From Lingula anatina (Eukaryota > Animalia > Brachiopoda), in NCBI GenBank assembly GCA_051362555.1, contig JBPQGU010000016.1:124001-188000 (forward strand): a stretch of 64,000 bases of DNA, written 5' to 3'. The notes below the pieces were generated by a model. That model did not search any database, was not told where the DNA came from, and saw only the letters and a list, made by a program, of their open reading frames with translations. Of this stretch, positions 1 to 64,000 are shown one piece after another; the first letter of the stretch is position 1; each line of letters starts with the position of its first letter. A program made the position numbers and the translations under genes.

Positions 1-859
1 AATAATACATAATGACACTTAATAAATAATATATAGATAATCTGTGCTTCATACCCCTCACACTGAAGGAAAGCATACTAGTAAATAACTTTTTACATGT
101 ATATAACATTAAGAAGAAATTGTCCTTCTTTTCCTCCACTTTTCACTGTACATATTGCATACGTGTGGAGCTAAATTTTACATCAAAAACCAAAACATCT
201 GTCTCTGAACTTGGGAACAATTAACAGTTATGTGTTATACATCTGTATTATTTTAGGTTATGTGTATCAACTGTCATTCAAATCTTTCAAACCAACAGCA
301 ATGAGTCAACTACTTCAAACAACAGGCCTTAACTGATATTTGTTTCAGCGCTTAAAAATATTCCATTTCATTTCATTCCATTTGAAAAAAAAAGACTGAT
401 TACGTACATTGATCAGCTGTCCAAACATTACACTGTGCTGCAATATGTGTTAATTCCTAAGTTTTTAAATAAGAAAATTATAAATAGTGATCGATCTTCA
501 AGACAGGTGTGCCATTCGTGAGCAAATAAAGAGGGGAAACTTTAAATAATAATAATTTTAGAAAAATGGTTGAAATTTGGGAGTAATTACTATACTGAAA
601 GATGCTGTCATTGGCTGTATTCACATCAGCAGACTAACTAGTCTGTGGATCAAATATGGCGAGCTCACTTGAATGCTTGTTGGGTAATCCCTGTGGGGAA
701 TCTATTCAGTGTCTATAATTAAGTGGATTAGATGACCAGTTGGTCACCATATTTGATCCGTGGACTAGTGAGTCAGCTGTTATGAATTGGGCCATTATCA
801 TTTCCAGTTAAAAATATCGCACCTAACACAATTAACGCAATGCACAACATTCTCCCTAC

Positions 860-2222
860 CTTCATCCTCGTCATCCGTCTCATCACTGCTCTTAGAAGGT
901 GACTCCACTGCTCTTCCCTGACCATCAGCCAACACAATCCCTTCCAGAGACTCCTGACTCCGAGACATGGCCTTTGTTGACTTCAGCCTCCTGACAACTG
1001 GTAGCACCACCTCTTGGGACTGGGTAGTGTCCATAATCCTTGTTCCACTTACGTTAAGTGCTGTTTCTGCATTAACATCCCCTGTTTTCTCCATTTCCCT
1101 GTCATCAGAGGTTACCCCGTTCCCAAATGCTTGGTGATTTTCATTGTTTTCTTTGTTTTGTAAAGCATCCAGGCTTTTGGTATTAAGACTGTCTGATCCC
1201 AGAGACGTCGTCTGTTGCGACTGTAAATTTTCCAATGGAGCCCTCTGTGTCACAGACATGTCACCAGGTGGACAGGTTCCTGTGCCACAGCTGGCATGAA
1301 CAGCGAGATGGCCAGACTGTGAGGAATTATTTTGAGAAGCACAGCCTCCTACTGATTCATCAAGGTTATTGAAGTCTCTGCCAGCACCAGCTGTAGCAGA
1401 CTGGGTTGATTCAGTGCTATCTTTGGTATGTTCACCAGGTGCCATTACAGGTGGCAGCACAGGTGCTCGCTCACCAGGTGGCAGCACAGGTGCTAGCTCA
1501 CCAGGTGGCACCTGTGTCTCTTCACCATTGACCGTTCCTATACTCGGTCTGACCTCATTATCAGCAACTTCAACAATCTTATCACAGTTTGTATTGGAAT
1601 GTTTGACTACATCTGGGGCACTGAGCTTGGGCAAACTTTGCTGATTAATGACTGGTCTTAACGGTGATTTTACTGGGGGTTCGTGATTTAGGGACACTGG
1701 CTTGCCACCATGTTCTTCACTACTGCTCCTCAATTCCGTGTCCAAAGATCCATTACCACTTGTATAATCATGTTTTACCCCATTCTGGGAAGGATGCTTA
1801 TCAGATAAGGGTAATACTTCCGCAGAATTGCTCTTATCGAGTCCCGGCTGTGGTGGTCTAATCTGCTCTATTACAGGGGTGTTATCAGTGCATGAGTTCT
1901 GTTTAAGTGTACTCTGAGACTTTTGAACGTGAGACTCAGCAGTCCCACCCAGTTTATCTGATTCCTCATAGTTATTATCAACATCGTCAAGCTGATCATC
2001 GAGAAAACCAAATGCTGAATTGATCTGACGAGAAATTCTCGACTGACGGAAAATATCTGAACCTCTTTCCAGCTGCGATGTGATCCTACCACCAGTCCCA
2101 TCTTCCACAGGTTTTGTGTGGTTACGCCTAGTGACTGTGTCTTCAGTGTCTATTTCACTAGTGTAGGTTCCACCATTTATTTTTGAACCTTCCGCCTGGT
2201 TCTCCCCTAGAGTCTGGTCCAT
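860..2222 (-). CDS. Large low-complexity/disordered coding exon of an unidentified gene that continues left of the window
   Basis: 474-aa ORF rich in S/T/E/Q/N. On the - strand, acceptor tcatccag| before 2247, ATG at 2222, probable donor GAAG|GTAGGG at 859. No recognisable domain. Confidence 0.7.
1430..1512. repeat. 27-bp coding tandem repeat (PPGELAPVL/PPGERAPVL/PPVMAPGE)
   Basis: tcaccaggtggcagcacaggtgct units repeated about 3 times. Confidence 0.75.
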
Positions 2223-2684
2223 TCTACGTTATGAGCTGAAGATGTTCCTGGATGATACAGAAATAATCAATGTTTTAACATGTTCACACTATCTCTTTTA
2301 ATCAAATCCTTCATAAATTTATTAATCTATGATATCAATGTAGAACACATTTACTGGTATAAATGAAAATTAATCTGACTCGATCATTTTCTACAGCTGG
2401 GCCTTTCCCATCATCCTTCAAAAATCTAAATAATGGATGAATTTATTTTATATCCATTAGATTTATAACAAATATCACAATGACCTTTATTGAGGAGTTT
2501 TTTTAGAAAACACATTCTGTCACAAATTCTGTCAATATGGGATTCTTAAGTCACATGTCACCAATATATATTATAACCAAAGGGAAACATATTCTGTTCT
2601 CTTTGTGTATATTATAATAATTATATTTTTTATAAATCACTGAGCACAAAACATTTGCAAGCTAGATAGCTACAACAGTATAAT

Positions 2685-3183
2685 AACAAGGCAGCAAAGC
2701 TGTCAAATGTACAGACAAAAAACAGAAAAAAAGCGCAGGAAATAGGATACTGTCAATTTTGATGCATTAATGTATTATGCTTACTGTAACTGCATAGCCA
2801 ACATCAAATTCTAATTCTGCATAACATTGAATTAGGATGAAAGTAAAATGTGTAACAAGCATTAGACTGAGTTCCCATACCTAGATCAATCTAACAGGAT
2901 CAATCCAACTCCAAGGGGTTTCTCACTAAATTGCTTTCAGTTTAAGCGGCTTAGGATTCTGGCATGCCAGTTTCAGTAGGCGTGACAGACAGCTAAGCCA
3001 CTTACATTGATTGCAATTTAACGAGAATTCCCTTGGAGATACATCGATCCACAGTTAGCGTGATAGGCTGTGGAAATAGTCCCTAAGGCTTGAGGCTGAT
3101 AAGAGTTAAACTTTGGAAATGCCAGAATGAGATAAAGTGAAAATTTCTTAAAGTCATTGCTTAAACTCAATTAAAAAAAAAAC

Positions 3184-3232
<49 letters not shown>

Positions 3233-6200
3233 CATACTTGTAAGTTAAAAAAATACAGAAAGTGTTACAAAGTTACAGTACAGGGCTCCTGGTGGATGGG
3301 AGTGATAAGTCACATCTTGAAAATGCCAGTTTGAAAAATTAAAAATTAAAGAAAAAATTACAAAAATATTCCACTAAAGCTCAATTCAGTCTAGCTGCAT
3401 AACCATGATATGAATCATCCAACTTCAGTTTAAACAGTGTAAACAAGTCACAGAAATATAATATATTTTGTTTTACCACAAAAAGGGCAGTCATAGCTAT
3501 TATTCTGATATCTGAACTTGTCATCAGACCATGTGACCTCCATAGGTGGCTATACTTTGTAATAATTTCTTAAGAGATTTTAACAAAAAAAACTTTTTAG
3601 AAAAAAATTATTTGCCAAAAAAGAACAGTTATTATCCCTTTAACTGTAAAGTCAAGTTGCAAATATTGCACAACAGGTAGTATCAATAAAAGTGAACTGT
3701 TACATACCCTTGGGAGTTATAAGTCCCACACTGAAAATGCCAGTAGGTAAAAGATAAAAATTTCAAAAATATATACAACAGAATAACATGGTCAATAAGA
3801 TTCAGTTTCAGGACCATATGTGAGACTTCAAATTCACATAATGAAAATCCCTATATGTGAAAAATGATGACAGTGCATAAAATAATATTACACAATGTTT
3901 AAAGACATAAAAACCAACACAACTGCTAATGTGGAAAAACAAAATACACAGCGCTTCTGGTGGATGACAGTTGAAAGTGTCATCTTGAAGATGCTAGTGT
4001 TTGAAAAAAAAATTAAAAGAAAATGTAAAATAAAACAACAAAAAAATACCAATAAAGCTGCTATTCAAACTTTTAATCTAGCTGTACAATTACTAACATG
4101 ATATGAATAACCCTATTGAGTTTGAGAATAATAAGGCACTGTTATTCATCTTAACATTAATGTAAGCGTTACACAAAATTTTTCTTTTGTAAACTTATTT
4201 TCAATATTAAATAACATTTACCTGCATAATAATAATCGATTCCTAATTATGTGACACAGTTAAGAGAGCTAAACCTATGGGACTTTACAATGAAATCTCA
4301 ATGTGTGTTTATGTAATCTCATTTAATGGCCACTTGAAAATCAATTAAGCAAATTATTTTATAACCCTGAAATAACTTGAAAATCAATTAAGCAAATTAC
4401 TTTATAACCCTGAATTAACTGCCTACTATCCATATACATTTATTGCACCAAATAGCACTCTACTGCATTGCTTTCAAAACAGAAAACAATTACAATGGTT
4501 TTCCACAAAGTAGGGTTTTCTTCAACTTTCATGCAATATAACATAATACTTACCAGCAATAAACCATCAATTTTTTTATAAAAAAAATAAAAGTATCATG
4601 GATATTCAGAAAATGTGATACGGAAAGGTCTCCAAGGACATGGAAGTTCAGAGTCACACTTTCAAAATGCCAAAATGTTAACAAGAGATAACTGTACTGA
4701 AATGATTTTCTTTCCATTTTCAACACCTTTTTTACATAAAACAATAATCAATTTACTGTCATTTTTATATGATCAACTAGGAAAATTGTTGACATAGGAA
4801 AAATATAAATAGAACAATTTATAATGTCCAATTTGCTCCATTTGGAGATTCTGAACATAGTGAATGATTGAATCTGACAAACTGCAATGATGAGTTCCTT
4901 TCCATTTTTGATACTTTATTACACAATGCACTATAATAGGTTTACCGTCATTTTTATATAATCAACTAACAATATTGTTAAGAAGCAGAAAATGTTAAAA
5001 CAACACTTTTACATATCCAATTAGTTCTGTAATGAGACTGTTAACATGCTTAAGAATTAAATCTGAAGAAAAACCACTTATATACAAAAAGGCTAATAAC
5101 TTCATCAAAACTTAACTGATCAAGCTTATTTTCAAACTTGATCTGTATACTGGTCAGATTGATCACTCCTGTGAGTTGCAAGATAAAAGGCTGATTGGTT
5201 TTCCTTAAAATGCGTTATCAGTGTTGCATGTATGCTGAATAAAGGAAAAAAACAGCATTACTTTTGTTAAAATAGTCCAATTATGCCAATTTTCAAACTT
5301 GACCTGCGTATTATAAATATTCACCAGTTCTGTAAATTTCAATCCAAAAGGAAAAACATTTTTACACTTATCAAGTTATCGGTGTTACAAAAGTGCTGAA
5401 AAAATTGAAAAAAAAAAAAAAACAGGATAACTTCCATAAAAATTGCCCAATCTTGTTGATTTTCAAACTTGACCTGTGTATTATATATTCATTAGTTCTG
5501 TAAGTTTCAAGCCAAAAGAAAAAACAGTTTTCCACTTATTGTGTTATCAGTGCTGCATATATGCTGAAAAAAGTGAAAAAACAGCATAAATTCCCTAACA
5601 ATGATCCAATCATGCTGATTTTCGAACTTGACCTGCCTATTATGAATATTCATCAGTTCTGCAAGTTTCAAGCCAAAAGGTAAATTGGTTTTCCACTTAT
5701 CATGTTATCGGTGCTGCATATATGCTGAAAAAAGTGAAAAATCAGCATAAATTCCCTAAAAATAACCCAATCATGCTGATTTTCGAACTTGACCTGCGTA
5801 TTATGAATATTCATCAGTTCTGTAAGTTTCAAGTCAAAAGGTAAAATAGTTTTCCACTTATCGTGTTATCGGTGCTGCATATATGCTGAAAAAAGTGAAA
5901 AAACTGCATAAATTCCCTAAAAGTGACCCGATCATGCTGATTTTCAAACTTGACCTGCGTATTATGAATATTCATCAGTTCTGTAAGTTTCAAGTCAAAA
6001 GGTAAAATAGTTTTCCACTTATCGTGTTATCGGTGCTGCATATATGCTGAAAAAAGTGAAAAAACTGCATAAATTCCCTAAAAGTGACCCAATCATGCTG
6101 ATTTTCGAACTTGACCTGCGTATTATGAATATTCATCAGTTCTGTAAGTTTCAAGTCAAAAGGTAAAATAGTTTTCCACTTATCGTGTTATCGGTGCTGC

Positions 6201-6618
6201 ATATATGCTGAAAAAAGTGAAAAAACTGCATAAATTCCCTAAAAGTGACCCGATCATGCTGATTTTCGAACTTGACCTGCGTATTATGAATATTCATCAG
6301 TTCTGCAAGTTTCAAGTCAAAAGGTGAAATGGTTTTCCACTTATCGTGTTATCAGTGCTGCATATATGTTGAAAAAAGTGAAAAAACAGCATAAATTCCC
6401 TAAGAGTGACCCGATCATGCTGATTTTCGAACTTGACCTGCGTATTATGAATATTCATCAGTTCTGCAAGTTTCAAATCAAAAGGCAAAATGGTTTTCCA
6501 CTTATCGTGTTATCGGTAAAAGTGCACGGCGACGGCGACGACGGCGACGACGGCGACGGCGACGACAGACGCAGATGATGGCTATATGTACAGACACATC
6601 TGTGTCTGTACATAAAAA
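2685..6618 (-). mobile_element. Helentron-associated non-autonomous element (HINE-like), family A copy 1, with 161-bp internal array
   Basis: One end is AACAAGGCAGCAAAGCTGTCAAATGTACAGACA. The other is the TGTACAGACACAtcTGTGTCTGTACA hairpin plus AAAAA, with a GAC/GACGGC microsatellite at about 6527-6570. Sub-terminal TGTACAGACA inverted repeats and no TSD match the DINE-1/HINE layout. Confidence 0.8.
5440..6520. repeat. 161-bp tandem repeat array inside HINE copy 1
   Basis: atatgctgaaaaaagtg recurs at 5881, 6042 and 6203 (period 161); units become more degenerate leftward. Confidence 0.9.
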
Positions 6619-6644
6619 TGAACACAATCCTAGCCCCAGTTTTA

Positions 6645-6645
<1 letters not shown>

Positions 6646-6733
<88 letters not shown>
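6646..6733. repeat. Poly(A) plus (TA)n microsatellite; others at 3185-3230 (TA), 21837-21880 (AAT), 43580-43620 and 44258-44305 (ATTT)
   Basis: Directly visible. Confidence 0.9.
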
Positions 6734-6735
<2 letters not shown>

Positions 6736-7720
6736 TTAGGTCAGGTGCCTGGGTCAGCTGACTAGGATTTCCAAGAGAGTGCTATTACACTGCTCCTGAT
6801 TGGGTTAGATACACGTACATGTATGTCCATGTGACCATGTAACCTTGGTAATTAAGTTCCATGAAGCCTTTTCGTTTACTCTGTGTGTCCTCTGACAATT
6901 TTCATCTTTTATTCTTATCTATATAACATTATTTATTGATACTAGTAAATTTATTTATTTGAAAATGGAGCATTTAGAGAAAACCGTCACTGTTATATCA
7001 CTAATTATTGATTTGACTCTAATAAAAAAACTCACACCCAAGTGAACCAGGTAGTAATTTTAATTTAAAACTACTGTATATGTACATGTAGTCGGTTAGC
7101 TATCTGAGTTAAGCCATCTTAGTTTAGCAGAGAAATATTTTCAAAGCATTTAACTGTGACAAAGAGGTTGTTAATGCTTTCACCCTACTCTGTAAACTGG
7201 CTGTGTAGGTACAATCTAACCAGTTTAACATAAAAAGTATTTTGATGGATTTTGACAAAATTTTGGGAATAGGCCTGAATTAAAATGACTGTAAAAAAGT
7301 GATAAGACTTTGGTGGAGATCTGGATCCTCATTTGAATCTAGAAATTTGTGAAGGATTCCAATCAATGTGAGAAAGAGCCTACATGTATATTTTGTTTCT
7401 CTCTTTTTGTTTACACCCAGTGCAATATGTACATGTGGTTCAAAAATCAATGATGCCAAGAAAACAGCTGATTAACTAGATACCTGATAAATAATTAATA
7501 ACAATTATGGGAACTGAATTGCCTTGGTGGAGGTCTGCGCTGTCTGAGTGCATTTCTAGTTATCATGCACTAAATATCATAGAATCACAATACACAAAGT
7601 GCAGCATTGCACGTTTAAAAGAACAAATAAATTAAAGGGATCAAAGAAGATAATTATTATTCCCAAAGATATTAACGTTGAAACGTGTTAAAATATACCT
7701 TTTAAAACATCAGCAAATAC

Positions 7721-8207
7721 ACTCACAAAGAACTGATGAAACACTGCCGCTGCAAAGCTAATAAAACGTTGCCATTTTCACGTCTCTTCTGTGCTACTGA
7801 GTAGGTCGCACCTGTTGACAATGTAAACTTCCTGCTTCGATGAGGGGTTGTCTTGGCACATGATACGAAACTATAATTAAAATATCCCCGAACCAGGCAA
7901 CCCTAGGCCCAGCGGTGTATCCCAACCAAGATGATAAACTTTTCCAGTTCAAAAAGTTTTTATTGAATTCATGTATTTGAATACAACGAAAAAATAGGAG
8001 TTTTGAACGTCTTTTTATAAAACCTCATTGCTAACATCATAACTAACGTTTTGACGTGTGCCGTGAAAAAAAAATTCCCAACTTTCGTTTTGAACAATAG
8101 AATTACTTCCGCAAAGACAAATACCGGTGCACTCAGTGTGTCTTCAATTTACTAAATTTTGCAACCAAAGGAGACTTATTTTATAACAGATTTGACTCGA
8201 GGTAAGC
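7721..8207. promoter_or_regulatory. Putative bidirectional promoter with non-coding first exons of both genes
   Basis: Local CpG enrichment. - strand donor GTGAGT at 7726-7721; + strand donor GAG|GTAAGC at 8202. CRE-like TGACGT 8052-8057, kB-like GGGAATTTTT on - strand about 8070-8079, IRF-E-like ACTTTCGTTTT 8081-8091, ETS-like ACTTCC near 7827 and 8105. Confidence 0.55.
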
Positions 8208-8981
8208 TGATATTTATATAGTTTCAGCTTTGAATAGATAAAAACTTAGAAATGTGGTAGAAACTTCCCAATTTTTGATATGTATAAAATTTCGCGGAAG
8301 AAGATGCCAAGTTCATGATTTTTTTTATAATACTAGATTGAAATTTGGCAAATAGATAGCCACATATCTGAGTATAGATTAACCGTTTGATTTATTAAGC
8401 TATACAATGAAAGGAAAATATATTGGTGGCCCCGATTTCTATTTTTAAAAGTTGTCTTATAAAATATGAAGGGAATCGAAATTAGTACAGTTCAAAACTT
8501 GATCTTTGACAAGGAATCATGAGCACATTTGTTTCACCCAGGCAATCGTGTGTTTGTGCAGAATTAAAGAGAAGGAAAATATTTAAAACTTACCAAAGTT
8601 AAATTTGAATAATCTGTCATCTATTAATATAAGTTAATTATATAAATTATATTTTATAATAGTATATACTAGTATACTTAGCTAGTATGTTAGAATTTGA
8701 ATGTTAGTCTGCCATGGCTGAATATTTTATCCAGTTGTTTGAAATAGTAGTTATGATGGACATTTTTCTGCCACAGTTTTACTATTTGTTTATTTAAACA
8801 CTTTTTTTTAGTTTCTGATCATGTTACATGTACATGTAGCCTGTATCTTATAATCTGAAACAGCACAGTTAAGGAAGAACAAGTCCACGATTTTTTTCTT
8901 TAAATAATTGAAATGTTAAAAAAGAAAAGTATATTGTGTTACAGATAGATTTGTGGTGTGCAACTTTCACATTGAAAGATA

Positions 8982-9243
8982 ATGGGAATCTCAGTTGAGG
9001 CATGGAGGCTGAGAATAGGTTGTTTTACACACTCTTCCTCGGCCAGCAGTGAAGATGACCCTCACAGAAACAGCCACCGGAAACGAAAGTGTAGAACCAC
9101 AAATCATGATTGTGTAGCCAAGGTCTTGCCTGTTGAACAAAATGAGGAGTTGCCCAGTGCCCTAGGGGCTAAAAGATTGAAAACAGCCTCTCCTAGAAAA
9201 TCCTTTGCACAGCAGTTATGCGCTTATATTCCAAATCTCAGAG
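8982..9243 (+). CDS. First coding exon of the HELZ2-like gene (leader MGISVEAWRLRIGCF..., basic clusters HRKRKCR and AKRLK)
   Basis: Acceptor ttacag at 8944, ATG at 8982, donor AG|GTAATG at 9244 (phase 1), which matches the phase-1 acceptor of the 2A exon. Confidence 0.7.
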
Positions 9244-12200
9244 GTAATGGAGGCAATTCACAGACTTGCTTTAAAAATCAGTTTTATTTATTTATCTGTT
9301 TTCAGTAATTGATTAATTTTTGTATTTATTTTATTTGTTTATTTATTTTTGAGGGAGGGACAGGGATAAGAGTTCTGCTCCAGAGTTGTTTCAAACTCTT
9401 ACCTTTAAACTTTTTTTAAGGGATAACAACTATTCATTTTGGCCAAAAAATGAATGTTCTTGGGGTAAACAACAATTTTCCCATACTTATCAATGGTTAA
9501 TGAATCCATTTCTACATTCAAATTTAGTCCCTATTTTTTTTTTCAAAAAAGTTTTTTTTTTTGCAATAATCTCTTAAGAGATTATTACAGAGTACAGCCA
9601 TCTGTGGAGGTCACATGGTTGGATGACAAGCACAGATTTCAGAATAATTGTTTAAACTGCCATTTTTTGTTGTGAAATTGAATATATTATATTTTTATGA
9701 GTTTTTTACAATGTTTTATTGTGAAGTATAGATCTCATACGAAGAGTTGTTATCCCTTTAACTTAGAGCTTACAATTTTTAGAGCCATATCTCTCTTTCT
9801 CTCTCTCCCTCTCTCTCTCTTATGTGACTATATTAAATGATTAAGACTATTTTACTGCTAAAATGCGATCCAAAGACAGTCTGCGCCAAAAACTTTTTAG
9901 ACTACTAGCCCTTCGGGCTAGCAGACTCTCAAACTTTACTAGCCCAAACCAAAAATCACTAGCCCAATTTAAATAATTCATTTAAAAAGTTTAAGCAGAT
10001 GTTGTAAAGAGTTGTGGTACCATACTGTACTTTCTTGAAAACCTTATTATAGAAGTAGAGCAAGTGAATAACAAAGTCAATCAGGTTAATTTTCAGTTGA
10101 TGGGGTGGTAAAATTGATTTAAAATATAATTAATTATTTAATATTGAAAAAATTCCCTTTTTTAGTATGTAATACTGAAAAAAGTTACCCTTACTTTTCA
10201 TATTTTTATAATACCTTTCTTTCCATTTTTATATGCAATCAAATTTTTTTTTTTAAATTCCTATTCTTTTTATTGACAATGGCTCTTTTCCGACAATTTA
10301 TTTCCAATAACATCAGTACATAATGCCACTTCTAATTTAAAATACATAGGTACTGTGAAGGTAATTAAACAAACGTCTTGCAATTTTTTTGGTTACAATT
10401 CTTTTGGTTATACAACTGTAAAAACAACTTTTCAAGTGTGGAGGGGTAGCCATGGCATAAACCCAACTATGCCACATTGTCAAGAATAGTTCATAGGGTA
10501 TTTATGTCACATGTAACTGCCAGGGTCTTATTGTTTTTAAAAGGCAATAAGCAAAGGAAAATGTATTGACTCGTGGATATTAAAATTATAAATAAAAATT
10601 ATAAACAAAAAAGGAAATAGAATACTACACCCCTCAGTCTGCTAAGTGGTCCTAACCCAAATGTTCTATGAGATAATGCATACATTACACTTGCTTCGGA
10701 GACAGTGTTGTTTTGACAAAACCTGTTGCTAGTACCAAGGAATTCCGGTCTGATCCAGTAACTTGATTGACAGCAATTTGTAGTCATGACAACGAACTGG
10801 TCAAATAAGAAGATGCCGACAAGCTGATCAGACAGACTGCTGCTATAAATAACTACAGTGAAGTTATTTATAGCAACTAATCAATATTCAGTAGTTAGAG
10901 CTAGGTGTGAGAGGCATATCATACTATCTAGAAACGTCAAATTAGAGGCAGGGACAAAGAAGACTGGCGACTTATATTTTTGAAATCTTACTGAGTGTTA
11001 CAATAGGCTCAAAATTTCAACTAGCCCGTTCGGGCTAGTGCTTTGTAAAATTTCAACTTTTTTACTAGCCCGGTGCCACTTTAGGTAGGCAATTGCCTCG
11101 GGCTAGTGCCTAACGTCGCAGACTGCAAAGATTTTACTTGTCCTTAGAAATTTAGGTTCAACATAATAAGCAATTCATGTACTTAGAATGCTTTAAAAAT
11201 CCTGTGCTTCATTCTTTTAATATCTCCCTCCCTCTCCTTTTTTTTTACTATATTTTTTTCACTCTTGTGCACTTGTTTCAGGGTCTCCAGAGAATGTCAT
11301 CCATAAAATTAAATAAATAGACATGAATGTACCCATATGGACTTTTTATGTACAGACACAGATGTGTCTGTACATATAGCCATCACCTGCGTCTGTCGTC
11401 GCCGTCGCCGTCGTCGCCGTGCACTTTTACCGATAACACGATAAGTGGAAAACTGTTTTTCATTTCAGCTTGAAACTTACAGAATTGATAAATATTTATA
11501 ATACACAGGTCAAGTTCGAAAATCAGCATGATCGGGTCACTTGTAGGGAAGTTATGTTGTTTTTTCACTTTTTTCAGCATACATGCAGCACCGATAACAC
11601 GATAAGTGGAAAACCATTTTACTTTTTGGCTTGAAACTTACAGAACCTATGAATATTCATGATACGCAGGTCGAGTTCGAAAATCAGCATGATCGGGCCA
11701 TATTTGTGGAAGTTATACTATTTTTTCATTTTTTTTCAGCATAAATGCAACACCAATAACACGATAAGTTAAAAACCGTTTTACCTTTTGGCTTGAAACT
11801 TACAGAACCGATGAATATTCATAATATGCAGGTCAAGTTCGAAAATCAGCATGATCGGGCCATATTTGTGGAAGTTATGCTATTTTTTCATTTTTTTTCA
11901 GCATAAATGCAACACCAATAACACGATAAGTTAACAAGGCAGCAAAGCTGTCAAATGTACAGACAAAAAACAGAAAATAAAGATGCAAAATAGGTCATTT
12001 TGTCAATTTTGATGCAATAATAAATAATGCTTATAATAGCACTGTCAGTCAACACTGAATTTTAATCATGCACAACAGGTAAAATGGTCAATAACATGAG
12101 CGGACCCAGAGATATTTTCTGACAGTATTCCAAAGTATCTATTTTGATCCATCCTCCATTTTGATGGTCTTCCAACAGAAGAAAAAATAGATACCAGGCA

Positions 12201-15200
12201 ATATAAACTTAATAACCTGACTGTCTTCCGGAAGTCCCAGAAGATGGTCTCAATCTACCCTTTCAATAAGATTACAGTTTCAGGACCATGAGAGTTCAAA
12301 TTCACATGATGTAAGTCTTAATATTTGAAAAATGATGACAGTGCATAAAATAATATTACATAAGTAACATAATGTTTAAAGACATAAAAAACAATACAAC
12401 TGCTTATGTGGAAAAACAGAAATGTCAGAGTCTCAGGCGGATGAGAGTTTAAAGTCACAAATGCAAGTGTTTGAGAAAAAATTATAAAGGAAAACAACAA
12501 AACTAGAAAAGCAACACGAGAGTGCAGACCTCTGCCAAGGTAGCAATTGTTGATTATTATTGATTTTTGTCCTCTTTGGCCCACTTCTGACAGTTCCTGA
12601 AAATTTCAGCAAAATCGGTCCATAACTTTTTGAGTTATGTTGATGACAAACAGGGGTGAAAATATAACCTCCTTGGCAGAGGTAAATATAATTCCAATGA
12701 AGCTGCTATTCAAACTTTTAATCTTTCAGTTTGATATATATATATATATATATATAAAACTTATTTGCAATATTAAACAAAATTTACCTGCATAATTATC
12801 ACTGCTTCCTTATTATTAATCTAGCAGAGAGCTTAACCTATGGGAGTTTACAGGGAAATATCAACAAGTGTGCTTTATGTAATCTCAAATCACAAGTGTG
12901 CTTTATGTAGCCTATCAATTAGGCAAATTACTTTATAACTGAAATTAGCGAAGTGATACCCAAGGGAAATTTATAGACTGACCCTCTCAAAGGTCTTTCA
13001 GGCCCATAAGTCACAACTTAAGAAGAGCACAAAACAATAATGCACAAAATAGGAGACTACCACTTCTGATGCAATAATACATTATGTTTAACTGCACAGT
13101 CAACATCAAATTTTAATTTTGCACAACAGGTAACACCGATGAGAGTAAAAGCATAAGGCTTCAGGCCCATCAGAGTTCAAGTTTATACTTAGAAAGTGCC
13201 AGAATGAGAAAAATGAAATTTCACACAAAATTGCATTAAATTCAATAATAAATGATAACCCAACTGACCTGGCTTTCTAATTTGAACTGCATGCCAATCC
13301 TAAAAATCATACTCTTAAGTTAAATATAATAATAAATAACACAGTTTTCTTTTCATAATGTTTGCAGTAGCAGTGCAAAAAGATTATTGTCAATTTTGAT
13401 GTAACATTACATAATAAATTATAGAATAATTATCACCAATTTTTGATTATTGACTATAAATAGCATGAACATGTAGAAAATTTGATTACCATCCGGCTTC
13501 ATGTCCATGGGAGCTCCGAGTCCCACAATGAATATGCCAAAAAGATAATGAATATTTCACTAAAATGAATAACTTCCAGAAAAAGAAGCCCATTAGACTG
13601 CTTTTCCAACTTGGGCTGCATTTTAGTCCTGTGTTTCTTTTTTGAAAGTTTGACAATCATAACGAACACGGTTTTCCCATCATGGTCATCATGGCAGATG
13701 TGGATGATTGAATCTGACAAACTGCAATGATATGAGTTTATTTCCGTTTTGGACACTTGATTACACAATACATGATAACAAGTTTACCATCATTTTTACA
13801 TAATCAACTAACAATGTTGTAAAGATGCAGGAAATATCAAACACACACTTTTACGTATCTTATTAGTTCAATAATGAGACTGTTAACATGCCTAAGAATT
13901 GAATCTGAGGAAATTTGAAAAAACAGTACAACTTCTAAAATAATGGCCCGATAACACTGATTTTCGAACTCAACCTGCATTTTTGTAAGATTGACCACTC
14001 CTGTGAGTATAATGACAATTGGCTAAGCTGTTTTTCTTATATTGTGTTATTAATGTTGCATATATGTTGAAAAAAGTGAAAAAACAGCATAAAAAAATTA
14101 AAAGAAAATGTAAAATAAAACATAACAAAAAATACCAATAAAGCTGCTATTCAAACTTTTAATCTAGCTGTACAATTACTAACATGATATGAATAACCCT
14201 ATTGAGTTTGAGAATAATAAGGCACTGTTATTCATCTTTAGCATTAATGTAAGCGTTACACAAATTTTTTTTTTTTTTGTAAACTTATTTTCCATATTAA
14301 ATAACATTTACCTGCATAATAATCATCGATTCCTAATTATGTGACACAGTTAAGAAAGCTAAACCGATGGGACTTTACAATGAAATCTCAATGTGTGTTT
14401 ATGTAATCTCATTTAATATCCACTTGAAAATTAATTAAGCAAATTATTTTATAACCCTGAAATAACTTGAAAATCAATTAAGCAAATTATTTTATAACCC
14501 TGAATTAACTGCCTACTATCCATATACATTTATTGCACCAAATAGCACTGTACTGCATTGCTTTCAAAACAGAAAACAATTACGATGGTTTTCCAACACA
14601 AGCTGCACTTCACTCTTTTCAGTAAGGTTGATTATCATAAGTAACATGGTTTTCCCTTAATCGCTATCCTGGCAGCAGTGTCCAAAATGGGGTTTTCTTT
14701 AACTTTCATGCAATATAACATAATACTTAACAGCATAATGACCATCAAATTTTTTATAAAAAAATAAAAGTATCATGGATATTCATGGAAAGGTCTCCAA
14801 GGACATGGAAGTTAGGGTCACACTTTCAAAATGCCAAAATGTTAACAAGAGATAACTGTACTGAAATGATTTTCTTTCCATTTTCAACACCTTTTTAACA
14901 TAAAACCATCATCAATTAACTGTCATTTTTAAATGATCAACTAGGAAAATTGTTGACATAGGAAAAATATCAATAGAACAATTTATAATGTCCAATTAGC
15001 TCCATTTGGAGATTCTGAACATAGTGAATGATTGAATCTGACGAACTGCAATGATGAGTTCCTTTCCATTTTTGATACTTTATTACACAATGCAGGATAA
15101 TAGGTTTACCGTCATTTTTATATAATCAACTAACAATATTGTTAAGAAGCAGAAAATGTTAAAACAACACTTTAACATATCCAATTAGTACCGTTATGAG

Positions 15201-18200
15201 ACTGTTAACATGCTTAAGAATTAAATCTGAAGAAAAACCACTTATATACAAAAAGGCTAATAACTTCATCAAAACTTAACTGATCAAGCTTATTTTCAAA
15301 CTTGATCTGTATACTGGTCAGATTGATCACTCCTGTGAGTTGCAAGACAAAAGGCTGATTGGTTTTCCTTAAAATGCGTTATCAGTGTTGCATGTATGCT
15401 GAATAAAGGGAAAAAAACAGCATTACTTTTGTAAAAATAGTCCAATCATGCCAATTTTCAAACTTGACCTGCATATAATAAATATTCACCAGTTCTGTAA
15501 ATTTCAATCCAAGGAAAGGAAAAACATTTTTACACTTATCATGTTATCGGTGTTATAAAAGTGCTGAAAAAATTGAAAAAAAAAAAAAAAAAAAAAAAAA
15601 CAGGATAACTTCCATAAAAATTGTCCGATCTTGCTGATTTTCAAACTTGACCTGCGTATTATGAATATTCATTAGTTCTGTAAGTTTCAAGCCAAATGAA
15701 AAAACAGTTTTCCACTTATTGTGTTATCAGTGCTGCATATATGCTGAAAAAAGTGAAAAAAGAGCATAAATTCCCTAACAATAATCGAATCATGCTGATT
15801 TTCGAACTTGACTTGCGTATTATGAATATCTATCAGTTCTACAAGTTTCAAGCCAAAAGGTAAATTGGTTTTCCACTTATGGTGTTATCGGTGCTGCATA
15901 TATGCTGAAAAATAGTGAAAAAACAGCATAAATTCCCTAAAAATGACCCAATCATGCTGATTTTCGAACTTGACCTGTGTATTATGAATATTAATCAGTT
16001 TTGTAAGTTTCAAGCCAAAAGGTAGGATGGTTTTCCACTTATCGTGTTATCGGGGTTGCATATATGCTGAAAAAAGTGAAAAAACAGCATAAATTCCCTA
16101 AAAATGACCCGATCATGCTGATTTTCGAACTTGACCTGCGTATTATGAATATTCATCAGTTCTGTAACTTTCAAGCCAAAAGGTAAAATGGTTTTTCACT
16201 TATCGTGTTATCGGTGCTGCATATATGCTGAAAAAAGTGAAAAAACAGCATAAATTCCCTAAAAGTGACCCGATCATGCTGATTTTCGAACTTGACCTGC
16301 GTATTATGAATATTCATCAGTTCTGTAAGTTTCATACCAAAAGGTAAAATGGTTTTCCACTTATCGTGTTATCAGTGCTGCATATATGCTGAAAAAAGTG
16401 AAAAAACAGCATAAATTCCCTAAAAGTGACCCGATCATGCTGATTTTCGAACTTGACCTGCGTATTATGAATATTCATCAGTTCTGTAAGTTTCATACCA
16501 AAAGAAAAAACAGTTTTCCATTTATCGTGTTATCGGTAAAAGTGCACGGCGACGGCGACGACGGCGACAGCGACGACGGCGACGGCGACGACAGACGCAG
16601 ATGATGGCTATATGTACAGACACATCTGTGTCTGTACATAAAAACCGTTTTACCTTTTGGCTTGAAACTTACAGAACCGATGAATATTCATAATACGCAG
16701 GTCAACTTCGAAAATCAGCATATTTGTGGAAGTTATGCTATTTTTTCATTTTTTTCAGCATAAATGCAACACCGATAACACGATAAGCGAAAAATCGTTT
16801 TACTTTTTGGCTTATAAGTTATTGAAATGATGAATATTCATAATACGCAGGTCAAGTTTGAAAATCAGCCTGATCGGGCCATTTTTATGGAAGTTATGCT
16901 GTTTTTTTCACTATTTCAGCATATGTGCAACACCGATAACACATTTCAAGGAAAATCAATTGGCCAATCGTCTTGAAATTCACAGGGGTGATCAGATTTA
17001 CTAAAATACAGATGAGGTTCGAAAATAAGCTTGATCGGTTCAATTTTGGTGAAATTGTGCCTTTTATTGTATATAAGTCTTTTTTCTCGGATTTAATTCT
17101 TAGGCATGTTAACAATCTCATTTGTGAACTAATTAGTAATGTAAAGGTGTTCTTTTGACATTTTCTGCATCTTAACAATATTGTTAGTTGATTATATAAA
17201 AATGATGGTAAACCTGTTATTGTGCATTGCGTAATCAAGTGTCAAAAATAGAAATAAACTCATATCTTTACAGTTTGTCAGATTCAATCATTCACCATGT
17301 TCAGAATCTCAGAATGGAACAAATTGGACATTTAAAATTGTTCTATTGATATTTTTCCTATGTCAACAACTTTCTTAGTTGATCATTTAAAAACGACAGT
17401 AAATTGATTATTTTGATATATATGTAAAAAAAGTGTTGAAAGTGGAAAGAAATTCATTTCAGTACAGTTATCTCTTGTGTACATTTTGGCATTTTGAAGT
17501 TGTGACTCTAAACTTCCATGGCCCTGAAGACCTTTCCATATCAAATTTTCTGAATATCCATGATACTTTTATTTTATTATTAAAAATTGATGGTCATTAT
17601 GCTGTTAAGCATTATGTAATATTGCATCAAAATTGAAGACAACCCCATTTTAGACAATGCCTCCATAGTGACCATTTAAGGAAAACCAAGTCACTTACTC
17701 TTCTCAAACTTACAGAAATATAACATAGCACTAAATTATAGCTTCAGTTGGAAAACCTGTTATATCGGTTAACTTTCTTGGAAATTATATAGTTTTTTGT
17801 TACAATTAAAATTTTCACATATGGACATTTTCAAGGTGTAACTTAGTCTTTGAACTTCCATTGGCTTGAATACCATTCCTAGTTGTATCTTTTGAATAGC
17901 TATGATACATTTACTTTATTATTAAAAAATTGATGGCCATTGTGCTGTTAAGCATTATGTTAAATTGCATAAAAGATGAAAAAAAACCTTTTTTGGACAT
18001 CGCTGCTGGGATGACCATTAAGGAAAAACCATTTTACTTATGATATTCTAACTTACTGAAAAGTTTCATAGGACTGAAGTGTAGCTTGTGTTGGAAATCA
18101 GTGTGATTGTTTTCTGTTTTGGAAGCAATGCAGCTCTATGGAGTGCTATATGGGGCTACTGTTTATGGATGGTGGTAATTGTCCCTTGGGATAATCACTA

Positions 18201-21200
18201 GCTAAATTCAGAGCTATAAAATTACTTGCCTAATTGATTTTCAAGTGCCCATTAAATAAGATTACATAAAACACACGTTGAGATTTCCCATTCAAGTCCT
18301 ATAGGTTAAGCTCTCTTAACTGTGTCACATAATTAGGAATTGGTGATAATTATGCAGGTAAATGTTGTTTAATATTGCAAATAAGTTTACAAAAGAAAAA
18401 AAATTGTGTAATGCCAACATTAATGCTATAGATGAATAACAGTGCCTTATTATCCTCAAACACATTGGGATTATTCATATCATGTTAATACAGCAAGATT
18501 AAAAGTTTGAATAGCAGCTTTATTGGATTTTTTTTTTTTTTTTGTGTTTTCTTTTTAATTTTTTTCTAAACACTGGCATTTTCAACTCCCATCCACCTGA
18601 AGCTCTTCAGATTTTCTGTATTTCCACATAAGCAGTTGCATAGGTTTTTATGTCTTTAAACATTATTTATTATTTTATGCACTGTCAACATTTTTCAAAT
18701 ATTGGGATTTTCATTATGTGAATTTGAACTCTCATGGTCCAGAAACTATAATCTTATTGCGGGGTGGATTGAGGCCGTCTTCTGGGTCTTTCAGATGCCG
18801 GTCAGATTTTAAAGTTTACATTGACTGGTATCAATTTTTTTCTGTTGGAAGACCATCAAAAGTGTAGGATGGATCAACAAAGATACTTTGGAATACTGTC
18901 AGAAAATATCTCTGGATCTGCTCCTGTTATTGACCATGTTACCTGTTGTGCATGATTAAAAATCAGTGTTAACTGACTGTGTTATTATAAGCATTATTTA
19001 TTATTGCATCAAAATAGAGTGTTTTCCACGAAATCGGGTGCATGCGCAGTTTGCGCCATTTTGTGCGGGACTGTTTCTCAGGGGGCTAGAGTAGAAGGGG
19101 CCTTCATCATGGACGGCTGTCACGATGTAAAGTAGATCTCCCACTCTTTGCATTTATCGGTAATGGGTAGTCATGACAACTGCTGTATGTATAACTGCAG
19201 CCACCGTAGAGGTAGCAAAGACAATGTTTGTAGTTTTTTAGTATTTCCAAAGGATAGACGTTCGACATTGCTATGGATTAGTGCTGCTGGTCGTGCGAAC
19301 ATTTCATTGAAAGATATAACTGTCAACTTCAAAGTCTGTGGCTGTCACTTCCAATCCGGTAAGCCAAACAGGAAAGATAGTATGTCTATTGATGCAGTAC
19401 CATCAGCTGATTTTCCAAAGTCACGCAATACGGCTAACAGTATTTCAAGTGCGACATGGGTCGAAGCGGCAGAGAGTAGGACTAGAAAAATTATATTGAA
19501 GAAGCTAATCACAGCAAATTTACTTTCTTTCATCGTTTTATTTAGAAAAGTAAAACTGCGTACAAAAATATTATCACAAAGATATATTTGATTTGTTCAC
19601 TTCTGAGCTGTTGCATGTCCAAGTTTGCAAATAAATTACTGTACTAGTAAATGCACTAGCATTGTGCCATCTTCCAATTAAAATTAATCTAAAAAAGCTG
19701 CACATTAACACCTGAGTAAAATAAAACCAACCTACACGGGAAATGTTAATTTAAAGCACCATCATCTGAGACGGAAGTTATAATTAAAAACATTACTATA
19801 TCACAATGTAGTTAAATATCCATTGCACTGCTAAATACATAAAATATATACAAATTGTACTTAAATCCTGCATCAACTGTTCAATAAAATAAAAATCTAG
19901 TCTAAAAAGGTGAAAGTTCACTCCTGAGAACCATTTCCATTCTACTGTATTCCGATAAAACCTATATAATAGCACCATCTAATACAACCATATTTTAAAA
20001 CCTTTGCTTTATCACAGTGTTTTTTAATATCTATATCCATGTTAAATACACAAAAGAAAAAATATTTCCAAAAAAAGAAAAAGGACTATTATCATGCAAG
20101 GATTATGATAACAGCATGAAAATAAAACGCTAAAGATTTTCACAACCAAAGATCACAATGCAGAATAATATTGCACATATTCTCAGTTTGGTATTAAATG
20201 CATGTATAGAATAAAGCTTGAATTTTTGAATGAAAAAAAAAATGAAAAAAAAAAGTTCAATAGAAGCGTACACCAACTTTGTCAAAATGAATGTCTTGTA
20301 AAAACTGGTCAGTTTAGGAACTACAGATGCCCAATGAACAGCATCAAACATAACAGATTCAATGAAGAGATCCTTCTCTGTGCACAAAACAAAATCATAC
20401 TCATGAATGTTATACACAGCCATTTGACCCTGGACTTGAGTGGAGTAGCTATGTTTCTGATTCAAATATGGCCTGTTGTTTTCGTCTAGCTTTAAACATG
20501 ACAGTTTTCTGGTGACACAGAGTGGTCTACTAAAGCTGTTGTGTAGATTTTCTGCACATATCCATCTTGAAAAAACCGTTAAGCTTTCAGACTTTTGAAT
20601 GCCCGCACAAATTTCTTATCGTATGTCCTATCCTTGCTGTCTATGAGATACGTTTTCAGTTCTTTCTTGGAAAAGTCATCAGGTACGTCTGTTAAATTTC
20701 TATTCCAAGTACTCGCATGAATGTGTTTTCTAAAAAATGCAGGTGTTATCATGTTACAAATCCTTGAAAATTCAGATCGAAACGAGCACTCGTCGATATG
20801 GCGTCCGTCATGTACACTCCACACTTGCCCCTTGAAACTCCAAATCCCGCAAAATCTTGTGTTCTCACGGAAAATTTAGCGGAAGTCACGTGACCGTGGA
20901 AAACACTGTATTGACAAAATGACCTATTTTGCATCTTTATTTTCTGTTTTTTGTCTGTACATTTGACAGCTTTGCTGCCTTGTTTGTTCTGTTTTTCACA
21001 TTATTAAAAAAATTTTGATGTTAAAGGGTACCTGTCAGCCGGCCTGAGACTGCTGTTGTTAATAGGACTACTGTTGCTAGTGGCAGGAGATGTGGAGGCC
21101 AATCCAGGACCCATTACAACACCTGGTTCTGAACAGGTTTGTGGGAATGTAAATTAGTAATTAAGCTGCATTCACAGCAGCTGACTAACTAGTCCGAAGA

Positions 21201-21834
21201 TCAAGTATGGTGACCCACTTTAAAGTTTGCCATCTAGTAATCTCCTTAACTGAATAGATTCCCATTGGGGATTACGCAACAAGTATTTAAGTGAGGCGGC
21301 CATATTTATTCCACCGACTACATAGTCCACTGTTGTGAATGAGGCCTTAGAGCACATTCAGAACAGTGAACTAACAGCTAGGTCCACAGATCAGATATGG
21401 TGACCCACTAAAAAGCTTGCCACTAACTTCTCGATTAGACATTGAATAGATTCCCTACTGGGATTATGCAACAAGCATTCAAGTGGATCGGCCTCATTTG
21501 ATCCACAGATCTGTTAGGGCCATTCAGAAGTATGATGGCTGATGATCTGAGTACTAACTGATCTGTCGACTAAATATGGCCAACCCGACTACAAAAGCAA
21601 TGCCGCTGATTCCTGATGGTTTCCCCACCTCCACACACGCCATTAAACGTATCAAATCTCGGCTCCAAGGTTTAATTGCTAGGCCCCTGCAGTGATGGCA
21701 CATGTGGATACAGGGAGACCAACATGGAATTAGCAGCATTGCTTTTGAAGTGGGGTCTCCCATATTTAGTCGGTGAATCAGTTACTGGTAGTACTTTGAT
21801 CATCTTTTCTGAATGGCCCTTTAATTTGCTTTTT

Positions 21835-21885
<51 letters not shown>

Positions 21886-24800
21886 TCTTAGATGTAACCA
21901 TCTTAAAATTACTTTTGGTTCATTGATTGATGATATCAATATTTTAATAAAATGATTTCATATAAAAAATTGTATTTTTATTTATTTATTTTATTTATTT
22001 ATTTTTTCTTTGATTTAATGCTTTATATATCTAACATATTGTGGTAAAAATTGTTATTTGCAAGATTTTGATTTTCATTGATTTTCTTGTTTCTTATTTT
22101 TTGAGTTCATGTAATTTTTCTATAGTCTTATAGTAGAGTTATGATTTAAATTTTGTTAAAATGTGTTTTTAAAGATTTTTTTATTATTTTATTAATAAAG
22201 AACAATGGGAAAGATCCTGCCAAAGAAGAACTGTAAGTTAAAATGATTTTTACAATTTCTAACACCTCTGTTATTTCAATAATGTTTATACACAAATTTT
22301 TGTCTAAAAGTGTACATAAGGATAAGAATCCAGCTTGCTTTTTAAACAGAGTTTCCTTAGAAGTGCCTTGCAAAGATTCTAGGTTTCATATTTTGTAAAA
22401 CTCATTTTAAAATTAACATTTTCAGGCAAGCTCAGTCCATATCTTCAGAACAACTACAAGCTCATGACGAAGAAGTAAGTAGAGAATATCAGAAAAGACA
22501 TGGAAATTGGTATTTACTACTTTACCTTAAATCACATTTAGAACAGAAGACTAACAGATCTGTGGATCAAATATGGCCGACCCACTTGAATGCTTGTTGT
22601 GTTATCCCTGCAGGAAATCTGTTCAGTGTCTAATTGAGAATTAAGCGGTGAGCTTTGAATTGGGTCGCCATATTTGATCCATGGATCTGTTAGTGAGCTG
22701 TTCTGAATGGGCTCCTGTATGTACTGAGTAAAAACATACAGCCAACCAGCTCTTTGGGCTACTAGTGTTTTTCCAACCACTGTCCCACAGAACAAATGGT
22801 GGACATTAAAGAACACATTTTTAAGAAAAATGACCCCCCCCTCCCTTTAATTTTACTTGAGCCCATTTGTAGTCTGAGGTCTGAGGTCTTGGGTATTTTG
22901 TTCTTATAGATTTGATTTTTTTTCTTTGCAGATTGCCAAATATGAGGAGGAGGTTATGGTGTATTTGGAGCGTGGCAAAGAACCATTTAAAAGAGGGGAA
23001 TTTGATGTTGCTGCAGAGCATCTAAGCAGAGCACTGGAATATGTGGAGAAATTCCACCTGCAGAAAGGCACTTGTATCACCCCCCATCAACTGCTGGTTG
23101 ATGTTTATTTCAATCGCTGTTTTTGTTATCAGATGATGGTATGTTTCTGAGAGATTTTTATATTCATATATGTTTTTGGTCGTCTTTGAAATTGTCTGTA
23201 GTGTGTAATTGTGTCTGTCTGTCTAGATGTCTGTCTGTCTGCCTGTCTGTAATTATGCAATTTACATGCTTAATGCATGCCCACACTTGCATTTAAAGGT
23301 TTAATCAGTGGTTTGAAAAGATTATTTAAAATATTTTTTTTATTCACCCAAGTCTATTGAACCATCTGTTTTGTGGCTATTGCAATAAAATGATTTTGAT
23401 ACCAATTGCATTTCTTTTTTATCTTCCAGGGTGAGGGCCATTATCTAATGGCATTGAAAGACCTGCACAAAGGTAAATTTGTTAATTTTTTCAAAATTTC
23501 TCTCTCCATTGGTTGCACATGGGGGAATTGATATAAATTTGGAACAGTTTGTTGTCAACTTTCAAATAAATAGAATTGATAGGTATATTTTTTCATGGAA
23601 GCAGCAAATATTGTTCTTGTCTTGGCTGTCACTTACATTAACTACAATAAAAACTTGAACATTTCTAAAGTTGGTCTTGAAAATTTTGTTGAAAGACATT
23701 TCTCAAAGTTTTTCACTTTGAAAATACAGTAAAACTTGAAAATAGGCCTCTCGATTCTTTTGAATAGTTCATCACCTAATAAAGCCATGTCAGATTAATG
23801 CATTCAAAATATTAATTAATATTTAAATGACGAAATTTTGAAGTTTTTACTGCAATGGGCCGACCTGGCTGAATTGTCGGTTAAACCACAGGGTGTAAAA
23901 TATTTAACTGAATCAATTCTTTCATGTGACATGATTTTTTAGGTTTCTTTTGAAATTTTATGGAAACAAAATATAGTTCAACACTGTTTTAAACGGCTTT
24001 GGAGGAACAGTGGATTGCAAGAGGCCTGATATATGTTTGCGTAAAGGTCTACAGGATCAAATTTGTATATTGTAAATTTTTACTGCAGCATGAAACCCAG
24101 GATCAGTACCAATAAATATACTATATGATTTAATTGATTTAATATTTATTGATAATGAATGATCATTTCAAAGTAATTAAAGTATAAATAAGTCAGGAAG
24201 ATATGAAATCAAGAGGGTAGCATATAATAGATAAATCATAATCATCTGACTTCTACATCTATATGCTTGACAAGAGCATTACATTAAGCCAGTATGTTTT
24301 TTTTCAGCCATTGTGTACTGCAGTGAAATTACTATGATAATTGATGAATTCCGTGTTCGAGGGGATATACTATTAAGCATGATCAACAGACAAATTAGGG
24401 TTGACAATGACAGAAATCAGGTATAGTGTACCTTAACTTTTTCAGATGCATAAATTTAGAATTAAAATTTGCAGACTAGCTGTTTGCATTATTTGTGGTA
24501 CTTCTTCTTTATAGAATAGAAGTATTAATAGGTAGCCTGCTTTTCAGTTTTGTTGCTACCACTCCATAGGAATGTCCTTGATTCTGAGGTCTTACAATAG
24601 TGTTAAAATGCAATCAAAGTTATGATATTTAATTGTCTATGATAGAAACCAGAAATAAATGCTTACAAAATATATGCCTTTTTGTGTGTGTAGGTGGAGG
24701 AAGCAAAAAGAGTTATCGATGTCATGAAAAAAGATGGCATCATTGGGTTCAACAAACAAGAATACATGAAAGCCTTAGCAATATATGGTAATACATGCAA

Positions 24801-27800
24801 ACTGGCTAACCTCTTGCGTAACTGGAGAGATAAAGATGCAGACGTGATTCTGGCCGATGTGCAAGTGAGGTTTGCAGAAGCATTGTTCACGTGGGTGAGT
24901 ATTCAGAAAATTGGTAACTGTATAGGTGAAACCATTTAACCATCTCAATTAAAAGTTTTGACCTACAGAAAGAAAGGCAGAAACCAGCATTTGAAACGTG
25001 CTCCAAAGCTTAAGAATGTACTGTCATAGACTGTAAAGATGATAAAAACTCACTCTTTTGAAATCCACTCAAATACTGACATTAAAATTAAATTTTCAAG
25101 TCTTTTATAGACCAGTTGTTTTTAAATGGTTGCTTTACATCTTAATCAGTTGATAAATTTTATTGTTCTTTCTATGTGGAATGCCCTAAATGGCTTTAAA
25201 TGAGGCTATTGGCATTCCCTGGCATCATGTCAGACTAAAAATGGAGCTAGAGTAAGGTGGAGTAAAATGTTTTAGTGATAAAGGTGAAAGCTATATGTGC
25301 CACAAATGGGGCATCATAAAACAATACAAAAGGATATAAAACCAGTACCATTCACTGTTAAAATTGATAGCTTTAATTGTTATATTTTTCATTTCAGATC
25401 ACTGTTTTTAAGCTTGATCTTCAGCGTATGGTGTCACTGAAATGCCAGGAATGTAAGGACGTTATGTTTTCAATTAAATGACTTTCTTATACATTGACAT
25501 ATTTTTATTTACGATAAAAAAGTGTTACCTCCCTATCCCATTTCTAATAATTCCTTAAGTCTTGTCACATCAAGTCCTACTTCTTAGTGATACAGCTGTA
25601 CTGGTGAGTTTTAATAGGTAGGAACATGAAATTAATATACTGCAGGGGATTCCCTTTCAAATCTTCTGTACAATTTTTATGGATATTCATTTATTGGCCA
25701 TATTGAATGTGATTACTCCATTTTTAAAAACAAATTTTATGTAAAAGTCGAGATAATAAATATCTCTTATCTGTCTTATCTAGGATCTTCATGCCAAAAT
25801 CCACATAATTTTGAATAAAGTGCAGTTTTCTTTTTCTCACGAACCAGTTCTGGACCCATCCCTGCACATTGATGGGATGTTTTATACCATTTATAATTAG
25901 AAAATTAAGTTCTGAATTACTGGGCAGTCATTTTGAATAGCATCTGCCTTTCTAACGTTCACATTAAACATACAGTACTGCACAGAATCAGGAATTGCTT
26001 CCTTTTCACTTCATGACACAAGAAAACTGTGGTATATGAATGGAAGCTTTCTGTTGTGCATGATCTATATGCTTACTATGAAAGTGAATTTTCATGGTTT
26101 CTTGATAGGATGATAAAACAATAATTAATATTCTTTACTTGGGGACTATTTAGTAAATAACATGACTGTTTAAAAGATAACATTTCGGTCCATCAGCTAT
26201 GAATCTTGGTCATGTGCACATTTTCAAGGTCTAACTGGGGAAGGATCAGCTTTGTAGGGCAATTAAAATATGACTTTGGGACATTTTCATACATGGGTAG
26301 GATGCCTTTAAGTAAGTTCCCAGTATCTCATAACAGACTGGAACAGCTAGTTCACTAAGATGTCATGCTCAGTGTGACAAGTCCTTCAGGTTAACAAGTT
26401 TTGCTACTTTATGTAGACTGACTTTATTCATCAACAGTATGCTTGAACTGAAATTTGAGAGGCAAGATGTGTCGATGTCCAGTTCTTAGAATTTTAAATG
26501 TTTTCAGGCCTAGACCTGACAGAAGATGTGAATCAGTCAGAATTGGTCAACAAAATAAGGATGAAAGCCCATTTCTACAGGGCACAATGCTTTTGCAAGT
26601 CTAAGATGTTTAAAGAAGCCAAAGAAGCTATAGATACAGCTTTGCAGCTAGCCAAAGAAGTCAGTGATTTAGAAAATTTAAAGGTAAAAATGCATGGCCT
26701 AGCAACCCTTAAAGAATATCAGGCCTGCTGCAAATTTGCAATAAAATGTTCTTGTAAACTCCTGCAAACTTGTTGCTGCAAACTTTTCAGTGGTACACAG
26801 CATGAGGTTTTCCACTAAAAATTTCTTCTTAATAACAAATTTTTGTATGGTAATCAATATTTTTATTAAAATAACCACATTAGATCCCCTTTTCTTGACT
26901 ACATGCAGGAAAAACAAAATGTCTTGAACCCATGCTTATGTGATGGTTTTTCAAAATCCACCAGCCATTTGGGCTCGGTTTTTGCTAGAGACCATGATTT
27001 AAAACTGTCAGTTTGGTTGATGGGAGGTAAAATTTGACAGGATGGGGTAATTTTGATTTTTTTGTGACATTAAAATCTCTGTCATTATCTGTTAAATATT
27101 ATCAAAAAGTTTTTAATGTCCTTGAAGTACATTAAAAAATCTTCCTCTTTGACAATTTAAAACTGTTACCTTTTGCATTTGATGAACTAGTCAGATTTTT
27201 ATGTAAAGCTTAGTAGTTTATTATTTTCTTTCTTAATGCAATGTTGCATTTTATATAATATGGATATAGAGTAAAATATTCATTAATGGCCGTTGCATGT
27301 TTTACAGTAAATGATGGGTGATCCTCCATAACTTGAAGAGATCTTTTAATTCAAATACTTCTTAACATCCAGGAAATGGATATCTTTGAACTGAGAAAAC
27401 TCTGCACTCAAGAAATTGAAGCCATTAGCAACTCGCAGACTGCAGTGAATGAGGAATGGTTGGCTGGCACAAACATTGTGGAGGGGATCAGGGTAAGTCA
27501 TCATACTTTGGTAGTTTCTCTACTTTTTATGATCACACACTGTTTTCTGTCTGTACATTTGACAGCTATGCTGCCTTGTTATTTCGAAATGAACAGTTTG
27601 ACAATTAAATATGTATTAATATGTTAATAGATAAAAGACCTTTGTTTAGAATTAAAGGAATATAATAGCTTTTTGACAATTTGAAGTTTTTAGTTAAATT
27701 TTGCACAAAGTCAGTTGTTGGTAAATTTTGGATAATTTTGTCAACATTGCATGATTTAGATGATTAATACAAGCTGTGTTTGAAGTTACTGTTTTAGATG

Positions 27801-30800
27801 TGATGTTTTATCCTTTTTCCTTGTTTTTTAAGTCAAAGAGGCACCAAGAAAAAATACTTAAGCATCACCAAGGTAAGATATAAGTATTGCAAAGGTATCA
27901 TTGGTGTAGAAAATTGAGTCAGTTTTCAAAACGTAATGACAGAAGATAAAACAAAGATTGCAGATTACATGTAAATGCAAGGAATTTTTGAAAAGACCCA
28001 GCTTTAGGGTTCTGGTTGTGGGCGACATTTTAAAAATCCTAGCCTTCTGTTTGATATTCCCTAAAATAGAAAACTACACTGCTAGTCAGCCCATGATACT
28101 AACCCCATGGCAATTACTAGTTAAATCGTAACCTGTCCTGTAAAGTTTTGTCAGTTTGTTCAGTTATGTACTGATGACTATTTTTCTTCTTAGTACTTAT
28201 CTTCTTGTATATTTTTCGGTGACATATCTGATGGTTTACAGTCCTTTTTTTTAGTGTAAGTGCATTTTTTCTGTTTTGTACTTGTAGAATCGAAGACCCT
28301 AAAAGTAAAGAAGATCAAGTACAAGCAAGTACCCAGAAAGCCAGAAGCAGGGAGACAAGTATGGACCAGAACAATGTCTTTTCACTTATCTTTAAATATA
28401 TGTCCATTTAGGATAAGCATATACTTACCTTCGTCTAAAATTCCTTATTTACTGCCTTACATGCATTCTTTTTGGTGATAAATAAATCTTCACTATTCAG
28501 TGACTAAATTAATTAACATTTACACATATGTCATTTTACAGATGACATCATAATTGCAATTTTGGGGTAAAAATCGAAATATCGGTTACTCAAATTTTTC
28601 TTTTACCTGAGCACCCACGATCACTGTTTTAACACCAATTTAATGACACTTTTAATGCTCCAAAACCCTGCCAGCGAATTTTTCTTGGAAGTCGTAGTTC
28701 AGATTTTATCGTTGATTTAGCAAAATAATGCCTTTTTTAAAAAAGATCTATAATTAAGGGCTCATAACTCCATAACAAAAACATTTAAACCAAAAAGCTG
28801 CACAGGATTGTAGCTGATACACTAGTTAACTGTCTATCTGACTGATAAATAGAAAGATACTGTCACCAAGAAAATGGTGGGGAGTTCAAATTCTCATAGA
28901 GTATTTTTTTTCTGGCTCAGCAACTGAAAACAGCATCTGCACCTGCACCAGTGAAAGCAAAAGAAGGCAATTTACCTCAGAGAACTGATGAAACGAAGAT
29001 GATCAGCAAATTGGATAAGCTCACAGATACATCTATTCCTGATGATAGAAAGAAGAGCGATGCACCATTAGAGTACAAACTGACCACGAGAGGAAGTGGT
29101 GTGTATTCTCAGGATATTATTTGAGTTTTTTACATTCTGTTATTGTACCACCAGCGTAGGGGCTGGCGGTACACATGGTTTTACACCCCATTCCCATAGA
29201 TTTTTAGATTGTTCTATCCCTGTGGAGTCTCACTAGATTACTGTCAGCTTGGCCGGCTTAAGCGTCTGTCCCGCCTACTAAAAGCTGTAAGGGGGTAATT
29301 AACTATGGTGCTCGCTCATCTGTCTGCAATTTAGCGTGAACCCCCAGGGAGTTGGGTCGATCTAAATTTTAATCCCTGGATCGATTTAAATCTCTGGAAA
29401 TACACCCTTAGTCCTTAGGAATTATGGGAAAAATTTCTACAGACGGCTGACTGAAAGTCATATTTGGAGATTTTAAATATGCCCTTAAATTTGACCTTTG
29501 ACCTTTATTTCAAGGTCAAACGGGCCAAAATTTTCAAAAAAATGAAATTTTTTACGAAAAAAATTATTTCCGCTGATATTCAGAAACTACACAGACCTAA
29601 CCAATAGTGTTATTGGAAAGTGTTACCCTTAGGGTCATCTTTCATCTCCGTGAATTTGGGGTCAATCGGTGCATTTTCACGGGAGTAGCGGCCATAAGAT
29701 ATCGAAACTGAAAACTGTCTCTAATTCAGGAACCGTTAATGCAAGAGACCCATTCTTTTTTTGCATTTTGTAGAGCATGTAAAGCCCAACACTCGGGGTG
29801 GTCTCTGTTTTTTTGTATCCCATATGGTTTTCGAGTTATGCTGTATCAAAAAGTACATTATGGTGGTGAAAGCAAAATGTGCAGTATGGTAATGTATAAT
29901 AAATTTTGAACACCGGGAAAATAAAACATAAGGATTGGCAAGGCAGACAACTTCTGGTCTAAAATGACATTATTTCATGAAATTTGAGCATCTGGAACTT
30001 CTGAGCACCTCCCATTTAAAGAATTTCAACCAAAATGACCTTTTCTTTATTTTAATTAAAAGGACACAAAAGAGGATTTTCGCGCCAAAATTGATTTATC
30101 CTGATTTATCCCAAGGTTAACACTACTTTTCCGCGATTAACCAACCTTTAATCTATCATTCCCGGCACTCGCCATCGCTCTGTAACATTTTTGGAAAATA
30201 CAATAAAAAGAAAACCTCCGCTTAAGCGGAGGTTTACCAACAACCACCTCCATTTTCATAATTGAGCTCTCTAGACTTCCGGATCTCGCGAGATTCTCGT
30301 ATTGCGACCTAGTTAAAACCAGTTCAAGCTGCCGGGAAAGGACAACGTGAAACAGGAGGCTCAGTTATGCTGGGAGTCCTTCGAAGAAGCGAAGACAGAT
30401 AACAAAAAGAAAAAAGAAACAACCTTTACAAAAAACATGCGTAAAACAGTGTATCAGCAAATGTACGACAGGCAAACAATAAACACCGGCGAGGAAGAAG
30501 GCAGATGAAAACCTGCTTGGGTGGCCATGGATACGAAGAATGGCCTGGCCGCGAAGTATTTTCTGGATTTGTGAGTACCATTTACAATAATCTTTGAGAT
30601 AAGACACCAGTGAAAATATTTATTAAGCACAGAGATTTATGTTTATTTACGTGTGTTCGTTGTATATCTTAACGATTGTCAGGCTCGTCTGTCAAAATAT
30701 GCCATGAAATTGTAACTAATATGAGTGGTATCGATGACAGAAATTGCAAGTGTTGCTCATATGTCGACTCTGACAGGGTTTGGGTTAGTTTATAGAGCAA

Positions 30801-33800
30801 AGAAAGTTTAAATAAAAACGGACATGGTGGGAGATACTAGTCTCATTACATATACATTACAATGACCAGGGCGAATTTTTGACTTACCGAGGGCACATTT
30901 CTTGTGCCTCTAACATCTAGGCATACCACAGTAATTAAGACATATGACAAAGATGCTATTTCTTTAGGCATCTAAATCCCAAAATGAATGTGCAGAAGCT
31001 GTTATTGTATCTAAGTTTAACCCAATGTTAAATGGCATGTCAACTATAAGTGAAAATAAATAGTAGTATTTTGATTTTATATTTTAAAGACAATTTGTCT
31101 CCTTTTTACATTAAAAATAAATAAATCAGAAAGGGGATATTGCATGTTTATGTTTGGTACATCTCTCTAATGTATTAAATAGTCCAGAGTAATAATTTAG
31201 ATCATACAATTTTAACTTCCAACCAGTATTTCGGAGATTAAACCAATATGAAGTGATCAAGAAATTTCAAAATTAAGTTGTAGTTAATACTAGTGCAGTT
31301 GAAGATGACAGTCTAGATAATTTAAGGTGATCATATTGAGAAAAATGGCATTTATACTTATTTCAGTTGAGTTTTATACTTATTTCAGTTATGTTTTTAC
31401 ATAATTTTTCTCAAACTCGATTATCTTATTTTATGTACTGTTGCTTTTTTTTTTTTGGTTGCAGTATCAAGGTAACTTTTTCCTATGGTATGCCTGAACT
31501 GGAAGAAGTGCAGATGGAAGAGGAGGAAGATGCTGAAGAAGAGGGAATTAAAGGATCCTGATGATCCAACATGGGACTAAAACATGTCTTTAGAGTAAGC
31601 AGAATTTTAATAAGCTGATATTCACTCCTCATATATTAGGCATATAGGTGCATGATTTCTCTTTTATCAATTTTTTTTCCAAATTGGCGACACATAATGT
31701 AAACATAATGCAAGACTCTATTTCCTCCATCAACTGAAACGAGCTAAGCTTTACCAAAGTATTGTGCACTCAATTCTACAATATGCCTGCCCTGTGTGGC
31801 ATCCAGGACTAACTATAGAGCAATGCAAACTCTAAGAGACTGACCAAACTCGTGCTTTGAAGATTATTTTCCCTGACCTATACTATGATGAAACCCTGAA
31901 CCTGGCATATGTGTACTTTAGATAAACGAAGAGATCTGTGCAAAACTTTCTTTTACAAAATAACTGAATCCTCTGACAAACTGAATCACATCTTTATTGA
32001 CCAATCCAATCGTCTTTTAAGATCAAACAAAGTGCCACAATTTAAGACCGACAGATTCTGATGCTCTTTTATTCCGTATGCACTTTTAAATTTCCAATAG
32101 TATTATGTTGTCTTTTATCCTAAGTACAATAATTTTAAAGTTCAATTAGCAGTCTTTTAACTCAGTTTTATTCAAGCAAATATTCACTTTATTTTCATTA
32201 TAATTTTCTTAACACTATGTACAACTCAACCCACTGGGTTGCAATCTTAATAAATTATTATTATTATTATTTTGATTTGCTTTTTTAGACCTAAAGGTTA
32301 TGAGCAACTGCCAGTATGAAGTCCTGAAGAAGAGTTTTTTACATGGAAGAGGAACTCCATGGCTCTCCACCAAAAAAAGATGAACTTTTCGTGAGGGTCC
32401 AAAGCGGGGACGAGTTGGATAGTGAGAGACTTTTCCTGACTTTCGAGTGCTGCTTACAGGATATATTCAGTGAACTCATCTTGCCAATGTGACAAAGCAT
32501 AATCTGCTGACTTCAAACCATCTAGCACTTACATGTATGCTATAATGCAGACAGATTGGAAATCAAGGTGGTCTTTCCTCCCAAACCTAAGTCATATGCC
32601 TGATATTGAGAATAAACCATTTTGGTCCAGCATTTACTTCTTAAATGACATCAAATGTATTATGGAATATGGTACTGGTGGCATATTGTGATTTCAACTT
32701 GATTTTAAACCAGTGTGTTGTTAGATTTTGTAAGATCACCAGTTGCAGTTTTGTGACTTTGTTACAGCATAAAATTCTGTATTTGGCAAATGACTGCATG
32801 TCATTTCTTTTAAGACCTACAAAAATGGTTTGAGTGAACACTTGTGCCTGTATTCAATTCTCCACTCAGCCATTATTTAGAATTCATGCAGGGAAGCTAT
32901 GCCTGTATTTTTTAAAGAAATATTTTTACCTTTCTATTTATTCCCTGCACATCTTGGAAAAGTATGTGTGAATATCTTACTGATGAAACAATTTATGTTT
33001 GTGTAAGTTGGGTTGGTCCTTTCTTATGACACATCCCTTTGCATGGAGACAGCTCACATGAGTCAATACACTGACAGAGAGGGGGATAATTTGTTGATCT
33101 GCAATCCTCATGGGTCTGCATGTACATCAGACTCTTAACATGATAGCCTGGCTATTAATAAGTCTCTCTCAAAAATGTTATCATACTATAATGTGTACTG
33201 CACAATGTGAAAGTTTGTGAATGCTTGAATAGAAGGCTTATTTATGAAGATGGCATTAATGAGTATGAAAATAATTATGCATTCTAGCTTACAGAATCTG
33301 TGTATGTCTTATTCATTACATGTGACAGGTAATAATGAAGATGATTTGGCCAAATTCTAAACTTATGTAGCAAACTTTGTTTATTCTTGTATTTTTGCCA
33401 AATATAAATAAAAGATGTTTCAATATTTAAACTTTTATTTCATTCATAATCTCTACCCAGTTAATGCTTCATTGATACTGCAGCTTATGCTTTGTACATA
33501 ACAATATGTTAATTAATAATAACAGTTGGATAGTACATGTTAATTTACTAAAGGGCTAGTTCTTAGAAAAACATGTTCGACATTAAAATATATTCTAAAA
33601 AAGTTTTCAAGTATTGCATTAGAATTGAATCCTTGGATGTATTTGACAAATTATAAAATTATTGAAGAGTTGACAATGCACAGATAATAAAGGCCTTGAG
33701 GCTCTCGCTGATCTCAGTCTTGTCACTTTAAATACATGTACATGGGCATTATAATATAAAACTGTTCACTCGGTTTTGGTAAAAGGTGGTGGATCATGTG

Positions 33801-36800
33801 GTCATCGCTGCAAATTTTGCATCCGCGGACCCCCCCCCCCCCCCTTTCAAATAATCCCATGTTATACTGCTAAAATTATTAACATACCTGATCTCTTCAC
33901 TCTTGCTTGAAGGGGTGTATCAACCAATTCCTCCTCTGAAAGGCTAAAAAATCATTCCTTATAATCATATTCATTGACAATATTATTAAATTTACAAATA
34001 AGCTAACGTAGTTACGTGCCGTACAAAGAACACCCTCTAACCCCACTAGTACTCGAGTTACATCGTATATCTCATGGGATTCCCCTGCGAGAATATGGTG
34101 TGAGGTTAGTCTGTAAGTACTGGTAGATGACCACATTGAGCAGAAAAGGGTATTCCTCCTGCTTTACAGAACTATACACCTCAGGGGTAAAGTGCACTAT
34201 CTCGCTTTATGTAACTAGTAGTACGTACCCAGTGCGAGTGATTTGGCTGCGAGTGCGTTACCCGAGGAAACGTTAATTATTAGCAGTTATCTACGCTTTT
34301 TAACTTCCTCTGCCAGACATTTTGATTTCCACTGCCATCTTCCCATTTTAAAGTACTTTTGGTAAATATAACTCGCTTACCTGCAAAGATTCGGTGAGCA
34401 ATTCCTCTTCTCCTTCACGTCCACGCTCACCTTCGAAACGACATGCTGTCTGCATTGTTTACATCTCGTATCTGAGTCGAGAAGCCGCGTTATTTCAAAC
34501 TGTGTCAAGATGGCTGACGCCCGGGGTTCGAAAGTGGACGGTGAATATGATTCTTTTTTTCGATATTGATTAAGGCCATTTACCTGCCATTTTATACTTT
34601 ACCCATAGCAATTGTTCTCAGATAAGTTAAAAAAGAAGCAATCCATGCACTAAAAAGGCGTTTTTAATCCTATTTTTTGTCCCTTTAATTATTTCTGTAG
34701 GAAATTTATGGCACATTATTGTAACTCCAAAATCATAACATTTAGTCCCTTTTATCTTCAAAACTGGCAGAGATAGGTCCATAGTTATTATTGAAGTTGA
34801 ATAGGAAGTTATAATCTGGCAATCTAAATGTGACCTTGAAATTGACATTTGACCTACTTTTCATCATGAATTGAACTTTGCAAATTTTGGTTCCCTTTTG
34901 TCTCCAAAACTGGCAGAGATAGGTCCATAGTTGCTATTGAACTTGAATAGGAAGTCATATACTGGCAATCTAAATGTGACCTTGAAATTGACCTTTGACC
35001 TACTTATTATCATGAACTGAACTTTGTAAATTTTGGTTCCCTTTTATCTCCAAAACTGGCAGAGATAGGCCCATAGTTACTATTGAAGTTGAATAGGAAG
35101 TCATATACTGGCAATCTAAATGTGACCTTGAAATTGACCTTTGACCTACTTTACACCATAAACTGAACTTTGCAATTTTTTAATGCTTTTATTTTCAAAA
35201 CTGGCAGAGATACGCCCATAGTTACTATTGAATTTGAATAGAAAGTCAAAAAAGGCAATTTACTGTGACCTTAAAATTGACCTTTAACCTACTTTTAACT
35301 ATGAACTGAACTTTGCAAATTTTTAATGCTTTTATTTTCAAAACTGGCAGAGATACGCCCATAGTTACTATTGAATTAGAGTAGAAAGTCATTAGAGGCA
35401 ATTTACTGTGACCTTTAAATTGACCTTTGACCTACTTTTCACCATGAACTGATCTTTGCAAATTTCCGTTCCCCTCTATCTCCAAAACTGACAGAGATAG
35501 GTCCATAAATACTATTTGAACTAATTGAACTTGAATAGGAAGTAATACACTAGCAATCTGTGACCTTGAAATTGACCTTTGACCTACTTTTTATGATGAA
35601 CTGCTTTCTGCTTGTTATCTGGCCTTTAAATCTGCAAAATTGGCAAAGAAATGCCCATTGTTACTATTGAACTTGAATAGAAATTCATTTACTATGATAT
35701 TGAAATTGACCTTTGACCCACTTTTTCACAGTGAACTGAGCTTTGCATATTTTCTTGCCTCTCATATCTTTAAAACTAGCAGAGATGTGTCCATTGTTGC
35801 CCCTAGATTTTCTCTTTTGTCAGCATATATGCACCACTGACAACACATAGGCCTTTTGTCTAGAGAATACAGGAGTGATCAAGGGTAGGAAAATGCAAGT
35901 CAATTAGAAAATCTGCTTGATTGTACCATTTTTAGTTATATTTTTTTGCATATTTTGAGAACTCTTATTGATTGCATTTTATAGAGCTTGTCAAGCACAT
36001 TTAAGACTGGTGATGGTGTCCCTTTTTGGAGTGGGGGGGTCCATACAAATGTGCTTACTCCAGCTGGTGGTACAATATCCGGAGGCGGTATTGCCTCTCT
36101 GATCCTCTAGTTTTGTCTTGATAAAAGGGTCTATAATTTAAAAAGAACTCTCTGTATCTGAATTCTGTCCTAATAATTATTTGTTCCAGTTGTGTTGATC
36201 TTTTATTTATGTTTATTTTAGAAATTTCATCGAGAGACCCCGAACAGGTGGTTGGGATCAAAGCAAATTTTCCTTTACAAGATGTAAGGATACAACTGGC
36301 ATGCTCCTCTTGCTGTGTTGAATCTGAAAACAGTGGGGATGCTTACTGGTATGACTGGCAGGCTCATGAAAATTGCTATGAAGACCGTTTACTACTTCAG
36401 CGCAAGGGTGGGAAACTGTGGTTGTGGATCAAGGCTCCTTTATACAATACTTTTACTGACCTTTGCAAAGCTCATTTGCATGGGAGATTTTCGCCTTTTC
36501 CAGTTAAGAAATGCAAATATCCCCACAGCAAAGAGGAAAAGATTTTGTGGAAAAAGGATCAAAGGCAGGAGTTCAAGATTCTTAATTTTATTGATGAACT
36601 CCGGTATGCTTATCATCCCAAACCAAAAACTCCTCAAGAACTGATACAGAAATATGGAGGAAAATTAGTTTTTGTATGTCGCAAGTGCTTTTACATGAAA
36701 CCGACAGTTATCAGTTGGAAAGTAAAAGATAAAGATTGCTGTGAAAATGGGCATCGCTGGAAAGTTGAGGGTTTTTTACTTGTACATGAAAGTATTGTTG

Positions 36801-39800
36801 GTACAGGAAGAAACCGCATTCCAATAAGAGAAAGACCACGTGGTTATGCTGAAAGTGATATGTACCAAAGATGTGCCAAAGGAATTTGTACTGACGGAGA
36901 TTGCCCAAAGGCACATTTTGATATTGAAAGGGATGTATGGCATCTAGAAACAATCAATAACTGGACCAGAAAAGACTTCATACGAAATCTGAAGAAATTA
37001 AATTCTCATGACAAGAAAACCCCAACAATGAAAAATACACTTGGAACAGTCATAGAAAATACAGAAGTGTTGTCAGCAAGAATCCAACATTTGGACTCCA
37101 TATCATCTGCAAGTACATTTACACCAGCTAGTGAAGTCAAGTGTCAGGAGAAGGTGCAGTATGCTTGTCGTAAATGTTACATCAAAAACCAAAATCTCAT
37201 CGTTGGTCCATCAGTGGATTTTAGATTTTGTTATGAGCAGTTGCATCCATGGAACCCAGATACTTATTTGTGTGTTGTCCGTCTGGAAGATGGAAAATAT
37301 TGTGAAATAAGGGAATTGCCAGATGTTAAGAGGGACCAGTTTGACCTGTGTGTCAACATTAAAAGCTCTAATCGCTGCTTCAGGGGAAAGGAGTGTACCT
37401 ATGCTCACTCTACTATGGAGAAATTGCTGTGGGAATGGATGCAGAAAAATGGTGGTAAGGTTAACTTTAAAGAAGCATGCAAGTATATTGAAGGCATCTG
37501 AATTATTAAGTTATTTATCTTAAAAGGGAAATTTCATTTTTATGTACAGACACAGATGTGTCTGTACATATAGCCATCATCTGCGTCTGTCGTCGTCGCC
37601 GTCGGTGCCGTCGTCGCCGTCGTGCACTTTTACCGATAACACGATAAGTGGAAAACCGTTTTTGTTTTTGGCTTGAAACTTATAGAACTGATGAATATTC
37701 ATAATATGCAGGTCAAGTTCGAAAATCAGCATGATCGGGTCATTTTTAGGGAAGTTATGCTGTTTTTTCACTTTTTTCAGCATATATGCAGCACCGATAA
37801 CACGATAAGTGGAAAACCATTTTACTTTTTGGCTTGAAACTTACAAAACTGATGAATATTCATAATTCGCAGGTCAAGTTCGAAAATCAGCATGATTGGG
37901 TCATTTTTAGGGAAGTTACGCTGTTTTTTCACTTTTTTCAGCATATATGCAACACCGATAACACGATAAGTGGAAAACCCTTTTACCTTTTGGCTTGAAA
38001 CTTACAGCACTGATGAATATTCATAATACGCAGGTCAAGTTCGAAAATTAGCATGATCGGGTCATTTTTAGGGAAGTTATGCTGTTTTTTCACTTTTTTC
38101 AGCATATATGCAACACCGATAACACGATAAGTGAAATACCGTTTTACCTTTTGGCTTGAAACTTACAGAATTGATGAATATTCATAATACGCAGATCAAG
38201 TTCGAAAATCAGCATGATCTGGCCATTTTTAGGGAAGTTTTGCTGTTTTTTTCACTTTTTTCAACATATATGCAATACAGATAACTCGAAAAGTGAAGAA
38301 TCGTTTTACCTTTTGGCTTGTTGTGTGTACATTTGACAGCTTTGCTGCCTTGTTAAAATGGTTTTACTTCCAAACTGCCTCAAGGTAATGAATTAATGCA
38401 AGTGACCAGTGCCGCATCACATCATAGGTTACTGATTCCTATGTTCTCATCTATGTGCCCATTCAGAACAGAAGGTCTTCAGATCTACTGATCCGTGGAT
38501 CAAATATGGCAAACCCTACACGAAAGCAAGACTGCTTAATCCTGTAATGGTCTCCACCTTCACATGTCCGGTCCCTGCAGGGGCCTAGCAATTAAACCGA
38601 AGCTGAGATTTTATCCATTTAATGGTTTGTGTGGAGGCGGTGAGACCATCTTGCTTTCATGTAGGGTCTGCCATATTTGACTTGTGGATCAGTTGATTTG
38701 AGGATTATTTGTTTTGAATAGTCTCTTTGTGTGGTTGGGCTGAAGCATTTTCACAGGAGTAGCTGCCATTAGATGCTAAAACTTATAGTTTATTCTTATT
38801 TTGGCACTGTAAAAGTTAGCAACCTCTTGTTTGCTGAATATTGTTGAGCTTGGGAAGAGCAATACTGAAGGTGGTTTCTTCTTTTTTTTTTGTATCTGTA
38901 TGAATAAGGAGTTGAGTTATTAAAAATAATACTGTTTTTCCCCACACCTGACAAAACTTTTATGAAATTAAATGTGAACTAACTCCTAAATTGAAGGATA
39001 TATGTTTCATTTCAAATTTTCTAGTTTTTAAAGAAAAAATGCATGCCGAGTTGAATTTTACAAATTCTGTAAATTTCCATAAACATTTAAATTTTTTTTT
39101 TTAGTTCTCAGTCTGGAAGAATTGGTGATTGCATCTGAAAGATCTCAATCCAGTCCAGCACCAAAACAGGATGGAGATGATGTGACAGAGCACAGAATTC
39201 CTGGCACTAGATTCTGCTTCCCAAAGTTCTACTGCAAGTATTGCTACAAGGAGTGCAACAGTAAGATACAGTTGGAGAGACATTTCAGCTCACAGAAACA
39301 TAAGTCTGTGCTCTCCCAGCTGAACAGGAGCGATCAGCCGTGGAATTGCCGGGAACCACCACCTAATTTGATAGACTTTAAGCTTTGCAAAAGGTAAAAA
39401 AAATAAAAAATATATATATGTCCTCCATGTGGATTTTAGAAAGAAGAAAATAGTGAAGAATTGGTGACCCAACTAATGGTGTACAGGCAGGACACCATGC
39501 CTTCTGCACCACTAGATGGTGGTCACCACAGTGGTGTATGGCAGGCAGTGCACTGTGCCTTCTGCACCACTAGGTGATGGGCACCACAGTGGTGCATGGC
39601 AGGCAGGACACCGTGCCTTCTGCACCACTAGGTGGTGGGCACCACAGTGGCGCATGGCAGGCAGGACACCGTGCCTTCTGCACCACTAGGTGGTGGGCAC
39701 CACAGTGGCGCATGGCAGGCAGGACACCGTGCCTTCTGCACCACTAGGTGGTGGGCACCACAGTGGCGCATGGCAGGCAGGACACCGTGCCTTCTGCACC

Positions 39801-42800
39801 ACTAGGTGGTGGGCACCACAGTGGCGCATGGCAGGCAGGACACCATGTTATTTGCACCACTAGATGGTGGGCACCACAGTGGCACATGGCAGGCAGGACA
39901 CTATGTTATTTGTACCACTAGATGGTGGGCACCATAGTGGTGTATGACAGGCAGGGCACCATGCCTTCTGCACCACTAGATGGTGGGCACCATAGTGATG
40001 ACAATATGGCAGGCAGGATGCTGTGCACTGGGCACCACTAAATTGGAGTGATATTTTGAAGTACAGCAAGGAAGGCCTTAAAGTGACATTTTTGATTTTG
40101 GAAGGAGTAAGGGAATTAATTGAATTTTGAGATTACTTTTTAATAAGATTGTGAAAAATAAAATTGGTACAATTTCAGTTCTTTGATTTAGGCTTTTTTC
40201 CATAGAAATCCCCATACAGTGAATAGCAACTGTTATCTAATCATGAGAATATAAATTAAAAAGTAAGTGACTCTTATTCAAGGCATTGTGAAGATGGAGA
40301 AACCTGTTTGTACTCTGGGGTTGAGGACCATCTGAATCTCTGCCCGTTTGCACATTCTGAAGAGGAACTTGGTGAATGGAATCAGAGAGCCGCACAGAAA
40401 GATGCCTTGAGGAATCTTATGAAAGAGACCAAAGTTTATCCCTACCTCAACCAGGTTTATGAGGATTACTTAGCAGTGAAAGATACAGAAAAAGAAAAAA
40501 ATTTAGTAAGCAAAGCTGATTTTATATTTTCTTCAATACAACAGCTAAAAAAATAAAAATAAATAAAATAAATAAATAAAACCGAGTTATTTGCAGATCA
40601 CTGTCTACCAAAATACCTTCAGGGATTGAGACAACAGGTGTTATGATAGTTTCTGCCTGTAGTGAACTGTCAGCAACTCCCTCTACCATTATTGCAATTA
40701 CATTGCTTTGAAATGCATAAAGACCCATTATTTCATTAGAAAATGATATTTAGAAAACCAAAATATATACATAAGGTAAATTCAGGCTTTACCCCATGCC
40801 ATAAAACTTTACAAGATGCATCTTATTCATTTTGGTAATTTCTGTCTTGCATAATCCATTTTACACCTCATTGTGGTTACATTGTTTCTGATAATATTTT
40901 TAGATTGTGTATGATATGAAAGGTATTGACATCACACCAAATCCACAGACAGAAGATGGCAAGCAACTTCTTCACAAACAGTTTCAAGATAAGATAAAGA
41001 ATGATAAGGGTTACACATTTACTGTCAAAGTAGATACCAGCAAAGTGGTAAGAACTGTAATATTTAGAATCTGCATTTGTGGTATACTTGTGTTTGTATA
41101 CATTTTTAGTAATCTGTGGCACTTCATTTGTAATTGGTGTATTTATTTTCCCTATTTATTGCACCACCAGTGAGAGTGGAGGGGGGTACCATAATTTTAC
41201 CTCCTAACTACCAGCTATATGTAAAAAAAAACAGGAAAAAAGAAAAATTGCTTAGTAGTATCAAAATTTATCCATTTCTAGGATCTGACACTGGAGAGAG
41301 CTTCTCTTTTACTGTTCAAGCACAGAGATCACTTTGGTATAGAGACGGATGGAGGTGACACTGTGCAACTCATCGCTGGAGACTCAGTGTGCAGCAATGT
41401 GGATAACAATACATATGAACTCCGAGTGTTGTTTAAGACCTTCATCTTTGGAACCTTTGAGCAAATTTTGTTACTGGACTTTGGTCAGAGGCCTTTTCTT
41501 GGTGTTTCTTTAAAAGTTGATGTTGGTACTGAACAGGTGTTAAGGAAACTTTTTAAAGTAAGAAAGTTGAAGCAAATGCCAAGAGATCATGTTATTTCTG
41601 ATTACATCCCTTGTGCTAGTAATCCAACTCCTCTGCAGGAAGTTGTGGGAAAATATTTGGAAAACACTTGGGATTCTTCTTATAACTTAACATCACTTTT
41701 TGATAAGAAAGAGTTGAATCGTCATAACTATGTCGGTGTTATGCATCAGCTGCTGATAGAAGAACAAAAGGAGCAGGCTATCCTTGTACAGGGGTATGTA
41801 TGCCCCCATGAAATTAAGGTTTTCTAAAAATGAGTTACTAAGATAAAGAGCATTTTTATATCAAAATTTGGTAAATTTTATAGAAAGAAGTAATTTGTAT
41901 TTTGCACCTCATGTCTCTCTGGTTTTTGGTGCTGTTATATTGTTTATGATAGTAGTTGATCTAGATCTGCAAATTGAACAATGTCAAGTTAATGGTGGAA
42001 ACATAAGTTGATGCCCATTGTTACTAACATGAATGTCATTGATTTGAAAAAATCAGGATTACCCATTTATTTCTTGCAGTTGTAGAATAAAGGCAGGGAC
42101 CGAAGTCATGACACATCTCCCTCCTTCTCTCCACCACATCAGAACAGACAAACACCTCTTTGCTAAAATTACCATGGATGAAAACCTTCTTCAGTTTGGC
42201 AGGGAAACTGTGGAGCTGCTCCTCACTTCAGTTAGCCGAGGTTATATTCAGCTGGTTACGTCTCCAAGTTCAGAGTTTTATGAAGTAGAGGTGTTGAACT
42301 ACCAAGACTTTATAGACAGAGGTCGAACTAGAGACTCCATCTATCTTGCCTTGTCCGACCAGTGTTGCCAAGATCTGCCTTTGATCCCAGACACCTGTAC
42401 ATATTTGACAGTGCAGTTCAAGTTAGATGTGACAAATTTTCAGCTTATGCACTTAGCCCTGGAAAGACTTGATGCAAATCTTGATGTTTTCTTCCCTGAC
42501 TACACTCTTGATCAGCCAATGAGGGACTGCCTACCTGGGGAATTGAAAAAGTAAATATTCGTATACATATACCCCTACCCTGTCTAACGCAATACTTTTC
42601 AATCAATATCTTTCAGTTAAATGCACCAACATATACCTAGATATTATGATGTTTTGTTTGCATTTATTTTGGAAGAAAACTTGGGATCCATAGATTTCAA
42701 TTGTTTGCTAGTTTCTTCAATCTCCCTTTCTAACTCAATAGTTTTCAATCAATATCTTTCAGTTAAATGCATCAACATATACTTAGATATTATGATGAAT

Positions 42801-43581
42801 GTTTTGTTTGCATTTTCTTTGAAAAAAAACATGGGATCCATAGATTTCAGTTGTTTGCTAGTTTCTTCAATCTCTCTTTATGTTATTAATAAATAATTTT
42901 TAACGCTAATTGTTCTGTCAAAATCACTTTTTATAATATAAATTGCACCATTGCAAATTTATTTTATAACATAAATTTCAAATTTGTATGGACATGTGGC
43001 TGTGTATCATTTTGTTATTGTGATTACATTTGTTAATGTAGGAAATTTCAGTGAACAGTTTACATTTTATTATGTACAGACACAATAAGTGTCTGTATGT
43101 ATTCTGATTGGTCTGTCTGTCCGTGCCGTTGCTGTCATTGTCTGACACATGACTTTCACCCCATAACTGCCAAACTGTATTTTTCTTCACTTTAAATTTA
43201 CTAAGTGGCTTTGTTTGCTAAAGAGGCAGGTTGCATTCAAAAATTGGCATGATCAGTTTACATTAACAGTAACTATTGTGGTTTTTTGCACAATTTTGGT
43301 GACATTTGTCCTGTAACATCCAAACCGTATTTTCACTTTACTTTAAATTAATTGAGTGGCTTTGTTTGGCAAAGAAGCAGGTTGCTTTGTATAATGGACA
43401 CAATGGTAATTATTCTGTTTTTTTTTTTTTTTGCACAATTTTGGTGATGTTCGCTCCATAACTGCCAAACCGTATTTTCACTTTTCTTTAAATTTACTGA
43501 GTGGCTTTACTTGTTAAAGAGGCAGGATGCAGCAAAAAATCAGTATGATTGGTTTACATTTATGGTAATTATTCTATATAT

Positions 43582-43616
<35 letters not shown>

Positions 43617-44258
43617 TTTTTCACACTAGCATTTTCAATGGCTTTTATTTCCTGTGGAACCAATAACTTGCTGGTTTTTCAATGTCCATGTTACCTGTAG
43701 TGCATAATTTAAAGATGCATACAAAGTCAATTTTTTGTCACAAAAACCAACCAAATGCCAGCATATAGTTTCAAGTAGTATAGCTAAGAGAATTACCAAA
43801 AGGCATTGTTTAATTTTACCCGAAAATGATGTTTGAACGGATTTTTCTGCTGGCATTCTAAGCTGTATGTCAATGGGGCAGGAAAGTAGATCACGAAAGT
43901 AGGTTAAATTTACAACCACAAATTTAAAGAAAGGAGCAGTCTAAAGGTCTTTTATGGCTGATCGAGTGATCTATTCAGTTTATCCCTTGGCATGTCGAAT
44001 TTATTTGAGTCATATAAGAATCTAGTAGAAGTGGTTTACATGTGTTACTGGGAATCCACGCTCCACCGATGCTCGGTTCGTATGTACCTTTAAGAGAGTA
44101 AAGTTGAGTATGCTGTTTTGATGAATTATGTAACAGTGCATCAAAATTGGCCAAAACATTGTGGTGAACGTTTTTTGGCATAATGTCTGACCTTTTGTCA
44201 GGTTTGCTGCTTATTTTCCTGCATGATGTCTATATATTTGCCAGCTTTGCTGTCTAGT

Positions 44259-44301
<43 letters not shown>

Positions 44302-47300
44302 TTTTTGTCAATTTATAGGATACATGGTCTGGAAGAGAAAAAGTTAGATATATTAAAAAATATACTTTCTGAACCAGTGGGGGATTTGCAGATTCCACCT
44401 ACCATTATTCTTGGTGCATTTGGAACTGGCAAAACATATATTCTGAAAGAAGCAGTGGCACTGCTGATGAAAGATACTTCAAAAAGAGTCCTGATATGCT
44501 GCAAGTTCGATAGGTATTTAATTTTATATCTTGTAATATTTATGAGTACTTTTCTCATTACAGTAGAAGACGGGCAAAATTTCAGGTGCAAAACTATCTG
44601 CAGTTTTGTTTTGACTTTTGTTGTAGATTTGCCTAATTCAGCCATTTTTCTTTTTATACATGTTACAGTATAAAGATGAATAGTGGAAAACAAAATTGTC
44701 AGTAATTTACTTTGTTTAGCCATTGATACTGGAATATTACAAAAATAAATCCCTAGGAAAATCCTGAACTAAAGTTAATGAGACAGTTAAAGTACCAAAT
44801 ATCTAAATTATATTCATAAATTAATAATAGTGATATATAGTTTTAAAGAATACTAGTTTCAGGCTTATATTTTTCTTACTATGATTTTGCCTTTTTTTCT
44901 CCAGTGCTGCAGATCTGTATGTGTCTTTTATTGAACACAAACTGATGGAACACTCCAAACAAGCAAGCAAACGTGACCATCCTCTGAGAATATATGGAAT
45001 AGAGAAAGAGAAGGGTTACAAGGATGTCAAGTACTCAGTTTGTACCAGGCCATCGCAAAAACAGCTTGATAGACATAGGATTATAATAACAACACTGTCT
45101 GCATCCATGCTGTTAAAGTTTGGACCTTCAAAGGCACCGGTTTTTACCCACATTTTCATCGATGAAGCAGGACAAGCATTAGAGCCTGAATTGGTTATGC
45201 CTCTTTCACTTGCTGATCCCAAAACTGTTGTTGTATTAGCTGGAGACAATAGACAACTACTTCCAAAAATATACAGCAGAGTTGCAAAGGACCAGCATTT
45301 TGAAATGTCCCTGCTACAACGTCTCTTTCACCTCAACCTAAAGCAAATGAAAGAAAAAGCTCCAGAAGCAGCAGCAACTGCAAAGAGTGGCAACCAACAT
45401 GTGTTTCATCTCACAATTAATTATCGAAGTACACCAGAAATTTCGCAATTTCTTGGGCAGACATTTTATCAAGGTCATCTTCATTGTGCTGCAGAAATTG
45501 GATCAGATAAAGGTGTTCCTCCTCTCTCATTTTGGGTGACAAGAGGTGAGGAGAAAAGGTCTGGAGCGTCCTACTACAACATACCTGAGGCCAAAGAAGT
45601 GATGATGCGAGTCCAGTACCTTATTGAGAATGGTAAAATTAAACCATCCAACATGGCTGTTGTAACTCCCTATGAAGGGCAGGTAATAATGTAATATGTG
45701 TATGATTTTGTTTCCTTAGTTGTATAATCAGTGATGTTTAATACAGGTTAACAATGTTTTTTTCAGTCCAGAAGCTACATGTATATTTTAGAATATATCA
45801 CAATTGTTTCTTGGTCCAACTCACAATAACTGTTTGTTGATCCTAGTAATTACTGACTGGCAATTACAGTTCAGTTTTGGGCAATACAGTGGAAATGCCT
45901 CAAGTTGATTGGTGCAATATTAGATTCTTCTACAACACATTTTCAAAGGGCTTGATTAGGTTGTTGAAATTCTGAACTTGTAGTCTTGGAGTTTTTAATG
46001 TATTCAGTACCAGTTTATTGACCTGTTTCAGCATTAGATTTTGCTTAAAAAAGAAAGAAAGAAACATGTTTTGTCTCATTTTTATTTTCAGATGCTAGTT
46101 ATGTCAGAAATGCTGGAAGAGAAAGGACTAGGTGCTGTCAAGACAGAAATCGTTGAAAACATTCAGGGTATTTATCAAATAATATGACTATACAGTAGTG
46201 AATGACCTAATTCAAAGAAATGTGATATACATGTATACAGCAATGCCTCAATTTTTTTCAATGGGTGAACATAACCAATTTTTCAGGTACATAATTTTAA
46301 AATCACAAAATTAATAGAAAAGAACTATATAGTAACTTGCTTTTTAATTTGTTGCTACCTCTCATTAGGAATGTTCTAATTTTAAGACATTACGTATGAC
46401 TAAAAAAATACAATATCTGTAACATTTACACTTCCACTCATTGAAAAGATCTGAGTCTGAGTAACTACCATAGTTCTGAGAACAGTGCTTTAGTCACAGA
46501 ACTGCATAAGGTGATTTGTAAGCTTCTAAAGTAGTTTCATTTTCTGTCAAAAGTGTTTTTTGTGGGTACTATTTGAATATATGACATCCTGATAGAATTC
46601 AATATTAGTAAGGCATTTGAAATTAATCAGCAGTATTTTACCTTAGAAACATTTTGCTACTAGGTTATGAACAAAGTTTTTTTTCTCTGTTTCAAGAGTT
46701 GATCTCATGGTATAAGTCTTTTTAAATAATCTGCAGGCAAACTGTCAAAGGGTGATTATTCTAGATCTTATTTTGAAAAGATTAACATAAGATATGAAAT
46801 ATTATTTCTACTAGCTGTAAGATTACTTTGACTTGACATCCAGCATGTTGGGTCTCACCATGGAACATTTTGTATTACAGGTCTTGAGTTTGATGCAATA
46901 ATTCTGAGTACAGTACGAACTTGTAGTGGTGAAACTTCTAGTGGTGCTTTGGGATTTTTGGAGAACAGTCGTCTTCTCAATACTGCCATGGGAAGAGCAA
47001 GGAGGCACATTTTGGTGGTTGGGGATCCTTTCACTCTTTGTAGCATTGGATCATGTCGTACTATATGGAAACACTACATTGATGAATGTAGGGTAAAAAG
47101 TTCATTGTATCCAGATATTGGGTGTGAGATTGTTGAAGAGATTCTTGGTAAAGATTACCAACGTCTGGAAGGCACAGAAAATGGAAAGGAAACTGTAGAA
47201 CATCATGAAACAGCCAAAAGCATCTGCACAGATACGACTGCTAGAGATTCTGGTTACAGTTCAGTGACTGGTTCTGGCGATTCAGAATGTACCTCTGAAA

Positions 47301-50300
47301 TAGACTCAGACAAAGATGACGAATTAAGTGATGAAGAAATCTTCAAAAATTTAAAAAAGCAATGGAAAGATGATGAACAGTTTGTTTCCAGTAAAGAAAT
47401 ATCTTATATCCAAGATGAAATCCATTTTGAGAGAGATGGATATCTTGAAGATGAACATAGCACCAATACCCTACATGATATGAAATTGGATTCATGGTTG
47501 TATCAGACACATAGATATGCCAGGGGTGCAGATGATGAAGAAATGAATGAGGGTGAGGCAGAAGATGAGGATGATGTCAGGGATCTCAATGAACATTTCT
47601 ATGATTTCTTTGTCAAAGGCATAGACCAAAAAGAAAACTATTATGAACATCTTTCAAAGATTGAATTGATGGATATGTTGAAAAGGGAGCCGAGCAAGTT
47701 TAAGATCTGTACTCTTAACATAGAGAGTGCACAGAAAGGGTTTGCAGTGCCCATTGAAAGAAATGAACCAGTTCCCAGGATAAATCTCTATGGTAGAAGC
47801 AACTGTGGGATGGCTTTTGATAAAACTGAGGTTGTTGTAAGGCTCAATAATCCCCCAACATCTGACAAAATCAACTTGGACACCGATTTCCATGGAAAAG
47901 TAATAGGGACATGGAGTCAGGTAAAAGTCAGAAAGTTTACAAAGTTTGTATGTACAGTTGATGAATTCAGAATAGATCTTATGAAACCTTTAAACAAGAC
48001 AGTACCTAAAATACATGTGATGAACCCTACAGGGACTGACAACAGAATTGCAGTTTATTCATCAGACAAAGATGGGAGACTAAATGTCAAGAGATGGGAA
48101 CCAGTAGACCTCCGACTGAGAGACAGCAAGGTTTTTGTGGTCAGGTGTTTGAAGTGGTCCCCTGTCTTCCAGTATCCACTTGGATATGTTGTAAAAGTTT
48201 TACCTGCTGGCACTGACTTCACAAATGCCCAGGAGATATTGAAAATCCAATACCAGTTGTCTCAGAAATTCCCAGTAGATGTTGAAAAAAAGAAGCGAGC
48301 CCTCATGAGAGGTCTCTCAAAGAGATCTCAAAAAGTTCCAGAAGATGAAGAACCCAAAACATCCCATCTTCCAGATGACTTTTTCACAAATAGAGAGGAT
48401 TGTAGGCAGCTCCACTGTTTTACAATTGACCCAAAGGACTCCGAGGACTTAGACGATGCACTATCAGTGGACTTTTGTGAAGATGATACTGTGAGAGTTG
48501 GAGTTCACATAGCTGATGTGTCGGCATTTGTTGAACCAGGGGATCCCATAGATCAAGAGGCAGCTTTACGATCTAGAACCTTTTATCCTGCAGAAATGCC
48601 AGATTCAGACGAAAGAAGCCACCCTGAGAAACCATACCATATGCTACCTACTGAACTTAGCACCAACTTCTGTAGTCTCTTAGAGGGGAAGGACAGAGTT
48701 GCAATATCAGTATTTTTCAAATTTGATAAAAATGGGAACATCACCATTGGCAGCAATATTGATGACCTACCTGGTACGCCAAAAATTAAAAGGACAGTCA
48801 TACGATCAAAAAGGCAGTTGTCATACAAAGATTCAGAGGACATTCTCAGGGACTCTGAAAAAGAGATGGGCAGTTATCTGACAGACAGTTTAATCTTTCT
48901 GCACAAAGCAGCAGAACATTTACGCCACAATCGTCTCAAAGAAGCTGCAAAATTTGTGCATGCTGATGGCAAGGAGTCACCTATGTCAGAGCGAATCATT
49001 GGAGAATTCATGATTTTGACAAATGCAACAATAGCAAAAATTCTGACTAAAACATTTAGATATGTACCTTTACGAGTGCACTTTCCACCAGATAAAGAAA
49101 CTCTAGCTGATTGGCAAAACCAGTATGGTGCCATAGCAGAACTAACATCTTATCTGAGTCATTATGTGAAGGAACCGCAAACTTCGCCAGAGTTCATTAC
49201 AGTCAGACAACAAACTTGGCAGAAGATGATCAGTCTTGCGGAGAGCACAGAAGGGCTGTCAGATCTGAAGAATTGTCTTGCATCTGAGGAGGACTACCCA
49301 ATGCAGTTCTGTGCCATGGCAGCTTGGTTTGATGTGCAACGACCAGCACGCTATGTCATCTCAGACCCAAATGATTCTGATGCAGACTATTCTCACTTTG
49401 ATTTGAATGTCCCCATTTACACCCAGGTCTCCTCACCGATTCGCAGATATATGGACCTCATTGTCCAACGTCTGCTCTGTGACATGTTGGATGGAAAAAC
49501 AAAACCAACTGAACCTTCGTACAACAATTTGGAAAGTATGCAGCAGATTTGTTTGTTGTACAACGAGAATTCACTCAGGGAAAAAATGTTCAGCAAAGAC
49601 TGTAAAATTTTGAAAATAAGTCTGGAATTGCAAAAGAATGGCCAGGCATTGTACTCACCAGTTGTCACAAAAATTGAAGAGTCTTCTTTAGCATTAAATA
49701 ATCCAGCCATGTCTTACCTTCCAAGAAAGTATTCCACTATAAAATATGGAACCCTGGGTTTAATGGATGTCCCAGTTCGTGGACAATACAATGATATATG
49801 CTTCAAATGGTCCAAGAGACTTTACAACAAAGAATATGAGACGGCCAAATCAACATTTTTACCTTCCAAAATGGAGAGGGATTTCAAACTGTATCCATTT
49901 CAAAGTGAGGTTTTAGTGCCAATTGACTGTTGGATTAAATTGCAAAATACTTCATTTTGGTTTTCAGACAAATTGAAAGGTACGTTGCATAGCATACAAG
50001 AGTACAATTATAGAAAACAAGAAGCATATCCTAGTTATGTGTCTGGAGACATGTTTGTACACGAGCAGACAAGCAAGAAGGGCAGTCACGGCAAATCTCT
50101 CGTCCTCCCAGAATGCAAATTAGCATTACACTTAACAACAGGAAATGTGTTGGAAACCCTGATGTATTCATGTGTTGAGATGGGGAAACTGAGACCTTTT
50201 GTGAGTTTACTTGGCATTACTCCGCACTTCAAAATCTGCTTGTCACATAGGGAGGACCCAGTCAAAATGTTTTCAGATCCTCTGGCTGCACATCCATTGA

Positions 50301-53300
50301 TGGACAAATATGCAGGAATTGAACATTACCAGAATGTGATTCTTCCAGTCCTGGCAATAGAGTCTGCAGCCTGTGCTGTGGCCAATGATGAAGCTGTTAC
50401 TATCCAAAATGTAAGCATTGTGTGGGAGGCAAAGGAGACTGAAAACAAAACTGTATACTATGGAACATTTACCCTTGGGGATTTATTTTGTGAAGAGCGT
50501 AATATTGAGTTCTTCCATGAGGAAACTGATTCCAACTTGGAAGAAGATAACGAAGTGATTGTGGACTGTGGACAGTATGGTGATTATATCTGTGTAATCT
50601 ACACCAGGATGAACAAATCTGAGGAGACAAAACACTCTTCTTTCCCATGTACCAGTATTGCCAAATGCGACCCTATTTGGTGTGGCCATGGTCTATTGAT
50701 CACAGTAGGAAAGAACAAGAGGGTGTTGTTCAGATTACTTGGTGAGAATATTCCAGGTGCCATTCTTGAGCAAAGTGATAGTGAAGATGGAGATTTCAAG
50801 TGCTGCGTGGAAATAATCCAGAAGACCCTTCCTAACAGGTACATGAAATCATCCATCCATTTTCCACCATGGCTAGATATGTGTATTCTTTCTTCATTGT
50901 GACAATTGCTGAATATTTGTTTCAGAATTTGTCAGAAACCATTAAGCCATACACCTTGCCTAGATATTATTGAATCCACTTCTTTTAATTTCTTTTATAA
51001 ATATCTGTATTTGTTCCATCTTTTATGTTTAGTTTAATGTTATTGTTGTTTTATGTTTTAAGACGCATGGAAGGAGCTGTGCATGAATTAGCCAAAGCCA
51101 CGGATCTTGCCCAGAGCATAGCCATTGGAAACCTATTACCTGAGGATTCTAAACCCGAAGCTTGTAAGCCTCATTCATAAATACATACACCAACATTAAT
51201 TTTTACAGCAAAAATACTTCAGAATAATCTTGGAAATTTATACACACTTCCTTTCATAATACTTATGAAATATGTGCAATTTGAGGATTACCTTTTCAGG
51301 ATACTGTTAGTGTTTGCCAAAAATTCAGAATCCTTATTTACTGCCTTAAATTCTTTTGGATAACAGATAAATCTTCAGTGTTCAATAACTTAATTAATTA
51401 GCATTTACACACATCATCTTACAGTTGACATCATAATTGCAGTTTTAGGGTAAAATTGGAAGAATTATAGTTTCTCAAATACCTGAGCACTTAAGAATAC
51501 TGTTTGAATGCCAATTAAATGGTACCATTTTGTAATCTAAAACTTTTCTTGAAACCCTTAGTTCAGATTTTACCATTGATAAAACAAAATAATGCCCTGG
51601 CTTAATGAAAATCTGTAATCAGGGGCTCATCACTCCATAACAAAAGCATTTAAACCTGAATGATGGCATGGTATTGAAGCCTATACACTTGCTGTCAACT
51701 CTGCCAATGTTCCAGATAAAATCTTTTCTAAAGATGAAGTTACACTCCATACCGATTGCTTCAATAAAAGGAAAGTGGGAAATTGATGATCAAGAGAATT
51801 AATTAAATTTGAGACTTATGTGATGTATTTATGGTATTATGTTTTTTATTTTAATTTCACTTTTTCAGTGACTGGCCCAAGCATGGAGGAGTTCATAGAC
51901 AGAGAAAATAATTTTTTGAAAAGATACTTGCCTCGCCTCAATGAAAACCAGGAAAAAGCTGTATGCCAAGCTCTCTCAAGACCTTTTACACTTATTCAGG
52001 GCCCTCCAGGTTTGTTCTCTTTGCGAAATTATCTATAGTAATTACAGTCACTGTGGTGCTTTCTTTATAGCTACAACTGACATCAGTGTTATTTGAACTT
52101 AATTATTTCTAGTATTCATGAAACAAGGGCCTCCAACTCTTGGGGGATTTAAGATAAGGTTTGCTTTTCTGGGTGTTGGATTCCGATGCGAAATCATCGT
52201 GCATGTGACAAAATGGTAGATGTTGACCAAAATGTCATGATTTACTTAATTATTATTTAGTCTCTAAGTAAAGAATAATTCTGTTTTATATAGCAAAAAT
52301 CAGAGCCTTTACATGTGGCATGCGGGATGCATATATGTAGTGGAGTTCAAGTAATGTCTGCTCTTAGGTGGTTATAGTAGAAACAGAGTGCATTAATAAC
52401 AGAGCTGAAGATATTCTATATGTCATATTTAGAAAAATTGAAATGGATGGGTAGATTAAAGATAGAATAAAAATTCTATGAATAACCATTTACTCAAGAA
52501 ATATGGCTAGCTTTTAACAGAATGGGGATAAATATGAATATAATAATATGCTTAACTTATCTTGGATGCAGGTACAGGGAAATCGTGGACAGGGATACGG
52601 ATTGTATACCTTTTTGTGAAGTGGAATGAGGCAACAAGAAGTGGGTCGGACCCAAAGCAAGTACTCTATTGTGGACCGTCAAATAAATCTGTGGATGTGG
52701 TAACAGGTGCATTTATAAAAAGACACATTCTTTCCAGATAAAGAAGTGGATCTTTGTACAACTTTTTGACACTACAGTTATTGTCTCTGATGAAATGTTT
52801 CTTTATGCAGAGTTTTTAGGAAAAAATTCAATTGATAACTTTGATATTTTAGTCTGTTTGATTTTAAGAGATATACCAAAATTGTTTGTGGCACTTTAGG
52901 TTTGCTGAAGAAGAAGTTCAACCCAAGGCTGTACAATAAAGATGATCAACGACCGTCAGTTTGCCCTAAGATTGTCAGAGTATATGGAGAAAATGTTGTT
53001 CAACGAGAATTTCCTGTCCCTCTGGAACAAACAAACAAAAGCGAAAGATCTACAGATTCCATGCAGCATTCGGAACATAGTGATGTTGCTCTTCACCACA
53101 TAATAAGGCACCATACCAACCCATATGCAAAACAAATAAAAAAATATGATGCTGAATTTGGTAAATATTTCAAAAATCCAAAGAATTTTGATGCAAAAAG
53201 ACTTGAAAATGATATGAGGAGATATAGAGATTTGGTGAGCAAAGCAGAGGAGCATGAACTTCGCCACCATGATGTGGTGCTTTGCACATGCTCAGTGAGC

Positions 53301-56300
53301 TCAAGCTCAAGAGTGGTCACAGTAACCAACTTTGAACAGTGTATAGTGGACGAGTGTGGAATGTGCATAGAAGCTGATAGCCTCATCCCAATAGTTTCTT
53401 CAAGAGCGAGACAGGTAATAAATAATGATCAAATAATAGTAAAGAAAATTCTAATGTAATGTTTCCCATTGAAATCTTGTTGCTTTCCACCTTAAAAAAT
53501 GATTGAACAGTGTAAGAATATTATTTTAGAAAGGCAGAATTTGAAAAATAACATGTAAAATTAAAGATGGAATTATGAAAAATGTAAAAAGAATATGTCT
53601 TTAATTTCAATTTTGTTAAATCCCTTAAAATTTGGCTATTTATCCCAAAGGTGGTGCTTATTGGAGATCACAAGCAACTTCGACCAATTGTCTTGAGCCA
53701 AGCAGCAAGAGATCTTAGGCTTGAGACTTCTTTGTTTGAGCGTTATGCAAATGAGGGCAGGGCCATCATGCTGGACATCCAGTATCGTATGGTAAGGGCT
53801 ATTAAAAATATTTCTAAACCATAGAAATTGTTTCATTATTTTGATATGTTTGCTCTACTTTCAGGGATGTTCCTTGGTCAAAATCTGTTTGGGCCATTTT
53901 GGCCCACTTTGTCAAAAAAGTGGTCCATTTTTATTAAAAAATGTCTGCCATGAATTACATAGTGACTATTTATTTTATTTCAGTATTTTTATTTGATTAA
54001 AAACACTGAAAAACGCTTGATGTTACCACTCTGAAGTTCTTAATGATTGTAATACGTGGAAAATCGTCAAAAATTAACAATTGTACTGTCCGAATAATTG
54101 TACTGAATGGAAAAATCTTTCAAAATCAATACTTGTGCTGTGCCAAATAATTGCACTGCATGGAAAAGGTTTGCAATGCCCATATTTATTGTGTTAAAAA
54201 AGCCCTTGCTTTGAAAAGATTTTTTTTCAAAATATTTGCATTCTTTTTAACCTGAAAATAATTAAGCACTAATCTAAACTGAGAGAAGCCCATCTTACAT
54301 ATATCTGTATTTACATAAAATCTAGCAAGCAACTTTATAACATCACTAAAATGAGTTGGCTTATCTGTAAATGAATTTATATTTATTTATTTATTTGTTT
54401 ATTTTTTGCAGTAGAGGAATGTTAAAAAATGTATTTAAGCTGCATATTTGAGTTATTTCATATATGTATTTTTTCAGCATAGAGACATAGTTGAGTTTCC
54501 TTCTCAAGAGTTTTATTCTGGAAACTTAAAGACTGGACATAGTCAGGAAATGTATGAAGATGAAGAAAAGAGTCTTGGCAGATATGTCTGGCAAGGAAGC
54601 AAAAGGTACAGGTTTTGCCATGTGGAGGGGAAGGAAGAGACTTTAGTTGTTGGAAACCCAGATGGCGGAGAACAGTCGAAAAGAAATGAGGAAGAAATTG
54701 AGCATGTGGTAAATTTTATTTCAGACTTCATCAGGCTTGTAGAAAAAAATGTGCACCAAAAATACACTGTTGATGAAAAAAATTTCCATGAACTAGCTTT
54801 TCACTTAGTTTAAAACAAAAGATGAATTAATAAGATTGTCAGTCAAATTGTAATAGAAAGCTAAGGCTTAAAGACAGATATGCCTATCACTGATACAGAA
54901 ACTAAATAAGATGTTCAGTCTCTTGAAATTTGTGCAAGCTCTTTTTGAATACTTGCATAACTTTTTGAATTTCAGTCATTTTTTTCTTGTTTTTAAACAA
55001 AAATCAAATGGTATGGTATTTGGTTTTTATATGACTTGCTCTATTTCTAAGGTCAGATTATACAGAACATTTGTGAAAGGGTTCAATATATCAAAGAAGA
55101 GGGTGATAGTATTGTCCCAGTACAGAGCTCAGGTGTCTCGTGTGCAGGACGTTCTTAGTGATGAGTTTGGCCGTGGAGTGAATGTCAGAACAGTGGTTCA
55201 AAGTCAGGGTATGTATTGTGATGATGACATTGATGAGTTACATATGATGTCTTTGATAACTGAAGGTATAACTTTAAGCTCACCATGAGGAACAGTAATG
55301 ACTCCATCTTTTCAATGGGCAATTGCAAGTTTGTTGCAACCACTCAATAGGAATTTTTAATTTTAAGAAATTTTGACAAAACAGGGGCGGATTCAGAGAT
55401 ATTTTTTGATAGTCTTCCAAATGATCTTTGTTGCTTAATTCTTCATTTTTGACCATCTTCCGACAGAAAAAATTAGATACTTGTCAATGTAAACTTGAAA
55501 ATCTGACCGTTTTCTGGAAGACCCAGAAGATGACCTAAATACGCCCCTGTAAAAAATACAGCATCTGTAAAATTCACAATTTTCCTCTATTGAAAAGATC
55601 AAGTCATTACCATACATGTGATGTATATGACAACAGTAAGGGAGTATTCTGATTCAGACATTGTACCAGCAGGATCAATTCAACTTTGCGGGGATTCTGG
55701 CTGAAGTGCAGACAGTGTAATCAGCTCAATTGTCTGGCAAGCAGTGAGTTACATACAATGTCTATGATAACAGTATGGTATTGCTTTAAGCTCACCATGA
55801 GTTAGGTATTATATGTGTGATAACAGTAAGGTATAGCTGGAAGCTCACCATTAGTTATGTACAATGCATGTGATAAGTGTAAGGTATAGCAATGAACTCG
55901 CCATGAATTGCATATAATGTATATAACTGGGTTCCCATACTTAGATCAATCTAACAAGATCAATCCATCTCTCCAGGGGATTTCTCATTAAATTGTTTTT
56001 AGTTAAAGCTGCTTAGATGTCTGAAGCTGCTAAACGATAATTAATTACCCCCTAGCAGCTTCAGTAGGCATGACAGACATCTTAGCTGTTAAAGTTGATG
56101 CAATTTAGCAAGAATCCCCTTGGAGATAGATTGATCCACAGTTAGTATGAGAGGGTCTGGGAATGTTCCCTATGGCCACATTAATTTTTAGATAGGAAAC
56201 TAAAATGTGGCTTTGAGATAATCCAGATAAGGGGTTAGGAGTGTGATTGTTCACATTTTTTTAAAGTAAACTATTGCAAGAAAACTAACTTTACTTGGAA

Positions 56301-57677
56301 AGGAGACTATAGCAGACATGCTGAAACCGTCAGTCTGATTGGTCATGACTGGCAAAATTTGTACGGCCTGTTAAAAATTGGAAATGGTGGGCCCATACAA
56401 CCAGTAAGAGTTTTCACAGCCACCATTTTGAATTTACAGTCATCATTCGACATACTTCACTAATAAAATTATATAAAGCCCAAAGCATTTTTCCCTTCCA
56501 TTTCAAACTGACCACATTCACAAAGTAAGCTACCTAATTGTAGTCTCCGTCTCAAACAAATAGGGTGATTTTCAGTCCGGCAAATTTTTCATTACTGCCG
56601 GTCCAAATGTCGGGCCATTCTGAAAAGTTTTCCAGATGTCTGCTATAGACAAAAGCACTGCCTTCCAGCAAGTTGTGTTGTACTTGAGCAAAGAGAGGCA
56701 TAGAATTTTAAGTGTGTTATCCAACTTATGACCTGTCCTAAACCTAGTTAGGTTTGACTCAAAATGTTTGTCACTACAACTTAATAGGTCTAGTGTAGAA
56801 TGAATGTTGTAAGCATGTCCCCCTTGTAAGTTCAAATGTGGCTGGTGGTACCTTCTTAGTAGGCAATATTCCCTTTCCATGCCTTAAAGGTTTTCTATAT
56901 GGGATTTACCCACCAAATGAATAATGTAGACAAAGATAAGCTGACATTGAGAAAAATTCAAACATACATAGGATAACTTTAAACAGTTTCAAGAGAAGTT
57001 TTGTCATTTTGCAGGAGGAGAGTGGGACATTGTGATATTTACTACAGTGCGTTCCTTGCCCCAGTACCAGATAATCAAAAATCCAACGCAGGGATGGTGC
57101 CGAAAGAGCTTGGGCTTTATAACAGATGAACATCAAATTAATGTCGCACTTACAAGAGCCCGCAAAGGACTGATCATCATTGGTAACAATTTTTGTAATA
57201 AATTTTGTCAAAAAATAGATCCTAATTTAGGTTAGATAGTGAGTTAATGAGTAATTGTCATCTTATTCTAAAATGTTCAAGGTAACTTTTTTAAGAAGTG
57301 CATGCATGTTAAGAAAAGCTTGCTGAAATTGTTGATGCAATTTTATGCACAAAATTATACATGTCAAAAATATTTTTTGATTATGTATTTAAAAATTACT
57401 ATTCAAGCATTCTTTTCAAAATATTGTATGCCAGTTTTGTTCAAATTGAAAAAAATCTGCATATGAGTGCCATTAATGTAGGATTAATAGTTTAAAAAAC
57501 TGATTTTGGAAAGGCACACTGTAAAATTAAAGACATAATATACACTTTTCCGTTATAGGAAACAAGAATTTGTTAGGTTGTCATCCCGTGTGGAATAGGC
57601 TGTTACAGCATTATAATGATCAGAATGCTGTTGTCAATGCTGAAGATTTTTTGCGAGATGGAATAAAAAGCAAGTAG
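8982..57677 (+). CDS. HELZ2: HELZ2-like helicase with zinc fingers, about 3747 aa: 2A leader - TPR - CCCH/C2H2 ZnF - SF1 helicase - RNB - SF1 helicase (33 coding exons)
   Basis: Hand-built GT-AG exon chain with all phases compatible, total 11244 nt: 8982-9243, 21027-21136, 22201-22232, 22426-22474, 22932-23138, 23430-23472, 24308-24420, 24694-24894, 25398-25452, 26508-26683, 27373-27492, 27833-27872, 28288-28358, 28921-29098, 36222-37454, 39105-39393, 40283-40505, 40904-41047, 41282-41793, 42080-42550, 44319-44513, 44905-45682, 46092-46167, 46881-50838, 51063-51163, 51869-52009, 52572-52706, 52900-53414, 53651-53791, 54478-54708, 55052-55208, 57015-57182, 57559-57677 (TAG). The helicase-RNB-helicase order is the HELZ2 hallmark. 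The 5' small exons are less certain than the 36-57 kb part. Confidence 0.85.
9877..11125. mobile_element. Non-autonomous hAT-like DNA transposon with apparent 6-bp TSD
   Basis: TIR CAGTCTGCG...CGCAGACTG flanked by CAAAGA on both sides; several sub-terminal ACTAGCCC/GGGCTAG motifs at each end. Confidence 0.7.
11933..16644 (-). mobile_element. HINE family A copy 3, nested in inverted orientation inside copy 2
   Basis: Both termini are present. It splits the host unit gataagtt|aaaaaccgtttt with no TSD. 14092-16644 closely resembles 4009-6618. Confidence 0.8.
12503..12685 (-). mobile_element. Small HINE-like element of a third family nested in copy 3 (related 3' end near 7520-7561)
   Basis: AACTAG...GACCTCTGCCAAGG at one end and CCTCCTTGGCAGAGGT at the other; the 7520 region ends ccttggtggaggtctgcgc...ttctagtt. 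Confidence 0.5.
19163..19591 (+). pseudogene. THAP zinc-finger N-terminus of a truncated transposase
   Basis: CCMYNC...FLVFPKD...LWI...KVCGCHF...DAVPS fits the THAP C2CH pattern with AVP box; no DDE domain follows. Confidence 0.75.
20130..20824 (-). pseudogene. Fragments of a YqaJ/lambda-exonuclease-like transposon ORF
   Basis: KHSYSTQVQGQMAVYNIHEYDFVLCTEKDLFIESVMFDAVHWASVVPKLTSFY matches the YqaJ C-terminal pattern; the reading frame is broken. Confidence 0.7.
21027..21136 (+). CDS. Exon encoding a hydrophobic tract plus 2A/StopGo motif (YLSAGLRLLLLIGLLLLVAGDVEANPGPITTPGSEQ)
   Basis: gga gat gtg gag gcc aat cca gga ccc at 21086-21112 reads GDVEANPGP, an exact D(V/I)ExNPGP match. Acceptor ttaaag|GG at 21026; donor CAG|GTTTGT at 21137 (phase 0). 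Confidence 0.85.
21163..21822. mobile_element. Cluster of three palindromic MITEs (related copies at about 612-795, 22535-22715, 38455-38725)
   Basis: Shared cores gatcaaatatggc...gccatatttgatc and cattcagaa...ttctgaatg inverted ends. Confidence 0.6.
22932..27492 (+). CDS. TPR-repeat region of the HELZ2-like gene (7 exons)
   Basis: TPR-pattern helices: YLERGKEPFKRGEFDVAAEHLSRALE, VYFNRCFCYQMM-GEGHYLMALKDLHKAI, KAHFYRAQCFCKSKMFKEAKEAIDTALQL. Splice sites are canonical. Confidence 0.75.
31690..32270 (+). mobile_element. Degenerate 3' end of a CR1/L2-group LINE
   Basis: Broken frame resembling an RT C-terminus (KITESSDKLNHIF...VPQFKTDRF*CSFIPYAL), followed by a UTR ending AATAAA(TTA)n. Confidence 0.6.
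34730..35790. repeat. About 145-bp tandem array (about 7 units, TGACCTT-rich)
   Basis: ctggcagagat recurs at 34764, 34910, 35056, 35201 and 35344. Confidence 0.9.
36222..37454 (+). CDS. Exon with repeated ZC3H7-like CxxC/CCCH zinc-finger units
   Basis: Three units such as FDLCVNIKSSNRCFRGKECTYAHSTMEKLLW, YQRCAKGICTDGDCPKAHFDIERDVW and DLCKAH...KKCKYPHSKEEKILW, each preceded by a CxxC (ACSSC, VCRKC, ACRKC). Confidence 0.85.
37537..38354 (+). mobile_element. HINE family A copy 4 (short, about 4.5 x 161-bp units)
   Basis: Same hairpin and GTC microsatellite at the 5' end, same CTTTGCTGCCTTGTT 3' end. Confidence 0.85.
39105..40505 (+). CDS. C2H2 (U1/matrin-type) finger plus CCCH finger, two exons
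   Basis: FYCKYCYKECNSKIQLERHFSSQKHK, then FKLCKR|HCEDGETC...CPFAHSEEELGEW across the 39393/40283 junction (phase 2). Confidence 0.85.
39476..40040. repeat. 58-bp GC-rich intronic minisatellite (about 9-10 units)
   Basis: Unit ggcaggcaggacaccgtgccttctgcaccactaggtggtgggcaccacagtggcgcat; central copies are identical and flanking copies diverge. Confidence 0.92.
42590..42880. repeat. Two-copy direct duplication of about 146 bp
   Basis: ttttcaatcaatatctttcagttaaatgca at 42596 and 42742. Confidence 0.75.
44319..47100 (+). CDS. SF1 (UPF1/DNA2-NAM7-like) helicase domain 1
   Basis: Walker A GAFGTGKT, motif II DEAGQ, AGDNRQL, NYRS, ENIQG|LEFD, NTAMGRAR. Confidence 0.92.
46881..50838 (+). CDS. 3958-nt exon: end of helicase 1, acidic linker, cold-shock/OB-like region and RNB 3'-5' exoribonuclease domain
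   Basis: RNase II family motifs FTIDPKDSEDLDDALS, VGVHIADVS, IGEFMILTN, YTQVSSPIRRYMDL. Confidence 0.93.
51869..57677 (+). CDS. SF1 helicase domain 2 (8 exons)
   Basis: LNENQEKAV, IQGPPG|TGKS, YCGPSNKSVD, VDECGM, IGDHKQL, IQYRM|H, QSQG|GEWD, INVALTRARKGLIIIG|N. Confidence 0.92.
55926..56172. mobile_element. Palindromic MITE (related copies at about 2868-3085 and 29185-29410)
   Basis: gggttcccatacttagatcaatctaac...ctccagggga / tcccttggag...gatcc fold-back structure seen three times. Confidence 0.6.
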
Positions 57678-58089
57678 ACATTTTATTTTTTAATTGTAGT
57701 GGAAAATTAAAGTGAATTAATATATATGTTTAATTGAATAGAGAGATATAACTGCTGTGAGGTATCAGAATTTTTCTTCCTAACTAGTTACCAAGAGATT
57801 TGGATGTCCCTTGTAAACATAATTAAAACGAAATAGAGATAGAGATAATTGAATAATGTGTTTGAGCTTTTGATTTCCCCATACTCCTTTTCACTCCTAA
57901 TGCACTTGATATGTCTTTTTAGCAAACTTTCCTTGTATTGGACTCATACAAAAGAAAGGAACTGAAGAAACCCTACTGGTGACTTGATTTGATAATTTGC
58001 ATATCAGATATTTCTCAATATAGATAGAGAAAGAGATCCTACCTGCAGAAAAAGTAATTCATACTCAATTTTTATATGTATGCTTTTAG

Positions 58090-61000
58090 GTACTGAGTTC
58101 TACAAAAATTTAGCACCCAGGATGCAAAGACAACTTGATGTGGGAACATTTTACCAGGATGATGGTTTTTATGATGAGAGCGGTTACAAGGAAGAGAGTG
58201 AGGAAGAGGAGGACAGTACACCCATTGGGGATGATGGAATTCAGTGGATTGCCATACATCCAAAAGGTGCAGTAATTGTAATTATACATGGTGGAATCCT
58301 GTCTTTATGTGACACATGTGGAGTGTGGTATACAAGATCTGAACTGAGCTTTCCTTTTACTTAAATTACATTAAAATGTTCTGCATGTTTTGTTGCATTT
58401 TGCAGATTTTGTACAAATACAATTTGACAGAAAATAATTTTTTGTTAAAAATGATTCCATAAATTCCATATATATATGATTTAATTTTTTTGAAATGTTG
58501 CAGGCAAAAGACAAAGCCAAAGCTTTGTCCCAGAAGAGAAAAGAATGCCAGAATCCTTGGCATCGCCCCAGATGACAGCCGATGCCTCACAAGGCAGTAA
58601 GCAGATAGATGTGCTGAAAGATACATATTTGAGGAGGTTCTCCATCACTCCAGAAGGTGGACATGTTAATCTGAAAGAAGTTGGAGTATTCCTCTTAGTG
58701 CCTGCGGGAGCCCTGGCTGAAACTACAGAAATGTTCATTGGTATTAGTTGGAGAGAAGAAGACATGCCACCGCTGCCACCATGTCAGACTAGAGCAAGTC
58801 CAGTTGTTGTCTGTGGCCCACATGGTCTGACCTTCAGAAAACCAGTGTTCCTGTCATTTTATCACTGCATATCAGGCACCCGCCACAGAAAGATGGGAAG
58901 GAGCTGTCCTGAAAATTTGACTCGGGATATCAGAATGAGCAATTCATTTTACATTTGGCAGTCGCAAACTCATTTTCATGAAACCTGCCAGTGGAAAGTA
59001 TTGAGCAGAGATTCTGTTGTGTTGACAAATACCAAGTGTATCTTGATGATGAACCAGTTCTGTAAACACACTTCGTCATGTGACAGTAAACGCCTTTGTG
59101 CTTTGGTGTTTGGGTCATTTAAGCATCAACATGTTACCCTGCTGAAACTGAAGGTGTACTGTGTAAATGACACCCCAGATGAAATAAAGGTAAAACTCCA
59201 TTTCTCCTAAAAGAGTTTTTTTTGTACAGACATACAGACACAACATGTTATAGTGTACATGCACAGTGTACTGGCCATCACCTTTCACCTACCTGTCGTT
59301 GTCATTATGCCCTTTCTACTGGCAATGCAATAAATGGATAACTGACATGCACCTCAATCCTAAAAAAAAAAAATCATGATACATGAAAAACAATATGAAT
59401 TATTATCTTAAATTTTACCTGACAACAACATATTTTATGCACTGTAATTGTAAAGCTTTTTTCTGCTATATGTCTGTACACTTGTTAACTTTGCTGTCTT
59501 GTTTGTGATAAGTTAATTTCTATGTTTTGTGATTTATTTAATAAAAGTTATTACTAGTGGCCTTTTTTGGAACGTAATTTCATTTGTTAATATTTGTTGA
59601 GATTGGTTCTCTCCCTGTCTCTTTCAGACACTCTGGTAAACTTACTTTTTGGTTGAATGTTTCAGAATGTCACAGCGGAAGCCAAGGAAGATTTGCAAAT
59701 GGAAAAGCTAGATGCAAAAAAAAAATTCAAATTTTTCACTTGTGGGTACAGTGAGAGCAGTGCTGAAGAAAAGAAGTCCTATGATGTCAGTCTTCTGTTG
59801 GAAGGTTTTGAGACAAAATGGAACATGCATGAAGATTCTCCGCAAAAGGTTGTTTTTTTAATGAGTTATATCTGAATTTAATGCTCTATCTTGTAAAATT
59901 TAGATATGAACACTAAAGACAAGGAGGCCCTTTTGTTCCAGAATCAACTTATAAAGTGATGATCATGGCAGATTGCTGAAAATTCCTTATAAGTTTTAAG
60001 AATATGCAAGAAAAAAAGATCGAGAGAGAGAGTTATTATTTTGAAAAGTCACTTTTACATTTCAGGTTATGGACTATATAAGGTTGTGTGAGAACAATGA
60101 AGAAAACATAACATTTTCCCTTTGCCCTAAGGAGAAAGAAGAAAGTCTTGATGTGTTTGTTAGTAAAATATATGTAAAACAGGAAGGAGTAGATCAGGAA
60201 AGGGATGTCAGACGTATTACATCCACTGAGCTTGACATCCACTGGATGTTACCAGTAAGCTTGTAAAAGGAAACTACTTGAGTTACTCAAATGTGATGAA
60301 GCATTATCATATTCTCAGTGGGAATGTTATTTTCTTTGAATAATGTTATAATACCAATTCATGATGTAATAGGAAGTGTTGCTCTCTTCAATAAACTGTG
60401 TTGTGTTGATTAATTAATGGTTGGACCTTCCCATAATATGTTAGTTATTAATACTGCTATTTGTGTAATTACTACTGCTTACAATTTTTTTCAGGTTGGT
60501 CCCACTATGGACAATTATAATTTTAGTAGTTATTCTGGTGGTCTGGAAAGTGTAAGATCGGCTCCACAATTGCCAGGTGGTGAGATGCAGAGACATGGTG
60601 GCAACCACGTTCAATCAATACCAAACCAGTTCTATAACCTGCAAGACCAATACCAACAGATTCAGCCAGGATTCCAACCGGTTATTGGCAACCAGCGGGA
60701 TGACTTCCAGTCTCAGACAGCAAGGAAGATGGTTGCACAAAGCCAATTCCAACAAAATCAACCAACACCACAACCTTACTTTGGCAACCAGAGGTTTCAA
60801 CAAGGCAACTTCCAGTCTCATACAGTATATGAGACAGCTGGACCAAATCAACCGTATCACCAACAAGGACAATCCCATCATCGTGGACTACCACAGGGAC
60901 CAGTCACTGATCGGGAACAGCAAGGTGATGTCACCTATAAAACTAGTAGGAAATCAGTTCACAAGTCTCCACCTTTACCCCCACAGCAGGTCCACAAGGC

Positions 61001-62258
61001 TGCTGGAGATCAAGACAGTGGTGTTACTGACCCTTATGCCATTACAACAATGGAAAACCCAGTGCCTTACAACCAGGCCCATGGGGGTAATCAGTTAGGT
61101 AGGTTGCCTACAGTAATGCAAGAGATTGTAGGACAAATCCCCTCTAGTACAGGCAGCACAAATATTACAGTCAATTATCAGGTTAACAAAATTTATAGCA
61201 CAGACAAGGAATCCATGCCACATATGAAAGAGGAAGATGTGACAAAATCATTCCGTAAGCATGTCCCTTCAGATGTGATAAAACAACTAAAGGAGACACT
61301 TACTCAAAGAGATGTATGGGACCAAGTGAAGAAGATGTATGGCATTTCAGATGAAATTTCATGCCCTCCGGATGTTATGGATTATTTGTTGTCTCAGGTT
61401 GAGGGTTGTATTGCATCTTTCAACAATGTGCTGTTAAGGTTAAAAGAAGCCCATGCAGAGGGAGAGCAGGACATTCCACAAGATTTGATTGATAAAGTCA
61501 AGGTAATTGAAAATTTGGTCAGATAAATAATGTCTTTTATATTTTAAAATGACAATATATGTTTTGATTTCAGTCATTTTTACGGTATATGCCACATTAG
61601 AACTATTGTCACTCTCTGCGGTATATTAATTTTACCCCTCAGCCAAGTTTTCCATCTCTTCATATTCCAAGTAAAAGAGAAAGAGATAGATTCTGAAGCA
61701 ATTGTATGAGAAAGTGAATTGGCTGTTTGGCATTTTTAAGTATTTTATCATCTGTTAGTTATTAGGCAACATCAAGGTTTGAAGGGTTATAAGTTGAAAA
61801 TATGCCTTATTGTATTTTTCTTCTAGGAGGGACTTAAGAGTGAAATGGAGTACAAGAAACTGAGAGAGAATATGATCGACTTTGCTGAGGACCTTATTAA
61901 TAATTTTGGACGAGTTTTAGATTACCTGTCTCAGTTTAATATAATGTCAAGTGAGGTGAAAGCAAAGCTTAAAAGCAATTTTAGGGAAAGTCCAGAAGAG
62001 GCCTGTAGAAATTTGTTTCAAGTACTCCTTGATATTAGTCCTAAAAAAGAACCAATTAAATGTCTGAGAGCTGCATTCAGAGATTCCACACTTGAGCATC
62101 TGGCAGATGAACTAGAAGTAAGCAGTCAGGATGTAGAGGGTGAGTTACAGGAACACGGAGGGGGAGGTGATCTTCCTTCTTGGCAGGAGCCATTGGCGAT
62201 GGGATTGGAAGCTCCCCCCACATTAGTCATGGGCCAAAGACCTATTGCAGCACATTAG
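58090..62258 (+). CDS. ZU5-UPA-(Q/N/G-rich)-death-domain-like-CARD protein; separate gene (ATG 58122, about 880 aa) or C-terminal extension of the HELZ2-like gene
   Basis: Phase-compatible exons 58090-58266, 58504-59189, 59666-59848, 60066-60254, 60495-61502, 61827-62258. ZU5 signature ITPEGGHVNLKEVGVFLLVPAGAL...SPVVVCGPHGLTFRKPVFLSFYHC; UPA-like start LKLKVYCVNDTPDE; CARD-like KKLRENMIDFAEDL..FGRVLDYLSQFNIMSSEVKAKL...ACRNLFQVL...CLRAAFRDSTLEHLADEL. Confidence 0.8.
59216..59503 (+). mobile_element. Degenerate short HINE family A relic
   Basis: ttttgtacagaca start and tgtctgtacacttgttaactttgctgtcttgtt end; similar relics near 27545-27580 and 43065-44240. Confidence 0.5.
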
Positions 62259-62717
62259 AGAACAACTGTGCCAAAAACATGTTGGCTTCTGTTGCTTTGG
62301 GCCACTGGGGATACAGAACCTAGGCCCAGTTTGATCAATACTGGATAATATTATCCATTGGATAAAATTGTCGTCCTCTTGACAATTACCCTAAGTATTG
62401 CAGCCATAATTTTTGAACACTGGATAGCAATAGCAGAGGCCACCAAAAGCATCCAGCATTTGTGAAGCACATTATTCTAGGATAACTGAAAGCATGTAAA
62501 TCTGATATGTTGATGTCAGTTATAAATATACATAAAACCTACTGTGCATGTTTGCACTAGCAATTAATATAAACTAATATAATGTCTGTATCTGATGCAG
62601 GCTCTTGCTGGACAGGCTTGATATTTTGACTACAATTAAAATGCAGCTGCTGCTGCAGCTTTTTATTATGCAGTCGTGATTTGGAACAAAATATGTGTCA
62701 ATGCATGCACACACATA

Positions 62718-62970
62718 AACATATGCAAGCTGGCACACATATTATTGAAGCTTTTCTAGTCAAACATGTGCAAACTGGCACATATTATTGAAGCTTTTTC
62801 TAGTTAAACATGTGCAAACTGGCACATGCATATTATTGAAGCTTTTCTAGTCAAACATATGCATGGCACATACATATTATTATTGAAGTATTTCTAGTCA
62901 AACATATGCAAGCTGGCACATACATATTTTTGAAGCTTTTCTAGTCAAACATATGCAAGCTGGCACATAC
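62718..62970. repeat. About 40-45-bp tandem repeat downstream of the CARD exon stop (probable 3' UTR)
   Basis: aaacatatgcaagctggcacatatattattgaagcttttctagtc-type unit, about 6 copies. Confidence 0.8.
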
Positions 62971-64000
62971 AATGTCATAGTAAAACTGAAAACTTCATCA
63001 AACTTGAAAATGTGTCTGTTGATAAGTTCGGAAACTGTGTCACCTGATATGGCTGTGCGGGATTCGTGCATTTTAAAATATGAATTAATTTTTAAGTGAC
63101 ATTTTTAACCATAGTAGAGTGAGGACAGAAGACTGAATTTCAATACAACAATATACCATTCTTACAACCATTATTAAGTACTTACCAGTGATCTTTGTAT
63201 CTTGTATTCCACACTTGCCCTTATAATTATATCTGAAGACAAGTGTTTTTTGTCTTTTATGTGCAATTTTTGTAAAAAGGGCAATAATTTTTTAGTGAAA
63301 CTGGCATTCTTAACACTAGATGTATCATGCATGGACCAAGAGAAATGAGAAGAAAAGCTTATTTTGTAATGAAAGTAGTTTTGGCTTAAAGAATAAGCCA
63401 AACACTTTTGTTGCTGTTTTTTTTTTTTTTTTTTCTTTTTTTTTTTTGATATATTTTATTTCATCTCTTTATTGCTAGGAACAAATACTTACTGCAATGA
63501 ACAACATGTGATAGTGGTCTATGCTCATTTTAATAGAAGAAATTATTTGAAATATGGAGATAGTGTGTTTTCCATATATTTAATATTACTTAATTTTCTT
63601 CTTACATGGTTTATTTGTTTCCTATGTTATAATGTTGAAAGGGATTCCAATTAGCTACTGTTACTTACAATCAGAGTAATTAAGAGGACAGTATTATACA
63701 ATCATAGTTTACTGTAATAGATCAAATGGAATGAGTGCCATATAAGCTCACAGAAACGACAAGAACAATATTAATTTCTCGACAGTAATTGTCTCCGTTT
63801 ATCATTAAGCTTTTATTTATAAATTAGTTGTCATTATATTTCGTAGGCTGCTCTATTTAATTTTTCCTTTTTAGAATGTTTTTGATATTTTTCAGATATT
63901 ACCTGGCATAATCATTGCAGAATATCGAGTTTTCAATTTGTTCCAACTAATGGGAGTTTCAACATTTAAGATATTTGTCATTTGAAATATTTGAAGCATC

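Follow-up and report, generated by a model that had tools for sequence, protein, structure and literature searches.

The HELZ2-like gene of Lingula anatina carries, in an exon of its own near the start of its coding sequence, a 2A (StopGo) peptide that belongs to class A by sequence criteria. In this study, the exon was located at 21027-21136 of the window, which is the whole stretch of 64,000 nucleotides that was analyzed, and its 110 nt are flanked by AG and GT (TTAAAG upstream and GTTTGT downstream). The phase-1 reading of the exon, GYLSAGLRLLLLIGLLLLVAGDVEANPGPITTPGSEQ, contains LLLVAG-DVEANPGP, in which the core DVEANPGP (21089-21112, residues 109-116) conforms to D(V/I)ExNPGP and the preceding LLLVAG, a hexapeptide of the LLLLSG kind, is a Leu-rich stretch ending in (A/S/C)G ahead of the Asp, as the motif is defined in the accessible part of PMC12846837. 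The skip is predicted between Gly115 (21107-21109) and Pro116 (21110-21112), and it would separate a leader of 115 residues from the 4,521 aa that follow. NPGP occurs only once across the six frames of the window, namely in this exon, and the number of chance D[VI]ExNPGP matches per window was estimated from base composition at about 2e-5. In-frame coding on both sides of the core was found in the predicted 39-exon open reading frame and in RefSeq models, and it agreed with the edges of RNA reads. These data confirmed that 21027-21136 is a real in-frame exon of the gene. The exon and its frame with 8982-9243 and the downstream exons, the canonical class A 2A with its 115-aa leader and Gly115/Pro116 junction, and the HELZ2-like nature of the host had all been claimed in a first-pass annotation of this DNA, and they were upheld by the AG/GT sites, the computed motif and frame, the RefSeq models and the full domain set.

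Joined to 8982-9243 and to 37 downstream exons, the 2A exon forms part of a single open frame of 39 exons and 4,636 aa (Table 1). The exon boundaries were chosen by a script, with database models guiding the first 34 exons, and the last five were placed by eye. The exon beginning at 22426 ends at 22474, and the sole GC donor of the chain, at 57669, belongs to a GC-AG intron and is consistent with the reading of the database model. RefSeq models begin at the Met of ATG 8982, and the leader exon probably opens at the acceptor 8945. With a matrix built from other sites of the same gene, the acceptor of the 2A exon ranked 19th of the 642 AG sites in 9300-22190 and its donor 21st of the 649 GT sites in that interval. 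When the exon was omitted from the computed chain, the frame shifted and ran into a stop behind residue 111; ribosomes that begin at ATG 8982 therefore have no in-frame way around the 2A. Moreover, the same chain of exons, with the 2A exon in frame and MGISVEAW as its first residues, recurs in four models: XP_013400663.2 (the RefSeq HELZ2 of L. anatina, which the large exon matches at 99% identity), XP_013414704.1 (LOC106176738) and two older ones. The 27-aa 2A stretch (residues 90-116) is identical in all Lingula models, with variation at residues 89 and 117, nor does it differ between three gene versions with TPR exons 83-97% similar to those of the window.

Table 1. Features of the HELZ2-like gene in the window.
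Feature	Position	Strand	Remarks
Candidate non-coding first exon	8120..8201 (start approximate)	+	strong donor GAG/GTAAGC; placed from the sequence only
Leader exon, coding part	8982..9243	+	ATG 8982; 87 aa with basic clusters
2A exon	21027..21136	+	residues 88-124; also present in RefSeq models
Nine small exons: linker and TPR-like repeats	22201..27492	+	start of the predicted Pro-initiated product
Linker and Cys/His-rich zinc-finger exons	27833..42550	+	region common to other HELZ2 proteins
UPF1-like helicase 1	44319..46167	+	GAFGTGKT, DEAGQ; runs on into the next exon
Large exon	46881..50838	+	OB_HELZ2 (~47648-47920) and RNB (~48392-49489) with FTIDPKDSEDLDDALS
UPF1-like helicase 2 and acidic linker	51063..58266	+	GPPGTGKS, DECGM
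ZU5, probable UPA, Gln-rich linker and CARD-like exons	58504..62258	+

Four of the nine listed same-species RNA runs were aligned to 20600-21500, with 6-30% of each being read. The 2A exon was covered at a depth of 1-3 in all four (about 8 reads in total), and every read over it was in plus-strand orientation (first mate on the minus strand). Bin means resolve into four reads starting at 21025 (nine bases each: two in run X1 and one apiece in X4 and X7), a start that corresponds to the AG shared with the end of an upstream exon, and into three reads of ten bases in X1 ending at 21136; the 5' bin of run X9 (34 base-counts) does not resolve into a clean edge. Since these edges are arithmetic on bin means and not displayed junctions, the splicing predicted by the first-pass annotation was matched at the ends of the exon, by read edges at 21025 and 21136, without the partner exon being named. 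In each run, hundreds to thousands of RNA reads fell on a short dispersed repeat at 20910-20990, and pieces resembling this repeat lie at about 27540, 2690 (minus strand) and 59470.

The encoded protein has two UPF1-like helicases around OB and RNB domains, zinc fingers toward the N-terminus, both sets of Walker motifs and an RNB domain (E 1e-66) that retains its catalytic aspartate motif, which is the arrangement expected of HELZ2. The 87 aa encoded by the leader exon matched no Pfam family. The TPR_2 matches (E 1.6e-5 to 4e-5) are below the Pfam cut-off, and residues 560-1180 were matched by 102 of 123 homologues at E values of at most 1. At the 3' end, ZU5 was recognized with an E value of 6e-19, and the CARD call is based on a weak Pfam hit (E 0.009, below the cut-off) together with an ESM Atlas value of 0.93; a single-sequence fold of this part gave no match at E values of at most 0.001, and nothing useful came from searching solved structures by sequence. 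The ZU5-CARD tail may be in frame with the helicase through the junction 58266^58504 (GT/AG sites), in which case HELZ2 would reach the 4,636 aa given above. The database model P0006 ends at 58361, ahead of this tail, and the tail had no match among 258 homologues. An antiviral role of the protein would follow by homology. The window is nearer to one RefSeq model in some exons and nearer to the other elsewhere. Exons 24694-26683 and 28921-29098 (TPR region and linker) share only 83-88% identity with each of the two RefSeq models, as against 95-100% for many other exons, a divergence that suggested rapid change or gene conversion between copies.

The peptide is already catalogued, yet it has gone unremarked as a HELZ2 feature. 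In the accessible rows of supplement 3 of Rao et al. 2025 (PMC12338488), LLLLVAGDVEANPGP stands at 102-118 in three entries (A4483, A6181 and A16699), the first of which is UPI00078A4D8E, that is, model P0006; the peptide is assigned there to class A with activity N/A, and five more Lingula rows cover two other peptides. Snell & Matreyek 2026 (PMC13405545) included the exact 20-mer in a pooled test (supplement 1 row 1696, supplement 3 row 1941) and classed it as 'skipping, reduced protein'. Its green score, the designed skip read-out, was 3.00, with low R and IR, where four skipping controls gave green scores of 2.54-2.68 and their non-skipping mutants 3.07-3.45; the three scores of P2A were 2.25/2.54/2.30. 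Lowered reporter output of the 20-mer in human cells is well supported by this screen; its skipping is only a classifier call, the green score being nearer to the non-skipping controls. The classifier had a training-set recall of 86%, calls a T2A variant non-skipping and spreads near-identical poly-Leu peptides over four classes, and individual confirmation is urged by the authors, who also state that native contexts were not verified. A Leu-rich peptide lacking the 2A core was classed as reduced too, so that the reduction may be an effect of hydrophobicity. The Lingula peptide does not appear in the protein-context file of the same study, and the accessible text of PMC3708506 describes canonical 2A motifs as often inactive. 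Compared by eye, the 60-nt oligo in print and the window disagree at two positions, both synonymous, which points weakly to constraint. The word 'helicase' is absent from both main texts (PMC12338488 and PMC13405545), and no literature link between 2A and HELZ2 was found among the papers listed by a search outside which lay most subscription papers and theses, nor did any paper there name both L. anatina and HELZ2. The supposition that no 2A-HELZ2 had been described thus stood as regards a linking paper and fell as regards the peptide, which is in two published tables. As the feature belongs to one lineage and the peptide was already catalogued, the finding extends a known pattern, in which an RNA helicase-nuclease now joins the 2A-bearing host classes.

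It is proposed, with somewhat better than even confidence, that StopGo frees the 115-residue leader and a Pro-initiated cytosolic helicase-RNase at reduced yield, and thereby acts as a built-in dose limit. The Leu-rich nascent helix and the core would make the ribosome stall while Gly115 occupies its P site, and the leader would be released, in line with the 2A mechanism described in the accessible parts of PMC12846837 and bioRxiv 2026.09.24.754024. Only some ribosomes would then restart, giving the Pro-initiated enzyme without the hydrophobic stretch, and the read-through product would keep that segment and would likely be mis-targeted and lost. The hydrophobic stretch of the 2A exon spans residues 90-108 (mean hydropathy 3.4 over residues 96-107), with basic residues before it and acidic residues after it. 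By the positive-inside rule, a segment of this basic-before, acidic-after type would place the enzyme in the lumen of the ER. The read-through enzyme would more likely be directed there, to an unproductive place for an RNase, which is why dose control was rated above dual targeting. Both productive skipping in Lingula and selection for a low dose are what we infer from these features. A dose limit would also be in keeping with the 73% of death-domain-protein 2As that fall in the reduction class of Snell & Matreyek (PMC13405545), given that the gene may end in ZU5 and CARD. Furthermore, according to the accessible part of PMC10516660, human HELZ2 is an interferon-induced RNase with a GUG start that gives about 20% of AUG output; by analogy, this GUG start may be a parallel throttle and suggests that a low yield could fit a HELZ2-type enzyme. 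A bolder version, which we put forward as speculation and hold to be rather doubtful, is that an obligatory StopGo gate caps, at the level of translation, a giant HELZ2-ZU5-CARD antiviral RNA sensor-nuclease that would be hazardous, convergently with the hominid GUG start, and that translational stress in the course of infection could tune the gate. The locus offers a clean test of a native 2A, with an obligatory exon, published reporter scores and a human counterpart RNase that has a weak start codon.

The 2A core or a one-residue variant of it was found in none of 258 other HELZ2-type proteins, which indicates that there is no deep conservation and that the 2A looks lineage-restricted. The 258 comprise 123 named homologues (the 120 best of 609 matches together with four others, one shared; 63 invertebrate) and 135 unnamed representatives taken from the best 150 matches, and many are fragments, 78 of 216 RNB-bearing proteins reaching at least 1,500 aa upstream of the RNB motif. 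The single NPGP among them sits in a polar, Pro-rich tract, and the leader had no match in the set. Among the named matches listed, no brachiopod or phoronid other than Lingula was present, and when residues 85-520 were searched against shorter proteins, nothing but the second Lingula model came up. A quick helicase 2 tree of 69 sequences, built without most of the vertebrates, placed the Lingula protein beside Owenia and mollusc sequences that all lack a 2A (support 0.84 and 0.92); helicase 2 identity to the best homologues is 40-47%. No subfamily with a 2A in orthologues of other animals was thus seen among the protein models searched, some of which may lack unannotated 5' exons. Two bivalve HELZ2-like models, of Dreissena and Mya (P0102 residues 10-21 and P0126 residues 25-36), have an N-terminal signal-anchor-like stretch without a 2A core, and in both the basic residues come after the hydrophobic anchor.

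Reverse transcriptase and endonuclease families were matched by none of the 93 intronic ORFs of at least 48 aa in 9400-22930, a survey that short decayed fragments could escape, and the 2A exon therefore does not lie within a recognizable LINE fragment. The first-pass annotation would have been abandoned by its authors had the motif been missing from orthologues and located in such a fragment; the motif is indeed missing from 258 of 258 homologues, but no LINE remnant surrounds the exon. N-terminal 2As occur in non-LTR elements of molluscs, echinoderms and amphioxus (Odon et al. 2013, PMC3708506, accessible in part), and a LINE source of the Lingula 2A is plausible on that account. APE-type non-LTR retrotransposons, in which the same motif class is found near the N-terminus (PMC3708506, same portion), would be the likeliest reservoir of such peptides, although no APE endonuclease or reverse transcriptase was found near the Lingula 2A or after it. 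The only clear family match among the 93 ORFs was THAP, inside an element at 19013-20912 with 18-nt terminal inverted repeats, which lies upstream of the 2A exon, stops 114 nt short of it and contains the THAP ORF on the plus strand (19136-19591) and a broken ORF on the minus strand (20130-20615). We take this element to resemble a Kolobok-type DNA transposon. A promoter directly 5' of the 2A exon was considered and dropped, as the motifs near 20880 fall inside the element. The introns 3' of the exon contain MITE-like inverted and direct repeats at 21190-21820 and 22530-22710.

Absence of the motif from every homologue, including the co-grouping Owenia and mollusc proteins, and a leader without Pfam family or homologue match would also suit a neutral history, in which a 2A piece, probably derived from a mobile element, was exonized with a new 5' leader and tolerated as skipping frees a near-normal enzyme, the loss of yield being an unselected side effect. 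The N-terminal 2As of many invertebrate non-LTR elements (PMC3708506, in its accessible text) make such a source conceivable; however, no reverse transcriptase or endonuclease remains among the intronic ORFs and the core is identical across three gene versions, and we regard this history as unlikely. A localisation switch, in which read-through gives a membrane-anchored or secretory product, skipping a cytosolic one, and both are functional, would account for the strong hydrophobicity of the 2A exon; it has a precedent in SpNLR2A6 of sea urchin (PMC4981915, accessible in part) and a parallel in the signal-anchor-like starts of the Dreissena and Mya models. Nevertheless, the hydrophobic stretch lies 90 residues from the start, its charges would send the enzyme to the lumen, away from cytosolic RNA, and the bivalve basic residues lie after the anchor, opposite to Lingula, so that a functional switch of this kind seems distinctly improbable. 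Of the localisation or dosage switch offered by the first-pass annotation, the dosage half is favoured by the reporter result for the 20-mer (PMC13405545), and the localisation half is disfavoured by what the charge pattern implies.

The screen of PMC13405545 can also be read as a stall or degron without productive restart, in which fall-off or quality-control decay caused by the Leu-rich stretch would leave little enzyme, made by read-through or from a downstream start: the green score comes close to that of non-skipping controls while R and IR are low, fall-off was the sole outcome for a poly-Leu peptide assayed individually, and core-less hydrophobic peptides were reduced too. Against this, the peptide stands in print in the skipping class, its core is perfect and follows an AG like that of viral class A 2As, and AGDVEANPGP is common to natural FMDV variants in the accessible part of Rao's table (PMC12338488), which leaves a pure stall with a slim chance. 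The splice partner is the remaining point. Were 21027 joined in the main mRNA to another exon, such as the one ending at 8201, the 115-aa leader would be minor or wrong and the 2A, if translated at all, would depend on a near-cognate start. The RNA reads do not name the partner, 8201 and 9243 both end in AG, and the X9 bin lacks a clean edge; however, the 8982 exon is part of the frame at two RefSeq loci and its donor at 9243 scores 8.4 bits, making a different main partner very hard to credit.

Leu-rich class A 2As near the N-terminus of invertebrate immune-type genes are known from the NLRs of the sea urchin Strongylocentrotus (Roulston et al. 2016, PMC4981915, accessible in part) and from death-domain proteins and ankyrin proteins (PMC13405545), and the Lingula 2A resembles both. 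In contrast to the sea urchin NLRs, the Lingula host is a helicase-RNB enzyme, and its 2A is internal, following 87 residues and occupying its own exon. In the accessible part of that report the 2A is a gene-family trait, present in 85 of 241 NLRs, which the Lingula 2A is not; 2As within the N-terminal region are mentioned there as well. With its core at residues 109-116 instead of in an extreme N-terminal 2A of about 26 aa, the Lingula peptide falls, on its sequence, outside the N-terminal signal type of 2A. Zinc fingers, helicase 1, OB, RNB and helicase 2 are common to the Lingula protein and human HELZ2 (PRIC285, an interferon-induced 3'-5' exoribonuclease in the accessible text of PMC10516660), whereas the leader, the 2A, the TPR-like repeats and possibly ZU5-CARD are extra in Lingula. 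Output would be limited by the proposed 2A in Lingula, in place of the GUG start described for the human enzyme in that text.

Upstream of the leader exon, 8070-8201 is a candidate promoter with non-coding first exon, and no ATG occurs within 8100-8201. Its sequence contains words that we take to be NF-kB-, IRF- and ETS-like. The IRF-like word (8081-8091) is at chance frequency (6 occurrences against 6.5 expected, with a pattern chosen after the site had been seen), and a first, stricter IRF-like pattern gave no match. One repeat family is represented at 5550-6580, 11383-11637, 16329-16604 and 37577-37840, with copies that end in GAC/GGC triplet runs, and a tandem array of units of about 160 nt near 5550-6520 belongs to the same family as the 11383-11637 repeat. 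A minus-strand gene with an exon at 798-2228 is possibly arranged head to head with the HELZ2-like gene.

Follow-up and report, generated by a model that had tools for sequence, protein, structure and literature searches.

A probable fusion of the RNA helicase and exoribonuclease HELZ2 to a ZU5-UPA-death-fold-CARD tail in Lingula anatina

HELZ2 of the brachiopod Lingula anatina probably continues beyond the apparent stop codon of its second helicase: through a GC-AG intron at 57670-58089, the helicase exons and, after them, those of ZU5 would form one gene, encoding a HELZ2 of 4636 aa with a ZU5-UPA-death-fold-CARD tail. That the junction 57669^58090 is in use appears probable, and we infer that the long form probably predominates. 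The gene lies in a window of 64,000 nt (GCA_051362555.1 JBPQGU010000016.1:124001-188000), which is the whole stretch of DNA analysed, a single strand read 5' to 3', and to which all coordinates refer. The fusion is likely real and apparently undescribed, and it is already latent in the public model of a paralogue. A literature search returned no paper joining HELZ2 with ZU5, or Lingula with HELZ2; the study of immunity in Lingula by Gerdol et al. (2018) lies outside that search and could describe the gene. In the accessible parts of the literature on Lingula anatina and ZU5, no description of a HELZ2-ZU5 protein was found.

From its sequence, the gene is Lingula anatina HELZ2, with two SF1 helicases and an RNB domain, and the database entry XP_013400663.2 (Lingula anatina HELZ2) is 99% identical to the RNB exon of the window. 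All its features are on the plus strand. Fourteen N-terminal exons, starting from the ATG at 8982 and ending at 29098, were located by homology (tblastn with the N-termini of two related proteins, P0004 and P0105) and have an open frame. They contain a TPR-like helical region, so named from a match of P0105 to TPR_2 that is below the Pfam cut-off (E 1.6e-5), and a 2A-like motif at 21086-21112. A Cys/His-rich zinc-finger region with the pre-helicase exons follows at 36222-42550; it is 97% identical to P0004, and at 39083-39394 it narrowly passes the Pfam threshold for zf-C2H2_jaz (E 8e-5; 23.1 bits against a cut-off of 22.6). The exons of helicase 1, which is of the SF1 (Upf1-like) type, lie at 44319-46167, match AAA_11 and AAA_12 and keep Walker A and B intact. 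This domain extends into the next exon, of 3958 nt (46881-50838), which also encodes OB_HELZ2 (E 5e-19) and RNB (about 48392-49489; E 1e-66). All four acidic aspartates of the exoribonuclease catalytic site, as it is described in PMC10516660, are present in the motif check. The exons of helicase 2 (51063-57182), again with AAA_11/AAA_12 matches and intact Walker A and B, are followed by the last helicase exon, 57559-57677, which ends either at 57669 with the GC donor or with the TAG at 57675-57677. With the TAG as its end, the model comprises 33 exons and 3747 aa; with splicing at the GC donor, the model from the same ATG has 39 exons and 4636 aa and passes an open-frame check with no internal stop, two small boundary choices setting its length between 4630 and 4636 aa.

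The initial annotation had pointed to a non-canonical GC donor just before the stop as a possible bridge to the tail, and its reading of the sequence was accurate. The TAG ends the helicase frame exactly where it was placed, GC occupies 57670-57671 in AAAA|GCAAGT with a phase-1 cut at 57669|57670, and the AG of the acceptor, at 58088-58089, opens an exon that is in frame in phase 1 from 58090. The separation, put at about 410 bp, is 412 nt from stop to acceptor and 420 nt for the intron, and the frame stays open through it to the predicted product of about 4636 aa. How good is the donor? With a matrix built from the 23 GT donors of the same gene, the site at 57670 scores 3.41 bits, within the leave-one-out range of those donors (-3.0 to 4.8), and is the top-scoring donor-like site among all GT and GC dinucleotides in 57559-58060. 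Measured against the ideal donor consensus for pairing with U1, it matches at 7 of 11 positions, and 7 is also the median of the 23 GT donors. The exon-side AAA, which had been counted as a weakness, proves less serious, as four of the 23 GT donors also do without G at -1 and one of these (42550) has the identical AAA. GC donors are uncommon, and 77 of the 2133 GC sites on the plus strand of the window score as high as this one; therefore the sequence by itself is suggestive and not decisive, exceeding chance modestly.

Stronger support comes from comparison with other proteins. A second L. anatina protein, P0190 (XP_023931638.1, 2025 aa), carries RNB, AAA_11, AAA_12 and ZU5 in a single model and is also annotated with UPA-like and CARD-like parts. 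It is a database model and not a cDNA, and it begins inside RNB. Its alignment to the fused model forms one collinear block, through the CARD-like end, at 29.6% identity over 2243 columns. From the end of the helicase to ZU5, the linker is 107 aa in the window, if the GC junction is used, and 106 aa in P0190. Identity is 31% in RNB, 34% in ZU5-UPA and 47.5% in helicase 2. In a quick tree of 39 rows, from which one fragment was dropped, the window helicase falls within a lophotrochozoan HELZ2 set supported at 99, and the helicases of the window and P0190 are sisters with an SH-aLRT of 89, below the 95 mark. Sister helicases and an equally deep divergence on both sides of the junction fit a fusion before an old duplication, and we infer that a pair of annotation errors would hardly yield two old paralogues of equal spacing. 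It is also possible, from the sequences, that the tails of P0190 and of the window are two independent graftings, because the window tail is much closer to the tails of Roc-COR proteins than to that of P0190.

A further model, P0105 (3968 aa), is of the same cluster and represents another copy (94% identity), with identical residues across the junction; the linker exon alone agrees with it at 94.5% over 55 aa. P0105 contains translated intron stretches and is therefore a genome-based prediction, not a cDNA. A check for proteins combining RNB, helicase and ZU5, the search with the ZU5 exon covering 1.84 billion representatives, did find such an architecture, namely P0190, the one protein with helicase similarity among the best 150 of 362 matches. 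Otherwise none of 175 HELZ2-like proteins carries the tail, in word-based searches that missed P0190 and returned many fragments; three of the 175 are Lingula copies whose annotation stops before the tail. When shorter proteins extending over the junction were sought, none of 72 matches was allele-level across it. Two oyster matches with high coverage were rejected, their alignments running through unrelated acidic tails.

Could the helicase and the tail simply be two neighbouring genes? The TAG (57677) would then close HELZ2, followed by a very short 3' UTR, and an independent ZU5-UPA-CARD gene would begin from a first exon of its own or from a methionine at 58080 or 58122. HELZ2 is complete at the TAG, poly(A)-like hexamers at 57662 (AATAAA) and 57706 (ATTAAA) would leave room for a 3' UTR of less than about 95 nt, and the equal scores of many GC sites given above fit such an arrangement as well. 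So does the inconsistent treatment of similar tails in Lingula database models, in which P0109 joins parts that are divided between P0108 and P0184. The in-frame ATGs in question, at 58080 within the acceptor tract and at 58122 within the linker exon, had been overlooked in the initial annotation and would permit a stand-alone tail gene. Against two genes stand the fused paralogue with its linker of matching length and the frame, which each of the 24 introns of helicase and tail, counted from 36222, preserves. In addition, when the gap was read by hand, no ATG in it reached 58090 in frame via the two better GT sites at 57761 and 57978. The region where a 5' exon or UTR would be expected is moreover silent in the RNA data, and we regard two separate genes as unlikely.

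These RNA data come from four of nine same-species runs, placed on 54900-62700. In all four, depth is zero in 57771-58031, where about 8-24 reads would be expected if this part were transcribed like the helicase exons, either as 3' UTR or as read-through crossing it. This rules out an extended 3' UTR and a leader without splicing, a UTR below about 95 nt being still compatible with bins of 261 nt. Summed depth per exon, in counts that amount to few reads and that may include paralogue reads in the tail exons, is 13.7 for 57015-57182, 8.7 for 57559-57669, 4.1 for the linker exon 58090-58266 and 13.6 for the CARD exon; runs X7 and X4 are low on the linker exon. After the CARD exon, coverage of the 3' UTR reaches at least the bin 62469-62700. 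GT-AG joints confirm three introns of the tail (59846^60064, 60254^60495 and one at 61500/61502). Spliced reads across 57669^58090 would be the direct evidence; the silent middle of the gap and the similar depth on its two sides agree with such splicing, but the junction is not among the 15 joints listed of 28 from the four runs, whose reads are mostly repeat-derived. Intronic repeats at 55300-56700 drew most of the reads and of the joint rows. Thus the fusion proposed earlier has gained indirect support from P0190, from the P0105 junction and from the zero depth in the middle of the gap, set against the absence of the junction among those joints.

If the helicase and the tail are one transcript, is the GC donor necessary? 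The canonical GT donor at 57182, also in phase 1, would keep the frame when joined to 58090, so that the last helicase exon is skipped in the manner of a read-through chimera and no GC donor is needed. Such a product would lack the 37 conserved residues at the end of helicase 2, which P0190 retains before its linker; the skipped exon, 57559-57669, has reads, and P0105 includes it. This route is thus very improbable.

More room must be given to a regulated switch, a reading compatible with a real GC junction. Here a HELZ2 of 3747 aa and a fusion of 4636 aa would both be made, depending on whether U1 occupies the GC donor or cleavage is directed by the AATAAA at 57662, two bases upstream. A T-rich tract lies 3' of the stop, and the short product resembles a normal HELZ2: 137 of 159 HELZ2 proteins have at most 75 residues after the last helicase motif, and the short form ends likewise. 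The depth on the linker exon, about half that of the last helicase exon (4.1 against 8.7), would also suit a switch. On the other hand, AATAAA is common here (1.16 per kb; six in 12.3 kb of exons) and read-through of four of the 23 other donors meets a stop within three codons; therefore neither of the two stands out. The four runs, in 261-nt bins, show no poly(A) end, and the CARD exon is about as deep as the helicase exon 57015-57182, which fits a single transcript. The alternative short effector and long sensor isoforms of the initial annotation thus find no backing, nothing having been found that shows the short form to be made, and a switch appears possible but rather doubtful. The preferred reading stays that of one gene whose GC-AG intron leads into the tail.

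The tail that would be joined in this way begins with the acidic linker exon of 177 nt (58090-58266), which has phase 1 on both sides. The exon 58504-59189 contains ZU5 (about 58638-58883), recognised by Pfam (E 6e-19) and by PDB sequence matches to the ZU5 domains of ZO-1 and UNC5B, and the start of UPA (about 59085), for which Pfam gives a weak match (E 0.094). Two UPA-like exons, 59666-59848 and 60066-60254, are placed by homology to other Lingula tails and by spliced reads. The exon 60495-61502 encodes a Gln/Pro-rich spacer and, from about 61248, a helical and probably death-fold domain, and 61827-62258 encodes a CARD-like domain (about 61857-62120), a short tail and the stop. CARD is below the Pfam cut-off (E 0.009), and the Atlas assigns it to a CARD cluster at 0.93 with 198 of 256 features, 58% of the cluster members carrying the family. 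Of the ZU5-UPA-DD-CARD order assigned before, ZU5 and CARD are thus supported, while the death domain is unrecognised in the window's own sequence, its weak support coming from a profile and from the fold of a relative. The window segment has no Pfam, PDB-sequence, Atlas or fold match as a death domain, and its single-sequence fold (pLDDT 68) matches no known fold. A five-sequence profile runs weakly in register with UNC5-type death domains (P 0.022, above 30 of 30 shuffles). Matches to ezrin and moesin (E 1e-4) were set aside as reflecting helical composition, the alignment of relatives not supporting them. An alignment-based model of the relative P0187, with pLDDT mostly above 80 in its folded parts, has as its best fold match the cytoplasmic domain of UNC5B, that is, ZU5-UPA-DD (E 2.5e-21, 427 columns). 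It also matches the FIIND structures of NLRP1 (E 3e-7) and CARD8 (E 7e-4), and the tandem CARDs of RIG-I and MDA5 over about 200 columns (E 3e-3 to 9e-3). On this model, the tail would consist of ZU5-UPA and two death folds, the first of which is probable.

At the boundary of ZU5 and UPA, the window has QF/C (59055-59063) and P0190 has HF/T. Of 156 aligned relatives, 67 have HF followed by T, S or C in this column, and 26 rows are gapped there; the window motif lacks His, and UNC5-type relatives likewise have Gln at that position (QLG or QLS, three rows). According to PMC3210808, CARD8 is cleaved at the ZU5/UPA boundary, Ser, Thr or Cys can serve as nucleophile, and a Gln in first position has hardly any effect on Nup98 and none on CARD8. 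Therefore self-cleavage at QF/C is possible, and from the motif we give the candidate site an even chance of being cut.

Where did the tail come from? In Lingula, a tail of ZU5-UPA type is also found behind Roc-COR, behind DD-CARD (P0185) and behind C2HC zinc fingers (P0187). The closest relatives of the window tail are the C-terminal modules after Roc-COR (71% in ZU5-UPA). All tested Lingula tails and three further proteins form one clade (99), in which the window tail branches basally to those of Roc-COR (100); from this position, therefore, either the Roc-COR genes recently took a copy or HELZ2 did. A hidden Roc-COR partner was ruled out, the 64-kb window containing no Roc-COR sequence. The presence in one genome of the same tail on HELZ2, Roc-COR, DD-CARD and zinc-finger proteins, as a grafted module, would offer a manageable example of the assembly of immune receptors in invertebrates.

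How might the fused protein act? The HELZ2 part may bind, unwind and degrade foreign or retroelement RNA, as modelled on human HELZ2. ZU5 might cut itself at QF/C and leave a fragment of 646 aa (UPA, spacer, death fold and CARD) that is held restrained, as in NLRP1, CARD8 and PIDD1. RNA loading, or cleavage and degradation of the N-terminal part, would then free or cluster the fragment, which could recruit CARD/DD adaptors and caspases. By analogy with these proteins, signalling triggered by RNA seems evenly balanced between being right and being wrong. Should the long protein be produced, a single chain would unite the degradation of RNA with signalling by death folds, a layout arrived at independently of RIG-I/MDA5 and NLRP1, and HELZ2 could be a sensor or a guarded tripwire beyond its role as effector. 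It might even be, as a tentative idea that is more probably wrong than right, that brachiopods have a third kind of animal RNA sensor: an NLRP1-like, self-cleaving tripwire that is the antiviral nuclease itself, kept in two old paralogues, in which a GC donor over an old stop would let one gene act either as a nuclease that stays silent or as a form that signals death.

Among known systems, HELZ2 (PRIC285/PDIP1) itself is the obvious reference, and the window keeps its order of zinc fingers, helicase 1, OB, RNB and helicase 2; unlike HELZ2, the gene would have the C-terminal ZU5-UPA-death-fold-CARD tail, and it has the N-terminal 2A-like motif. Human HELZ2 is described as an interferon-induced 3'-5' exoribonuclease whose helicase aids degradation of structured RNA (PMC10516660), and a preprint reports inhibition of LINE-1 (10.1101/2022.03.26.485892). 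The earlier analogy to RIG-I/MDA5 or PIDD stands in part: PIDD1, together with NLRP1 and CARD8, is the closer likeness through ZU5-UPA and a death fold, and RIG-I/MDA5 the less close one. Like NLRP1 and CARD8, in which FIIND (ZU5-UPA) precedes CARD, the fused protein would have a sensor part, ZU5-UPA, a candidate cleavage site at the boundary and CARD at the C-terminus. In humans, NLRP1 binds dsRNA, and its signal comes from release of UPA-CARD, according to PMC8679799. The differences are the motif, QF/C rather than SF/S, a sensor part that is an RNA helicase and nuclease, the extra spacer and helical domain before CARD and, relative to NLRP1, the lack of any NACHT or LRR Pfam match in 16 frames and in P0105. 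PIDD1 and the supramodule of UNC5 and ankyrin have ZU5-UPA succeeded by a death fold, as is probable for the tail here; the window differs from PIDD1, with its LRRs and two ZU5 domains, in having one ZU5 and no LRR, and from the whole group in having no membrane part and two helical domains instead of one DD. With RIG-I and MDA5 it would have in common an RNA helicase joined to tandem death folds, but the helicases are SF1 and not SF2 DExD/H, the death folds are C-terminal where RIG-I and MDA5 have N-terminal CARDs, and a nuclease is built in; this likeness implies no common descent. Grafting of domains onto RLRs is known in Lingula (PMC8998645). In brachiopods and cnidarians, TRADD-N is fused to RNases and RNA helicases, including Mov10 and DDX60 in brachiopods (PMC8195603). 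Like those fusions, the HELZ2 of Lingula would combine an RNA-defence enzyme with an apoptotic adaptor domain in a brachiopod, with a different adaptor in place of TRADD-N.

The product of the HELZ2 gene, which starts at ATG 8982 on the forward strand, carries near residue 110 a class A 2A-like motif, GDVEANPGP (21086-21112, + strand), which is encoded in the exon 21027-21136 and preceded by a Leu-rich run. Sequence comparison places the same N-terminal motif in P0004, a HELZ2 protein, and in P0105, a database gene model of another HELZ2 copy. The motif could direct peptide-bond skipping, by which an N-terminal piece would be released. Motifs of this class are described in PMC12338488, the main text of which mentions neither Lingula nor HELZ2.

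Before the CARD exon lies a tandem NAGNAG acceptor (61827/61830, + strand); RNA reads support both joints, which differ by one codon. Dispersed intronic repeats at 55300-56700 attract hundreds of RNA reads originating elsewhere, part of them strand-biased toward the opposite strand in the same-species runs X1 and X2. Tandem repeats are also present: a unit of 161-162 bp makes up four arrays, among which both orientations occur (5214-6517, 11429-11931, 15595-16537 and 37632-38320); these arrays, three of them adjoined by a short CGA/CGT-rich repeat, likely represent a mobile minisatellite-bearing element, and further arrays have units of 146 bp (34746-35693), 58 bp (39484-39997) and 47 bp (62717-62971). 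Within the 7-kb intron 29099-36221, a GC-richer stretch (34380-34545) looks like a putative start of another transcript, or a putative element. On the minus strand, a low-complexity open frame of 476 codons (798-2228), for which a Pfam search gave no match, is probably an exon of a divergently oriented neighbouring gene.

What other proteins carry the ZU5-UPA tail? Four Lingula Roc-COR proteins from other loci (P0001, P0002, P0109 and P0111), mostly labelled uncharacterised or UNC5-like in the database, have, as a recent copy, the same tail as that in the window (71-75%). The P0111 model continues into an EXS domain, probably through mis-joining. ZU5 also occurs in other combinations: P0228 has it with LRR and TIR, and the unnamed representatives P0197 and P0229 are NF-kB-like proteins in which a Rel homology domain shares a single chain with ZU5, UPA and Death.
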